DNA from: an uncultured bacterium
GTDB taxonomy: Bacteria; Fidelibacterota; Marinisomatia; Marinisomatales; UBA1611
Assembly: GCA_943788175.1 (NCBI GenBank)
Contig: CALSPG010000007.1
Location: 320,001-384,000 of the forward strand
Reading direction: 5' to 3'
DNA: 64,000 nucleotides
Position numbers and translations under genes: made by a program. This document shows, piece after piece, positions 1-64,000 of this stretch. Below the pieces are notes generated by a model that saw only the letters and a list, made by a program, of their open reading frames with translations, had not been told where the DNA came from and made no database searches. Numbering within the stretch: position 1 is the first letter of the stretch; each line of letters begins with the position of its first letter.

Positions 1-101
1 ATAGGCAAGTCAATGGAACTAGCATCAACTAAGTCTACAATACAATCACCACACTGCTTTATTTTTTCAAAGTACTCTGCATGACATTTAGGGCATATCA
101 T
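1..101 (-). CDS. Partial zinc-ribbon protein (DUF2007-like N-terminus), truncated by window edge
   Basis: Manual translation from ATG at 101: MICPKCHAEYFEKIKQCGDCIVDLVDASSIDLP..., CxxC...CxxC; absent from ORF track. Confidence 0.7.
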   Translation of the reverse strand, partial: MICPKCHAEYFEKIKQCGDCIVDLVDASSIDLP

Positions 102-166
102 TTCATTGTAATTAGAATATTCATATCGTTAATTTGACAAACATTCACCACAGAACAAATACTTGA

Positions 167-3100
167 TTAGAATGGTGAACTTGAGTAAACACCTCCTTTT
201 TTTTCTAATTTTAAATCTTTTAATGTCGGTGATTTTACGTTGAGTTTAAAGTATATGCCTTGTCCAATGCCTCCAGGCGTCCAATTAAGCGAGAGTTCCC
301 AACAATGTAAATCTCTATTTACGGAAACATTATGACTAACTAGATCTCTTTGGACCATATCAAACCTAGCCCGGTATGCAATTTTCCAATATTTAGATAG
401 TTTTATATTAGAAGAACTATTAACCCAAAGAGTCTTATTTGAGTTAAGAGGATTAAAAGCATTGTAATTATAACTAATACTTATATTTGTGCTCCATATG
501 CTCTCGTTGGTTAATGTATTTTTGAAGCTCGTTATTGGGTTTTGTAACCCTGGTCCACCTAAGTCATCTTGAATTGCAATTGAATCCTTAGGTGTCAATT
601 CAGTATCAATTTGATTGTTTAGTGCTTTACCTTTTAATCTAAACCCTGTGGATATACGTGCACTGGTTAATCGTGGTGCAATAATACCTCGTTCATTTTT
701 ATTGAATTTTTCAACTCTGCTTCCGGTTTTCGTATCAAAACCATAAAAATCATGTGTTGTAGACAAATCGAGGTTTAATTTTCCCAAAATTTTAGATCTT
801 AATGAAGATCTCAAGTTAGACAACTTATAATTTTCTGCGGAAAAATTATAACTGCTACTCATTCTCAAACTAAAAAGGTCAATTTTTTTTTCTTCTTCTT
901 TGATAATTGTTTTTGCCTGAAATATATTATTTAAAGAAAAGTTAATATTTTTTTGTTCACTCATTGGCGTACTGCCTGCCATCGTGCCTGCGAACCTATC
1001 ATGTTTAATTTTTTCATTGTTTAAAGGATTATTATAGTCTTTTATATATCCAAAGTCATAACCAAAAAGGGGTTTTGAAAAATCAGGGCTCCAAGAAAAT
1101 CCAATAGAAGGCGATGCAACATGTCTTATGACTTTTAATGGCCCAAAAGGGACAGCAAAAAGACCGTATAATTTTGTATTCGCATTTACAGAAACCGCTC
1201 CCGTAGTGCGAGTATTAAATCCGGTTTTTTCTACAGTTTGAAAACTACTTAATGAGTCGATCCAGATTTTATCAAATGTTCTATTTACCCAGCTAGATCT
1301 AAAATTAATATTCGGATTTACATTGATATTTTTAAACAATTTCATAGGGGCATTCAAAGATGCGGTATGGGTCCAGCCATCATCTTGGAATAATGTGTCG
1401 ATGGGGTTTCCAAAACTATCTTTAGCCCAATCAAAACTGTTTAATGAATCAGAAAATGTAGACTTATAATATTTTTTTTCTTTTTTAGTATAGTTAAACC
1501 CATAATTCCACATAATAGTGTTGTACCATTTTTTTATGTTAGCTGCTGTTGGGAAAAGAGAACTTTGACCATGTCTAAAAGAAATTTTTGGTAAGGTTCT
1601 ATTTGAAATATTTAGTTGTGACCCAGATTGCGTTGGTGGAACGTAATAATTACTAGAATTATCGACTTTTTTATCTACTAAAAGATCTTGGTTTGAATAC
1701 AAATTTAAGCTAAAAGAGTTTTTAGATTTTGGCCACCTTTTTGAATAAGTAATATTTGATGTCGCTTTTTGATCCATTCTTTGAGCTAGGTCTAATCCAT
1801 AATTTCTGTTGTAGTTTCCATTACTTGAATAAGTCGTATTTGCATTAAAACTTTGATTATTTCTTAATTTTTGGACATGGTTCCATTGAACCGTAAAGTT
1901 ACTATTTCTATTTTCTTTTAAAGAAATAATATCTTCACTGCCAGATAAGAATTGTTGATTGCGAATGAAAAGGCTCCCACTATATTTATAACGTAGTCTA
2001 TATTGATTCTTAACATTTAGAACAGCTCCTTGTCTGTCACCAAAGCTGAGTGTAAATTTTGAATCCCAATAATCATTTGGAGCCCAATAAAAACCCAATC
2101 CGTCAATATATTGCCCTCGGGATTTGCTTTCGCCGTAAGCAGGCATTATCCAACCCGAATGTCTTTTACCGCCTTGATGTGGAAAAATTGCTAGGGGTAT
2201 TCCAAAAACAGGTATTTCAGCTATTTTCAATACGATTGGCTTAGCTATAACGACGTCATCTTGAATGATTTTCATTTTTTCCGATTCAAAATGAAAGTGA
2301 GGAGTGTCTAAATCGCAAGTGGTAAAAATAGAGTTTTTTATGTAGATAGTTTTATTGCTTTCATTTCGAATTTCGCTACCTCTATAAAAGCCATCATCTG
2401 CTTTTGTTTTACCATAATTTATTTTACCTCTTCTGGTATCTAAATTATAGGTCATTTCATTACCAACCATTGGATCGCGACCTTTTTCTATTATTGACGG
2501 CTTTAGATAACTGCTTGTAGAATCAGCCCAATCTCTAGAAAAGGCTTTAAGAACTCTAGTTTTCCAGTTTACTTTTATAAATCCTGCTTTGAGGTCTGTA
2601 TTATCATGCCGAGTTTGTGCATTTCCTGACAAATTTGTGTTTTCATCTTTAAGAAAATAATCGAGCTTATCAGCAGAATAAATCAGTGGAAAAGTAGAGC
2701 CGTCAGCTTTTGTATTTGGAATGTATTTTCCTTGAGCACCCCCACTAACAATTATACTATTAAGCTCTTTGTTGTAAAATTTCATTATAATAGTATCGCC
2801 TGAGGTAATATTTTTACCTTTATAAAGAGAGTCTTCGAATATATGATAAGTTGTTGATGCCATCCCTACTAATCTTAATGAATCAAGCGAACCATTAATA
2901 AAAAAACCATCTAATCTTTTGCTAGTCATGTCATCATTTTTTTCAAAAACAGTATGAGAAGAATCCTTTTTGATATTGTCAAATTCCTTTATGCTACTAG
3001 ATATTTTTGCATTTTTAGGAATTAAGATTCTGCTCAATGATTTTTTATCATATTGTAGTACTACTTGTTCGCCAACTATAGTTTTTTGTTCGTCAACAAT

Positions 3101-3694
3101 TATTGGTTCTCTGTCTAAAATAGTTTTTTCAGTAATGTCATTATAGTTAGCGAGGCCACATGTAGCTGTTCTAAGGGAGTCAATGATTTCCACATTGCCA
3201 ATCGCTATGTAGGATATAGCTTCAGATCCGGGATTTTTAACATATTCAATTCTATCAGCTTTGATTTTTTGATCATTTTGAATCAATTCAACGTTGCCTA
3301 GAGCAATGCCACTGTCGAGTTCTGTAAAATAAATAAGACTGTCGGCTACAAGCTTGTAGTCTAAATCATAAATTGTTGGATTTCCGTTACTTTCAAGTTT
3401 ATTTTTTTTTGAATAAAAAGTAATGCTGTCGCATTCAAGAATTAAATCGTCTTTGAATATTTTGACTTGATTGAATAAAAATGCAATATCTTTTCGTTCC
3501 TTATAAACGCTCTTTTGGCAAGTTAATTTAATATCTCCTTTTTGAAACTGGACGTTTCCCTGAAGATGTTTTACAGTTTCAAAGCCTATCTTTTTACTCT
3601 CTAAAACGTCTGCCCGCTTTAATCTTAACTTTTCTGCATTAGCGAGTGTCATCAAAAAGCCAAGGGTTAAAATAATTTTCACGTTAAATGACAA
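167..3694 (-). CDS. lptD: LPS-assembly protein LptD with long N-terminal OstA/LptA-like jellyroll region
   Basis: Signal peptide; OstA-like repeats (LQGNVQFQKGDIKLTC, ALGNVELIQ); FTTCDLDTPHFHF and RDLHCWEL motifs of Bacteroidota-type LptD; C-terminal F. Confidence 0.85.
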   Translation of the reverse strand: MSFNVKIILTLGFLMTLANAEKLRLKRADVLESKKIGFETVKHLQGNVQFQKGDIKLTCQKSVYKERKDIAFLFNQVKIFKDDLILECDSITFYSKKNKLESNGNPTIYDLDYKLVADSLIYFTELDSGIALGNVELIQNDQKIKADRIEYVKNPGSEAISYIAIGNVEIIDSLRTATCGLANYNDITEKTILDREPIIVDEQKTIVGEQVVLQYDKKSLSRILIPKNAKISSSIKEFDNIKKDSSHTVFEKNDDMTSKRLDGFFINGSLDSLRLVGMASTTYHIFEDSLYKGKNITSGDTIIMKFYNKELNSIIVSGGAQGKYIPNTKADGSTFPLIYSADKLDYFLKDENTNLSGNAQTRHDNTDLKAGFIKVNWKTRVLKAFSRDWADSTSSYLKPSIIEKGRDPMVGNEMTYNLDTRRGKINYGKTKADDGFYRGSEIRNESNKTIYIKNSIFTTCDLDTPHFHFESEKMKIIQDDVVIAKPIVLKIAEIPVFGIPLAIFPHQGGKRHSGWIMPAYGESKSRGQYIDGLGFYWAPNDYWDSKFTLSFGDRQGAVLNVKNQYRLRYKYSGSLFIRNQQFLSGSEDIISLKENRNSNFTVQWNHVQKLRNNQSFNANTTYSSNGNYNRNYGLDLAQRMDQKATSNITYSKRWPKSKNSFSLNLYSNQDLLVDKKVDNSSNYYVPPTQSGSQLNISNRTLPKISFRHGQSSLFPTAANIKKWYNTIMWNYGFNYTKKEKKYYKSTFSDSLNSFDWAKDSFGNPIDTLFQDDGWTHTASLNAPMKLFKNINVNPNINFRSSWVNRTFDKIWIDSLSSFQTVEKTGFNTRTTGAVSVNANTKLYGLFAVPFGPLKVIRHVASPSIGFSWSPDFSKPLFGYDFGYIKDYNNPLNNEKIKHDRFAGTMAGSTPMSEQKNINFSLNNIFQAKTIIKEEEKKIDLFSLRMSSSYNFSAENYKLSNLRSSLRSKILGKLNLDLSTTHDFYGFDTKTGSRVEKFNKNERGIIAPRLTSARISTGFRLKGKALNNQIDTELTPKDSIAIQDDLGGPGLQNPITSFKNTLTNESIWSTNISISYNYNAFNPLNSNKTLWVNSSSNIKLSKYWKIAYRARFDMVQRDLVSHNVSVNRDLHCWELSLNWTPGGIGQGIYFKLNVKSPTLKDLKLEKKGGVYSSSPF

Positions 3695-3868
3695 AAGTAT
3701 TCTTTTTATAGAGTTGATTGTGTTTTTAAGAATAATGTATTCATAATGTTTTTGTTCAAAAAGTTATGATTTAAATTATGTTTCTAATTAACATATATTA
3801 ATTTAATATGAATATTGAAATTTTATTTGTTTGCTATGCGGTTTTATAAACTTCCACTTCTAAAATAT

Positions 3869-3942
3869 GCCGGTCTAGCTGAGTTGGTTCAAGCGTCTGA
3901 TTCGTAATCAGAAGTAGGCGAGTTCGATTCTCGTGTCCGGCT
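3869..3942 (+). tRNA. tRNA-Thr(CGT)
   Basis: Cloverleaf: GCCGGTC/GTCCGGC acceptor (one U-U mismatch), anticodon arm TCTGA-TTCGTAA-TCAGA, T-arm GCGAG-TTCGATT-CTCGT; CCA not encoded. Confidence 0.9.
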
Positions 3943-3974
3943 CTTAAACTTCTTTTGAAGTTTATCGTGTAAAG

Positions 3975-4003
3975 AAATGGGGCAGTTTACCGCCCCGTTT
4001 TTT
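3975..4003 (+). terminator. Intrinsic terminator after tRNA-Thr
   Basis: AAATGGGGC-agtttacc-GCCCCGTTT hairpin followed by T run. Confidence 0.55.
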
Positions 4004-4637
4004 CATCGGGTTTTTTTGGTTGATAATACTTTGAGGCTCTCAACGATCCATAAACTTCAGACGCATAAAGTATTGCTGAAGTTCCCCCAAAAATATTGGC
4101 CATAGGTTTATTTTCAGTTTTAATTGCAATAGAGTATGCTTTTGCTGATAATAATAAATTCAACATGCCATAAATCCCATCATAGAATCTACCAGAATGA
4201 AATCTTCCGATTCCGGGTATAAATGCTAACATAGAACTTAATAATGAGGGTTTTAAGTTTTGATTGTAGGAGGCAGGATTTACGTAGTCAATTAACCTTC
4301 CATCTTCATCTTTGTAAGCACCATTGATTTTTTGATGATAAGACAATGCTGAGGGGTTGCATCTTGTTATCCTATCCATAGCTATTATTGAACCAAATAA
4401 AGGACCATTATCTTTTATAGCTAGGCTACAGTAGTTGGAACAGCTAGGGTAAAATTGACAATTTAAAGTACTCGATTTGTATGAAATTTTTTGCCACTGA
4501 GCTACTGGATATATGAATATTTTTTGTAAAAGAGTGGTGCTTTTAGATTTTAATAATGAGTCTGCTGGGTACTCAATTTTAGCATATGCAGACGAGAGTA
4601 ATGTTAATAAAATTAACTTTTTCATATTGCCTATCAT
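3987..4637 (-). CDS. YidD/haemolytic-domain protein with signal peptide and TM2-like C-terminus
   Basis: CQFYPSCSNY...DRITRCNP is the YidD signature; LAFIPGIGRFHSG is TM2-like. Confidence 0.75.
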   Translation of the reverse strand: MIGNMKKLILLTLLSSAYAKIEYPADSLLKSKSTTLLQKIFIYPVAQWQKISYKSSTLNCQFYPSCSNYCSLAIKDNGPLFGSIIAMDRITRCNPSALSYHQKINGAYKDEDGRLIDYVNPASYNQNLKPSLLSSMLAFIPGIGRFHSGRFYDGIYGMLNLLLSAKAYSIAIKTENKPMANIFGGTSAILYASEVYGSLRASKYYQPKKPDEKTGR

Positions 4638-4697
4638 TTAATTAACATAATTTTAAAGATAAAACTAATAATAAATAAGAACTGAAAGCTTTTTAAA

Positions 4698-5003
4698 ATG
4701 GAAAACATTATCGAACTCATTACTTCTAATCCAGTGTATCTAGCTATTGCTGTTATTTTAGCAATTGTCATCGTCTATGGCTTTGTAAAGAAAATTATAA
4801 AACTGGCATTGGTCACTGGGGCAGTTTTTATTTTGTACGTTGCTTATTTACATTACTCAGGAAAAAACACTTCAGAAATTTCTAAAACGGTTTCTAAGTC
4901 AGCAGAAATTTTAAAAGAAGCCGTTTCTAAGACTGGTGAAAAGGTAAAAGATTCTGCAATTAAATCAATAGAAAAGAAGGTAGAGTCAAAATTAACTAAT
5001 TAG
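4698..5003 (+). CDS. Small membrane protein, two TM helices plus Lys-rich tail
   Basis: Hydrophobic N-terminal half, 101 aa ORF. Confidence 0.75.
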   Translation: MENIIELITSNPVYLAIAVILAIVIVYGFVKKIIKLALVTGAVFILYVAYLHYSGKNTSEISKTVSKSAEILKEAVSKTGEKVKDSAIKSIEKKVESKLTN

Positions 5004-5027
5004 TTTTTTTGTACTTAAAATTAATAA

Positions 5028-5666
5028 ATGAGATACAATCACATAGTCTGGGATTGGAATGGAACATTGCTAGATGACCTCTGGTTGTGTTTAGATGCAA
5101 TAAATTCTGTTTTAGATTCTCGAGGTATGAATAGAGTTGATGAAATTAGCTACCGTAAAATCTTTACATTCCCTGTTATCGATTATTATGAACAATTAGG
5201 ATTTAATTTTAAAAACGAAAAATTTCCCATTGTTGGTTTTTTAGATTATTATCGAAAGTATTTTGAAAAATGTTCCCTACATAAAAATGCAAGTTTAGTT
5301 TTAAGAAAAAACAAAATGAATGGATTGTCCCAGTCTATTTTATCGGCTGGTAAGGAGTCCTCATTGTATAGCTGGGTTAAGTCACACAATATTGAAAACT
5401 ATTTCAATGATTTGATTGGTGTTGAAAATGATAATGCTGATGGTAAAATTGAAGCTGGACTCAACTGGATATCCCAAACAGGTATTTCAAAACATAAAAT
5501 TTTATTAATTGGAGATACAATTCATGATAGTGATGTTGCTGCGGAAATGGGAATTGATTGTGCATTGGTAAGTATTGGACATGTTAGTAAAGAAAGGCTT
5601 AAAAATGTAGGCCCCCCAGTATTTGACAGTTTATTGTCAGTTTTGAGTTATGTAGAAAGATGTTAG
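5028..5666 (+). CDS. HAD-family hydrolase (phosphoglycolate phosphatase-like)
   Basis: WDWNGTL motif I, LSA motif II, IGDTIHD motif IV. Confidence 0.9.
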   Translation: MRYNHIVWDWNGTLLDDLWLCLDAINSVLDSRGMNRVDEISYRKIFTFPVIDYYEQLGFNFKNEKFPIVGFLDYYRKYFEKCSLHKNASLVLRKNKMNGLSQSILSAGKESSLYSWVKSHNIENYFNDLIGVENDNADGKIEAGLNWISQTGISKHKILLIGDTIHDSDVAAEMGIDCALVSIGHVSKERLKNVGPPVFDSLLSVLSYVERC

Positions 5667-5667
5667 A

Positions 5668-5705
5668 TATTAGAAACCCTCATTAAAAAATGAGGGTTTC
5701 TAATA
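5668..5705. terminator. Perfect 17-bp inverted repeat, probable bidirectional terminator
   Basis: TATTAGAAACCCTCATT-AAAA-AATGAGGGTTTCTAATA directly after the HAD stop codon. Confidence 0.75.
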
Positions 5706-5711
5706 CAAAGT

Positions 5712-5813
5712 AACCGCTGACCTCCTAAAAGTTTTCAACTCTTAGGTGTGTTACACAGCTGATCCTCTGGAGGTCAGCGTTTTAATATAATTAGACAACT
5801 GATCACCTCCTTT
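5712..5813 (-). other. Structured intergenic element: perfect SD plus 15-codon sORF (5751-5798, MSNYIKTLTSRGSAV) and alternative hairpins; strand uncertain
   Basis: Minus strand AAAGGAGGTGATC-AG-TTG; 11-bp stem 5715-5725/5769-5779. Confidence 0.5.
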
Positions 5814-5910
5814 CGTTTAGTTAATTAATTACACACGTTAAAACATATGAATAAATATAAATATATATCAAATGTTGTTTCTCATTTTATGATGTAAAGT
5901 TTAGGGTGCA

Positions 5911-6432
5911 ATGATTTATATTCACTTAATGCGATTAATATTTCTACTTCTTTTGTCTACTTATCAGTTCGGATGTTTAACAAGCAATCTGGAAATTAAA
6001 GTAGTTTCTGCTGATGAATTATTTGTTGATATCAAAAATAATAATTCTTCAAAAATTGTCTTAGTTAATGTTTGGTCGACTTGGTGTATTCCATGTATTG
6101 AAGAATTTCCTTATATAGTCGACCTTGAGAAAAAGTATAAAAATGAGGATGTAAAGGTGGTTTTTGTGAGCGCAGATTGGGATGAAAATTCTCAAGTAGT
6201 TTATGATTTTTTAGTTAGTGAAGGTGTTACAGGTATTCATTATCGTAAAAAAGAGGGGAACGATGAAAATTTTATTAATGAATTTTCATCGTTTTGGAGT
6301 GGAGCCCTCCCTTTTACTGGTCTCTACAACAAAGATATGGTTCTAAAAAAATACTGGGAAGGGAAAAAAGATGAAGCTTTTTTTAAAAGCAGTATTGATT
6401 CTTTAATAAATAATAGAGGAGAAAAGTTGTGA
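5911..6432 (+). CDS. TlpA-like thiol:disulfide oxidoreductase, probable lipoprotein (start probably 5929)
   Basis: VNVWSTWCIPC thioredoxin motif; GALP cis-Pro loop; QFGC possible lipobox. Confidence 0.88.
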   Translation: MIYIHLMRLIFLLLLSTYQFGCLTSNLEIKVVSADELFVDIKNNNSSKIVLVNVWSTWCIPCIEEFPYIVDLEKKYKNEDVKVVFVSADWDENSQVVYDFLVSEGVTGIHYRKKEGNDENFINEFSSFWSGALPFTGLYNKDMVLKKYWEGKKDEAFFKSSIDSLINNRGEKL

Positions 6433-7016
6433 AAAACATAATTATAATATGCTTGACGGTACTATGTTTTAATTTAGGTGCGAAAGAATTATCTATAGGA
6501 GATGATATTGTAGGCCTTAATTACAGGTTAAATAATATTGACGGGAAAAATCTAAGCATCTCTGATTTAAAAAAAGAAAACGGAATCCTAGTTATTTTTA
6601 GTTGTAATACGTGTCCATGGGTCGTTAGGTGGCAAGATAGATATAATTCTATTGCTAAGACATGTGACGATAATGGAGTTGGTTTTGTTGCCGTCAATTC
6701 AAACGCTAGGTTGCATGACAGTGTTGACAGTATTGAAGAAATGATAAAACATGCAAGGATTAATAAGTATTCTTTTCCTTATGCGATGGATCAAAATGCC
6801 AAATTAGCAAAGGCTTTTGGCGCCGCAAAAACACCTCATGTTTATTTATTTAACAGCGATGGTAAACTTTTTTACAAGGGTGCTATTGATGACAATGCTA
6901 AAAGCGCAAAAAAAGTAAAAAACAATTATCTAAAAGATGCACTTGATGCTTTGGGAAGAAACGAAAAGATTGCGTTGAGCTCAACGAAGGCACTAGGCTG
7001 TTCAATAAAGTTTTAA
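6429..7016 (+). CDS. Exported thioredoxin/peroxiredoxin-like (AhpC/TSA, redoxin) protein
   Basis: FSCNTCPWV, GAAKTPHVYLF, YKGAIDD, GCSIK motifs. Confidence 0.88.
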   Translation: MKNIIIICLTVLCFNLGAKELSIGDDIVGLNYRLNNIDGKNLSISDLKKENGILVIFSCNTCPWVVRWQDRYNSIAKTCDDNGVGFVAVNSNARLHDSVDSIEEMIKHARINKYSFPYAMDQNAKLAKAFGAAKTPHVYLFNSDGKLFYKGAIDDNAKSAKKVKNNYLKDALDALGRNEKIALSSTKALGCSIKF

Positions 7017-7037
7017 TTAGATTGAGATTCTGTTGAG

Positions 7038-7110
7038 TGGCTCGGGCCGGAATCGAACCAGCGACACATGGATTTTCAGTCCACTGCTCTACCAACTGAG
7101 CTACCGAGCC
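7038..7110 (-). tRNA. tRNA-Phe(GAA)
   Basis: Reverse complement GGCTCGGTAGCTCAGTTGGTAGAGCAGTGGACTGAAAATCCATGTGTCGCTGGTTCGATTCCGGCCCGAGCCA, canonical cloverleaf. Confidence 0.97.
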
Positions 7111-7335
7111 AACAACAAAAATTATAAGATGATGCAAATGATTAACAGACCTAATCAATTAAGCTGCGAAAATTAATATATTTTATTGGTATTTCAACTT
7201 TTCTTATGAAATGATTTTAAAAATTAAAAAACACACGTGACTGTTTTTGGATTTTTATTCAATCACAAGTTAATGTAAATATTGATTTAGCAATCTTAAC
7301 TTCAGCTCCATCTTTAACGTTTATAAAACAAAACA

Positions 7336-7937
7336 ATGCGAATGCAAGAATTAGTTATAGCGACGCATAACAATGATAAAAAAACAGAGATGCAATATGC
7401 ATTAAAAGGTTTAGAGGTTAAAATTTTATCTCTTGATAGTTTCCCGGAAATTGGTGAGATTGAAGAATCAGGTTCTACGTTACTTGAGAATTCTTTCATA
7501 AAAGCTAAAGAGGTTTATCGGAAAACAGGAATACCGACCTTAGCTGATGATACGGGTCTCGAGGTAGAATTTTTAAACGGAGCTCCGGGGGTTTATTCAG
7601 CTCGTTATGCGGGGGAAAATGTCACTTATGAAGACAATGTCAAGAAGTTGCTTTCTGAACTCGCTGGTGTAGAAAAAAAATTAAGAGCGGCGCAGTTTAG
7701 AACTGTGATTAGCTTTTTCAGTGCTAAAAAGGAACTTTGGGTTGATGGACGTATTGAAGGTACTGTAACTGAAAAGCCGATTGGCGAAAAAGGTTTTGGT
7801 TATGATTCAGTTTTTTTTGTGCCTGATAGAGATTTAACTTTTGCTCAAATGGGAAAAGAAGAAAAAAAATAAAATTAGTCACAGGGGTTTAGCTTTAAAA
7901 AAGATGGTTAGACTTTTTAAAAGAAAACATCTACTAA
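7336..7937 (+). CDS. rdgB: Non-canonical purine NTP pyrophosphatase RdgB/HAM1; frameshift in A8 run at 7862-7869, 3' end approximate
   Basis: ATHNNDK, ADDTGL, APGVYSARY, GFGYD; the conserved KISHRG motif is in the +1 frame after the A run (stop at 7937 or 7984 depending on a possible second indel). Confidence 0.9.
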
Positions 7938-7990
7938 AAAAGGGAGGTTTTATCGATCAAACTCGCTATTGTTTAACTAAATAATAAATC

Positions 7991-10900
7991 TTGTTTAAAA
8001 CATATAAATATCTTTTTCTCTTGGGCATTGTACTGGCAATGGCTAATGCAATACGCCCTTATCAAAATATATTCGCTCAGGGAGATTCTGCAACATCCTC
8101 TAATCACTGAGGAGCGCAAACTATTTCTATACATTCCTGAGTCTGAATTCGTTGTGAATCCTTTTCCTAGTCACATTTTTAATTTGGTACAGCCGCTCGA
8201 TTCTTCATCTAGCCCTAAAGGTATTTTAAATATTAAATATGATAATTTGAAAACAGATATCCTTCTTGCAAAAGATTGGAGCACAATTACCATTAAGCAA
8301 TATGTTGACGGCTATTCTTATAAAATTCCTTTTACGGCTGACGTGGAATGGTATCTAAGAAAATATAATGAACGCAAAAGTTATGCTAAGTTCATTCAAT
8401 TGGTACATCAATCTGCGAAGGATGGTACGAGCAAAAGAAAAGGACAGATGATGGAAGTTGTCGGCATGGACCTTGGAAATCTCGGGCGGGCTTCTTTGAG
8501 CTTAAATGGAAACGTTACAATAACTGGGAATATGATTTTTCAAGATCAAGAGTTAGTGAGGTCTTCATTAAATCAAACTCAAAATACACATCTTGAATTT
8601 GATCAAAAGCAACATCTTAATATCCAGGGAAAAATTGGAGATAGAATTACTGTAAATATGGGATCAAGATTCTGAGAGACAATTTGATTGGGAAAATAAT
8701 ATTCGAATTAATTATGAAGGTTTTGAAGACGATATCATCCAAAAAGTAGAGGCGGGTAATATATCTTTATCTCTGCCATCAACAAAGTATGTAACCTTTT
8801 CAGGAAAAAATCAGGGTCTTTTTGGTATCAAATCAATCTCAAAATTGGGGCCAATTGATATCACGACAATTGCTTCAATTGAAAAAGCCAAAAAAGAACA
8901 GGAAGAGTATAAGGGTGGAGCGCAGTCAAGTACTCAGCAAATCCGTGATGTTGATTGGATAAAAAATAGATACTTTTTTATCCATCCTTGGTTTAGAAAA
9001 CGGTATTGATACTTTGATTGTTAACAATTTGGCAATAAACGATGTAAATATTCCTTCTTTTTATCCGCTCAAAAATGGCCTTCATTACCTTGGGAACCTC
9101 GTAGTCAAAAACTTTGAACTCTATAAGTCTATTAATACAAATGATGCTGGAGCTGTGACAGGTACGGCCTTTATTAATCCGCTGAATTCGACTGATTCTC
9201 TCTATACTGATGATAATGAGACTGGAAATTTCATTCGATTAGAATCCGGAACTAATTATGAAATGAGTGCCGATCTAGGTTACATAAGATTAAGAGATAT
9301 GGTAATGAATGAAATCCTTGGTTGTTCTTTTACCCTGGAAGATCGAAATACTGGACAAACTGTTCTTGAAGTTGGGGCCCCAGCAGATTCGCTCGGAACA
9401 AACTTATCGTTGATGATGCTTAAACCTCGAAATAGCCATCCTAATCACCCGAGCTGGGAACTAATGTTTAAAAATGTTTACTACCTTGGCACAACGCAAA
9501 TAAATCAGGACGGCTTTGAAGTTAACCTAATTAATAAAAGGTCTACTCCTGAAAGTGAGCGCGATAGAACAACAAGCTTACCATATATTACACTGTTTGG
9601 GTTAGACAGTTTAGATGTTAATGGAGTTCGTCAGTACGATGAGATCATTGACTTTCAATCTGGGAATATAATCAATATGTTAAACGGCGAATTACTAATA
9701 CCCTCCTTGCATCCTTTTGCTTTAATAGATTCACTAGAAGGTGGGAATAGTGTTGAAGCTTTGAAGAGTCAACTTGGTTCAGGAAAGATGTATACTTCTT
9801 CGATATCTTCGGAAATAAATAGTGACAATAGATTTGTTATCGAGACTAAATACAGTAACCAAAGTTCGACTATTAACCTGGGATTTATGTTGGTTGAAGG
9901 TAGTGAAGAAGTTGTTCAGAACAATATTGTTTTAAAAAGAGGTATGGATTATCAAATAGATTACTTCACAGGAACTATCGTTTTAATGGGAAGTGCAGCT
10001 GATGATCCAAATGCTGATTTAAAAGTTCGTTATGATAGACATGAAATTGTTTCATTTGACAAAAAAACTATATTTGGTACACGAGCTCAAATGGATTTAG
10101 GCGAGAAGTCATTTATAGGTGCTACGGCACTTTATTATAATCAATCAATTATGAATCAAAAAATTGAAGTTGGTTATGAGCCAACGCGAAATTTCATATG
10201 GGATTTGAACGGAAGGTATGAATGGGAATTAGATGGTATTACTCGTTTATTGGATCGTTTTCCTATCATTGAAACTGATAAAATGACGAGTTTATCCATT
10301 GAGGGTGAAATTGCTCAAGTTCTGCCAAACCCCAATTCAATAAGTAATTCGGCAACTGGAGACCCAAATGGTGTTGCCTTTATTGATGATTTTGAGGGTT
10401 CTAAAAGGACCACTTCACCATCTATTCAAAGACGTTTTTGGAAACAGTCCTCTGCTCCAAATTTTTATGATACAGAATTAAATATTTTTGGAGGAGAATA
10501 TTCTCAAAGAAACCGAGGTGAATTATTTTGGTACAATCCTTATATACCTGTAAGAACACGAGAAATTTGGCCCAATCAGTCAACTTCGGTGCAAGCTGGA
10601 AATGAAACCACAGATGTTTTAGTGCTACGATATCGTAAAAGATCCCATCAAAAAAATATAGATAATGATTCATCCTGGGTTGGTATTTCAACTTCTTTAT
10701 ATTCAGGAGATTATGATCAGACTCAAAGTAAATTTTTTGAAATATGGCTTAAAGGGAATGAAGGAAATCTAGCAATAGATCTTGGTAAAATAAGTGAAGA
10801 TTGGGATGGGAATGGTATTTTAAATACAGAAGATATTCCTGAAGCTGGATTAACACTTGGGAATGGTTTTCTTGAAGATCCTGAGGATACCGGACTTGAT

Positions 10901-13900
10901 GGCTGTTTTGATGATTACGAAAATGGTTGGGGTGGGTGTTTAGAAGACAATACTTACCAATTCTACGTAGAGCAAAATGAAACTAATATTATTAATGTTG
11001 GCTATGATGTCGACCCTTATGATCCGAATGGAGATAACTGGAATTATGATCAGGGGAGCAGTAACTATTCTAAAGCGAATGGAACTGAAGGCAATGGAAC
11101 TGGTTCCAAAATCCAAGAGGGTGGGAAGTATCCAGACACTGAAGATTTAGACCGTTCAGGGTTTATTGACAAAGTGAATGATTATTTTTCTACAAGTTTT
11201 GACCTAACGGACACTACTTATTTAGCTGGACAAACAGAAAAGAACGGTATAGAAACTGGATGGAAATTATTTAGAATACCTCTTTCAGATTTTAAGAACT
11301 CCGGTTCTACTGAATGGAATGAGATTAGGTATATAAGAATGTCAGTATCTGGTTTTGATTCAATTTACTCGTCTATTCAGGTTGCAAAAATTGAAATAGT
11401 AGGTAATGAATGGCAAGAGTTAGGAGTTTTTTCTCCCTCAAACGATAGTGAAGACAACAATACGGTAAACTTAAAAAAAGAAAATAAAATTTTAAATTCT
11501 TCTTCTAGTTTTTCAATGGATAATCACGATACTCCCTCATTTCAAATTGCGGTTATCAATACAGAGGATAATGCGGAATATGTTCCTCCTGATGGAGTGC
11601 AAGGTGAGTATGATAGGATTAATCAAATAAGATCAAAAGAACAATCGCTCGTGATGAAGTTTGATAATTTGCCTCCGCTGCATTCTGGGTCTGCTCAAAA
11701 GACACTTTATACTTTAAATGATGATCAAAAAAGAAGTTTCATGACGTATGATTTAATGAAGATGTATGTATATGGAAATAGTCAATGGATGACCCATCTT
11801 AATACAGATATTGAACTATTCCTTCGCTTTGGTCTTGGTGATGATTATTATGAAGTAACCCAACCTGTTTACAGTGGCTGGGATGAAGATAAAGGCAGAA
11901 ATAGTATTGAGCTTCAACTGGATTGGTTAGCTGAATTAAAATTAAAAGATTCTACATCAGTAAAAAGGTATAAGCAGACAGATGTGTTTATTGACTCCGC
12001 TGATGTAAAAAGATACTTATATACTGATGATGAAGGAATCCAAACAGGAAAAAGAATTTATATCAAAGGCAAGCCAGCATTAAACAGAATTCAGTATTTT
12101 ATAATGGGAGTAAGAAATACATCGGACGAGATTGTTGATGGTGAGGTCTGGGTTGATGAATTGAGGCTTAGCGGTGTTAAAAAAGACAGAGGTGTGGCGA
12201 TGAGAGTCCAGTCTTCTCTGAAACTTGCAGACTTAGGTTCTGCAAACTTTACGTATAGTAGGCAAGATGCAGATTTTCATCGATTACAAGAAAGATTATC
12301 GAGGGGTACAAGTACAGCTGAAAACTTTAATGTTTCTGGGCGATTAGATTTACACCGTTTTTTACCGAGGTCCTGGGGGTTTATTTTACCCGTAAATGCT
12401 TCTATCAGTAGTGCAACAAACACACCAAAATATTTTCCAGGAGAAGATATCTTAGTAGATCAAAATGCTGCTCCCGATACAATCATAGCACAAAGTCAAA
12501 CTATAAGTTTTAGTGCGTCATTGGGAAAAACTTCAAAATCAGATAATAAACTAGTAAAGTATACGATTGATAATATAAAAACTAACTTCAGCGCATCTCA
12601 ATCAAGATCTTCAGATATAACCTATACTCAAAAATGGTCAGAATCGTATTCAGGAAAGGTTAGTTATAGTTTACCTTTTGGAAGAGATAATTATGTAAGC
12701 CCTCTGAAGTGGGTAAAAGAATTTCCGTTGGTTGGTTCTTTAAGTGACTGGCAAATTTATTATACTCCATCCGGATTTAATACAACTATGAGTTTTACAG
12801 AAAAACTATCATGGAATGAGACAAGATCATCAATAAGGTCTCCAGATAGTTATAACTTTGGCTTGAGTAGGAATATGAACTTGGATTATAAAATCACAAA
12901 TAATTTAGCAACAAAATATGCTTGGACAGGTTCTAGTAAATTAAATGATTACAGAGGATATGCCTGGGTTGCTTTAAAGAACCTCGACCCAGGTTTGGTT
13001 ACAAACGTGACTGAAACGATGAATACAACATACAGTCCTAAATTTTTACAATGGTTAAAACCAAATTTGAGTTATTCTGCTAGCTATCGCTGGACTAATG
13101 ATTTATCTAGAGAAGGACAAAATATTAGTTCAAACCTTAGATTTAATTCGAGCTTTACAATCACTCCAGTTCAAATACTTGAATTTTTTTATAAACCGCC
13201 TAGAAAACAGAGCAGAAATAGTATAAGGTCCAGGGGCAGTAGATCGAGGTCACGATCAAGGGCAGCTAAACAAAATGAGAGTTCAAAGAAAAAGAAAGAA
13301 TCAAAAGAAATTAAGTCGCTTACCTTTGTTCATGGTATAGTAGATAAAGTAAATCCAATATCTTTAAGCTATACTGAAACATTAAATAGGTCCTCAAACC
13401 AAGTTATTGGCGATGTGCCGGTAGGTTATAAGTTCGGTTGGATGCCAGAGCATGGTTTAGTTCAATCTTCTGAAGTAGGTTCAAACCTTGGTAGTTGGGA
13501 CCATAAAAGAGATGGTTCTGTTCGCTCAGGGATTAAGCTTTCTAGATTAATTACTGTTAATTTTAATTTTTCTCAAAACTTTTCTAGTGTTATAAGCGGT
13601 TCGGGAATTGAACAACGAACAATGTCAAGAGATTATATTGCGGTTGATGAATTTTTTAGTACTGGCATGCCTTTCCCAGGGTGGAGTTTTAGATTAGCTG
13701 GTGTAGAAAAATGGCCAATAATTAAATGGGTAGCAAAGTCTGCTTCCATTGATCATAGTTATGCTGGGAAAGAAACTCGATCTTGGCAGTTCGAAGACAT
13801 TACGCCTGATAATATTAATTTTTTTAAGTTAGCCAACTTCGTTGATGACAATAAAGATTATGAAAGATCTTCAAGGATTAACATGAATTTTTCTCCTTTA

Positions 13901-14338
13901 ATTGGTTTTAATATGAGTTTGAAGAAAAATATTTCTGTTACGTTTAGACACAACCGAAACTTATCATTAGATGAGCTTCCAACCGGGCTTACAATAAGAA
14001 AAGATCATAGTTATACATCTACTGCATCTTATACACATAGAGGTGGAATGACTATACCATTGCCTTATTATGGGAATATCAAATTAAATAATAATATAAG
14101 TTTTACTTTAAATTTCGATATGAATGATAGCAAAGAGTTTAAATCGGGCGATAAAATAGATCTTGAGGAAGGCGCATTTTCATCAAATTGGAAAACGGGT
14201 TTGAGGATTTCATATCAATTCTCAAATAAGATTTCCGGGGGTTTGAGGTATGAATACAGAGAAAGTGATAGTCGAACAATGGGGGAAAAAGTGGACAGAG
14301 ATTTTGGTTTTGACATTAACATTGCGATAACAGGGTGA
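7991..14338 (+). CDS. sprA: T9SS outer-membrane translocon SprA/Sov homologue, broken by three +1 frameshifts (~8100, ~8660, ~9000)
   Basis: Signal peptide MFKTYKYLFLLGIVLAMANA from TTG 7991; gap frame reads FDWENNIRINYEGFEDDIIQKVEAGNISLSLP...QGLFGIK; then WELMFKNVYYLG, DYQIDYFTG, FIDDFEGS, GEVWVDELRL, all SprA-type motifs. Confidence 0.88.
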
Positions 14339-15264
14339 TGCGGTTAATAATAATAGTTTTTATTATATCAATGGCCAACCTCGGTTGTGAAACTGTTATG
14401 CCTATTTTTAATGAGGATAAAGCATTTAATCATCTTTTAGCTCAATGTGAATTTGGTCCAAGAAATCCGGGCTCAGATGGGCACATGAAGACGAAAAAAT
14501 ATATATTGAATTTTGTTCAGGAAAGAGCTGACACAGTTATTGTTCAAGAGTTCTCATTTAAAAGCGCTCTTGAAAACAAAAACCATAAAGGAACAAATAT
14601 TATTGCGAGGGTTAATCCAACAAGTAATACTCAAATTCTAATTGGCGCGCATTGGGATACCCGTCCACTAGCTGATCAAGACGAAGACAGTAGAAACTAT
14701 GAAAAGCCTATATTAGGTGCTAACGACGGTGCATCGGGTGTAGCTGTTCTTTTGGAATTGGTTGATCTATTAAAAGCTAATCGCCCCGATATTGGCATTA
14801 ATTTCGTTTTTTTTGACGCAGAGGATAGCGGCGTTTCTGGTGAAAATGAAAGCTATTGCCAAGGGTCTATTTACTTTGCGAAAAATCTACCGATAAAAAA
14901 TATAAAAGAAGCAATAATCTTAGATATGGTGGGAGATAAACAGCTCTCTCTACCCATTGAACGGAATTCTTTAAATTTTCACGGTCAATTAATTCGAAAA
15001 TTATGGGATAGGGCTAAAACTTTAAAACTAGATGCTTTTAAAGGTGTAGTTGGTCCTTTGATCTATGATGACCATGTGCCATTATATCAGTATGCGGGAA
15101 TACCATCGATTGACATTATAGATTTTAGATATCCAAATGCTTTTACAAACTATTGGCATACTGTTGAAGACACTCCAGAAAATTGCAGCCCTGAAAGTCT
15201 TGGGCAGGTAGGTAGTTTAATGGTGGATTACATATTTAATCGTAAATTTTATAATGATAATTAA
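14335..15264 (+). CDS. M28-family lipoprotein, probable Zn-dependent glutaminyl cyclase
   Basis: Lipobox ANLGC; GAHWDTRP, GANDGASG, FFDAEDSG, LDMVG, DDHVP, YWHT motifs. Confidence 0.8.
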   Translation: MMRLIIIVFIISMANLGCETVMPIFNEDKAFNHLLAQCEFGPRNPGSDGHMKTKKYILNFVQERADTVIVQEFSFKSALENKNHKGTNIIARVNPTSNTQILIGAHWDTRPLADQDEDSRNYEKPILGANDGASGVAVLLELVDLLKANRPDIGINFVFFDAEDSGVSGENESYCQGSIYFAKNLPIKNIKEAIILDMVGDKQLSLPIERNSLNFHGQLIRKLWDRAKTLKLDAFKGVVGPLIYDDHVPLYQYAGIPSIDIIDFRYPNAFTNYWHTVEDTPENCSPESLGQVGSLMVDYIFNRKFYNDN

Positions 15265-16126
15265 GATGTATAAAAATATAATGAAAATAAAATTTTACAA
15301 TTATTTCGTTATAACTACTATTTTTCTAATTGTTGGCTGTGAAGTCAAGGAGCTAGATGATAATGAAATGGTTTATATTTCTGATACACAATTTAATTTT
15401 CACCAGAATACTAATGAATTATATATTAGTTCAAAAGTTGAGCCTGAGTTTGAAGGTAAAGAGCTCGATAAAGTTATAGTAGAGTGGTTTGGAACTGATT
15501 TAGAAAATACAGCAGATAGTTTGATACTTTTAGATGATGGTACTAGTGGTGACATTATATCGATAGATAATATTTTTACAATTAAAATTGATAATGACAG
15601 TTTAAATATTAAAAACACTTTAGGTGATGATTCCGGAAGTGTTTATCTAAATGTTTTAGCGGTCTACATTGGAAAAATAGAACAACAATCATCTTCTTTT
15701 AGAATAGGGAATATAATTCCGCGAATAATTAATATAAATGCTGATTCAGTCATAACTCGGCCTAGTGGAGCGACTCTTTCTTTGCATTTAGTAGGGGCTG
15801 AAGTTTTTGATGCAGACGGATTAAATAATGTTAAATGGGTTGGGTTTACCTCTTTTCACATTGAAGGTGATTCTATAATGAACGGCGGTAATTATATTTA
15901 TTTATATGATGATGGAAGCAGTGATGTGATTTATTTACCTGATATTACTAGCGGAGATATTTTAGGGGGAGATGGAATTTATAGTTTTAAAATTCCTGTA
16001 TTTGGCAGTGGAAATACTGATCCAAACTACCAAACAAAAACAGGGACATTCCGTTGGGACTTTGTAGCTCAAGATAAAAATGATGAATATAGTTTAAGTG
16101 CGTCACATGAAGTTGTCATACAATAG
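15254..16126 (+). CDS. Lipoprotein with two choice-of-anchor-X-like (LxDDG..GD...D.I[FY]) repeats; start probably 15281
   Basis: Lipobox LIVGC; LLDDGTSGDIISIDNIFT and LYDDGSSD...GDILGGDGIYS. Confidence 0.7.
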   Translation: MIIKMYKNIMKIKFYNYFVITTIFLIVGCEVKELDDNEMVYISDTQFNFHQNTNELYISSKVEPEFEGKELDKVIVEWFGTDLENTADSLILLDDGTSGDIISIDNIFTIKIDNDSLNIKNTLGDDSGSVYLNVLAVYIGKIEQQSSSFRIGNIIPRIININADSVITRPSGATLSLHLVGAEVFDADGLNNVKWVGFTSFHIEGDSIMNGGNYIYLYDDGSSDVIYLPDITSGDILGGDGIYSFKIPVFGSGNTDPNYQTKTGTFRWDFVAQDKNDEYSLSASHEVVIQ

Positions 16127-18203
16127 ATTAATTATTTATACACTGCTCTCAGCACTAGGTTTTAGTCAAAACCCTAGTCCTTACAGGTATAGCTTAAAAT
16201 CAACTACTGATGGAGAGACATCTTTTTTTGAGGATGGTTTTAATAGTAATGTAGTTGCAGAAATTAAACTGATGAGTGATTCTCTAACTTGGTTTGGAAC
16301 GGGGAGAGGATTGTCATTATATGATGGAAAAAGTGCATTTACATATCAATCTACCACAGACTCTATTGTTGATATATTTACAAATCCTAGCTCTGTAACC
16401 AGTGTCTTGCCAAGCGGTGGGGTTTCAGCAATTGCAACATCAAATGATACTCTTTTAGTTGCATTTGCTGGTGATGATAACAACACACCATTAGGACTGG
16501 GTCTTGCAATAGCTTTTAAGGCGGGCTCATGGTATGAAACAGAGCCAACTGAAATAATGTCTTTTGATTTTTTATGGGATAGTCTCGCTGTTGATACCCT
16601 TAATGGTGTTTATTTTGGATTTGACAGTGAGTATGAAATAGGAACTGGATACAAAGGAACTTTTATAGTTTTAGGCCCCTTGACAGAAGCAGTGAAGACA
16701 ACAATCTCAGATAGCGTCAAAACTAATACTATTATCAAAATTACTAATTCTGATTTATCTAAAACATTAAGTTTTACTGTTCAGTCAATAACCGATTATA
16801 GTACAGCTCAAGTTCAATTAATTATTCAGTCCGGATCAATAAATTATAGCTCAATTAATGATGTTGGTTTTTTAAATGGTGAAACAGTTAAACTCAATAT
16901 AACAAAAGCCACAAAGGCTATAGCTTGGCAGTTTCTTCCTCAACCAGTGGATACTGATTTAGATATAGAAGTTCCTTTTGGGGAAGGTTATTTTTGGCAA
17001 TTACCTGTCACTGTATCTCAGGCAAATGTCACTTACGATGCTTCAATTTCAGGTAAATATTTATATGTAGCTAGCTGGGCTGGAGGTCTTCGCAGGTACG
17101 ACTTATCAATCAATTTAAGAAAGCCTCAAAATATTCCAATGCCTATGGATTGGCAATCGCAATTATCTACATGTCAGGATAGCGCTTATATAGATACTTT
17201 ATCAAAAATAACGGGCGATCCTATTTCTGTTCTAAAAAATTATTACTTAAATCCGCGTGACCCTGCTGACGGAGGGAATCACAATCATAAAGCTTTTTCA
17301 GTCCTAGCTTACGACAATAGAGTCTGGGTAGGGACTGCAAACGGTCTCAATAAAGGTAGGATTGTTGAAGAAATAATTCAGATATCGGAAAATGAATATG
17401 AAATTTTAAGCTGCATAGAATGGGACCATTACAAATACCCTTCAAATGGAATTTCAGGCAACTTTGTTGTTGCCTTGGGAAAACAAATCTGGAATAATCA
17501 AACCACAATTTGGGCAGCAACTGTTAGTACAGGTGAAAGTGGTGAAAACCAAGGCTTAAGTTATTCAAGAGATGATGGAGCCTCCTGGAAAACAGCCTTG
17601 CTTGGAGAGAGGGTATATAATATTGATGCAAAAGATTCTTTGGTTTTTGTATCTACTTCTTCTGGCCTTTGGAAGAGTTTAGATGGTGAAAATTGGGCTA
17701 AGTTCGACCCGGCAATCGAAAAAAGCCTTTTAAATCAAAGACAAATTCTTACAAATAGTGTCTATGCTGCAAAAATTGACAGTAGGGATTCAATTCCCAA
17801 ACTTTGGGTTGGAACTCCAGACGGTGTAGCTTTATCTCTAAATACTCAAGGTGATGATTGGAAAATTTTTCAAGCCGATCATGATATTGATGAAGTATAT
17901 GCTTATCCCAATCCTTTTTCTCCTCTCACTCATAATATGCTAGATAGTGATGGTTACGTTCGATTCCACGTTGGAAACATTGTTAATAAAGAGGTTAAAA
18001 TAGATATTTTTAATTTTGCTATGGAAAAAGTTCACTCAAAAAAGTACAACCTCAATTCTTACTACGGTGCTATCAAGTGGGATGGTAGAGATATGTTAGG
18101 TAATCATGTCGCCAACGGAGTTTATTTTATTCGAATTAATTATTCGAAATCAAGAAATCAATCTCCTGGTGATAATTGGACGAAATTAATAATTGTAAAA
18201 TGA
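16098..18203 (+). CDS. Beta-propeller protein with C-terminal T9SS/FlgD-Ig sorting domain (PorZ-like architecture)
   Basis: WFGTGRGLS, VWVGTANGL, LWVGTPDGV blades; SRDDGASW Asp-box; VYAYPNPF...WDGRD...VANGVYF. Confidence 0.75.
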   Translation: MRHMKLSYNRLIIYTLLSALGFSQNPSPYRYSLKSTTDGETSFFEDGFNSNVVAEIKLMSDSLTWFGTGRGLSLYDGKSAFTYQSTTDSIVDIFTNPSSVTSVLPSGGVSAIATSNDTLLVAFAGDDNNTPLGLGLAIAFKAGSWYETEPTEIMSFDFLWDSLAVDTLNGVYFGFDSEYEIGTGYKGTFIVLGPLTEAVKTTISDSVKTNTIIKITNSDLSKTLSFTVQSITDYSTAQVQLIIQSGSINYSSINDVGFLNGETVKLNITKATKAIAWQFLPQPVDTDLDIEVPFGEGYFWQLPVTVSQANVTYDASISGKYLYVASWAGGLRRYDLSINLRKPQNIPMPMDWQSQLSTCQDSAYIDTLSKITGDPISVLKNYYLNPRDPADGGNHNHKAFSVLAYDNRVWVGTANGLNKGRIVEEIIQISENEYEILSCIEWDHYKYPSNGISGNFVVALGKQIWNNQTTIWAATVSTGESGENQGLSYSRDDGASWKTALLGERVYNIDAKDSLVFVSTSSGLWKSLDGENWAKFDPAIEKSLLNQRQILTNSVYAAKIDSRDSIPKLWVGTPDGVALSLNTQGDDWKIFQADHDIDEVYAYPNPFSPLTHNMLDSDGYVRFHVGNIVNKEVKIDIFNFAMEKVHSKKYNLNSYYGAIKWDGRDMLGNHVANGVYFIRINYSKSRNQSPGDNWTKLIIVK

Positions 18204-19147
18204 AAAAATATTTAATTCATACTATCTTTATTTTCTCATTTTCATTGTCGCAGGATTATGCGGGATTATCAGGTAGTTTTTTAAGAGTTGGTGTTACCGC
18301 AAGGTCTATTGCAATGGGCGGTGCATTTACAGCAGAAAAGGACCATGGTTTTTCTACTTTTTATAACCCAGCTTGGGCTGCTTTCCTAGTTGATAGGCAA
18401 GTTGGTCTTTCCTACTCTAGTATGTCCTTAGATAGAAGATTATCTGGGCTTAGTTTTGCTACTCCCCTTCCTCCAACCGCTGGTCTAGGAATTGCTTGGG
18501 TAAGCGCTGGTGTTACAGATATTCAGGGTAGAAGTAGTGCGGGAGAAAAGACAACAGTTATGCAGACAAGTGAAGATGCTTTGATGGTTTCTTTTGCTCA
18601 GAGAATTTTACCTTGGTTTTCTTTTGGCGTAAATATCAAAATACTTCAAAATCAGTTACCGATAAATGAGTCCTATAAAGGAAGTGGTATTGGATTTGAT
18701 GTTGGATTATTGTTTAAATCTGGAAAATCGACAACTTTTGGTTTAATGATTCAAGATATTAATTCTATGTATAATTGGGATTCAGGCGACTTATATGCTC
18801 AAGGAAGAATTTATAGCGAGTATTTTCCTACGATATATAGGTTTGGGACAAAGTTTAATTATAAAAGTATAAGAGTAGTCGCTGATGCGGGGTTTATCAC
18901 TAATTATAGGATTGGTAAAGAACTATCAGAGGATATATTTATCAATTTAATGCCAAGGGTTGGAGTAGAGTACACTTATCAGGATCTATACTTTTTTAGA
19001 GGTGGGTTAGGTAACGGGCGAATAGCATTTGGTTGGGGCTTAGAGTATGACTTAATAAAAAATCACGATTCTCGTATAGATTACACATTTTCAATGGACT
19101 GGGCATCTCAGTTAGCACATACATTATCATATGCATTCAATTTCTAG
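18200..19147 (+). CDS. PorV/PorQ-family outer-membrane barrel
   Basis: FLRVGVTARSIAMGGAF...FYNPA hallmark; C-terminal YAFNF; MKKYL start overlaps upstream stop. Confidence 0.85.
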   Translation: MKKYLIHTIFIFSFSLSQDYAGLSGSFLRVGVTARSIAMGGAFTAEKDHGFSTFYNPAWAAFLVDRQVGLSYSSMSLDRRLSGLSFATPLPPTAGLGIAWVSAGVTDIQGRSSAGEKTTVMQTSEDALMVSFAQRILPWFSFGVNIKILQNQLPINESYKGSGIGFDVGLLFKSGKSTTFGLMIQDINSMYNWDSGDLYAQGRIYSEYFPTIYRFGTKFNYKSIRVVADAGFITNYRIGKELSEDIFINLMPRVGVEYTYQDLYFFRGGLGNGRIAFGWGLEYDLIKNHDSRIDYTFSMDWASQLAHTLSYAFNF

Positions 19148-20009
19148 AAAAACTTTTCTACTTTTTTGCGCATTACAATCTGTATCACCAGCGCTTGGGA
19201 CAAATTTTCTAAATTTCTCAGAAAATGCAAATGATTTAGCTTTAGGGAGACATCCCTCCGTAGGTGGTTCATCGGTAGTAAATCCATCTCTTATTAGACA
19301 GCATCATGAGAGTCCTATCTTTTTCATTAACTCTGGTAGCTGGTATGGCGATATTTCTATTTCAGGGCTTAACTATGTTCACAAAGTTGGAAATTATAAC
19401 AATAGGTTATTTTTAAAACAGGCAGAGATTAACGATCTAGAGTTTAGGGGATCTGAACCATCAGACGATCCGAATGCAATGTTTTCCGCATATGGCTTTC
19501 AATTGGGTTCTGGAATTTCTATAAAAAATGATCTTGGAGATTTTGGGGTATCAATAAGCTATTTATCCATTGGTATTTATGATCAAAATTCTAAGGGTTT
19601 TATTATCGATCTAGGGTATTCTAAATTATTATTGAATGGATGGAATATGGGCTTATCTGTTTTAAATATTGGTCACATTACAAAGTTGTATCAAGAAGTA
19701 CCTAAGCTACCTACTTTATTTTTAATTGGCGGTTCAAAAAGTTTTAGAGTTATCAATATAAGTAATAAGATTTACACAACGGCCGAATATTCTACTTTAG
19801 ATGCTATTTGGAAATTAAAATTGGGTTTGGATTTTGGATTGGAAAAAATAAAAATATTAACCGGCTATTCCATCGACAAGCATTCAGCAGCTTTTTCATT
19901 TGGTGGTGGTATTAGTTCTGGTCGATTTGGAGTTACATATGCTATTAAATTTGGTTCTCAAAAAATAGGGAACCCAAAAGTTTTAAGCCTTAGTTATATT
20001 TTACCCTGA
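19131..20009 (+). CDS. Divergent PorV/PorQ-family barrel
   Basis: FLNFSENANDLALG...VVNPS degenerate hallmark; DLG, GLSVLNIG, LPT motifs. Confidence 0.7.
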   Translation: MHSISRKTFLLFCALQSVSPALGTNFLNFSENANDLALGRHPSVGGSSVVNPSLIRQHHESPIFFINSGSWYGDISISGLNYVHKVGNYNNRLFLKQAEINDLEFRGSEPSDDPNAMFSAYGFQLGSGISIKNDLGDFGVSISYLSIGIYDQNSKGFIIDLGYSKLLLNGWNMGLSVLNIGHITKLYQEVPKLPTLFLIGGSKSFRVINISNKIYTTAEYSTLDAIWKLKLGLDFGLEKIKILTGYSIDKHSAAFSFGGGISSGRFGVTYAIKFGSQKIGNPKVLSLSYILP

Positions 20010-20875
20010 TGCAGCAGGACTACAAAACATTAATCATCTATGTGTTAACTCTCTTTGTAGTAGTCTTACTTATTGTATTAAAAAAACAACAGACTCATCT
20101 TACTGAACTTGAGAATGAAGTTGTAACTGAGCAGGACATAGAATTAGATCTAGACTCGACAGTACAAGAACCAGTTATTGAAGACCCCATAGATATAAAA
20201 AGTACACCTATGCGTGGCATTATTGCGCTAATTATTGATGATTTCGGTTATCGTAATGACCATATATCTAATGGGTTTTTGGAGCTACCCGGGAAACTGA
20301 CCTATGCTATCATTCCCGGACATGATCATAGCCAGCTTTTTTCTAAAAAAGCTTATGATGCTGGTTATGAAATTATTGTTCATTTACCTATGGAAAATAT
20401 TGGAAAAACTTATGGTGAGGAAGAATATGTTCTTATGTCATATTTTCAAGAAGATGAAATTAAAGAGAGGATAAATAAAGCCTTTGAGAACCTTCCCGAA
20501 TCGATTGGTTTAAATAACCACCAAGGTTCTAGGGGAACAGCAGATGCACGAATCATGACTCTCCTTGCTAAGGAGATTAAACAAAATAAAAAATTTTTTG
20601 TTGATAGTAGGACCACAAGAAATTCTTTAGCTGAAGAAACTATGCGCAAATATGGTGTCCCGACAAATTCAAGGGACATCTTTTTAGATAATGAATTAGA
20701 TGAAGATAAGATAACAGAACAGCTTATGAAGTTAGCTGATGTAGCTGAAAGAAAAGGGCTTGCGATCGGTATTGGACACGTAAAACCACAAACATTGAGC
20801 GTACTTCAAAAAGAAATACCGATTCTTCAAAGCAAGGGTTTCCGGTTTGAGTTTGTTTCTAGGTTAGTATATTAA
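20009..20875 (+). CDS. Divergent polysaccharide deacetylase (YibQ family)
   Basis: IALIIDDFG, HLPME, NNHQGS, FFVDSRT, RDIFLDN, AIGIGH. Confidence 0.92.
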   Translation: MQQDYKTLIIYVLTLFVVVLLIVLKKQQTHLTELENEVVTEQDIELDLDSTVQEPVIEDPIDIKSTPMRGIIALIIDDFGYRNDHISNGFLELPGKLTYAIIPGHDHSQLFSKKAYDAGYEIIVHLPMENIGKTYGEEEYVLMSYFQEDEIKERINKAFENLPESIGLNNHQGSRGTADARIMTLLAKEIKQNKKFFVDSRTTRNSLAEETMRKYGVPTNSRDIFLDNELDEDKITEQLMKLADVAERKGLAIGIGHVKPQTLSVLQKEIPILQSKGFRFEFVSRLVY

Positions 20876-20880
20876 TTTTT

Positions 20881-21861
20881 ATGCCAATTCTATGTAGAGT
20901 CACTCGTGGAGATTTAACAGAAAGTATTCATGTCATGTTTGCTACAGTAGTGGATGATTCAGGGCACATAGTTTTTTCTACTGGAGATCCAAATTACTTA
21001 ACGTGTATAAGGTCATCGCTCAAGCCTTTTCAAGCAGCTGCATCTATAAAAGCTGGAGCTGTAGATGCTGCTGGGTTCAATGAAAAAGAAATTGCGCTAA
21101 TGTGTGCATCTCATCTTGGTGAAAATAGGCATATAAAAACAGCGCAATCGATGTTGGATAAGTTAGGTTTCACATTAGATGATTATGAGTGTGGAGTTCA
21201 CTTTCCTGCAGATATATTGTCAAAACGCGACTTAATTCACTCAAAGACTGATCCAAATCCATTACATAATAATTGTAGTGGAAAGCATGCAGGTATGCTT
21301 GCACTTGCTAAATACTTAGTTAATAACCCCAAAAACTATATTCAGCCAGAACATGAAGTCCAAAAAACTATTTTCAAGGCTTTACAGGAGTATTCTGGTA
21401 TCAAAGATATACCAATGGAAACTGATGGTTGTTCTGCTCCAACTGCTTTTTTCACAATGGAAACAATTGCTAAACTTTATCAATTACTTGCAACAGAAGA
21501 GTATCCAGAATTAGTTCGAGTTTTTAACGCTATGAATTCTCATCCATATAATGTGGCGGGGAATGGCCACTTTGATACTAAATTTATCACTGCTTTAGGT
21601 GGAAATGCTGTGACAAAAGGCGGAGGTGAATCCATTCAAGGGATAGCTTTAAAAAACAGAGACGGTAAAAATTTAGGTATTTCTTTAAAAGTATTGGATG
21701 GAAATTCTCGGGCAATGCCGATTGGTTCAATTACGCTTTTAGAACATTTAGACTTACTTTCTAAAAAAGAAATTTCAAATTTAGACGAATTTAGAAAAAG
21801 AGAACGTAAGAACTGTCGAGATAAAAAAATTGGTCAAATAGAAGTATATATAGAATCTTAG
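20881..21861 (+). CDS. L-asparaginase II (rhizobial AnsA type)
   Basis: RSSLKPFQA, CASH, NNCSGKHAGML, DGCSAP, KGGGE, KVLDG. Confidence 0.92.
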   Translation: MPILCRVTRGDLTESIHVMFATVVDDSGHIVFSTGDPNYLTCIRSSLKPFQAAASIKAGAVDAAGFNEKEIALMCASHLGENRHIKTAQSMLDKLGFTLDDYECGVHFPADILSKRDLIHSKTDPNPLHNNCSGKHAGMLALAKYLVNNPKNYIQPEHEVQKTIFKALQEYSGIKDIPMETDGCSAPTAFFTMETIAKLYQLLATEEYPELVRVFNAMNSHPYNVAGNGHFDTKFITALGGNAVTKGGGESIQGIALKNRDGKNLGISLKVLDGNSRAMPIGSITLLEHLDLLSKKEISNLDEFRKRERKNCRDKKIGQIEVYIES

Positions 21862-21882
21862 TTAATCATAATTGGAGTAATC

Positions 21883-24800
21883 ATGTCAATTTCTAAAACG
21901 TATAATCATTTTATAATTATCATTACTTTTTTGATTTCTATCGCATTATCTAATTCCGGGGGAGTTGGCGGTAATTACGCAAATAATGCACCAAATTCAT
22001 CAAACTGTACTTCATGTCATTCTGGAAGCGCTAATTCTGGAAATGGAAGCGTTACAATTACGGGCTTACCCTCTGATGGTTATGTTCCTGGTGATTCCTA
22101 CAGTTTAACTATTAAAGTTTCTGGTAGTCATAGAGACGGTTATGGTTTTCAAATGGCATCTCAAGTTGGTAACAATAATGCTGGGACATTTTCTCTGAGT
22201 GGGAATTCTCAAAATGCTGAATTAAGTGGTAGTAAAGTACAGCAAAGCGCTAGGACGATATCTGGTGAATGGATAGTTGAATGGTTAGCTCCTAACTCAG
22301 ATGTTGGAGATATTACCTTTTCTGCTTCTGGTTTAGCTACTGGAGGTGCATCAAGCAATAGTGGAGATAATGTTTATACGGCATCTGTTGCTTTGCCTGC
22401 TTTTGTGCCTCAAGAGGTTGACTTATTTTTTAGTGAATATTCAGAAGGTTCTTCAAACAATAAGTATGTTGAAGTTTATAACCCTACTGGATCAGACGTC
22501 GACTTATCTAGTTATGCCATCAAAGGTACTAATAACGGCACAGCTTGGGGTGATGGTGGAGACAGAAATGTCATATTGAGCGGGACATTAAGTGCCGGGG
22601 ATGTTTTTATCATGTCAACAGATCAATCTGATCAGGCTATACTAGACGCTGCTGATTTAGCGCTACCTTATGAAAGTCCTGTCCATTACAATGGTAACGA
22701 TGCAATTGGACTCTTTAAAAATGATGAACTAATCGATGCTATTGGAGTAGAATTAGACGATCCGGGTTCTGGCGGCTGGTCTGTTTCTGGAAATAGTGGA
22801 GCAACAAAAGATAATACTTTAATTAGAAAATCAACAGTTACAACTGGGAATACAGATTGGACGCTATCTGCTGGTACTTCAGGAGACGACTCAGAATGGA
22901 TTGTTGAAGCTATAGATTACAGAGCCAATTTAGGTGTTCACGTTTATGGAAACAGTGGAGAAAATATTTTACCAATAGCAAATGCAGGTGGTAATCAAAC
23001 TGTCTTACTTGGAAGTCTCGTTACTTTAGACGGCTCTTCTAGTGTTGATCCTGATGGCTCGATAGCATCATTTCTATGGACTCAAACAGCTGGTGCAACA
23101 GTTTCCTTAAGTTCTACAGATGTTGCGGAAGTGACTTTCACAGCGCCTAATGCTGCAGATAGTTTATCTTTTACTTTACAAGTAACCGATGATGATGGTG
23201 CAAGTTCATCTGAAACTATTTATGTTAAAGCAGCATCACCAAGTCCAATTTTCTTTAGTGAATATGCCGAAGGTGGATCGGGTTATCACAAATATCTAGA
23301 AATTTATAATTCCTCAGATATTGAAATTGATCTTTCTGGTTACGCAATTTTAGGCAATGGCAATGGAGGTCCTTTTAATGATACTCTTAGATTTGATCCT
23401 AATACAATATTAGCTAGCCAGGGAGTCTACGTCATAGCGCATGCTGAGGCTGATCCAATAATATTGGCTGAGGCAGATAAAGTAATAGCTAACCCATTTA
23501 ATAACCCTGAAGGTGATCCAGATTCTTACATCGTCTCTTTCAATGGTGATGATGCTAGAGCAATCGCAAAAATCGAGGGTTCAGAATTTAATGTTATTGA
23601 TATCATTGGCACATTATCTGGTGGAGATCCTGGCAATGGATGGGATGTCGCTGGTGTTACGGATGGAACAACAAATCACACTCTTATCAGAAAACCTGCT
23701 ATCAGTTTTGGCAATGCAGACTGGGCCTCTTCTGCCGGTACTAGTGCTGATAATTCTGAATGGATTGTTAAAGATGATTTAGATTGGACAAACATTGGTT
23801 GTCACAATACCGAATGCGCGTCTACGGGCCCTGCTTTAAGCGGGCTGACAGCATCTCCAGCATTTTTGACCAATGAAACAGAAATTGAGCTAAGCGTTTC
23901 GATTATATCCGAAGTAGGTACTATTGATGAAAGTAGTGTAAAAGTAAAGTTTGGCACAAATGATCAACTGGTTAATGAGGCTCAATTATTTTTAGATGCT
24001 GGTAATACTTATGTCGGGACAATACCTGCGCAGCAAGGAAACACAAAGTTCCAAATGCGCGTTTCTGCTAAAAACAGTGAAGGCGATGAGGGTCAGTCTG
24101 ATTTAGTTGAGAGGCTTATTGCAAGTGCAACGCCAAATCAAATTTCAGAGCTTTATTCAAATCAAACTAGTGACCAATTGGTTACCATAAAAGGCATTGT
24201 AACTATTGGTGGCTCAGGGCTTTTATATCCAACGCAGACAAAAGCTTATTTACAAGATGCGTCAGGCAGAGGACTTCAATTATTTGATTATAATATAATT
24301 GAAGGTTTAGATAGAGGCGATGAAATTGAGGTAGTCGGTTACGCTGGTTACTATCAAACAACATATCAAGTGAAAGATTTTGTGTTTCGTGAAATCTCAA
24401 GCGGCAATGACCTTCCTTTACCAATTGAGGTTACTGCTTCTCAAGCAAACTCATCAAATTATGAAGGCACATTGATTGCAATTACTGGAAACATTACTGC
24501 GATTTCTCCAGTGAGTACAAATGGGAATAATTATACTATTGATGACTTAACTGCTGTAATGATTTGGAATTCTACTGGAATTGATGTTTCAGCCTTAACA
24601 GTTGGTTACCGTGGAAAATTTGTTGGCGTGGGAAGCCAATATTTTGAAAATTATCAACTCTTAGTGGGCTATGATTCTGATATTTCAACTATGGTTGGTG
24701 TTGACTTAAACGATATTATTGTTGATGAGTTTACTGTCCTTCCGGCATATCCTAATCCGTTTAATCCTGTTACAAATTTATCATTTGTTTTAGATACGCC

Positions 24801-24987
24801 TTCTGAGGTTATGTTAAAGGTCTATGATGTTAATGGAAAATTAGTAGAAGTAAGTAACTCCAAACTTTATCAATCAGGTAGGCATAGCATTCAATGGAAT
24901 GCGACTAGTTTGTCTTCTGGTATGTATTTTGTTCACTTAATGAATGGTGTTGAAAGACGTACCCAAAAAGTGATGCTATTGAAATAA
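21883..24987 (+). CDS. T9SS cargo: Reeler-like domain with CxxCH, two lamin-tail domains, PKD, OB-fold, CTD
   Basis: NCTSCH; LFFSEYSEGSSNNKYVEVYNPT and IFFSEYAEG...LEIYN; ANAGGNQ...LDGSSSVDPDG; VTIKGIVT...YLQD; AYPNPFNP...SSGMYF. Confidence 0.88.
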   Translation: MSISKTYNHFIIIITFLISIALSNSGGVGGNYANNAPNSSNCTSCHSGSANSGNGSVTITGLPSDGYVPGDSYSLTIKVSGSHRDGYGFQMASQVGNNNAGTFSLSGNSQNAELSGSKVQQSARTISGEWIVEWLAPNSDVGDITFSASGLATGGASSNSGDNVYTASVALPAFVPQEVDLFFSEYSEGSSNNKYVEVYNPTGSDVDLSSYAIKGTNNGTAWGDGGDRNVILSGTLSAGDVFIMSTDQSDQAILDAADLALPYESPVHYNGNDAIGLFKNDELIDAIGVELDDPGSGGWSVSGNSGATKDNTLIRKSTVTTGNTDWTLSAGTSGDDSEWIVEAIDYRANLGVHVYGNSGENILPIANAGGNQTVLLGSLVTLDGSSSVDPDGSIASFLWTQTAGATVSLSSTDVAEVTFTAPNAADSLSFTLQVTDDDGASSSETIYVKAASPSPIFFSEYAEGGSGYHKYLEIYNSSDIEIDLSGYAILGNGNGGPFNDTLRFDPNTILASQGVYVIAHAEADPIILAEADKVIANPFNNPEGDPDSYIVSFNGDDARAIAKIEGSEFNVIDIIGTLSGGDPGNGWDVAGVTDGTTNHTLIRKPAISFGNADWASSAGTSADNSEWIVKDDLDWTNIGCHNTECASTGPALSGLTASPAFLTNETEIELSVSIISEVGTIDESSVKVKFGTNDQLVNEAQLFLDAGNTYVGTIPAQQGNTKFQMRVSAKNSEGDEGQSDLVERLIASATPNQISELYSNQTSDQLVTIKGIVTIGGSGLLYPTQTKAYLQDASGRGLQLFDYNIIEGLDRGDEIEVVGYAGYYQTTYQVKDFVFREISSGNDLPLPIEVTASQANSSNYEGTLIAITGNITAISPVSTNGNNYTIDDLTAVMIWNSTGIDVSALTVGYRGKFVGVGSQYFENYQLLVGYDSDISTMVGVDLNDIIVDEFTVLPAYPNPFNPVTNLSFVLDTPSEVMLKVYDVNGKLVEVSNSKLYQSGRHSIQWNATSLSSGMYFVHLMNGVERRTQKVMLLK

Positions 24988-25000
24988 AACTCTAACTTTT

Positions 25001-27077
25001 ATGAAAATTATTATGAAAACTATTTCTATGGCATTTCTGTCTTCAATTTCTCTGTTATTAGGGCAGTTAGATCATATTATAATTAGTGAAGTAGTTCTTA
25101 CTCCGTCTGATGGTGAATATGTAGAGATAAATAACCCGACTAGTATAGCAGTTGATCTGTCAAATTATTATTTGACAGATGCGACCGATATATCTTCAAA
25201 TAAATTTTACTACAACCTTCCTAGTGGTGAAAATTTTTGGAGTGAATCTAGTTCAGACTTTGTTTGTAGGTTTCCATCAGGTTACACAATCCAAGCAGGT
25301 TCTTCACTCAAAATATCTCTGAGGAGCAATAACCTTTATCAAAATACGTATGGTGATACTGCTGATCTAGCGCTTGATGACTCAATGCTAAGTGTGCTAG
25401 AAGGAACAAATACAAAGGGTAATGCTGGCCTCCCAAAACTAAGTAATTCTAGTGAACCGCTTATTCTCTTTTACTGGGATGGTTCATCTGAGGTAATTAA
25501 AGATGTTGATTATTTGATGTGGGGAAATAATTCTTTTGCGATAGATAAGTCTGGCGTCAGTGGGTATTTAGCTGATACGCCTGCTCAAAACCATTCATTT
25601 ATGCCTGTACATGCTACAAATGAAAAACTTGCTAGGTTAGATAAAAATAGCGAAGGAGAAGAGTCAGAATCTGGTGGTAATGGAATTACAGGACATGATG
25701 AAACTAGCGAACCCTTAGCTGAAACTTGGATAGTGACTAGTTTGACTTCGTCTAAGCCAGAAATTTCAAACCTTAGCTTATCTCCCTCTAGTCCGTTCAT
25801 CGACGACACGTTGAAGTTTGAAGTAAACGTAACAGATGATGAAGGAATATCATCAGTCATGTTAAGATATGAATTCCAACAACAAGTTAATTCTGTTGCT
25901 ATGTCTGTGAGTGAAAGTTCACCATCTCTTTATTCAGTTAAAATCAATCCATTAGAAGAAGTTGGTTCAATTATTTATTCTGTTATAGCTGAAGATTTTT
26001 CTGGTTTAAAAGATTCTACTAGTAGAAATGCAGTGGCTATAAATGAACCTATTGCGGAGCTAACAATAGCAAGCCTTTTAACGGGTTTTAATGATTATCT
26101 AGGTCAAGCAGTTCAATTTAATGCTGTAGTTACTGTCCCTGCTGGTATACTTCGCACAAACAGAGTTCAAGTTTTTGTACAAGATAAATCTGAGAGAGGG
26201 ATTTTATTAGATGCTCCAACTTCATCAGAGCCTCTGAAAAGAGGAGACTCTATTAGCATAACGGGACCTTTAGGCGCTTATTTAAGTAGCACTGGCGACC
26301 TTCAGCCGCAAATTCAAGATGCTAGTATTAATATTTTATCATCTGGCCTCAGTATTCCTGTTGTCGACTTAGGAGATTTAGGAAGTATTTATAAGTTTAA
26401 TGAAGTCACTCAATTTAATTATCCTGATAATTCTCAGAATATTGATGTCATTAAGTACATGAATTCTTATGTAAAGCTTTCTGGGAAAATAGTATCAAGG
26501 TCAGATGATCTTGGTGGGGGTTCTAATATTGAATTGCAAGATGAAGAAGGCGCTTTTACTACGGTTAGAATATGGAATTCGAGCAATATATTGCTCGACG
26601 AATCAGGAGATATTACAAACACTTTGGTTGATTCCTCTGTTGAGGGTTGGTAGTAGCGTAGAGATAAAAGGTATAGGCGGGCAATACTTAGGTTCAAGTC
26701 AGATTCAACCAGCATATGCCTCTGATATTTCAGAAAAACTAGAGGGTGAGGTTGGTAGTTTTAAGGCAACATTAGATATCCCACCTTATCCATTTGTTCC
26801 TCAGCTTGGTGAGGTAATTAGCTTCAAATATAGTTTTCCATCTGATGCTAGAATTAAACTAAGAGTTTTTGATATTAATGGGCGATTAATTACTACCCTT
26901 TATGATGAATATCGGGGAGTTTCATTTGAAAAAACAGCTAGATGGAATGGGCGAGACAACTTAAATAGGTTGGTCCCAAGTGGTACCTATTTAATTCATT
27001 TAGACATTGTTAATTCTTTAACAGGAAAAAATTATCAGAAAATTGCCCCAGTAGTAATAGCCGCTTATGAGAATTAA
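25001..27077 (+). CDS. T9SS cargo: lamin-tail plus two OB-folds plus FlgD-Ig CTD; +1 frameshift near 26633 joins ORFs 25001-26653 and 26505-27077
   Basis: IIISEV...EYVEINNPT...DLSNYYLTD; VFVQD...GDSISITG; repaired junction VDSLLRVGSSVEIKG; WNGRD...VPSGTYL. Confidence 0.8.
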
Positions 27078-27975
27078 TATGAAACAAAACTTTATAAGTT
27101 TTTATATTTTTATGATTATTGCCTTTGGTAATGTCTTTTCTCAAGTGACTACTGAGCAAATTTATTATGGTGCGAGCTCATTGTCTATGTCGGCAAGTGA
27201 TATAGCCTTGCCTAAAAATTCATGGTCTCTTTTCGTAAATGCGGCTGGTATTGCCAGGCAGAAAGGCCTTTCATTAGTTGCAAGTTCACAATCTCATTTT
27301 AATCAAGACTATTTAAGTCACTCTCTTCTAGGCTTCCAGTTTAAAACTTCAAAATATGGGGCCTATGGAATATCTGTTGAAAATTTTTCAGTTGATTATA
27401 GTGGGAGCAGTTTATCTGCTGAAACTGCCATTGGTTTTCACCAGGGAATAATGTTGCGATCAGACAGAAGCAGCTCTTTTTCGATAGGTTACGGAGTAAA
27501 ATATTACAATATTGACTATGGTACCTCAGCAGGACCTTCTGGAGATGGTTCTGATGGAATAAAACTTGGCTCCTTAAGTACGTTTGGGCTGGACATAAGT
27601 TTTCTTGGGTCTTTAGCTGCTAGAATTAGAGTAGGCGCAAAAGCTTTAAACATTAACAGTCCAACTCTAGGAGACGCAAATAATTCAACAAGACTTCCAC
27701 AAAGATCTCAGATTGGTATCGCCTATTCGCCATATGATTTGGTCTGGACAACAGTTTCTCTTAATAAAAGTGTTGGTCATCCTACTCACTTTAGCAGCGG
27801 GCTTTCTTACGAAATACAAAAAAATATTTTTTTAAAAACTGGAATGCAGACTAGTCCAAATCGTTTCTCTTCGGGTTTTGAAGTTTATTTTAAAAAAATA
27901 AAAATTGATTATGGATTCATCACTCATCCAGTATTACCATTGTCTCATCAAATTTCAATCGAGGTTAATCGTTAA
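27067..27975 (+). CDS. PorV/PorQ-like barrel
   Basis: GASSLSMS...LFVNAAG; NINSP; DYGFITHPVLPLSHQISI C-terminus. Confidence 0.72.
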   Translation: MRINMKQNFISFYIFMIIAFGNVFSQVTTEQIYYGASSLSMSASDIALPKNSWSLFVNAAGIARQKGLSLVASSQSHFNQDYLSHSLLGFQFKTSKYGAYGISVENFSVDYSGSSLSAETAIGFHQGIMLRSDRSSSFSIGYGVKYYNIDYGTSAGPSGDGSDGIKLGSLSTFGLDISFLGSLAARIRVGAKALNINSPTLGDANNSTRLPQRSQIGIAYSPYDLVWTTVSLNKSVGHPTHFSSGLSYEIQKNIFLKTGMQTSPNRFSSGFEVYFKKIKIDYGFITHPVLPLSHQISIEVNR

Positions 27976-30442
27976 TGAGATCACTTTTTTTTTATGTGTT
28001 CTCGATTACTCTTATCATTGGCCAAAAGATTTCGTTAAACTCGGCTTCAATCGAAGATTTGAAGACCCTTCCACTATCTGAAAATCAAGTTGCTGATCTC
28101 TACGATTTTGTATTGTATCAAGGTCCTGTTAATGATGTTTATGATTTAGCCAAAATTTCAAGTTTTGAGCCTGAGAACATTAATGCTCTTAAATCTCTTA
28201 TTAGTATAACAAGTAATGACGATACAAAAAAAAATGTATCCAGAATTAGTGACAGATATAGGAAGGTAGAAAATTGGACTTCTGAAGAAGGTGCTAACGA
28301 AGGTCTTGTAGAGGTATGGCTAGATAGGCTTGCTGAGCCAAAAAATATTAACACTGCAACCTGGAATGACTTAATGGCTTTACAAAATGTTAGTCCCGTT
28401 GATGCTGTTGCGGTCATGAAGAGAATCGAAGAAAGTAAAATAACGTACCCAAAAGCTCTAAGAGGAGCAATTGGTCTTAGCTATTGGGGTTATCGTAATA
28501 TGGTTGACTTCTTTACATATGATGAAGAAGATACTACGGACTCTTTTCATCTTTGGTATAACACTACATACAAAACGCTACCTTCTACGACTTCCTTTGA
28601 TGATGAAGTAGGTTTAGTGATCAACTTAGTGATCACCCTGGAGACTTGCATCATAAAATAGTTGCTACTTTTGGGAAACATTGGAAGTTATCATTAGCAT
28701 CTCACAGGCAATTAGGTGAAAAAGTTTATGATTTCAAGATTGGTGATTTTGAGGTACCTACTGCAAAATATTCTCTTACTTATAGGGATCTCAAGCTAGG
28801 CGGGTTAAAATTTGACAGGGTAATACTAGGAAACTTTTCTGCTACTATTGGTCAGGGTGTAATATTTGAAAATACAGATTTTTTCTCGCCTAGAAGATCT
28901 GGTTATAGTTGGAGCAGAAGAGTGCATGGTGTTTTTCCTGATATATCTAGGACCAGAGAGTATGCTTTAAAAGGACTCGCATTTCAAGCTGGTAATAAGC
29001 TGTTTGATGTTATGGGCTTTTTATCAAAAAATAAAAGAGATGCTATTCTAAACATATCAGACAGTTCTGTTGCCTCTTTAATTACACTATATCCAAGAAC
29101 AAATAATGGTTTTGGTGTAGAGTCTTTATTAATGCCAATGCTTGAGACTTTAGAAGAAGTGACTTATGGTGGTAGCATAAGACTTATTCCACTTTACGGT
29201 ACTTTTATTGGTTTTTCAGCATATGAGAGTTTGTACGATAAGCCTTTAAGGCCTGATATAGCAACAACTGTAATAGCAGATGAAAGTGAAGGGAAATTTT
29301 TAACATCTATTGGGAATACAGCAGATACTGAAATCGCTGCAATGTATTCTAATTATGGTGAATCATCATTATGGGATAAAGCGAGATCTTTCCGGCGAGT
29401 TTTTGGCATGGATTTTTCAACAGTAATTAGAAATATAGCATTTCAAGGTGAATATGGTATATTAGATAAAAATGGTAATATGAGTGTTGAGGTATCAGAC
29501 CCAAAAGCTTTTGTGTTTAGTGGTTATGCACAATTTAATAATTTTAGTATGTTAGTGGTTTATCGCGACTATGACTTAGAGTATGATAATCCGTATCAAC
29601 GATCTTTTGCAAATTACCAGAGATATAAAGGTAGTATTTTCGAAGATACTTTTTATTTAGAAGATCCGATTTATGGATTTTTATACACGGGTCAAGCTCA
29701 GCCACAATCTGAAAAAGGCATATATGTAAATAGTAGATATCAGCCTCATCGCGCATTAGTTTTATCTGGAGACTTTGATACTTGGACTAGAGTTGCAGAT
29801 CAAGCAAAGTACTACAGAACCGTAATGCGTGCTCAGTATAGACCCGTATTTAATTTGCGTTTTAGTATAAGGCACAAATGGCAAAAAAGAGGCTCAATGA
29901 ATATTTTAGATCCGGCTGCTTATTATTCTCAAGAAACGATTATACGTTCGCAACTGAGATTATCTGGCTATGATCAGATCGAGTTGATGTGGGTACGCTC
30001 ATGGGTCGACTTTTCTAACAGAAGGCGCTTAACTCTTGATCTTGCTTCAGGGGGAGAAGAATCATCTATGATTGGTAGTGCGGGTACGGGTAGTGAAGCA
30101 ATTGGGTTTAAAATCACTCATAATTTCAATCAACGGATGAAAGCAATGGGGCAAGTAATGTTCTACAATGGTTTTATTTGGAATTTTGAGGATACAGATT
30201 TTAGAGTTTTTGATAGCAATTCTGATGCAGTTCGGTATTGGATTTCATTATTTTCTCGTTTAAATGATCGTTGGGCAATTAGATTAAAATGGACAGTTGA
30301 TAGTTCTGCGCCAGTAACAAATTATATTTTTGAACCTAGTGATCCAACAGGTCAATATCCTGATCAACGGGTAAGTTGGAAAACTGTTAGTGGAGAAAAT
30401 TTCACAAATGATATTAGATTACAGATAGATTATGCTTTTTAA
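27975..30442 (+). CDS. ComEA-type helix-hairpin-helix domains fused to an outer-membrane beta-barrel; frameshift near 28613 joins 27975-28661 and 28646-30442
   Basis: ISLNSASIEDLKTLP and NINTATWNDLMALQNV HhH repeats; ILGNFSATIGQG; repaired junction VGFSDQLSDHPGDLHHK; C-terminal IDYAF. Confidence 0.8.
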
Positions 30443-31742
30443 ATTAAAAAATAAAATTAAAATCATTGGATTGTTTGCGATGAACCTTGTTTTTAGTCAA
30501 CAATATTTTTCGCCATTAATCCCCTCTAATAACTTTTTATCAAGCGCAAGTATGCTAGCAAAAGGTGGAGAGTTTTCAGGGTTATTTTCTCATTCTGTTT
30601 TTTCAAAGTATGGTGAGGTGTTTAATTTTGAGTTTGATCTTACTAGGAACTCATATGCAGAACGTAGAAGTGTTCCAGTAATAGATATGTTTGATGATGT
30701 TGTAACTCAAAATGTATATGCTCTCAATAGGCCAGCTTTCGCTTCAATTTCATGGTCTTTATCTGGCAGTGTAAATAATTATTTAAAATTACCCGTTTCC
30801 TTGTCGGTATCTGATTCTCCTTACTGGGATTTTAGATATGACTATTCTGAAGAAGTTCGAGCTAGTCTTGGTCCAGGAGTCTATAATCGTGACCCTGTAG
30901 TTGGCTATCATCTGATAAATATAGATGGAGTTATTCGCTCACTTAAAATTGGAATAGCATCAAAAATTAATAGTTGGTTGAAAATGGGAGTTCTTTTAGA
31001 TAATCTTTATGAAGATGAGTTGTTTTATATGAAAGGTGTTAATGTGTTTGAAAAAGATGACGCCTTGGCCAGTGATACAACCCTATTAAAAGATATAAAC
31101 ATGTCTGTTGAAAATGTTAGTCGTTTTACGTTTGGAGCAACAGTTGATTTGAAAAGGAATATATCTATCGCTCTTTCCGTAACCCCTTCAACAGAAATAA
31201 AATTTTTGACAGATGGCTTAATACCTTCTATTGATGAAAAAACTCAACTACCAAGTTTCAATTTTAGTGATACTTCTTCAAATTATAGTATTACTCTTCC
31301 TCAAGAAATTAATCTTGGCTTTTCTATACAGGTAAATAATCCTACTAAAACAAATATTACAGGTGGGTTAATTTTTAAAGATTGGGAAAATCATGACATT
31401 TATAAAGTATATCATTCATCTACAGATACATCAACTCACAATTATCAATCGACAATAGGTTTATCTGTTGGTGTAGAACACCTAATTTTAGGAAAAACAC
31501 CGTTTAGGTTTGGTTTTATTTATAGTGACTCTCCACTTGGAGAGGAGTTTGAGATAACAAAAGTTACTCTTGGAAGTGGTTGGGCATATAATAATATAAG
31601 TTTTGATGTCGTTGCAGTTTTTGGATCAGTTGATTACAGGTATGGAGATTTATTTCCATCTATTGCACAAGAGAATTTATCATTAGATAGGATTGATGAA
31701 AAAAATACAGTGTTAAAGGCTACAATTAATTATTCTTTTTAA
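30432..31742 (+). CDS. Outer-membrane beta-barrel, FadL/PorV-like C-terminal half
   Basis: LPQEINLG, LSVGVEH, PFRFGF, TLGSGW; ends INYSF. Confidence 0.7.
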   Translation: MLFKLKNKIKIIGLFAMNLVFSQQYFSPLIPSNNFLSSASMLAKGGEFSGLFSHSVFSKYGEVFNFEFDLTRNSYAERRSVPVIDMFDDVVTQNVYALNRPAFASISWSLSGSVNNYLKLPVSLSVSDSPYWDFRYDYSEEVRASLGPGVYNRDPVVGYHLINIDGVIRSLKIGIASKINSWLKMGVLLDNLYEDELFYMKGVNVFEKDDALASDTTLLKDINMSVENVSRFTFGATVDLKRNISIALSVTPSTEIKFLTDGLIPSIDEKTQLPSFNFSDTSSNYSITLPQEINLGFSIQVNNPTKTNITGGLIFKDWENHDIYKVYHSSTDTSTHNYQSTIGLSVGVEHLILGKTPFRFGFIYSDSPLGEEFEITKVTLGSGWAYNNISFDVVAVFGSVDYRYGDLFPSIAQENLSLDRIDEKNTVLKATINYSF

Positions 31743-31764
31743 TTAATGTTATAATACTAAAAAA

Positions 31765-33666
31765 ATGAAAAGAATACTCCCGTTAATTCTATTTATTATT
31801 TTTGCCAGCTCTATTTATTCTAGGTCTTCCAAATTGCACCTTGTTTTTACAAATAACATCCATGGCGCTATTCATGAGCTTCCAGCGCGATTTATTAATC
31901 CTGAGTTTTCTCCTCTTCTAGCTGGAGGAGCTGGTGCCTATACCTATGTAACTAATCTAAGAAAAGAAGCTAGTGAAGCTGGTGATTTTGTCATTCTTAC
32001 AGACGCCGGTAGTTTATTTCAAGGAACTCAGTTGGGAACAGATGATGGTGGAACAAAAATAATGAAATGGATGAATTGGATGGCGTATGATGCATTTGTT
32101 CCTGGAGTAAGAGATTTTGACCAAGGTGTTGAGAATTTAGAAAGATTGAAAAAAGAATCGAATTTTCCATTTCTTGCTTCCAACCTCAAAGGAGTAAGTG
32201 GGATAGATAATTATAAAGTTATTGATGCCAATGGAATAAAAATAGGACTCATAGGTTTAATCACTCCATTTTTATTTGACGGATTAGTGCCTGAAAATTA
32301 TGAAGGTGTAGAAGTCCTTGATTTACTAGAAACTTTAAATACTCAAATCGAAACTATTCGCAACGATGTTGATCTTATCTTTGTTTTATCTCATTTAGGT
32401 CTTCCATATAATCGAGAAGATGAGTACGAAAGTTTTATAAAAAAGGCATCTCAAGAAAAGTTAAAAATTAAAAATGCAATTGAGTTAGCTCATTTCACAA
32501 ACGATGTAGACGTTATTATAACAGGTGGCGTGAGTAAAGGATATGATACGCCTTGGGTTGATCCGAATACTCATACTATTGTAGTTCAAAACTATGGAAA
32601 TCTTACAGGTATAGGTCATCTCATATTGAATGTTGACAAAGAAAAAAAAATAATAAAAGATTATACTTTTCCAACTGAGCGTGGAATGATGGTCAATTTA
32701 TTTACTGATGATATATGGCCTGATTTGGCAGTCCAAGATTCGATAAATGGTTGGGTAGATTCTATTTCTTCTCTTCATAATAGAGATTATACGAAGCAAA
32801 TTTCAGAAATTGAAGAAACTGACTGTTCTTCTGATAATACTATTTCAAATTTCAATGAATTTGACGTCTCGTCTGTTGGAGATGATAAGCTATTAGATAT
32901 TATGACATGGAACATGGAAAGATTTCCATTGAAAGGTGACACTACGATGAAAGCTGTTGCCGAAATAATACAAGATTTAAATGTTGATATTATCGGGGTG
33001 CAAGAGGTTATAAAGATTGGAGCTTTTTCTGAAATGATGTCTTGGTTGCCTAATTATGATTTTGTGATAAGTAAGCAATCATCATTTTTAGAACAGGCGA
33101 TTATTTATAAAAAAAATATGTTTACGGTTTTAGCTCAAGATGAGCCGTTTGCCATGGACGATTATTATTTTGCTGGTCGCCCACCTTTGGTAGTCGATTT
33201 TCTTTATCATTGTGGAGATGTAAAAAAGGAAATTTGTATTGTTAATATGCATTTAAAATGTTGTGGAGACGGTCTTTACAGAAGACAACAGTCTATGAAG
33301 CAATTACATGGATTTTTAAAAGAAAAATCTAAAAATGGTAAAGATAATATCATAGTAGTTGGAGATTGGAATGATCAATTGCAAGATACCGGTATTTATC
33401 AATCATTTAGTCCATTTATAAATGACCAAGAAAATTTTCTTTTTGTTACGAGTAGAATAGTTAATGATCCTAATCAGCAATCATATCCTAGTTGGCCTAG
33501 TTTTTTAGATCATATTATGATAGGTCGTGGATACTTTGATGTTTTTGAAAAAGAAGGAATAGTGCGATCAGTCAATTTAGATGAATGGATCGGTGGCTGG
33601 GAAGAGTATGAAAGTATTATATCAGATCACAGGCCAATACTGCTTTCAATACCTATAGGGGAATGA
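31765..33666 (+). CDS. Secreted fusion: degenerate 5'-nucleotidase metallophosphatase domain plus EEP (DNase I-like) domain
   Basis: TNNIHG, DAGSLFQGT, FPFLASN, SHLG; then MTWNME, GVQEV, RPP, HLKCC, GDWND, LDHI, SDHRP. Confidence 0.88.
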   Translation: MKRILPLILFIIFASSIYSRSSKLHLVFTNNIHGAIHELPARFINPEFSPLLAGGAGAYTYVTNLRKEASEAGDFVILTDAGSLFQGTQLGTDDGGTKIMKWMNWMAYDAFVPGVRDFDQGVENLERLKKESNFPFLASNLKGVSGIDNYKVIDANGIKIGLIGLITPFLFDGLVPENYEGVEVLDLLETLNTQIETIRNDVDLIFVLSHLGLPYNREDEYESFIKKASQEKLKIKNAIELAHFTNDVDVIITGGVSKGYDTPWVDPNTHTIVVQNYGNLTGIGHLILNVDKEKKIIKDYTFPTERGMMVNLFTDDIWPDLAVQDSINGWVDSISSLHNRDYTKQISEIEETDCSSDNTISNFNEFDVSSVGDDKLLDIMTWNMERFPLKGDTTMKAVAEIIQDLNVDIIGVQEVIKIGAFSEMMSWLPNYDFVISKQSSFLEQAIIYKKNMFTVLAQDEPFAMDDYYFAGRPPLVVDFLYHCGDVKKEICIVNMHLKCCGDGLYRRQQSMKQLHGFLKEKSKNGKDNIIVVGDWNDQLQDTGIYQSFSPFINDQENFLFVTSRIVNDPNQQSYPSWPSFLDHIMIGRGYFDVFEKEGIVRSVNLDEWIGGWEEYESIISDHRPILLSIPIGE

Positions 33667-34547
33667 AACTAGTTTATCCATTAGTTCTTGCCTCTATTTT
33701 TTTTTCTTGCGCCAGCCCCACTGAACAAGAAAATATTAATGGTGGTAGTTCAGTAGAGTTATTACCTAACCTTAATTTAGAAGATGGTATTGAAGTTGTG
33801 ACCTGGAACATTGAATTTTTTCCAAAATTGGGCCAAAGAACAATAGATTCTGTAAAAAAAATTATAAAAACTTTAAATGCAGATATTTACTGTTTGCAAG
33901 AAATATCAAGTCGATACTCATTTGAAGAACTTGCAGAATCACTAACTGAATATGATTTTGTAATTTCAGAAGACACAGATTATTTAAATTTAGTTGTATT
34001 ATACAAAAAAAATGATTTTGTAGTAAGAAGCCAATCTAGCTTATTTACCAATAGCGTTTATGAGTTTGCTTATCGGCCGCCGTTAAGATTAGAAATGACA
34101 TATCTGGGGCAAAATGCATTTGATTTCACTCTTATTAATATGCATCTAAAATGCTGTAATAATGGTTATGATAGAAGAAAAGCTTCCGTGGACATACTGC
34201 ATGATTATTTGAATAGTTCTGTTCAGTCTGGTATCGTTAATCATATTGTGGTTGGAGATTGGAATGATGATATATCCGATAGCTATAATCAAAATTCTTT
34301 TAATATCTTTTTAGAAGATAATGATAACTATAGGTATGTCACTTATGATAATGCTCATTCAAATACAAATATTTATGACTCCTTTCCGAGTTACCCGAGT
34401 TTTATAGATCATATAATGATATCTGCAGATTTATTTGAAAAAGAGGGCTCGGGTGATGTACAAACTATCAGACTTGGTGATTATATTTCTGGATATGATG
34501 AAATAATTTCAGATCATCGACCAGTAGTTTGGAGATTTATACCATGA
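33663..34547 (+). CDS. EEP-family nuclease/phosphatase lipoprotein
   Basis: Lipobox FFSC; VTWNIE, LQEI, RPP, HLKCC, GDWND, IDHI, SDHRPV. Confidence 0.9.
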   Translation: MKLVYPLVLASIFFSCASPTEQENINGGSSVELLPNLNLEDGIEVVTWNIEFFPKLGQRTIDSVKKIIKTLNADIYCLQEISSRYSFEELAESLTEYDFVISEDTDYLNLVVLYKKNDFVVRSQSSLFTNSVYEFAYRPPLRLEMTYLGQNAFDFTLINMHLKCCNNGYDRRKASVDILHDYLNSSVQSGIVNHIVVGDWNDDISDSYNQNSFNIFLEDNDNYRYVTYDNAHSNTNIYDSFPSYPSFIDHIMISADLFEKEGSGDVQTIRLGDYISGYDEIISDHRPVVWRFIP

Positions 34548-35518
34548 AAAATTCTCTGATATTTTGTTTTTTAGTGACTTTACAATTTAGTCTAGCTGAT
34601 GAAATATCATATCTACGCTATTATGCAAATGAAAAAAATTTTATTGCTAACGTACCAATGAAAGCAACAAATAGGAGGGGGTATGATCATCTTACAGCAT
34701 ATTTCAATGATCGAAATTTGCCTGTGAAGCTTGAATATTATATTTCCAATGGCAGTTTGAAAAAACGAGAAGTAATGGAATATAATAGCGATAAAGTTTT
34801 GATACAAAAAGGAGAGGTAAATAGTAAAGGTGAGTTTTTAAAATTAGTTGTATATAGCAATAATGAACCCTGGAGTATTGAATTTCAAAAATCTAATTAT
34901 ATTGATAAAGAAGAAATTGATTTTGTAGATCAACGTTCTACTTTTATCATTCCAAGGGGGAAGCAAGTTACCCAAATAATATTTGAGACGATTGATGGCA
35001 TGAAGTATGGAAAAATTGAACTGGATTATGATTACTTAGGCTACCTTTCTGAGGAAAGGTGGAGGGCTATTCCCTCAGGTGAAATAATCAGAAGATTTAA
35101 TTATAAATTTGATTTGATGTCTAATGTCACTCAAATTTGGGAGTTTGGTAAAAATAGTGAACTGATTTCTGAAGTTGCATTGGACATGGTTCCAGCGGAC
35201 CAATTATATCGAACACCTCCTCCAAGAACAGGAAACGTGTTAGATGAATATGATATTATTAGAAAAGAAATTAAAGAGAAGAGAATTATTTCACCAAACA
35301 ACTCTTTTATTCCCAGTACGAAATTTGATCAACTAGTATTGAAATCTGGACAGTCCTTTGAAGTAGACTTTATTGGTACAAATACCAATGGGATTCAATT
35401 TAAATTATTAGATAATAATGGTCTTTTAACTATTCCATTTGATAATGTACGTTCTTTGACCTCGCGCATGGGGGATGTAATTTATCCAGAGGCAATCGAG
35501 TTTAGGAAAAGCTATTGA
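34544..35518 (+). CDS. Exported hypothetical protein
   Basis: Signal peptide MKNSLIFCFLVTLQFSLA; beta-hairpin (YD/MORN-like) character. Confidence 0.7.
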   Translation: MKNSLIFCFLVTLQFSLADEISYLRYYANEKNFIANVPMKATNRRGYDHLTAYFNDRNLPVKLEYYISNGSLKKREVMEYNSDKVLIQKGEVNSKGEFLKLVVYSNNEPWSIEFQKSNYIDKEEIDFVDQRSTFIIPRGKQVTQIIFETIDGMKYGKIELDYDYLGYLSEERWRAIPSGEIIRRFNYKFDLMSNVTQIWEFGKNSELISEVALDMVPADQLYRTPPPRTGNVLDEYDIIRKEIKEKRIISPNNSFIPSTKFDQLVLKSGQSFEVDFIGTNTNGIQFKLLDNNGLLTIPFDNVRSLTSRMGDVIYPEAIEFRKSY

Positions 35519-36294
35519 AAAGAAATTTTATAACCTTATTTTTATTTTTTAATGTATCGTTTAGTCAAACATATCCTACCGGTCAAAACTATCCGCCACC
35601 AACAGATTTAATTACTGTCCCAACAGCTGCAACACTAATGCGAGGTAGTTTTTCTTTAGGAATGCGCATTCAAGATGAGGGTGGAATGATTCTAGGCTTG
35701 AGAGCTGGAATTACAGATAGGTTTCAATTTGGTTTATCATATGGTTCATCAAACTTAATAGGTGATGATAGTCTACGTTGGTACCCAAGGCCAGAGGCTA
35801 ATTTAAAATATATGCTTATGGATGAATCTATCACAACGCCTGGTATTGCTATGGGCTTAAATACACAGGGCTTCGGCAATTTTAATTTAGGTGACTCGCT
35901 TAACCGATATGATATGAAAGCCTATGGTTTTTATCTAAGTGCAAGTAAAAATTGGAAAACAGGATTAGGCAATTTAGGAATGCACGGTGGAGTCAGTTAC
36001 AATTTTACTGAAACAGATGATGGCGATGAAGACCCAAATTTATTCTTTGGAATGGACATAGAAATCAATCCTGAATTTTCACTTTTAATGGAGTATAATG
36101 CAGCGCTTAATGAAAATGATATGACAACTGAAACATTGGCAATTAGTAGAGGTGGATATCTGAATGCTGCGATTCGTTGGACATTTGTCGAACATCTGCA
36201 CTTAGAATTAAACTTTAATAATTTATTATTTGATGAAGATAAAGTGGATTACTTCAAGCGAGAAATTAAAATTATTTACATCGAATATTTTTAG
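35515..36294 (+). CDS. Outer-membrane barrel, YjbH-domain-like
   Basis: LITVPTAATL N-terminal motif; amphipathic strands; C-terminal IEYF. Confidence 0.65.
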   Translation: MKRNFITLFLFFNVSFSQTYPTGQNYPPPTDLITVPTAATLMRGSFSLGMRIQDEGGMILGLRAGITDRFQFGLSYGSSNLIGDDSLRWYPRPEANLKYMLMDESITTPGIAMGLNTQGFGNFNLGDSLNRYDMKAYGFYLSASKNWKTGLGNLGMHGGVSYNFTETDDGDEDPNLFFGMDIEINPEFSLLMEYNAALNENDMTTETLAISRGGYLNAAIRWTFVEHLHLELNFNNLLFDEDKVDYFKREIKIIYIEYF

Positions 36295-36299
36295 TCTGG

Positions 36300-37067
36300 A
36301 TGACAGAGAAAACCCTCCTTATTTCATTATTACTCGCCTTTAGTTTTGGCCAATCAGATTTTCAAAAAGGCGTCACTCATTATAATAAAAGGCATGAAGG
36401 CTGTATCGAAGATAGAGCCAATCCCATGCAAATTGAGAGGGCAATTACTTATTTCGAAAATGTTTTGAGTAATGAAACAAATAAAAAAGAAGCCGCACTT
36501 TATTTACTAAAATCATATTACTTTAAAGGAAAATTCGCCGAAGAAGACAGGGATCTTAAAAAAAAGATTTTAAAAAAAGGCAAAGATTTTGGCCTAGGTT
36601 TAATCGAAGAATTTCCAAATTCAGTTGAATGCCGATACTGGTATCTCGTAAACCTTGGGAGCTGGGCAGAGGAATATGGAATCTTTGCAGCTGCGAAAGA
36701 GGGAGTAGCTGACCAGATGAAATATCACTCCGGGAAAATAATTTCACTTAACCCAGAATATGAAAATGGGGCAGGCTATTTTTTGCTGGGTGCCGTTCAT
36801 TACAAGGCTCCATATATTCCGTTTATATTATCTTGGCCAAATAATAAAGAAGCTATTAAATACTTACGATTAGCCTATGATACTGGTGATGTTGAAATTG
36901 CTCAAATGGTATATTTATCTCAGGCTCTGCACAAAGGTAAAAGAAAAGATGAGGCTATTTTCCTTATTGAAAAAGCTATGAATGTAGAGCCATCAAAAGA
37001 TAATTATGCATCAGATTGGGAATGGGTAAAAAAAGCTAAAAATATATTTCATAAATATAAAAAGTAA
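36300..37067 (+). CDS. Exported TPR-like protein (TatT-like)
   Basis: Signal peptide; YWYLVNLG, NPEYENGAGYFLLGAVHYKAP helical repeats. Confidence 0.65.
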   Translation: MTEKTLLISLLLAFSFGQSDFQKGVTHYNKRHEGCIEDRANPMQIERAITYFENVLSNETNKKEAALYLLKSYYFKGKFAEEDRDLKKKILKKGKDFGLGLIEEFPNSVECRYWYLVNLGSWAEEYGIFAAAKEGVADQMKYHSGKIISLNPEYENGAGYFLLGAVHYKAPYIPFILSWPNNKEAIKYLRLAYDTGDVEIAQMVYLSQALHKGKRKDEAIFLIEKAMNVEPSKDNYASDWEWVKKAKNIFHKYKK

Positions 37068-37082
37068 ATTTTTGTAAATGAT

Positions 37083-37625
37083 ATGTCAAATTTAAAAGAG
37101 ACAAAAATAAACTCTAAAGTTGTTTATGAAGGTGACTTTTTAGATGTTAGGAAAGACAATGTTCTTCTTCCTAATGGAGAAAAAGGAAATCGTGAATGGA
37201 TAAATCATCCTGGTGCTTCTGTCATAATACCTGTATTTCCTGATGGAAAAATTGCATTAATTAGGCAATTTAGATATGCGGTCGGTTCTGAGTTCATTGA
37301 GCTGCCGGCGGGTAAATTAGACCTAGGAGAAAATCCTTTAGAATGCGCAAAAAGAGAGCTTGAAGAAGAAATTGGTTATAAATCAAATAATATAGAATTC
37401 ATTGCAAATATTCATCCTGCAATTGGATTCGCAAATGAAAAAATGAACTTATTTTTGGCTACAGACTTAGTTCAAACAAAACAGAATAAAGACGCAGATG
37501 AATTCATTGATTTAATTCCAGTTAATCTAGAAAAAGCATTAGAACTAGTTTGGTCCAATAAAATTACTGATGTAAAAACAATTATTGGAATATTATGGTA
37601 TCAAAAAATTTATAATAATGATTAA
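37083..37625 (+). CDS. nudF: NUDIX hydrolase, ADP-ribose pyrophosphatase (NudF-like)
   Basis: RQFRY...ELPAGKLDLGENPLECAKRELEEEIGY Nudix box; ITDVKT. Confidence 0.88.
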   Translation: MSNLKETKINSKVVYEGDFLDVRKDNVLLPNGEKGNREWINHPGASVIIPVFPDGKIALIRQFRYAVGSEFIELPAGKLDLGENPLECAKRELEEEIGYKSNNIEFIANIHPAIGFANEKMNLFLATDLVQTKQNKDADEFIDLIPVNLEKALELVWSNKITDVKTIIGILWYQKIYNND

Positions 37626-37653
37626 TAATGATTAATAAAAACAGATAAATAAA

Positions 37654-38325
37654 ATGATAAAATTTCTATTAATTATTTTTTTCTTTACCATATTAAATGC
37701 TCAATCAAATATTGAGACCGTTGTGGTTGGAGATAGGGGTTATAATTTTGGTGGAATTTTTAATATTTATGATAATGGAATTGATTTAGAGGCATTTGCT
37801 AATACAGAAAATAAATATGGCGTTTATGCAAATATATGGCTTGGTCAGATAGACTATTATACTAATACAAGGTTGATTTCAAATAACTCTTTTGGCATGA
37901 GCAACACTTTATTAAAGAACGTATCATTCGATTTTGGAATTGGCCAAAATATTACTTTTGAAAATCAAATGAAAAAATCTATAGAAATTTATATTGGTTT
38001 AGATATTAAAGATTTTTCCTTATACGCTTTTTTTGAAGATGAAAGTTTAGAATATGAGGCTTGGCTTAAACCAAACTTTGGTATTTTAAATGAAAAAAAT
38101 TTTAATTTTTTATTATATAGCTCTTTTGATCAGAATGGATATGAAGCAAGTATTGATGTGTCTAGTCAATTAAATCAAAAATTAATTACAGGACTAATTT
38201 TTGGATATGAGGTCTTTAAAGAGACTGTGAATTATCAAAAAGGCGTTGACTTAAAAACATACAGCATAACGAATAACTACAATAGAGTATTCCTTTCTAT
38301 ATATTTAGGGCTTTTATATAGTTAA
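37654..38325 (+). CDS. Exported hypothetical protein, possible small beta-barrel
   Basis: Signal peptide ending LNA-Q; aromatic-rich amphipathic strands. Confidence 0.6.
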   Translation: MIKFLLIIFFFTILNAQSNIETVVVGDRGYNFGGIFNIYDNGIDLEAFANTENKYGVYANIWLGQIDYYTNTRLISNNSFGMSNTLLKNVSFDFGIGQNITFENQMKKSIEIYIGLDIKDFSLYAFFEDESLEYEAWLKPNFGILNEKNFNFLLYSSFDQNGYEASIDVSSQLNQKLITGLIFGYEVFKETVNYQKGVDLKTYSITNNYNRVFLSIYLGLLYS

Positions 38326-38332
38326 TTTTTAA

Positions 38333-39262
38333 ATGACAATAAATTCAGAAGATGTAAAAAGAAAAGCATTCGAGCTCGGGTTCCATAAGGTTGGTATTGC
38401 TAGGGCTGCTGAAACAAAAGCTGAAAATAAAAAGCTTAAGCAATGGCTTGATGAAAAAAAGCATGCTGAAATGGCTTGGGTTGAAAAAAGAAAAACAGAA
38501 AGAGGAAATATTTTTAATTATTTTTCTGAAGCTAGAACTGTGATCTCTTTAGGGATGAATTATTATGTTGGTAAAGATCAATCAGATTTAAAAAGTAATT
38601 ATAAATTCAGTAATTATGCATGGGGGGATGATTATCATTCTGTTATAAAATCAAAAATCTTTTCCTTACTTGAGTTTATAAAGCAAAGTATGCCAACTGC
38701 TAAGGGTTTAGTTTGCGTAGACACTGCACCAATTATGGAAAAAGTTTGGGCTCAAAGAGCAGGGTTGGGCTGGCAAGGTAAACACACTAATTTAATAAGT
38801 ACTGATTTCGGGAGTTGGCTCTTTTTAGGTGAGTTAGTGATTGATTTTGATTTAGATTTTGATAAACCATTTACAAAAGACCTTTGTGGTAGTTGTACGG
38901 CTTGTATAGATGCTTGTCCGACTCAGGCATTAGGCGAATATGTTTTAGATGCAAACAAATGTATAAGCTATTTAACGATTGAGCATCGAGGTGAATTTTC
39001 GGAAGAACAGAGCAATCTAGATGGTTGGATATATGGATGTGATATTTGTCAAGAGGTTTGTCCTTGGAATATTTCATTTTCAAAAATAAGCGAAGAGAAA
39101 TATTTTGAACCAAGAAGTGATATTGTTAACAACACTAATCAAAAATGGGAAAATATGAATCAATCAGACTTTACTACTACATTTAAAAATTCGGCAGCGA
39201 AGCGAACAAAATTAAATGGATTAAAAAGAAACATTAGTAATGTAAAAGAAGCTGATAAATGA
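38333..39262 (+). CDS. queG: Epoxyqueuosine reductase
   Basis: YAWGDDYH, VDTAPIMEK, CGSCTACIDACPT, CISYLTIE, GCDICQEVCPWN. Confidence 0.95.
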   Translation: MTINSEDVKRKAFELGFHKVGIARAAETKAENKKLKQWLDEKKHAEMAWVEKRKTERGNIFNYFSEARTVISLGMNYYVGKDQSDLKSNYKFSNYAWGDDYHSVIKSKIFSLLEFIKQSMPTAKGLVCVDTAPIMEKVWAQRAGLGWQGKHTNLISTDFGSWLFLGELVIDFDLDFDKPFTKDLCGSCTACIDACPTQALGEYVLDANKCISYLTIEHRGEFSEEQSNLDGWIYGCDICQEVCPWNISFSKISEEKYFEPRSDIVNNTNQKWENMNQSDFTTTFKNSAAKRTKLNGLKRNISNVKEADK

Positions 39263-39263
39263 A

Positions 39264-40142
39264 CTAATGTTTTTTTACTATCGATATATCGACTGATCCA
39301 ATACCAACTGAAATTTCAATATTCATTGATGACCAACGTTTCTGATAGTCTTTACTTTCATATCTTCCTTCTCCTATCGATACTAAATCTTTCACATTAA
39401 CAGAACTAAGCATATTTTGATTTATTGATAGATTGATATTTGTATTTGAGGGAAGTCTTAGCTCTAGAGACCCAACGCTGACTTCAATTTTTACAATAGC
39501 ATCGTTGTTCACTGATCCAGACATATCTATTTCTGCAGATCCCATTCCCACGTCAAAAGTATATTTAGAAGAATTAAAATTCCCTAGTCCGAAGCTATTA
39601 AAGTCAGAGATACCAGTAGAAATATGAATATTGTCACAACTAATAATATTGGGTTTCTTAGATACAAGAGTAACATCGCTTAACCCACAATCCATAATTA
39701 AATTAGAAATACGTATACCCGAAAAATCAATATCAACTTTACCTAATCCAAAGTTAAAATTCATATCAGTTTCAATTTTTGTTGGTAAATGAAAATTAAT
39801 CTTATAATTATCATTTCCTTTATTAATCAAATTGCTTAGTGTGCTTGCGGAAGCACTAGAACTATTTGGTTTTACCTTTAGATCTAATCTTGCAATATTA
39901 TTTTTATCTGAAAACTTTAACTGTGGCTCTGGCATTTCAGCGTTATAAAATATATCACCGTTAACGACATATCGATTATTGCTTGGCCTAATTTTTAAAT
40001 TTCCAATACTGCAATCAAAATAGACTCGAATAGCATCATATTTTTCTAATTTATATTGATATTCTAAAGACTTTATATTTTTTGAATCGCCATATATAAA
40101 TAGGGATATAAGAAAAAAGGTTATTAGAAATCGAAGATTCAA
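39264..40142 (-). CDS. Exported toast-rack/DUF2154-like beta-repeat protein
   Basis: Repeated xGxGxxxID motifs (FGLGKVDID, VGMGSAEID, VGIGSVDI). Confidence 0.65.
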   Translation of the reverse strand: MNLRFLITFFLISLFIYGDSKNIKSLEYQYKLEKYDAIRVYFDCSIGNLKIRPSNNRYVVNGDIFYNAEMPEPQLKFSDKNNIARLDLKVKPNSSSASASTLSNLINKGNDNYKINFHLPTKIETDMNFNFGLGKVDIDFSGIRISNLIMDCGLSDVTLVSKKPNIISCDNIHISTGISDFNSFGLGNFNSSKYTFDVGMGSAEIDMSGSVNNDAIVKIEVSVGSLELRLPSNTNINLSINQNMLSSVNVKDLVSIGEGRYESKDYQKRWSSMNIEISVGIGSVDISIVKKH

Positions 40143-40154
40143 TTAAGTCTAATA

Positions 40155-41390
40155 TCAATCAGTATATATTGATATAGGTCCATAATTAGATGATAGGTTG
40201 CAATTTATTGTACCTTCTTTTATTTTACCTAGTGCCACTACCTTGGCGGCTAAAAACTCCTCTTCAAGTGGTATCTCTGAATTGATAGCACTTCTTGTTT
40301 CTAGATTATGGCATTGGGAGTTTATGTTATATGGTAAACCTGAAGGTAAGCGAATTGAAATTGAACCACGCTTTGTAATTAAATCAATTGAATGGTCAGT
40401 TAAAAATGAGTTGTATCCTTTATTAATTAGAATATCTCCAAATTCAGAGTTAACATTTACTCTACCAAAAAGATTTGCGCCATTTATATTTCCAAAATTT
40501 GTGTTACAATTAACATTGCCTATAATATTATTTAAATTAATTTGGCCCTTTCCTGTAAAAATTGTCATAGAACCATGTAGGTCATTGACGTCAATATTTC
40601 CAATATCAATTTTGGCGGTAAGGTCTGATTTACAATTGGTGATTTTAAGGCTACCTACATTTATATTAATTTCGCAAAGATCACCTTCAAAGTTTGAAAT
40701 TAGAGTTTCTCCTAATGTAGTACTAGATATGAGCTTTCCCCGAGCGCCATTAATGATAATATTACCATTCTCAATATTTGTTATTGTGTTTGAACTACAA
40801 TCAAATAGCTCTATGTCTCCACTAATTACATTTAATTGAACAGAACCAGATAGTTTCTTTGCGATAATATTACCGTCCTTAGTGTTAAAATTAATATTAC
40901 CTGATAAGTTGGCTAATTTTGAATCGGTACTCTCTGATTTTATAGCCAATGTACCTCTTAGTTTACTTATTGATAAGTCACTATTTTTTATTTCACCTCT
41001 TATATTTGAATTAATTGGAAGGTGTAAATCGATTTTTGAAATGATTTTATGATCATACTTATCTGATACTTTTTTTATACGGATTATTTTCTCATTTTCA
41101 TCATGATAAACATTTATTTGACTATTTCGAAGTATAGAAATAGCATTTTTATTGCTAAGGGCATGGACCTTATTATCAATGATTAAATGTGTTCCTGACC
41201 CAGCATGGCCAATAATATTTATAACACCATTTATTTTTTCTAAAATAAATGTGTAAGCACCATTATCTAATACTTCATCAAAGCTATACTCGACTGCAGA
41301 CCTATAAAGATTTTTTTCTTCTTCTTGAACAAAAATACCTTGAGAGAACGAATAAGAAAGGAGTAGCCATAAGCTTAGTGTGAATTTCAT
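40155..41390 (-). CDS. DUF4097-family beta-strand repeat protein
   Basis: Repeats of G.i...t..G.I; ends LSSNYGPISI. Confidence 0.75.
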   Translation of the reverse strand: MKFTLSLWLLLSYSFSQGIFVQEEEKNLYRSAVEYSFDEVLDNGAYTFILEKINGVINIIGHAGSGTHLIIDNKVHALSNKNAISILRNSQINVYHDENEKIIRIKKVSDKYDHKIISKIDLHLPINSNIRGEIKNSDLSISKLRGTLAIKSESTDSKLANLSGNINFNTKDGNIIAKKLSGSVQLNVISGDIELFDCSSNTITNIENGNIIINGARGKLISSTTLGETLISNFEGDLCEININVGSLKITNCKSDLTAKIDIGNIDVNDLHGSMTIFTGKGQINLNNIIGNVNCNTNFGNINGANLFGRVNVNSEFGDILINKGYNSFLTDHSIDLITKRGSISIRLPSGLPYNINSQCHNLETRSAINSEIPLEEEFLAAKVVALGKIKEGTINCNLSSNYGPISIYTD

Positions 41391-41438
41391 ATATTAAATA
41401 ATGTCTATACTCCTGATAAAAGTTTAATTAAAAAAACC

Positions 41439-42374
41439 TTACAGATTTGTTTCTGCAACTGTCCTTTTTACAGCGTCCAGAGTATTAGCTAAGTCTGATT
41501 TTTCTTCATCTGTAAGACTGAATTCTATTATTTTTTCAATTCCACCAGATCCAATTACTGTTGGCACGCCAATAAAGTAACCATCTATTCCAAATTCCCC
41601 TTCACAAAGTGCTGCGCTAGGGATAACTCTTTTTTTATCTTTTAGATAAGATTCAGCCATTTCAATAGCACACTGGGCAGGAGCATAAAATGCAGATCCA
41701 TTACCGAACAGTTTTACCAGCTCTCCACCAGCAAATCTAGTTCTATCTTCGATTTCTTTAAGTCTTTTTGCATCAATCAAATCTGTTACTGGAACCCCTC
41801 CAATGGTTGCTAATCGTGTTATTGGCACCATACTATCTCCATGGCCTCCTAATACCATACAACTAACATCTTGCGCAGAAAGTCCAGTTTCCATAGCTAA
41901 AAACGCGCGAAATCTACCTGAATCTAGAGCACCAGCCATGCCAACTACTTTGCTTTTATCAAAACCAGATACTTTATGAAAAGCATATACCATAGCATCT
42001 AAAGGGTTTGATATAACAATTACAAACGCGTTTGGTGCATATTTTTTAACATTAGAGGCTACATCTTTTATAATACCAAGATTAATTGACATTAAATCTT
42101 CTCTATCCATTCCAGGTTTTCTTGGGATACCAGCCGTAATAATGACAACATCTGAACCTTTAATGTCACTGTAATCCGAAGTCCCAGATAATTCAGAATC
42201 ATACCCATCATGTGGTCTTAGTTGCATGATATCTAATGCTTTGCCTTTAACCATACCTTCGGATTGAGGAATATCAAATATAACCACATCGCCAAGTTCT
42301 TTCTGAGCGGCTATGAGAGCTAAGTTTCCACCAATTTGTCCACCACCGATCATTGTTAATTTTTTTCTACCCAT
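41439..42374 (-). CDS. mdh: Malate dehydrogenase (LDH-like)
   Basis: IGGGQIG, TAGIPRKPGMDREDL, SNPLDAM, LGGHGD, SAFYAPA. Confidence 0.95.
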   Translation of the reverse strand: MGRKKLTMIGGGQIGGNLALIAAQKELGDVVIFDIPQSEGMVKGKALDIMQLRPHDGYDSELSGTSDYSDIKGSDVVIITAGIPRKPGMDREDLMSINLGIIKDVASNVKKYAPNAFVIVISNPLDAMVYAFHKVSGFDKSKVVGMAGALDSGRFRAFLAMETGLSAQDVSCMVLGGHGDSMVPITRLATIGGVPVTDLIDAKRLKEIEDRTRFAGGELVKLFGNGSAFYAPAQCAIEMAESYLKDKKRVIPSAALCEGEFGIDGYFIGVPTVIGSGGIEKIIEFSLTDEEKSDLANTLDAVKRTVAETNL

Positions 42375-42437
42375 GATTATATTTCTCCATTATTTTATTG
42401 AAAGGCCTATTAGAAGCTATGAATATTATTTTATAAC

Positions 42438-42464
42438 AAAAAAGCCTCACAATAGTGAGGCTTT
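42438..42464 (-). terminator. Intrinsic terminator after rpmA
   Basis: AAAGCCTCAC-TATT-GTGAGGCTTT followed by T run on the minus strand. Confidence 0.8.
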
Positions 42465-42496
42465 AATTATTTTTACTGTACCAAAAAAATCTAATG

Positions 42497-42748
42497 TTAG
42501 ATTACTATGTTTACAACTTTTCTATCTCTACCTTTGCGTTTAAACTCAACTATTCCATCTTTCAAAGCAAATAAAGAATCATCATTTGCTCTTTTAACAT
42601 TTGTACCAGGGTGAACCTTAGTTCCGCGCTGTTTAAGAATGATTGAACCGGCTAAAATTGATTGCCCATTTCCTACTTTTAATCCAAGACGTTTTGCATT
42701 AGAGTCTCTTCCGTTTCTTGAACTACCTTGACCTTTTTTATGTGCCAT
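42497..42748 (-). CDS. rpmA: 50S ribosomal protein bL27
   Basis: [22 protein letters not shown]. Confidence 0.98.
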
Positions 42749-42753
42749 GAGAT

Positions 42754-43203
42754 TTACTTATCTTCTTTTTTAGGTTTAGCTGCTGGTTTAGCTGCTGGTT
42801 TAGCTGCTGGTTTAGCTGCTGGTTTAGCTGCTGGTTTAGCTGCTGGTTTAGCTGCTGGTTTAGCTGCTGGTTTAGCTGCTGGTTTAGCTTTCGCAATTTG
42901 AATATTTTGAACTTCCAAGTTAGTATACCATTGTCTATGACCATTTTTACGAGCATACCCTTTTCGTCGCTTCTTTTTGTAGACCAAAATTTTTCTCTCT
43001 CTGCCATGATCAATAACTGTAGCGGTAACTTTTGCACCAGCTACTTTTGGACTGCCAAAACTTGTAGATCTTCCATCATGAACCATTAACACATCATCCA
43101 GAATAATTTTCTTGCCTTCTTCTAATGATAATTTTGGTACACAAAGCTTCGAACCTTTTTCAGCTTTGAATTGTTTACCTGATATATTTACTATTGCATA
43201 CAT
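42754..43203 (-). CDS. rplU: 50S ribosomal protein bL21 with (AKPA)n tail; start at 43203
   Basis: [13 protein letters not shown]...[16 protein letters not shown]; directly upstream of rpmA. Confidence 0.96.
42773..42888 (-). repeat. Perfect 12-bp tandem repeat (GCTAAACCAGCA) x9 plus a partial unit
   Basis: Direct inspection; encodes AKPA repeats in rplU. Confidence 0.97.
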
Positions 43204-43232
43204 AACTTTTAGAGCTGGCAAACTTAACCTAT

Positions 43233-44762
43233 TTAAGCATCCTTATCAAGTGACATTTCATTTGTTATGTCTTTTCCTGATCTTGATTTAATAAATCTAA
43301 ACTCATCCCTTCTTAAATCTTTGTTCGTTTCTATCTTGATATGAACAAAATTTTTCCACATTAATCCTCTTAAAATATTTTTTTTATCATTTTCAATATA
43401 ATGTGCATTTTCTTTGTGCAATTGTAAAATAATTCTTAAGTCTCTGTGTTTACTTTTATATCTTCTAAGCCAGTGCTCGATTCTGGTAATGAGTGCTTCT
43501 TTTGAAATAATTCTTCCTGACCCGAAACATGAAGGACATTCCTCGCTCATAGAATCTAACAAACTGACCCGTATTCTTTGTCTTGTCATTTCTAACAACC
43601 CAAACTCTGTTATTGGTGATACTGCTACTTTGGCTCTATCCTTTCTAAGTTCTTTTCTAAGTTCATGATATATTTTTTTTCTGTTTTCTTCAAGACGCAT
43701 ATCTATAAAGTCTATGACAACTAATCCGGAAAGATCTCTTAGTCTTAATTGTCTTGCTACTTCTCGAGCCGCTTCAAGATTAATTTTTAGTGAATTATCT
43801 TCATGCAGTTTTTTTCCAACAAATTTTCCGCTGTTCACATCTACAACTACCATTGCTTCTGTTTTTTCAATAATTAGATAGGCACCGCTTTTTAACCAGG
43901 CTTTTGGTCTCATTAATTTTTCTATTTCTGATTCGATACCAAAACTTTCGAAAAGCGGTAGTTTTAGTTTATACATTTCAAGACGATCGGCGAGACTAGG
44001 CGAAACTTCTTCAAGATATTTTTGTGTTTTTTTGAAGAGTCTTTTTGAGTCAATTATAATTTTTTCAACATCTGGTGTAAGTAGATCTCTAACAACACTT
44101 GAAGCTGTTTCTAAGTCTTCGTAAACCAATGCTGGTGCATTTTCATTTTCAGCAACCTTTGCTACTTTATTCCAGCTATTTAAAAGAGAATTAAAATCAT
44201 TTACTATATGCTCTTCACTTTTTCCTTCTGCAACAGTCCGAATGATAATTCCAGTATCTTTTTGTCTAAGACTCTTAGCAATCTTTTTTAATCGCCTTCT
44301 CTCAAATTTGTCCCATATTTTTTTTGATATACCAATGTAGTTTTCGTGAGGGACTAAAACTAATAACCTTCCCGGAATCGCTACTTCTGTGGTAACTCTA
44401 GGCCCTTTTCCTGCAAAAGGCTCCTTGATTACCTGAACAAAGATTTCTTGATTTGTTCGAAGGTCAACTTCAATATTATCCGGTTTACCTCTCTTTTTTT
44501 TATTCTCTTCTGAATCGTCTTCTATTATGTAATCTGGGTTTGCAATTTCTGAAAAAGGTAAAAAGGCATTTAAGTCATATCCAATATCAACAAATGCTGC
44601 TTGCATACCAGGCAAAACATTTTCGACTTTGCCTTTGTAGATATTCCCAACCATACGCTGTTTATCTTGACGTTCAATATAAACTTCGACGATTTTGCCA
44701 TCTTCTTGAATAGCAATTCTCGTTTCGCCCATACTCTCATTAATAAAAATCTCTTTTTTCAT
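43233..44762 (-). CDS. rng: Rne/Rng-family ribonuclease (RNase G-sized)
   Basis: GNIYKGKVENVLPGMQAAFVDIG, VVDVNSG, RQLRLRDLSGLVVIDFIDM, EMTRQR, CPSCFGSG. Confidence 0.93.
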   Translation of the reverse strand: MKKEIFINESMGETRIAIQEDGKIVEVYIERQDKQRMVGNIYKGKVENVLPGMQAAFVDIGYDLNAFLPFSEIANPDYIIEDDSEENKKKRGKPDNIEVDLRTNQEIFVQVIKEPFAGKGPRVTTEVAIPGRLLVLVPHENYIGISKKIWDKFERRRLKKIAKSLRQKDTGIIIRTVAEGKSEEHIVNDFNSLLNSWNKVAKVAENENAPALVYEDLETASSVVRDLLTPDVEKIIIDSKRLFKKTQKYLEEVSPSLADRLEMYKLKLPLFESFGIESEIEKLMRPKAWLKSGAYLIIEKTEAMVVVDVNSGKFVGKKLHEDNSLKINLEAAREVARQLRLRDLSGLVVIDFIDMRLEENRKKIYHELRKELRKDRAKVAVSPITEFGLLEMTRQRIRVSLLDSMSEECPSCFGSGRIISKEALITRIEHWLRRYKSKHRDLRIILQLHKENAHYIENDKKNILRGLMWKNFVHIKIETNKDLRRDEFRFIKSRSGKDITNEMSLDKDA

Positions 44763-44769
44763 TATAATT

Positions 44770-44970
44770 CACCTACTTCTTGGCTTTTATAATAGGATTG
44801 CTCGCGCTAAAGGTGCGGGCAGTACCAGAATAAAAGCAATTTATATATACTATATTAGGGAGAGTAGATAGGTAAGAAATTTTGTCCCGTTTATTAATGG
44901 GATGATAAAAAAGTTGTCAATGTCGTCAGAAAAAATATGAAAATTTGTTTTCCTTCTAATCTCCGTCTCT
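44770..44970 (-). promoter_or_regulatory. Structured 5' leader of rne/rng
   Basis: Hairpins 44783-44837 and 44859-44964. Confidence 0.5.
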
Positions 44971-45088
44971 ATTAAAAAATACGCGAAGTTATGAATGGTA
45001 TTCAAGGTAAATAAAAAAATAATTAATACATGAATACATAAATATTCAAATTAATTTTAAATATAATATTTAACTTTTTAATTAAAAT

Positions 45089-45778
45089 ATGAAACAAATT
45101 ATAGCTATAGGTGGTGGTGGTTTCGGTCGCAATCCAAATCAAAGAATAATAGAAAAATATATAATTGATCAATCAAGTGAAAGCAGACCAAATGTTCTCT
45201 TTGTTCCGACGGCAAGCGCTGAGGATAAATCATATACAGTAAATTTTTATTCATGTTTTAATGGCTTAGATTGTAATCCTAGTCACTTAAACCTTTTTCA
45301 AAGAACGCCAAGAATAGAGGGGTTAATTAACAAGGCCGATATAATCTATGTTGGAGGAGGTAATACTAAAAGTATGCTCGCTGTTTGGAAAGAATGGAAA
45401 TTAGATAAGCTTTTATTTAAGGCCTACAACGATGGCACTGTCTTAGCCGGCGTTAGCGCAGGCGCTATTTGCTGGTTTGATACTGGAATTACTGATTCTT
45501 GGGCGAGTAATTTAAATTACATTGATTGTCTGGGAATATTGCCAGGGAGTTGTTGTCCTCACTATGATTCAGAAAAAGATAGAAGGCCAAGTGTTCATAA
45601 ATTTATTGAGCATGAAAAAATAAAATCAGTGTATGCCATTGAAGATGGCGCAGCTATTCACTTTGTAGATGATGCCCCTTACAAAAACATTTCATTTTTT
45701 AAAAATTCCAAGGTGTTTTTTGTAGATAAACAAAACTCAATTGTTCAAGAAAAACCTCAAAAAATGGTAAGTATTTAA
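45089..45778 (+). CDS. Peptidase E (S51 family)
   Basis: FVPTAS, IYVGGGNT, GVSAGA, CPHYD. Confidence 0.9.
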   Translation: MKQIIAIGGGGFGRNPNQRIIEKYIIDQSSESRPNVLFVPTASAEDKSYTVNFYSCFNGLDCNPSHLNLFQRTPRIEGLINKADIIYVGGGNTKSMLAVWKEWKLDKLLFKAYNDGTVLAGVSAGAICWFDTGITDSWASNLNYIDCLGILPGSCCPHYDSEKDRRPSVHKFIEHEKIKSVYAIEDGAAIHFVDDAPYKNISFFKNSKVFFVDKQNSIVQEKPQKMVSI

Positions 45779-45781
45779 TTA

Positions 45782-46588
45782 ATGCCTCAAGATGACAAAT
45801 TAATTTTAGAAAAAGATTTATTGATTGCTATAAAAGCATCAAAAAATGCTGGTGAAATAATTATGAAGTATTACCGGCATGATTATGAAATCAAAGAAAA
45901 AGGTTATCATAATCCTGTCACCACTGCAGATAATGAAGCAGATGATTATTTGAAAAAGACCCTTGTTGGAGCCAGGCCTAGTTATGGTTGGTTATCTGAG
46001 GAGACTGTAGATTCAAAAGACAGATTAAAAAAAGAAAAAGTCTGGATTGTTGACCCCCTAGATGGGACGAAGGAATTCATAGAGGGTGTTCCTCAATTTG
46101 TAGTAAGTGTTGGTCTAGTAAAAAACGGAAAACCGATCGTCGGGATTTTGCATAACCCTGTTACGGGTGAAACATTTCATGCGAGCGAGGGCTCTGGTAC
46201 TTTTTTAAACAATGAAAAATTTAAAGTATCAGAAAAAGACAGTACAAAAGAAATGACAATTCTAAATAGCCGTTCAGAATCTAGAAGAGGATTATGGGAG
46301 CCGTTTAAAGAAAACTTTAAAAAACTAGAGCCAATTGGAAGTGTTGCATATAAAATGGGACTAACTGCTGTAGGTAAAGCTGATGTTTTTGCTACGCTTC
46401 GCCCCAAAAATGAGTGGGATGTATGCGCTGGAGTTTGTTTAATTAATGAGGCTGGTGGCAAGGCTATCAATTTAAAAAATGGTCAAGAACTAAATTTTAA
46501 TAATGAGAAAACTTTAATTGAACCTGGTATTATTGCTGGTTATAATTTATCTGTAGATAAAACGTTTAAAGTATTGAGTCAAAAATAA
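45782..46588 (+). CDS. cysQ: 3'(2'),5'-bisphosphate nucleotidase CysQ / inositol monophosphatase family
   Basis: PVTTAD, LSEE, WIVDPLDGTKEF, EWDVCAG. Confidence 0.85.
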   Translation: MPQDDKLILEKDLLIAIKASKNAGEIIMKYYRHDYEIKEKGYHNPVTTADNEADDYLKKTLVGARPSYGWLSEETVDSKDRLKKEKVWIVDPLDGTKEFIEGVPQFVVSVGLVKNGKPIVGILHNPVTGETFHASEGSGTFLNNEKFKVSEKDSTKEMTILNSRSESRRGLWEPFKENFKKLEPIGSVAYKMGLTAVGKADVFATLRPKNEWDVCAGVCLINEAGGKAINLKNGQELNFNNEKTLIEPGIIAGYNLSVDKTFKVLSQK

Positions 46589-46606
46589 ATTACGATAGGA
46601 ATTAAA

Positions 46607-47320
46607 ATGAGTAATGTTGATAACGAAAAAGTACTAGACAAGGGTTATATTGAAGTCGTTGATGTGTTAGGCGATGATCTTACGCCCGTAAATGCGGCAA
46701 GAGTTTCATTTGGGGGACGGTCGAAAGAATTTACAAGCAAGGATAGAAGGCTTTCAAAGTATCTTATTAAGCACAAGCATTTTTCACCATTTAGACATCA
46801 GCATGTGATGATGATTATTAAAGCCCCAGAATTTGTAATGAGACAATGGTATAAACATGTTGTAGGTATTGAGACGACATCAGATCATCCTACAAAAGAT
46901 CATGCTTGGAATGAAATAAGTGGAAGATATGTTGAATACTCTGATTTCTATATGCCTGAAAACTTTCGTGCTCAATCTGACGATAATAAACAGGCAAGCG
47001 AGGGTTTAGTAGAAGATCAAAGTGGTGCGCAAACTCTATGGAGCGAGGCTCAACACAGGTCCATAGATGCCTACGAAAAAATGATTGAAATGGGTGTTGC
47101 GAAAGAGCAAGCAAGGAGTATTCTTCCTTTAACTGTCTATACTCAGGTATGGTGGACAGCCTCTTTCCAATCCATTATGAATTTTATTGAGCTCAGAGAT
47201 GAAGCAACTGCTCAAATTGAGATTCAAGAATATGCAAAGGCATTGAAAAAAATTATGTTAAATGTTTTTCCGGAAACAACAAAATTATGGCAAGAAGTTT
47301 ACTGGGATAACCAAGATTAG
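46607..47320 (+). CDS. thyX: FAD-dependent thymidylate synthase
   Basis: VNAARVSF, HFSPF, NEISGRY, GVAKEQARSILP, AQIEIQEYA. Confidence 0.92.
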   Translation: MSNVDNEKVLDKGYIEVVDVLGDDLTPVNAARVSFGGRSKEFTSKDRRLSKYLIKHKHFSPFRHQHVMMIIKAPEFVMRQWYKHVVGIETTSDHPTKDHAWNEISGRYVEYSDFYMPENFRAQSDDNKQASEGLVEDQSGAQTLWSEAQHRSIDAYEKMIEMGVAKEQARSILPLTVYTQVWWTASFQSIMNFIELRDEATAQIEIQEYAKALKKIMLNVFPETTKLWQEVYWDNQD

Positions 47321-47348
47321 ATACAATTCAAATTAAATAACTTATCTT

Positions 47349-48047
47349 ATGTTGTGGAAACTCACGCAAAATGTTTTAACAACCGTTGTAGTTCTTTATA
47401 CTGGAATTCATTGGGGTATTGCATCCGTTCCCGGTGTTTACATTGTTTTAAATATTTTTCAAAGCACAGGATTTCATTCAAATTTTGAGCGTTCTTTATA
47501 TATCGGAATCAGTATTGGGCTTGCATATGTATTATGGATGCTTTCAACAATTCTCTTAACAGCTTTATTAAGTTATGTTTTCAAGCCTTCAATCGGTTCC
47601 ATCCGAGTTCCTTTTCTTTCTTTAATAACGATAAGATGGGGTTTCTTAAATGTTCTAGATCGCCTGGCTAAGCCTTGCATACATCATATGGTTCCATCAT
47701 GGATTACAGACTTTTATTATAGGGCTCTCGGGTGCAAAATTGGTAAGGGTGCTTTTGTAAGCAGTGATCGGATAAATGATCCTTACTTAGTTTCAATTGG
47801 CGAAAATGCAATTATAGGCTCAAAAGTAATTATTACTCCCCATTTAGCAGAAAGAGATGATTTAGTATTTTCGCCAATTGAAATTGGTAATAATTGTTTA
47901 ATTGGTTTAGGTGCGCAAATTAATCCAGGCTGTATCATTGGTGATGGCTCTGTTATAGCATCTAGGGCAATAGTTCCAAAATATACAAAAGTCCCTCCCG
48001 GAGAAGTCTGGGGTGGAATTCCAGCAAGATTTATTAAAAAGAAATAA
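47349..48047 (+). CDS. Membrane-anchored hexapeptide-repeat (left-handed beta-helix) acyltransferase-like protein
   Basis: N-terminal TM segments; YRALGCKIG, IGNNCLIG, WGGIPAR. Confidence 0.8.
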   Translation: MLWKLTQNVLTTVVVLYTGIHWGIASVPGVYIVLNIFQSTGFHSNFERSLYIGISIGLAYVLWMLSTILLTALLSYVFKPSIGSIRVPFLSLITIRWGFLNVLDRLAKPCIHHMVPSWITDFYYRALGCKIGKGAFVSSDRINDPYLVSIGENAIIGSKVIITPHLAERDDLVFSPIEIGNNCLIGLGAQINPGCIIGDGSVIASRAIVPKYTKVPPGEVWGGIPARFIKKK

Positions 48048-48074
48048 AATTTTTTAGAAGTTTCCACCAAAGAT

Positions 48075-50291
48075 ATGAATCAATTTAACAGAGCTGAAAT
48101 CATAGATAATAATTTTTTAGAATCTTTGAAAAGCAATTCTTTTCCAAAAAATGAACAGTTTACCGCGTTAAGTGATCTGAGCATAAATACCAATGAGATA
48201 GTATCTATTTTTGAAAGTCAAGTTTTAAGTAGGCATATAGATATAAAAGCGAGGGAATTAAAAGATAAAGGACAATGTTTTTATACTATTGGAAGTTCTG
48301 GACATGAATCTAATGCCGTATTTGGTAATGTATTTCCATTTTCAGATATTGCTTTTTTACACTATCGAAGTGGTCCTTTTTTTATTGAGCGTTCAAAACA
48401 GCTTTTTGGTAGCACGCCGCTTTATGATATGGCACTATCATTCATGGCCTCCTCAGAAGACCCAATCAGTGGTGGTAGACATAAAGTGCTTGGAAGTAAA
48501 CCATTAAATATTCCGCCTCAAACAAGCACAATTGCTAGTCATATTCCAAAGGCAGTTGGCGCTGCCTTTTCTATAGATAGAGCTAAAGATCTAAAAATCA
48601 AAGAAAAAGAATTAGAATCAAATAGTATAGTTATTTGTAGTTTTGGAGACGCGAGTGCAAATCATGCAAGTGCACTAACAGGCTTTAATACATCAAGGTG
48701 GGTAAGAAGTATAGGTGGAAATGTGCCTATAATTTTTATTTGTGAAGATAATGGTGTAGGTATTTCTGTTCCAACACCAAAAGATTGGATAAAAAATACT
48801 TATTCAAAACAAGAGCATTTGAAATATTTTAGCTGTAATGGGTTAAATATTCTTGATACAATAAGAGTATCAAAAATGGCTGAGGAATATTGCCGTTCAA
48901 ATCGGGCACCAGTTTTCTTACACATGAAAACTGTAAGGTTAATGGGTCACGCCGGGTCTGATATTGAATCAAGTTATTTAGAAATAGATCATATTGAGGA
49001 TGCTGAAAGAAGAGATCCATTACTTTACTCCGCTTCAGCTTTATTAGAAAATAATATATTGTCCTTGGAAGAAATATTCAATTTATATGAGCATGCTAGA
49101 AAAAAAGTGGATTATGTTTTTGATAAAGCAGCAACAAAACCAAGACTTTCAAAAGCAACAGATGTAATGAAGTCCATTGTTCCTTCAAATATTAGAAAAA
49201 ACCATCCCTATTCACCTCTAGAAAAAAAGAGAGCTGAAATTTTTGGTAAAGAATATAAAAGATTGTCTAGGCCTGCGCATATGGCTAAGCTAATAAACTA
49301 CGCTCTTTCTGATATAATGCTACAGTACAAAAATGGTTTGATTTTTGGTGAAGATGTAGCTAAAAAAGGAGGTGTCTATCATGTTACCTCCGGTTTATAT
49401 GAGCAGTTTTCAATAAGGAGAGTTTTTAATAGCCCTCTAGACGAGACATCTATTATTGGATTTGCTGCAGGATTAGCTCACAATGGATTTTTACCAATAC
49501 CAGAGATACAATTTTTAGCTTATTTTCATAATGCTGAAGACCAATTAAGAGGAGAAGCCGCAACACTTTCTTTTTTTAGTCAATCTCAATATACAAACCC
49601 AATGGTAATACGTATCGCAGGTTTAGCTTATCAGAAAGGTTTTGGTGGTCATTTTCATAATGATAACTCCTTAGCAATTTTTCGAGATATACCAGGAGTG
49701 ATTGTAGCCTGTCCTTCAAATGGTGCAGATGCGGTCAAGATGTTAAGGGCTGCAGTCGAGCATGCTTACAAAAATGGAAGAATAGTAGTATTTATTGAAC
49801 CTATTGCTCTATACATGACTAAGGACCTTCATGAATCTAAAGATAATAAATGGTGTTTTAATTATCCAGAATTAGGCGAAATTCTTGAAATTGGAAAATT
49901 TATTCATTATGGTGATGGTGATGCTTTAACTATTATTAGTTACGGCAATGGTCTTTATCATTCATTAAAAGCGCAACCTGTAATTGAAAAAAAAATAAAG
50001 CAGAAAATTAAAATTATTGATTTGTGCTGGCTTTCTGATATTAATGTTGAACAGTTAATAACCGAAATTGGATCATCCAATAAAATTTTAATTGTAGATG
50101 AGTGTCGGCGTTCAGGATCTTATGGAGAAGGTTTAATGTCTTCATTATATTCAAAAATGAAAAACAGATATGATATAAATCTTCATGCGGCTGAGGATAG
50201 TTTTATTCCGCTTGGTGATGCAGCAACTTCTACTTTGCCAAACAGTAAGACAATAACATTTGAAGCATTGAAATTGTACGAAAATGCGTAA
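48075..50291 (+). CDS. Fused alpha/beta ThDP-dependent 2-oxoacid dehydrogenase E1
   Basis: GSSGHE, LHYRS, FGDAS...CEDN ThDP motif, RLMGHAGSD, FGEDV, EIQFLAY, FGGHFHN. Confidence 0.9.
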   Translation: MNQFNRAEIIDNNFLESLKSNSFPKNEQFTALSDLSINTNEIVSIFESQVLSRHIDIKARELKDKGQCFYTIGSSGHESNAVFGNVFPFSDIAFLHYRSGPFFIERSKQLFGSTPLYDMALSFMASSEDPISGGRHKVLGSKPLNIPPQTSTIASHIPKAVGAAFSIDRAKDLKIKEKELESNSIVICSFGDASANHASALTGFNTSRWVRSIGGNVPIIFICEDNGVGISVPTPKDWIKNTYSKQEHLKYFSCNGLNILDTIRVSKMAEEYCRSNRAPVFLHMKTVRLMGHAGSDIESSYLEIDHIEDAERRDPLLYSASALLENNILSLEEIFNLYEHARKKVDYVFDKAATKPRLSKATDVMKSIVPSNIRKNHPYSPLEKKRAEIFGKEYKRLSRPAHMAKLINYALSDIMLQYKNGLIFGEDVAKKGGVYHVTSGLYEQFSIRRVFNSPLDETSIIGFAAGLAHNGFLPIPEIQFLAYFHNAEDQLRGEAATLSFFSQSQYTNPMVIRIAGLAYQKGFGGHFHNDNSLAIFRDIPGVIVACPSNGADAVKMLRAAVEHAYKNGRIVVFIEPIALYMTKDLHESKDNKWCFNYPELGEILEIGKFIHYGDGDALTIISYGNGLYHSLKAQPVIEKKIKQKIKIIDLCWLSDINVEQLITEIGSSNKILIVDECRRSGSYGEGLMSSLYSKMKNRYDINLHAAEDSFIPLGDAATSTLPNSKTITFEALKLYENA

Positions 50292-51297
50292 AAAAAGAAT
50301 AGTCGTTGTTTGTCCCGGCCGAGGTTCTTATACCCGCGAAACTTCAAATTATTTAGAAAATGTTGATTCAAACCTTCGGGCAATGATTGAAGAGCAAGAT
50401 AAAATAAGATCTGCAAAAAAATTCAAAAGTATTTTTGAGCTTGATAAAAATAGTTTCAGAGCAAAGACACATATGACTGGAGAAAATGCCTCTCCTTTGA
50501 TTTATTCTTGTTCTTTAAAAGACTACGCCTCAATCAATAAAGAGGAGTTTGAAGTCGCGGCGATATGTGGTAATTCTATGGGTTGGTATATTGCGATGGC
50601 TTTGAGTGGAGCCTTAACAAGTAAAAGTGGCTTTGAGCTCATTCAGGCCATGGGTGTTTTAACTCAAGAACATGGTGAGGGTGGACAGATTATTTATCCA
50701 ATTATTGATGAAGACTGGCGAATGAATATTGATCGAAAAAACATGCTATTAGATGAAGTTGCCAAAATTGGAGCCCATTTATCTATAAAGCTAGGTGGCT
50801 TTATTGTAATTGGAGGTAAACAGAGTTCCCTAGATCACCTATTAAAAACATTACCTGCCATTGATAAATATCCTTTTCAGATTCCTTTTCATGCTGCTTT
50901 TCATACTCATCACCTTGAAGAGTCGTCTACACTCGCACAATCTCATTTTGATTATAAAAATTTTAATAAGCCAAAAATCCCTTTGATAGATGGTCGAGGT
51001 AATATATGGTCTCCTTGGTCCACAGATACGCAAGCATTATTTAGTTATACGTTCGCTCATCAAATTGTAAAGCCCTATGATTTTTCTTCTTCTATAGAGG
51101 TTGCAGTAAAAGAATTTTGCCCCGACCATATTGTCCTTCTTGGGCCTGGAAATTCACTTGGAAGTCCCGTTGCGCAGGTTTTGATAGATCATAATTGGAA
51201 TGGCTTAACTTCAAAAAGCGACTTTTTAAAATCTCAAGAAAAAGACCCTTTCGTTATTTCGATGGGGATTGAAGAGCAAAGAAACATAGTTTTATAA
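50284..51297 (+). CDS. FabD-like acyltransferase with atypical motifs
   Basis: CPGRGSY (canonical PGQGSQ), GNSMG (canonical GHSxG), HAAFHT, LLGPG; overlaps E1 stop. Confidence 0.8.
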   Translation: MRKKRIVVVCPGRGSYTRETSNYLENVDSNLRAMIEEQDKIRSAKKFKSIFELDKNSFRAKTHMTGENASPLIYSCSLKDYASINKEEFEVAAICGNSMGWYIAMALSGALTSKSGFELIQAMGVLTQEHGEGGQIIYPIIDEDWRMNIDRKNMLLDEVAKIGAHLSIKLGGFIVIGGKQSSLDHLLKTLPAIDKYPFQIPFHAAFHTHHLEESSTLAQSHFDYKNFNKPKIPLIDGRGNIWSPWSTDTQALFSYTFAHQIVKPYDFSSSIEVAVKEFCPDHIVLLGPGNSLGSPVAQVLIDHNWNGLTSKSDFLKSQEKDPFVISMGIEEQRNIVL

Positions 51298-51368
51298 TTA
51301 TTATTATCGAAGTTTACTTTTTTATACTTTATTAGATTAATTTACCTAAACATAACAAGGGAAATGTA

Positions 51369-52541
51369 ATGAAACTTATTGGTCCAGATTTTTACAACAT
51401 ATCAGATTTATTAACAGAAGAAGAATTATTTATTCAAAAAACAGCAAATGAATTCGTTACAAAAGAATTCAAGCCACTGATCAATGAGCACTTTGAAAAG
51501 GGAACCTTTCCATTAGAAATTGCTACAAAATTAGGTGAACTTGGGTTTATGGGGTCAGCTTTACCTGAAGAGAGTGGTGGAGCCGGTGTGAGTAATGTAG
51601 CATATGGTTTAATTCTTCATGAGCTTGAAAGAGGTGATTCCGGGTTACGTTCATTTGCCAGTGTTCAAGGTTCATTGGTTATGTACCCTATCCATTCATA
51701 TGGATCAAATGAACAAAAAAAGAAGTGGTTACCAGGACTCGGGGCAGGTGAATTAATTGGTTGTTTTGGACTAACTGAATCGAACTTTGGTTCAAATCCT
51801 GGAGGTATGGCTACTTCTGCAAAAAAAGATGGAGATGATTGGATTATTAATGGTTCAAAAATGTGGATTACGAATGGGAGCTTGGCCGACGTTGCACTTG
51901 TTTGGGCAAAGGATGAATCTGGTGTGATTAGAGGATTTCTGCTTGAAAAAGGAATGGACGGTTTTACTTCAAACGATATCCATGGGAAATTAAGTTTGAG
52001 GGCTTCAGTCACTTCAGAATTATCAATGGTTGATGTAAGAGTGCCAGATAGCTCAAGGCTTCCGGATATTGAGGGATTGAAAGGACCACTTTCATGTCTT
52101 ACTCAGGCAAGATATGGTATCGCCTGGGGAATGGTAGGTGCCGCTATTGATTGTTATCAAACTGCATTGGATTACTCTTTAGAAAGAAAGCAATTTAGTA
52201 AGCCCATCGCAGGTTACCAGTTAACACAAGCCAAATTTGCAGAAATGATTACACAAATCACGATGGCTCAATTAACGGTTTATCAGCTTGGGAGATTAAA
52301 GGATAGTGGGAAAATGAGATTTGACCAGGTGTCTTTAGCGAAAAGAAACCATTGCCAAATGGCTAGGGATGTAGCCAGGACATGTCGAGAAATTTTAGGT
52401 GGAAATGGAATTATGGAGGATTACTCTCCGATGAGGCATATGACAAATATTGAGACCGTTTTTACTTATGAAGGAACACATGAAATGCATTCCCTAATAT
52501 TGGGACAGTCTGTTACAGGACTAGCAGCGTACGATTCTTAA
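51369..52541 (+). CDS. gcdH: Acyl-CoA dehydrogenase, glutaryl-CoA dehydrogenase-like
   Basis: ELERGDSGLRSFASVQGSLVMYPI, GCFGLTE, LSLRASVT, CLTQARYGIAWG, TYEGTH. Confidence 0.85.
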   Translation: MKLIGPDFYNISDLLTEEELFIQKTANEFVTKEFKPLINEHFEKGTFPLEIATKLGELGFMGSALPEESGGAGVSNVAYGLILHELERGDSGLRSFASVQGSLVMYPIHSYGSNEQKKKWLPGLGAGELIGCFGLTESNFGSNPGGMATSAKKDGDDWIINGSKMWITNGSLADVALVWAKDESGVIRGFLLEKGMDGFTSNDIHGKLSLRASVTSELSMVDVRVPDSSRLPDIEGLKGPLSCLTQARYGIAWGMVGAAIDCYQTALDYSLERKQFSKPIAGYQLTQAKFAEMITQITMAQLTVYQLGRLKDSGKMRFDQVSLAKRNHCQMARDVARTCREILGGNGIMEDYSPMRHMTNIETVFTYEGTHEMHSLILGQSVTGLAAYDS

Positions 52542-52549
52542 GAGATAAT

Positions 52550-52975
52550 CTAAAAGTTATCTCTTAACATTTTTTTGAGCTCTGCTTGGTGCATTTCTTC
52601 TGTTGCAATCATAGTTCTAGCATATTCTTCTAACATTATAGACTTTCCATCAATGTTTTCTAATAAACCGTAGTAAGCTTTAACTGCAGACTTCTCATGT
52701 TCTAAACATTCATTTAAGATATCTTCTGTTGAATGCTTATGTGTTTCTAATAATTCTCCAATTTTAAGCGTAGGATGTTCTCCTAAGCTTGTAATATGCT
52801 CTCCAACCATTTCGGCATGCATTAAAGATTCTTTTGCTTGTTCTCTAAGCCAGTCTACAACACTTAATCTGTAGGGACCTTGAACCATGAATGCGTAATG
52901 AGTGTATCTAACTACACCAGCAAGTTCAAGTTCAAGTATATTGTTTAAAGAGTTTAATATTTTGTCTTTATCCAT
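52550..52975 (-). CDS. Ferritin-like/bacterioferritin protein
   Basis: ELAGVVRY, ESLMH, EHEKSA, EEMH di-iron ligands. Confidence 0.85.
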   Translation of the reverse strand: MDKDKILNSLNNILELELAGVVRYTHYAFMVQGPYRLSVVDWLREQAKESLMHAEMVGEHITSLGEHPTLKIGELLETHKHSTEDILNECLEHEKSAVKAYYGLLENIDGKSIMLEEYARTMIATEEMHQAELKKMLRDNF

Positions 52976-53024
52976 TATTAAAGATAGTGCTAATTAGCTT
53001 AAAAATATTAATCATTTAAATCTT

Positions 53025-53798
53025 TTAGATTAGATTTATGGAATTATATGTTTTGATTTCATCATTAATTTCAATTTGGGCATAGCCTTTTTCGTTAAGG
53101 CCAGTAAAAGTGCCTTCATTAAGTTTGTTATTATTTGAGAAAGAAACTTTTTTGTTTAAATGTAAACAATGGTTAAGCCATTCATCGATTATACTATTTG
53201 GTTCATCACTGAGTTTTTTTAATAGGCGTTCAAAAGAATTAATAAACTCAGCTACAATTAATTCCCTCTGATGTGCGTGGTTTGTAATGCTAAACATAGT
53301 TGTTAATGTTTTTTGAAGGTCCTTAGGATGTTCTTCAATGGTTTCATTAACATTAATACCTACGCCAACTACAATTTTATCAAAAGCGTCTTTCTTTATT
53401 TTGCTTTCACATAATATTCCGCCAAGTTTTCTTTCTTGATAATAAATGTCGTTGGGCCATTTTAATGAACACTCAATACTTCTTTTTTTTAGGGATTCAA
53501 CTACAGAAATACCAGTGGCTAGAGATATAAAACTAGAATGGTTAGAAGGGTACTTTTTATCGAGTATTACTGATATAGCTAATCCTTTTCCTGCAACCAT
53601 CGACCATGAATTTTCTTTTCTTCCTTTACCTTTTATTTGATTTTCTGTGATTACAATAGTGCCGTGCTGATTTTCTCGTTCTTCTTCAATTAATTCCCAT
53701 GCTTCTTCATTTGTTGAATCTAGCCTATTGTAATATTCGATTTTTTTACCTAGTTCTTTAGTTCGGAGATTTGTTTGAATTAATTGAGTAAATATCAT
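53025..53798 (-). CDS. birA: Biotin-protein ligase (no HTH domain)
   Basis: DSTN, QIKGKGR, KWPND, KLGGILCE, GVGINV. Confidence 0.93.
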   Translation of the reverse strand: MIFTQLIQTNLRTKELGKKIEYYNRLDSTNEEAWELIEEERENQHGTIVITENQIKGKGRKENSWSMVAGKGLAISVILDKKYPSNHSSFISLATGISVVESLKKRSIECSLKWPNDIYYQERKLGGILCESKIKKDAFDKIVVGVGINVNETIEEHPKDLQKTLTTMFSITNHAHQRELIVAEFINSFERLLKKLSDEPNSIIDEWLNHCLHLNKKVSFSNNNKLNEGTFTGLNEKGYAQIEINDEIKTYNSINLI

Positions 53799-53800
53799 AA

Positions 53801-54397
53801 TTAAATAAATAGAATTGAATAATGAACCAAAGTAGAGGTAAAACCTAAAATAAGACCAGCTATAATTTGAAGAAAATTGTGCGCATTAGCAAGCAAGCGT
53901 GCCGCAGTCAATATAAAGAAAAGTCCAAGAGATACTAATAAGTATTCATGCCCAAATATCCAGAATATTGTAACACTCGATGAAAGGGAAATCGCATGAA
54001 TAGATATTTTCCAATATTTAGTAATAAGCCATGCCAATATAGTATTAATCATTCCACAAAACATTATACCTTGGATCAATTTTGGTGTGTTTATTTCTCT
54101 AAGGATAATAAACCCAATTAAGTAGAAGAGGGCGCCTATACTCATAGGGAGCAATCTTTCTTCTTTTTTAGAAGCATTATAATCAGATATTAAATTTTGA
54201 TTTTTTAGTATTAAAAAAGTAACAATAGGCAACAAAGTACTAAAAACCAAGGAGGTTAAAAAAACTGTTTTTGAATTTTCAATATTGGCTTCTGGGCCAG
54301 ATATTAAATACCAAAAAGTGAATGAGGATATAATCATTGGATGAAGTAAATAAGAAATAGTAACTCCTAAAATATTAGAAATGTTTTTACTATTCAT
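53801..54397 (-). CDS. PAP2-like integral membrane protein
   Basis: ISYLLHP, WKISIH, ARLLANAHNFLQIIAG; multiple TM segments. Confidence 0.75.
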   Translation of the reverse strand: MNSKNISNILGVTISYLLHPMIISSFTFWYLISGPEANIENSKTVFLTSLVFSTLLPIVTFLILKNQNLISDYNASKKEERLLPMSIGALFYLIGFIILREINTPKLIQGIMFCGMINTILAWLITKYWKISIHAISLSSSVTIFWIFGHEYLLVSLGLFFILTAARLLANAHNFLQIIAGLILGFTSTLVHYSILFI

Positions 54398-55877
54398 GAA
54401 TGCCAAATATGTCTCTCATAACATTTGAAATTTCTCCCAAAGTACACTGGCCCTTAACGCAATCTATAATCCCAGGCATGATATTATCTGTAGACTGGGC
54501 TAGAGTTTTTAATCTTTCTAATTTTTCATTAGCACTAGAATTATCTCTATTTTTTTTAAATTTAATAAGAGAATTAATTTGATCATTTGCAGAATTTAAA
54601 TTGATATCAAACGTATCTATATCTTTTTGGTTTTCATCTTTGAATTGATTTACACCTACTACTATTTTTTTGTTATGATCTACATCTTTTTGGTAATCAT
54701 AAGCGCTTTTTGCAATTTGATTTTCAATCCAACCACTTTCTATTGCCTTAATAGCACCCCCCATAGAATCAATCTCACTAATAATTTTAAAAGATTTTTT
54801 AACTAATTCCTCTGTCATTTCTTCAATTATATAACTTCCACCAAAGGGGTCAGGATGATTGACGATATTTGATTCATGTGCGATAATCTGTTGTGTCCTC
54901 AATGCTAACTTAGCGGATTCGTCTGAGGGTAAGGATAGCGCTTCATCAAAGCTATTTGTGTGTAAAGATTGTGTTCCTCCTAGTACAGCTGATAGCGCCT
55001 GAATCGTTGTTCTCACGATATTATTATCAGGTTGTTCTGAGGTCAAGGTTGAGCCACCAGTTTGAGTATGAAAACGACACATCATCGCTTTTTCGTTTGT
55101 GACACCAAATCTTTCTTTCATAATCGTGGACCATATTTTTCTAGCAGCACGAAACTTTGCTATTTCTTCAAGGAATCCATTATGTGAGTTAAAGAAAAAA
55201 GAGATCTGTTGACCTAATTGGTTTAGATCTAAACCATTTTTAATAGCTGTTTCCATGTACGCAATTCCATTAGCAAATGTAAAAGCAAGTTCTTGTTCCA
55301 CTGTGCTCCCTGCTTCTCTAATGTGGTAGCCAGAAATAGAGATAGGATTCCATTTTGGTAGATTCTGATTACAAAACTCTAAAATATTCGTCACTATCCT
55401 CATCGAAGGATATGGTGGGTAAATATAGGTTCCTCTAGCGGCAAATTCTTTCAAGATATCATTTTGTATTGTACCTTTGAGTTTGGTCAACGGTATACCT
55501 TTATTTTCTGCATTAACTATATAAAAAGATAGTAGTATGGCAGCGGTAGAATTAATTGTCATTGATGTTGAGACACTGTCTAAAGGGATGCCATCAAAAA
55601 GAGTATGCATATTTTCTAAAGTAGATATTGGCACGCCTACTCGTCCAACTTCGCCCTCTGCCATTGAATCATCAGAATCATAGCCAATTTGTGTAGGTAA
55701 ATCAAAGGCAACAGATAAACCCATTACTCCATTTTCCAAGAGGTATTTATATCTAGAATTTGACTCCTTCGCAGAGGTAAATCCAGCATACTGCCTCATG
55801 GTCCAAAGGCGAGATGAGTACATTTCAGGGTACAATCCTCTAGTAAATGGGAATTTTCCAGGCTTTTCTTTTTTCAT
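54390..55877 (-). CDS. Methylmalonyl-CoA mutase, substrate-binding subunit (split type, no B12 domain)
   Basis: PGKFPFTRG, WTMRQYAGF, GLSVAFDLPTQ, GTIQNDILKE, ISISGYHIREAG, TQSLHTN; the Tyr and Arg positions fit methylmalonyl-CoA specificity. Confidence 0.92.
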   Translation of the reverse strand: MKKEKPGKFPFTRGLYPEMYSSRLWTMRQYAGFTSAKESNSRYKYLLENGVMGLSVAFDLPTQIGYDSDDSMAEGEVGRVGVPISTLENMHTLFDGIPLDSVSTSMTINSTAAILLSFYIVNAENKGIPLTKLKGTIQNDILKEFAARGTYIYPPYPSMRIVTNILEFCNQNLPKWNPISISGYHIREAGSTVEQELAFTFANGIAYMETAIKNGLDLNQLGQQISFFFNSHNGFLEEIAKFRAARKIWSTIMKERFGVTNEKAMMCRFHTQTGGSTLTSEQPDNNIVRTTIQALSAVLGGTQSLHTNSFDEALSLPSDESAKLALRTQQIIAHESNIVNHPDPFGGSYIIEEMTEELVKKSFKIISEIDSMGGAIKAIESGWIENQIAKSAYDYQKDVDHNKKIVVGVNQFKDENQKDIDTFDINLNSANDQINSLIKFKKNRDNSSANEKLERLKTLAQSTDNIMPGIIDCVKGQCTLGEISNVMRDIFGIHE

Positions 55878-55972
55878 ATTAAGTAAATATTATACTATGA
55901 TTATACCTAAGCACTAAGTAGTAAGGAAAAGAGTTTTTATTTTGTTTTATTTGATCTTAAGTAAGTTCAGAT

Positions 55973-56515
55973 ATGGACATACCCATAAAATTTAAACTGT
56001 TACTATTTTGGAAAAATCTTTTAAATAAGGAAGTAGACAATCCTTCAATAGAAATAAGTAAAGAGGGTCGAGGAGTAAGCTCAATTCTATTTCTTTTGCC
56101 TGAAAAGAAGGAAGACGCTAAAATAGCAAATTATTTAGTAAAGGTACAAAATCCGTTACCTGGATGTAAAATTGGACTTTTTTGCAGTGAAAAATCCAAA
56201 GAGTTTTATCCTCATACTGGTAATGTTCGCTTTTTTACCTATAAAGATAATTATCTAAATTATTTTGATACTATTAAATCTGTTGCTCTCTTTGATCAAA
56301 TAAACTCTACCAAATATGATGCGATAGTAGATTTAAATACAGAGTTTTGTGCAGCCTCGACAATGCTTGCGCTTGAACTGGATGCTCCCATAAAAATAGG
56401 GTTTGATTCAACAATCGCGCGGAAAATATATACAATCACATTAGAGCGCAAAACAAATGCATTTTTAGAGGGCTATTTTTCAAGAATCATGGGCCTTTTA
56501 GGCGTATCTATTTAA
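55973..56515 (+). CDS. Hypothetical protein resembling a GT9 N-terminal Rossmann domain
   Basis: YDAIVDLN...APIKIGF pattern. Confidence 0.6.
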   Translation: MDIPIKFKLLLFWKNLLNKEVDNPSIEISKEGRGVSSILFLLPEKKEDAKIANYLVKVQNPLPGCKIGLFCSEKSKEFYPHTGNVRFFTYKDNYLNYFDTIKSVALFDQINSTKYDAIVDLNTEFCAASTMLALELDAPIKIGFDSTIARKIYTITLERKTNAFLEGYFSRIMGLLGVSI

Positions 56516-56610
56516 ATTTTTTTTAAAAAAAAATAACTTTATTTACATAATAAGTTGCCCTATTGTGTTTCACCAATTATATTACCCGCCGGTTTATAAA
56601 GGTAAAATTT

Positions 56611-57006
56611 ATGTTAGAAGGTATAATTTGTCCCGTATGTGAGAACACTCTTGAAGAGGTTGATTTACAAGATTCTCTTGTGTGTCCTCACTGTCGAGCA
56701 GACTTAAAAAGCAGAAAGTTTTTAGATTTTTTAGAGTTTCTAATGGCTAATGGCATTGTAGATAATTTGGACTTTTTTGATCCAGAGGTATACAGTGAAG
56801 ATGTTGACGATTTGGATCAAACAAAAGAAGAAGAGGGTGATCCGAGCGAGTTTGAAAAAAAGAAAGACCATTATAATATTTATGAAAATGAGCTTCTTCC
56901 TGAAGATAAAGCTGATGAAAATATAAAAGAATATTCACAGTTTGATGGTTTAAATGATGAATGGGAAGACTTTAACGAAAGAGATTTTGAGAACTCTAAA
57001 AAATAA
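56611..57006 (+). CDS. Zinc-ribbon protein with very acidic C-terminus
   Basis: CPVC...CPHC; D/E-rich tail; ATG 56611 preferred over TTG 56563. Confidence 0.7.
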   Translation: MLEGIICPVCENTLEEVDLQDSLVCPHCRADLKSRKFLDFLEFLMANGIVDNLDFFDPEVYSEDVDDLDQTKEEEGDPSEFEKKKDHYNIYENELLPEDKADENIKEYSQFDGLNDEWEDFNERDFENSKK

Positions 57007-57017
57007 GAAGGTTAGTA

Positions 57018-57344
57018 ATGGATAATGATAAAAAAAACGTTCAACAAATTAATATAGAGCTTGATGCGGATGTTAGTAGTGGTGAATATTCAAATTTTGT
57101 TGTTGTCACGCACTCCCCAGCAGAATTTGTATTAGACTTTACTAGAATCCTTCCGGGTGTACCTAAAGCGAAAGTTCATTCAAGGGTTATCATGGCACCA
57201 CCACATGCTAAAACATTCCTCAGAGCTCTTGGAGATAACATAAAAAAGTTTGAGTCAAAACATGGTGAAATAAACGTACCAAAAAATGAAGATGGCTTTT
57301 CTCCTTTTGGCGTAAAAGCCCCTGATGATAATATGCCTAACTAA
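57018..57344 (+). CDS. DUF3467-family protein
   Basis: INIEL...GEYSN...HSPAEFVLDF...PKAKVHSRVIMAPPHAK. Confidence 0.85.
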   Translation: MDNDKKNVQQINIELDADVSSGEYSNFVVVTHSPAEFVLDFTRILPGVPKAKVHSRVIMAPPHAKTFLRALGDNIKKFESKHGEINVPKNEDGFSPFGVKAPDDNMPN

Positions 57345-57943
57345 ATAGTTGGTGGTCTATCACTAGCATACCACACCCACATTTGTCCTCTTTTTAATTC
57401 CCGCATTTTTATTATTACCCAAAACGATAGTACAACCCATGAAAGTACATAACCTGTCAAGGCGCCAAATAGTATGTCTAAAGGGTAATGTACACCAACG
57501 TAAACCCTAGAATAAGCTATTATAGAAGCAGAAACAAATAGGATAAGCTTTTTTCTTTCATAAAAATAGGATAGCACTGTCGCAAATGCAAAACTGTTAG
57601 CTGCATGATTTGAGGGAAAACTCCATTTGCCACCTTTTTTAACCAGCAAATTAATATAATCAATAAACTCGTGCGATGGTCTTATTCTTCCAACCCATGG
57701 TTTAATTATTTGTGCGCATATTGCATCCGACATTCCTGCTGCAAATAATAAAACTAAAAGAGTAATTTTCCCTCTTTTACCGCAAAAGAAACCAAGATAA
57801 ATAATTAGAATAACTCCAATCACCGTTAAAAAATCTTTACTAGTGATTATAGGCATGATTATATCAAAAAATGAATTGGAGATGCTTTTATTTAAAAATA
57901 CCATCAATGCTTTATCTATTTCGAGGATTTTATCTAACATCAA
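57341..57943 (-). CDS. PAP2 phosphatase (undecaprenyl-PP/lipid phosphatase-like)
   Basis: KPWVGRIRP, SFPSNH, SRVYVGVHYPLD. Confidence 0.92.
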   Translation of the reverse strand: MMLDKILEIDKALMVFLNKSISNSFFDIIMPIITSKDFLTVIGVILIIYLGFFCGKRGKITLLVLLFAAGMSDAICAQIIKPWVGRIRPSHEFIDYINLLVKKGGKWSFPSNHAANSFAFATVLSYFYERKKLILFVSASIIAYSRVYVGVHYPLDILFGALTGYVLSWVVLSFWVIIKMRELKRGQMWVWYASDRPPTI

Positions 57944-58054
57944 GATTGGCTATAATTATAATAAATAAAAATGGAAGGCTAGAATGAGTTATGCTGTTCT
58001 ATTAACGAGCATTCAGCGTTATCATTTATTCTTTATAGTTTGTAAAATTTAATT

Positions 58055-61000
58055 TTAAAGCTTTGTCTCTAATCTCAGCATCATAACTCTACCCAGGGAT
58101 GGACCACCAATTATTTCAGTATGATTGTGATCTAAAATATTATTGATTGTAAAGTTCATTTTTATATTTTTATTGATTTGATAACCAAGGTGTAAATCGA
58201 AAATCGAATAAGCATTAATCTTTCCATAATAAATACCAGATGACCAATCAAAACTATCAACATACCTTCCATTAAAAGATACTGTTAATGGAATCTTGGT
58301 GGGGTTGTATTGTAGTTTTAACCCCGCTTTGTGCTTTGGAGAGTTTACAGACTCTTTAGCTTTTGTTAATGGATTTAAGAACTCATTTGTACCCATAAAA
58401 GAGTAAGTCATATCCATATTCCATTTTCTGCTTAGAAAAACAGTTAGACTAGCATCAAAGCCCCAGATATCAACTTCTCCGTAGTTTAAAAAGCCGATTA
58501 TAACGGGTGGAGGAGCTCCAGGAAGAGTATCGCTAGTAGCTGTTACGCCTACTAACCCTTGTCGCCAAAAGTCTAAGGCTTCATCGTAGTCTTCTTGGTC
58601 ATTAATTACAACTTGACCATCTGCGCCATCAATATTTGTTATCCCGTTTCCATTGTAATCATCTGTTAAAATAGACTTTCCTTAATACTAGAGGGCTAAT
58701 AAATGTAGCTCCACTTACAAAGCTTGTGTAATGACTAGTATAAAGGTCTAAAGTACCAAACATATTACTTGCCAAGCGTCCTTTATAGCCGACTTCCCAT
58801 GTGCTTACAATTTCTGGCTCAAGCTCGGGTTGATCTTGAATTTTACCAGCAAAATAGCCTTTAATTTTTGGGTCGACTGAAGGAAAGAAAAATATTTTAG
58901 TAGAGTCCATTGGTCTGTAAAGACCCTCTTCAAACTCAAACCAAACATTTTTACCTGCCTGGTTTGTAGTATAATTATATCCGCCGTAAGAACCTTTTGC
59001 ATACACTTTAAAAATAGATAGTCTTGTTACAAAAATGTCCAGGAAAAGAGCTTGATTAGAAGGAGTATTGAAAGCTTTTGCCCATGTCAGTCTGAAATTC
59101 TGATTTTCTTTAGGTTTAAAAGAAAGCCCAAACTTCGGAGATATTTGTAACCCGTCTGTTTTGTCAAAATTAAAGTTCCAATTGGTAGGACTATAAGAAT
59201 CGTTATAGCCTTGATTGTTAAACTCTACAAAGTTTGTAAGTCTATCATGAACATCTAACCTCGTTGCTTGTATGAACTCTAATTTGTCATTTATCTTCCA
59301 GTTAAGCTGATAATATGCGCCAAATTCATTGACCTTGTAACGGTTGTCTTCAGCTCGTTCATCGATACCCTCATCAATATTTTCATCTGTTTTTCCATCG
59401 CCATCATTATCAATGCCGTCAGCATAAACAAAAATATGAGTACCATTTATTAGTCTTGCACCTTCTTCAACGGCATCAATACCAACATCAAAAACACCGT
59501 TTCCATTATTCTCGGTCCAAGGGTATCCATTTCCATCCACATCGTTAAAATCATCGCTATCACGATCATTATCAAGTTTATCACTTACCGCACCTTGAAC
59601 ATTGTCTCCTGAAAATAGAATAGCATCATAGGGGTTTGAACCCCAAACAGAAATAGGGCTATAATTTGAAATTTGATTTGAAGAATCAATATTTCTGAAA
59701 GCTTCACCTTCTTCAAAGTAAAAGCTGTCATCGGCGTCATAAAAAAAGTTAGGAGAACCCGCTTCTCCGTTTCCATTATTATCTCTTTTATCTGTTAAAT
59801 CTCTATCTGATAGTATTGAACCTTTAGTATCAGGTAAAGTAAGAAAATAGTCAAACCCCCAAACAAACCTGAGGTCGCCATTCATTTTTTCTATGAAATG
59901 TTGCAGTTGTAAACTGAATTTTTTTGATCGATCATATATGATACCGCCAGTAGCTAAGTTCCTTGTAGCTCTATCTGATTCTCCAGAAAAGCTTGAATTT
60001 AAATATGTCTGTAAAAATAGATTTTTATATCGAAATTTTCCTTGGTAGTAACGATATACCCAGCCGTCTGCTAAATATCTAGCTATTCCAGTTATATTAA
60101 TATTTCTTGCCCATGCGTAACCATGAGATAGGCTAGCTGTAATATCTGAATTGGGTTCCCAATCTAATCGGAAATCATAACGAACATTTTTAACGTTAAA
60201 ATCAGGGAAGTCATTAATGCCATCATCATTTGCATCATACCTGATTTTTGGAAGGCCACCATAATTCATGATGAAATCTGCTTCATCATTTTCATCGATT
60301 GTACCATCTTCATCATTATCAATACCATCAGAACGCCAGTTGTCGTTGTATTCACCATTATTATTTGTATCAAAAATAATATTTCCTTCATCGTCAAATT
60401 TATATTCGCCAAACCCTCCCTTAGCTATATCCCAAGTTCCATAATATGTGCCGAATCTTTCTAACCAAGTTGTGCCGGTTTCATCTTCTTCATCAACTTC
60501 ACCATCGCCATCATTATCGATACCATCAAACCAAATTTCACCAGGCTCATCTATGCCTAAGTCAATGCCTTCATCGATTGATCCATCACCATCGTTATCT
60601 ACGCCGTCAATATAACCTCTTCCAACGTCTTCATATCCAATATCATATAGTACAATACCATTGTCTAGGATAAACCGTCTATAGGGGTCATTCATTGCCA
60701 CCTGCACCATTGCGGAATCTATAATTGGAGATCCTGCCTCTGCATCAGTGAAAATTAAATTATCAACACCATCACCAATTTTTGGGCCAGTCCAATTATC
60801 AAGTTCTCCAGAGCCCCAGCTTAAATTTTCATCAATAAAACCATTCCCGTTGTCATCTTTTCCATTGCCATCAATTTCACCGGTCAACCATTCTACTGGC
60901 ATCCTTGGACTACCGAACTCACCCGCATTGGCACCATCTTCAACGCGGTTATGAATTAAATTAGCTCTTCCAATAAAGGAAGGGGAGTGACCTTCGTATT

Positions 61001-61883
61001 CATCTTCATTATAATGTTCCCAGTCTTCACCTGTCAAGGCTACAGCGGAAATCTTTATACCAAAGTTGTTAAATTTATGTGCAGTCCTAAATGTGTACTT
61101 TTCGAGAGGCCGAGTATTTTTTTGGCTCAAATAGCCAGTTTGAAAATTGAATTTAGTACCTTGAGATCTTAAAGGTGAACTCGTTACAATATTTAAAACG
61201 CCACTGTGCGCATTTGGACCATATAACGCAGAAGAAGGCCCTAAGACTACTTCTATCTGCTCTACATCATCAAAAGAGACAGGGATGACATTATAAGCCG
61301 TTAACCTCAAAGATGGAACATTTGCCATCCTTCCATCAGTTAAAGTAAGAAGCCTTGAGCTGAAAGATGAGTTAAACCCCCTAGCGGTCATATTATAACT
61401 ATCCACACCTGACTGAGTAAAGTCTATACCTTTTGTTCCTTTTAAATAATCTCCTAAGTTTGTGTTACTCTCTCTTCTTATTTCTTTTTTTGAAATAATA
61501 GAAATTGCTGCAGGCGCATCTTCGACTCTCTCTCGCCTCCTTGATGCAGTAACAACATATTCATCGAGTTTTATTGCTTCAGGTTCTAATAATATTGTAA
61601 TGGAACCATCTTCGTATGGTATCGTCACTGGTTTCTTATATGTTGAATAACCCATATATGAGGCGATGACAGTATAAGTGCCTGCATTAATTTTTTCGAT
61701 GCTAAATCTTCCATCAGCATCTGATGCAGATCCTAAAGTGGTACCTTCTAACGTAATATTTGCAAAAGGTAAAACAGATTTATTTGATGCGTCTAAAATT
61801 TGGCCATCAAGTTTAAAATTTTGGGCAAATGTGATTTGCGCTGCAATGAAAAGCGTAATAAAAATAAGTTTTTTATAGTTCAT
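58055..61883 (-). CDS. TonB-dependent receptor with acidic repeat insertions; +1 frameshift near 58678 joins 58659-61892 and 58055-58417
   Basis: CarboxypepD_reg-like N-domain; VVTASRR; plug EQIEVVLGPSSALYGPNAHSGVLNI; repaired frame RKSILTDD...FLNYGEVDIWGFD...; FTINNILD...GRVMMLRLETKL end. Confidence 0.9.
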
Positions 61884-61890
61884 AGATTCC

Positions 61891-61927
61891 AAAAAAAACA
61901 GCCTCTTGATATCAAGAGGCTGTTTTT
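61891..61927 (-). terminator. Intrinsic terminator between the CTD-protein gene and the TonB receptor gene
   Basis: Perfect palindrome AAAAACAGCCTCTTGAT/ATCAAGAGGCTGTTTTT, extended T run on the minus strand. Confidence 0.8.
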
Positions 61928-61955
61928 ATAATGTTGAGTTATTGAATTGCTAAGT

Positions 61956-63857
61956 CTACTTCAAGAATAACATTTTACCTTGCAGTCTTCTTCCATCCGA
62001 TTCGATATCATACAAATACATTCCAGTTGGAACAATTTTACCATTTGTATTTCTACCATTCCAACTAACATCATATGCACCAGCATTAACTGGCTTATTC
62101 ATGATTGTTGCAACTTTTTCACCAGTAAGCGCATATACAGTTACTTTAACATTACTGTTACGATCATTGGTAAAACGTATCTTTGTTGTTGGGTTAAATG
62201 GGTTTGGATAATTTCCTTTTAATTCGAAACGATCAACTGTAATACTGTTGTCATCAATGGCAGATAGTGCACCCATGTATGTCCAGTGAGAGTTTACTCG
62301 TTGAGTCCACTTAGCTGGAAAACAATTTGCATAGCTTTGTGCTTTTACTCTACCACCTTTATTGTTCCATAGTACACCATACTCCATAGCTTCCGCTAGA
62401 TCAAAGTCAATCATTGAAAGATCATGTCCGGAATCATCAACAATTATGGGAGTATCATCATAATAAAGTAAAGGTGTGCCTGCTGCAGTAAGAGCGGCCT
62501 GTACATTTGTTACGGCACCTTGTATAAAAGGTAGTAAAGCACCACCAATCTGTTCAAAGCTCAATCCCGCAGTAGCCCAAGCTGTTACTTGAGCAATAGC
62601 AGCATCACGAAAAGATGTACCCTGGGCATCGACAGGAGCTGCCTTAAGAGTAGCTACAGAGGCATCATCAAATTCCCAATAATAAGTAGTCCACTCTATT
62701 ACAGAGTCCACAACTGCAGCCATTGTTGGAGCATTAGGGAAAGCATCCATTGCTGCTTCCTCAACACCATCTGCAATACCATTCATCGTAATAAGAGTGT
62801 TCCAAGTAGCGTAATAACCTGTAAACATTAATGCTTCATCACCACTAAACATTTCGCCATCGCCGCCACCAAGTAAATCACCAACTGGATCAAAAACGTA
62901 GAAAATATTTGTATCAAGAGCGCCAAAACCTGGTGTTCCATCAGGAGTTTCTACACCTTCACCACCAACCATGTATGGATTTACATCTGGGACATTAATT
63001 GTTATACCCATTGTAGACGCTAAATTTGCTATCGCTGGAATAGTAACAGAGTCAACAGGGACCGAACTTCTACCCAGCATTCCATTTAAAAGACCCAAGT
63101 CTGCTTCAGCTTGTACAAAGAATGGATCGCCATCACTTACAATACCCAAATTAGCAGATTCACTGTCATGAGCTTCCCAGCCAATATTTAGTCCATCTAT
63201 TGCAGAATAAGTATCATCTGTATAATTTGCTTGAATGTATCCCCAGCTTTCCATTTGAGTTCCAGCGCCATAGTCAGTTCCTAATACATGGTTAACCATG
63301 TCAGGAGCTTCGAAAGTAGCAAAAACGCCAGAGGTAATAATTCCCCAACCCCATCTAACCTTGTTTCCAGGTAAGAGTGCAGGATCATAACCACCGTTGG
63401 TCCATGTCCCAGCATCTTGGATTGGTAAAAACACTTGATCTGTAACACAATCAACAGTGTTGGTAGTAGGATAAACACTTCCTTGGTTAATTGTATAAGC
63501 GCCATCTGAAAAATCAGTGTTTAGCCCTAATCCGAATGCACTTAGTGCAGCAGCAGATCCTAAAGGCACTTCCGTGACTACCATAGTGTCACCAACACTC
63601 CAATATGGTAGAGCAAAGTCAAACAGACTTGTTTCGCCAGCAACCGGCCAGCCAATCAAAACTTCATATGTACCTGCTGAATCATCATATGTAGTAGTGT
63701 AATCAGCGCCATCGTTACCAGTTTGAACCATGTCTCTGGATACAATAGTATACTCTACGACAAGACTATCAAGTTCAAAATTACCATCGATAGACTGTGC
63801 TGATAGGTAAGAAAAATTTATAATAATTGATAAAAAAACGAATAACAGTTTTTTCAT
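61956..63857 (-). CDS. Highly acidic secreted protein with T9SS/FlgD-Ig CTD
   Basis: SD AAGGAGGAG; signal peptide ending LSA-Q; FELKGNYPNPFNPTT...WNGRNTNGKIVPTGMYLY...KMLFLK. Confidence 0.88.
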   Translation of the reverse strand: MKKLLFVFLSIIINFSYLSAQSIDGNFELDSLVVEYTIVSRDMVQTGNDGADYTTTYDDSAGTYEVLIGWPVAGETSLFDFALPYWSVGDTMVVTEVPLGSAAALSAFGLGLNTDFSDGAYTINQGSVYPTTNTVDCVTDQVFLPIQDAGTWTNGGYDPALLPGNKVRWGWGIITSGVFATFEAPDMVNHVLGTDYGAGTQMESWGYIQANYTDDTYSAIDGLNIGWEAHDSESANLGIVSDGDPFFVQAEADLGLLNGMLGRSSVPVDSVTIPAIANLASTMGITINVPDVNPYMVGGEGVETPDGTPGFGALDTNIFYVFDPVGDLLGGGDGEMFSGDEALMFTGYYATWNTLITMNGIADGVEEAAMDAFPNAPTMAAVVDSVIEWTTYYWEFDDASVATLKAAPVDAQGTSFRDAAIAQVTAWATAGLSFEQIGGALLPFIQGAVTNVQAALTAAGTPLLYYDDTPIIVDDSGHDLSMIDFDLAEAMEYGVLWNNKGGRVKAQSYANCFPAKWTQRVNSHWTYMGALSAIDDNSITVDRFELKGNYPNPFNPTTKIRFTNDRNSNVKVTVYALTGEKVATIMNKPVNAGAYDVSWNGRNTNGKIVPTGMYLYDIESDGRRLQGKMLFLK

Positions 63858-64000
63858 TTACTCCTCCTTGTGTTTGTTCCAACTAAATTCCGTAACAGTT
63901 ACGGCAATGAATTAACATTATCCCCAAAACTAAATAAATAAGCAGTATTTATCAAAGGGCTTTATTTTTTTTGATTTGACCTTGCCCATAGCATCCATAA

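Follow-up and report, generated by a model that had tools for sequence, protein, structure and literature searches.

A ComEA-like barrel protein of Marinimicrobia as a candidate outer-membrane gate for DNA scavenging

Described systems closest to the locus

The ddbABCDEF locus of Bacteroides thetaiotaomicron is a DNA-utilisation locus in which a DUF5689 protein is involved (PMC12478041), and DUF5689 proteins also act in DNA uptake or use in Riemerella (PMC8459023). This locus, together with the related RA0C_RS04915/RS04920 of Riemerella anatipestifer, is the closest known system to a gene cluster found in the 64-kb window, that is, the whole stretch of DNA analysed here. The ddb locus and the present module have in common a surface DUF5689/OB-like DNA-binding protein and an outer-membrane barrel (PMC12478041; PMC8459023), as well as two nucleases, one bearing a lipoprotein signal and the other a periplasmic one (here putative nucleases, with both signals predicted from sequence), and their logic resembles that of polysaccharide-utilisation loci (PMC12478041). 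In ddb the transporter, DdbC, is of the TonB-dependent type and contains a plug and a carboxypeptidase-regulatory domain, while DNA is bound by a lipoprotein (PMC12478041), whereas the module described here has a ~24-strand barrel with ComEA-like modules, and none of the 56 members of its family matched TonB-dependent, plug or carboxypeptidase-regulatory Pfam families at E up to 0.1. Furthermore, unlike in ddb, the putative binders carry type IX sorting domains, and the module has two FadL/PorV-fold barrels and a 5'-nucleotidase as constant components.

A ratchet model has been proposed for ComEA from Vibrio cholerae (PMC3879209). The ComEA structures (PDB 8dss, 8dfk and 2duy) and the N-terminal modules described here are alike in their HHH_3 fold, in a putative periplasmic site and in the proposed holding of incoming DNA. 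ComEA, however, is small, free or membrane-anchored, and located behind the PilQ secretin, while here two helix-hairpin-helix (HhH) modules are fused to a putative pore, their Gly-x-Gly hairpins are degenerate and ~630 of the 822 aa form the barrel. The SprA–PorV complex (PDB 6h3i) also combines a large barrel with a PorV-family 14-strand barrel and has sorting-domain cargo encoded alongside, but SprA, at about 2400 aa, forms an export translocon of 36 strands. The large barrel here is a third of that size and, unlike SprA, carries HhH modules and is encoded near predicted enzymes of nucleic-acid breakdown.

No description of an HhH-barrel fusion was found in the literature searched, most subscription journals being outside its scope. 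The organism is a member of Marinimicrobia/SAR406 (Fidelibacterota), not of Bacteroidota, the group to which the initial annotation had referred; NCBI assigns a 90%-identical protein to Candidatus Neomarinimicrobiota.

Architecture of the HhH-barrel protein

The gene encoding the 822-aa HhH-barrel protein (27975..30442, on the + strand, as are all features below) was read across a one-base gap. It is covered by two ORFs in different frames, 27975..28661 (228 aa) and 28646..30442 (598 aa), with both frames open at 28607-28661. A single family profile matches both halves without an internal stop, and the 598-aa part is 100% identical to intact 822-aa homologues. These read through the junction (...FDDEVGLV followed by DQLSDHPGDLHHK), so one G is absent after position 28618 of the window (frameshift site 28618..28619), where GTGGAT is read as GTGAT; the gene span of 2468 nt equals 822 codons plus the stop, minus 1 nt. 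A 12-base direct repeat, TTAGTGATCA(A/C)C at 28614-28637, was considered as the cause of the frameshift and rejected, as the repeat period preserves the frame.

The protein was modelled with AlphaFold2 (pLDDT 83.4, pTM 0.82). It begins with a signal peptide read from the sequence (aa 1-16, MRSLFFYVFSITLIIG; 27975..28022), modelled as a helix at residues 2-15, and continues with two HhH modules N-terminal to the barrel, as the initial annotation had proposed. Module 1 (aa 17-80; 28023..28214) is of the ComEA/EEPD1-like HHH_3 type: residues 17-75 match Pfam HHH_3 at E 3.7e-8 (33.8 bits, cut-off 27), and its model superposes on Geobacillus ComEA (8dss_B) with Z 11.5 and an rmsd of 1.2 Å over 64 residues. 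Comparison of the family profile retrieved EEPD1 at 2.3e-18 and ComEA at 1.2e-10. A helical hairpin linker (aa 81-121; 28215..28337; model helices 86-103 and 109-120) connects it to the divergent module 2 (aa 122-182; 28338..28520), which has a conserved NVSPxDA hairpin. Module 2 matches HHH_3 weakly by sequence (E 0.027), but its model displays the strand, four-helix, strand pattern of module 1, and it is among the best-conserved parts of the family. HHH_3 was present in all 56 family members, in which the Pfam search found only HhH families and no family match for the barrel region. The whole protein scored 18.7 bits against TIGR01259, below its cut-off of 152.35. HhH hairpins require Gly-x-Gly, and both hairpins of module 1 have lost it (LPLSE and SSFE here); in the family consensus, hairpin 1 has one residue fewer than in ComEA. 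Module 1 is also acidic, with a net charge of -5 here and a family mean of -2.9. The HhH modules would bind incoming DNA, but this cannot be assumed because of the degenerate hairpins and the acidity of module 1.

The remainder of the protein (aa 191-822; 28545..30439) is modelled as a barrel of ~24 long strands, from aa 191 to 821, with long conserved outer loops L3 (aa 293-331) and L7 (aa 534-579). Together with the signal peptide, it has the amphipathic antiparallel strands and the C-terminal beta-signal, with its final aromatic residue, of an outer-membrane barrel inserted by BAM; its C-terminus is ...IDYAF, and the family consensus ends in QLDYxF. The best fold matches were likewise outer-membrane barrels (Z 13-15), OmpM1 and SlpA being among the top ones. 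The barrel with a terminal Phe described in the initial annotation was confirmed. The basic/aromatic segments quoted there were all located: FSPRRSGYSWSRR at aa 303-315, RHKWQKR at 633-639 and SNRRR at 681-685. The longest structural alignments and a similar strand count were those of the ushers FimD/PapC (24 strands; FimD pore 3ohn_B, Z 13.2, 362 aligned residues, rmsd 4.6) and of MtrB (26 strands; 6r2q_B, Z 11.6, 420 aligned). However, identity to them is 7-10%, with no sequence similarity, and the usher plug and chaperone-binding domains are absent here. Their likeness is one of fold class only; the usher family domain was found in 0 of 56 members, and likeness to ushers is confined to the superposition of the barrel. 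Matches to TonB-dependent transporters were generic (Z about 10), and a Foldseek search of the PDB yielded nothing beyond generic barrels at low TM scores (0.18-0.35), from which no specific family could be named. DUF6029, the family of an ESM Atlas look-alike (score 0.93), was dropped, since no member out of 56 matched it in Pfam at E up to 0.1. The secretin domain PF00263 was also found in none of the 56 members; the genome encodes two separate, short secretins elsewhere (438 and 500 aa), and the 1.5-kb flanks of these two genes contain nothing that resembles pilMNOP.

Counted back from the C-terminus, the DSSP strands of the model are joined by 11 short periplasmic turns of 2-5 residues and by 12 loops outside. 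This count would place the N-terminal HhH modules in the periplasm, at the periplasmic end of the barrel. The lumen is basic rather than acidic: estimated from strand alternation in the sequence, lumen-facing residues have a net charge of +13 (29 K/R versus 16 D/E), and the same estimate gives a mean of +11.2 (range +4 to +18) for the 56 family members. A DNA gate would need an open lumen, but the best-conserved loops, L3 and L7, may fold into the barrel and could occlude it. Several fold-search matches to plugged transporters start at about residue 95-104 of the model, from which module 2 may be positioned at the mouth of the barrel.

A conserved neighbourhood

The HhH-barrel gene belongs to a cluster with the order surface cargo, PorV/PorQ-like barrel, HhH barrel, FadL-fold barrel and 5'-nucleotidase, often accompanied by nucleases. 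In the window, the first gene (21883..24987) encodes a type IX secretion cargo of 1034 aa with two lamin-tail domains, a PKD domain and a C-terminal sorting domain, in which DUF5689 is weakly matched (E 0.0015, window positions 24307-24684). A second cargo (25001..27077), with lamin-tail, Ig, OB-fold and sorting domains, is split by a one-base indel near 26634-26637, while in the seven relatives scanned it occupies a single frame of 656-669 aa. The OB-fold PF01336 was found in six of these seven orthologues, three of them above the cut-off. Next to it lies the fixed upstream partner of the HhH barrel, a 302-aa small barrel of the PorV/PorQ family (27067..27975), identified by family match, synteny and complex modelling. 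Of 13 family members, 12 matched NF033709, with a best E of 2.3e-14; the window's own copy gave no match. Downstream, a 14-strand FadL-fold barrel of 436 aa (30432..31742) has weak FadL and PorV matches by sequence, and its model matches 9n2d_B (Z 28.5), FadL 1t16_A (Z 28.0) and PorV 6h3i_F (Z 22.5). It is followed by a protein that joins a 5'-nucleotidase metallophosphatase half to an EEP nuclease-type domain (31765..33666), with a type I signal peptide and without a sorting domain, and by an EEP-family lipoprotein (33663..34547; N-terminus ...IFFSC, then ASP), whose orthologues also have Cys lipoboxes. A phmmer search of the latter against the PDB found no match at E up to 0.01; the EEP domains and signal types were read from the sequence, and the nuclease role is predicted. 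The gene of the SprA translocon lies 13 kb upstream.

Full-length members of the HhH-barrel family were present in ~98 of the 201 genomes sampled from the phylum, and the gene is missing from about half of them, which counts against a DNA gate. The order of two cargo genes, PorV/Q-like, HhH barrel, FadL-like and 5'-nucleotidase was preserved in 12 out of 12 loci of the phylum, spanning eight families. Judging by record titles, further candidate phyla have the family as well, among them WOR-3, TA06, Edwardsbacteria and Cloacimonadota, and one record is from Gemmatimonadetes. Among 12 loci from other phyla, which were found with an 8-row sub-alignment of the 56-member family, the PorV/Q-like gene was directly upstream in nine (a contig end cuts two more), a FadL-like gene was downstream in seven, a 5'-nucleotidase was present in seven and cargo with a sorting domain in eight. 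The cargo proteins of three of them (L044, L083 and L088) carry DUF5689 with or without an OB-fold, above the cut-off in L044 and L083. L034 and L083 have small nucleases of the PLD type, and L032 has a DHH phosphoesterase. The 5'-nucleotidase is a more constant neighbour than any nuclease. Two further counts weigh against a DNA gate: no recognisable nuclease was found in five of the 12 phylum loci (20 kb each), and nuclease-type domains occurred in only three of the 12 loci from other phyla, among the ORFs scanned. As a whole, the genes around the barrel are an independent indication that its substrate is nucleic acid.

Modelling of the barrel with the PorV/Q-like protein gave a complex score of 0.62, a mark reached by 116 of 157 solved complexes and by two of 215 mismatched pairs, compared with 0.02 for the best of three controls. 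At least 95% of the contacts agree between runs, the partner has a pLDDT of at least 79, and the contacts involve outward-facing residues of barrel strands 18-23. However, the controls were unrelated proteins, possibly not membrane barrels, and the score may, therefore, reflect the side-by-side packing of any two barrels.

Proposed role and alternative readings

Given the putative DNA-binding surface proteins, nucleases and nucleotidase encoded nearby, the HhH barrel is probably an undescribed gate for extracellular DNA, and we assign a probability of roughly 0.5 to its being the outer-membrane gate of a TonB-independent DNA-scavenging module that serves nutrition. Extracellular DNA would be captured by the two type IX-exported surface proteins, with their lamin-tail and OB-fold/DUF5689-like domains, which would probably be held via their sorting domains by the PorV/PorQ-like barrel, packed in turn on the wall of the big barrel. 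After cutting by the lipoprotein EEP nuclease, DNA fragments would pass through the ~24-strand barrel. The two tethered periplasmic ComEA-like modules would bind the incoming strand, prevent its backsliding and pass it to the periplasmic nuclease/5'-nucleotidase, which would liberate nucleosides and phosphate. We infer both the passage of DNA through the barrel and its physiological role. The initial annotation had suggested a pore and ratchet in one polypeptide: the predicted position of the modules, at the periplasmic end of a wide barrel, agrees with that architecture, while the lost Gly-x-Gly and the acidity of module 1 speak against it. To our knowledge, no mechanism is known by which DNA fragments cross the outer membrane without a pilus and secretin or a TonB-dependent transporter. 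We tentatively suggest that the barrel could represent a third way for DNA to cross a Gram-negative outer membrane, in addition to the PilQ secretin and TonB-dependent transporters of the DdbC type, in which ComEA-like modules would rectify diffusion through a passive ~24-strand pore, coupled via the PorV-like partner to type IX-displayed DNA-binding proteins.

An alternative that we regard as rather unlikely is that the barrel is a docking platform instead of a conduit, anchoring secreted lamin-tail/OB-fold proteins together with the PorV/PorQ-like and FadL-fold barrels. Its HhH modules would then serve protein contacts or periplasmic anchoring, and DNA would be digested outside the cell, with nucleosides and phosphate entering via ordinary porins. 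PorV/PorQ proteins carry or anchor type IX cargo, as the description of the NF033709 family states; such a protein is the most constant partner of the barrel, is placed on its outer wall in the complex model, and is encoded in a genome stretch that has the SprA translocon nearby. HhH-like folds are, moreover, not restricted to DNA-binding proteins, an example being T2SS protein K, matched by 10 of 56 family members, and the degenerate hairpins and acidic module 1 fit such a role. Similarly, OmpM1 and SlpA, found among the top fold matches, are barrels with periplasmic anchoring domains. However, an anchor needs no ~24-strand barrel with a basic inner wall, and the HhH modules are closest to ComEA and to the nuclease partner EEPD1. 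Moreover, the type I signal peptide of the nuclease/nucleotidase and its lack of a sorting domain argue that a phosphorylated substrate reaches the periplasm.

We consider it improbable that the frameshift is genuine, the gene being a pseudogene of this strain and the DNA-scavenging module in decay. Two frameshifts were recognised in the 64-kb window, both in adjacent genes of the same module, and there is no long homopolymer at either indel site. Nevertheless, both genes are intact in four out of four marine metagenome runs from four studies: near-identical contigs carry the restoring G behind 28618, and one base is left out at 26634 or 26637 in the second cargo gene. One of these contigs differs from the window by only two substitutions and two indels over 2601 bases, and indels as frequent as substitutions typically come from assembly error rather than divergence. 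There are no stops or other damage downstream of the frameshift, and two genomes of the same genus have open frames of 826 aa for the HhH barrel. Because the G is present in the contigs of all four metagenomes, the frameshift in the window is probably an assembly error. The HhH-barrel gene is intact in natural populations; it is hidden by a frameshift in this window, as first annotated, but the frameshift is private to this assembly and probably an artefact.

Least likely of all is an outer-membrane DNA channel of natural transformation feeding ComEC, as proposed for Riemerella RA0C_RS04915/RA0C_RS04920: the modules are ComEA-like by HHH_3 match, superposition and profile, DUF5689-type surface proteins are essential for Riemerella transformation (PMC8459023), and ComEC is present in three more distant barrel carriers (G178, G017 and G029), but a search that detected ComEC (PF03772) in 10 of 14 control genomes did not find it in this genome (92% complete) or in two same-genus carriers of the intact barrel (95% and 92% complete), and the 5'-nucleotidase of the cluster (12 of 12 phylum loci and seven of 12 in other phyla) would destroy rather than preserve incoming nucleic acid. 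Of the two purposes initially suggested, nutrition or competence, the former is, thus, favoured, since ComEC was not found in these three genomes.

As for annotation, the split gene of this assembly should be read as intact, and the public name 'ComEA family DNA-binding protein' gives no hint of three quarters of its product. One of the major pools of organic phosphorus and nitrogen in the deep ocean is dissolved DNA, and SAR406 is among the most abundant bacterial lineages there. If the proposal is correct, a pore that contains its own ComEA-like ratchet would offer a simple mechanism needing no energy source, and the gene would mark the capacity to forage for DNA in the metagenomes of many uncultured phyla. 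Such a route would be shared widely among SAR406 and several uncultured relatives of Bacteroidota at the phylum level and would, therefore, make up a significant sink for oceanic dissolved DNA.

The HhH modules and the barrel

The 822-aa HhH barrel (27975-30442, + strand) carries a signal peptide and then, in the order that the initial annotation had proposed and on which a Pfam HHH_3 match and an AlphaFold2 model agree, two ComEA-like HhH modules and an outer-membrane barrel. Module 1 (aa 17-75) matches HHH_3 with E=3.7e-8 and module 2 (aa about 122-182) weakly (E=0.027). The model, built from 56 aligned full-length relatives (pLDDT 83.4, pTM 0.82), begins with a signal helix and contains two units (aa 17-79 and 122-182), each composed of a short strand, four helices and a short strand, with a helical hairpin between them. 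Module 1 of the model superposes on Geobacillus ComEA (8dss_B) with Z 11.5 and an rmsd of 1.2 Å over 64 residues at 20% identity. The family profile matches ComEA (8dss, 1.2e-10; 8dfk, 2.6e-10) and human EEPD1 (E=2.3e-18), in which an EEP nuclease domain accompanies two HhH units. Gly-x-Gly is absent from both hairpins of module 1, which is also acidic (net -5 in the window protein, family mean -2.9); these sequence features would count against DNA binding by module 1.

The modelled barrel has about 24 long strands (aa 191-821), bearing out the predicted fold. Its structural matches are all generic outer-membrane barrels, led by OmpM1 (Z 14.9) and AlgE (14.8); the FimD pore gave Z 13.2 (362 aligned, rmsd 4.6), MtrB aligned over 420 residues, and Foldseek TM scores were 0.18-0.35. 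Counting strands back from the C-terminal Phe yields 11 periplasmic turns of 2-5 residues and 12 outer loops, which, under the usual rule for such barrels, would place the HhH modules in the periplasm. Conservation within the family is highest in outer loops L7 (aa 534-579) and L3 (aa 293-331), with HhH module 2 next. From strand alternation, lumen-facing residues have a net charge of +13 in the window protein and +11.2 on average over 56 members (range +4 to +18), so that the lumen would be basic rather than acidic, in keeping with the DNA channel first envisaged.

An exhaustive search retrieved 303 cluster representatives with E no higher than 0.001, of which 92 reach 1e-30 or better; most have 780-890 aa and are laid out as the window protein. 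HHH_3 was present in all aligned members (56/56), and a Pfam family on the barrel part in none of them (0/56). Some match was found in 181 out of 201 genomes sampled across the phylum, better than 1e-100 in 98 (count from the table), the remaining matches comprising the HhH unit only; one family of about 1-Mb genomes had no match (0/13). The gene is single-copy in the window's genome. Scanning species-representative genomes for a pattern confirmed 158 relatives, with record titles including WOR-3, TA06, Edwardsbacteria, Latescibacterota, Stahlbacteria, Coatesbacteria, Fermentibacteraceae, Gemmatimonadetes and Cloacimonadota. A full-text literature search found no published description of the HhH-barrel fusion. 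NCBI lists a protein of 90% identity as 'MAG: ComEA family DNA-binding protein [Candidatus Neomarinimicrobiota bacterium]'. The organism belongs to SAR406/Marinimicrobia, reported as now Fidelibacterota (PMC11652737), and not to Bacteroidota.

A conserved gene neighbourhood

All 12 loci compared, which represent eight families of the phylum, share one gene order. Two lamin-tail proteins with sorting domains come first, the leading one large, with a PKD domain and a sorting domain of type IX; a 300-aa barrel (27067-27975, +, 302 aa in the window), the HhH barrel, a 436-aa barrel (30432-31742, +) and a 5'-nucleotidase-type metallophosphatase follow. In 7 loci the metallophosphatase has an EEP domain and a separate EEP gene lies behind it; within the fetched 20 kb, no EEP gene was found in 5. 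The second cargo protein contains an OB-fold nucleic-acid-binding domain in 6 out of 7 orthologues. The 300-aa barrel is a PorV/PorQ-family protein: 12 out of 13 members match, the best with E 2.3e-14, and the window copy scored nothing when searched by itself. The 436-aa barrel has a FadL fold, for which 9n2d_B (F. johnsoniae BAM-complex chain, Z 28.5) ties with FadL 1t16_A (Z 28.0), PorV 6h3i_F reaching Z 22.5; the 300-aa and 436-aa barrels are mutually related (hhalign probability 95.8%).

Among 12 loci from other phyla, a PorV/Q-like gene is the immediate upstream neighbour in 9 (a contig end truncates 2 more), with a FadL-like gene downstream in 7, a 5'-nucleotidase in 7, and sorting-domain cargo upstream in 8, with DUF5689, OB-fold, lamin-tail and Ig-like domains. 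A DHH phosphoesterase is encoded in one of these loci and a small nuclease of PLD type in two. The gene for this PLD-family protein (L034:11549-12094 and L083:11492-12070; about 185 aa, Nuc-type nuclease fold, Pfam PLDc_2) separates the FadL-like barrel from the nucleotidase, the position of the EEP domains in Fidelibacterota; the module has recruited a different nuclease family there. Another family of the phylum has a shorter, 633-aa relative with one HhH unit (L110:7462-9360 and L111:7678-9576). Its barrel matches the family profile in pieces and a PorV/PorQ-like gene directly precedes it, making the pairing of these two barrels the most constant feature.

The EEP gene (33663..34547) starts with a lipoprotein signal (...FFSC, then A), and the signal peptide of the nucleotidase-EEP fusion is a plain one, with no sorting domain in the protein; as the signal types differ, one enzyme is probably surface-anchored and the other periplasmic. 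Two more conserved genes follow the EEP lipoprotein (34529-36294), encoding a 329-aa protein with a signal peptide and a 259-aa protein, neither with a Pfam family match. The latter ends in ...IYIEYF, like a small outer-membrane barrel; its identity is 92% within the genus and 67% to proteins from two other families. A type IX secretion block (9014-20009) lies upstream with the same orientation and encodes a SprA-like translocon (1774 aa), an M28 peptidase, a 701-aa sorting-domain protein, a 323-aa PorV-like protein and a 292-aa protein, with sprA and the PorV-like gene at 9014-19147.

The HhH barrel (aa 185-822) was folded in complex with the PorV/PorQ-like protein (aa 27-302), using alignments for both. 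The complex scored 0.62 versus 0.02 for the best of 3 controls, which are perhaps not membrane barrels; 0.62 is attained by 116 out of 157 solved complexes and 2 out of 215 mismatched pairs. Contacts agree between runs by at least 95%, with a partner pLDDT of at least 79, and involve outward-facing residues of strands 18-23, hence lateral packing in the membrane. Binding of the PorV/PorQ-like protein to the HhH barrel, as predicted here, gains support from this model. That the barrel would act as a docking platform for the cargo proteins is a possible but rather unlikely reading.

The reading frame in the window

The gene is split in the window into two overlapping + strand ORFs in different frames, 27975..28661 (228 aa) and 28646..30442 (598 aa), and only 28607-28661 is open in both. 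Its span of 2468 nt equals 822 codons and a stop minus one nt. A protein search with the 598-aa part matched 605 proteins (E up to 0.001); the top 120 of these span the full query, and nearly all have 819-822 aa. Across the junction, four intact homologues read ...FDDEVGLV followed by DQLSDHPGDLHHK. The window (ttagtg-atcaac) differs here from the form they need (ttagtgGatcaac), and one G is therefore absent after 28618. In two same-genus genomes, the open frame is intact (826 aa).

Out of 24 metagenome runs listed, 19 (8 studies) contain 85% or more of the words sampled from positions 26300-28900 of the window, those labelled being all marine or seawater metagenomes. Contigs from four runs of four studies were compared with the window: all four insert the G behind 28618, with supporting depth equal to total depth in each run, and each is one base shorter at 26637 or, in a second strain, at 26634. 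This second indel restores to one frame the neighbouring cargo gene (25001..26653 and 26505..27077), also split in the window by a frame change within 26505-26653 and a single frame of 656-669 aa in 7 relatives scanned. A single 11,607-nt contig, which may stem from the window's source sample, spans the whole stretch and differs by just 2 substitutions and 2 indels. Indels as numerous as substitutions indicate an assembly error, which probably explains the frameshift, and argue against real strain-specific frameshifts in a truly decaying module, an unlikely alternative. The gene is hidden in the window, as initially annotated, but the G is present in all four runs. A 12-base direct repeat, TTAGTGATCA(A/C)C, lies in two tandem copies exactly on the site (28614-28637); being frame-preserving, it was rejected as the direct cause, and may have favoured an assembly or polishing error.

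Nutrition, competence and known systems

ComEC (PF03772), which was to be sought under the initial proposal of a channel for nutrition or competence, was not found in the window's genome (92% complete) or in two same-genus genomes with an intact HhH-barrel gene; the control search detected it in 10 out of 14 known genomes. Three more distant carriers of the barrel do have ComEC. The window's genome contains two short secretin genes (G000 C5:208816-209355 and C1:88739-89218; 438 and 500 aa; STN, Secretin_N and Secretin domains), one beside a CHASE2 protein and the other beside a macroglobulin-like protein; no pilMNOP-like gene was found in the 1.5-kb flanks of either. With nucleases and a constant 5'-nucleotidase in the module and ComEC not found, nutrition is favoured, and a competence channel is improbable.

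Riemerella transformation requires, according to a transposon screen, the DUF5689 protein RA0C_RS04920, the adjacent outer-membrane barrel RS04915 with a carboxypeptidase-regulatory domain, and a separate HhH protein, RS02645 (PMC8459023). Sharan et al. report that depletion of added DNA by B. thetaiotaomicron requires ddbABCDEF, encoding three nucleases, DdbC (a TonB-dependent transporter), DdbD (a DUF5689 protein) and DdbE; the Riemerella pair RS04915/RS04920 is homologous to DdbC and DdbD (PMC12478041). Like ddb, the HhH-barrel module has a DUF5689/OB-type surface binder, and its enzymes, by their signal types, are probably split between surface and periplasm. Unlike ddb, it displays its binders via type IX secretion, adds two FadL/PorV-fold barrels, and replaces the TonB-dependent transporter with a plug-less barrel bearing ComEA-like modules.

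The initial interpretation is therefore supported in part: gene context makes DNA a well-supported substrate, and the HhH barrel would be a plausible conduit and ratchet for it. We put the probability that the barrel is a DNA-scavenging gate at about 0.5. The HhH-barrel module is a variation on a recently described kind of system.
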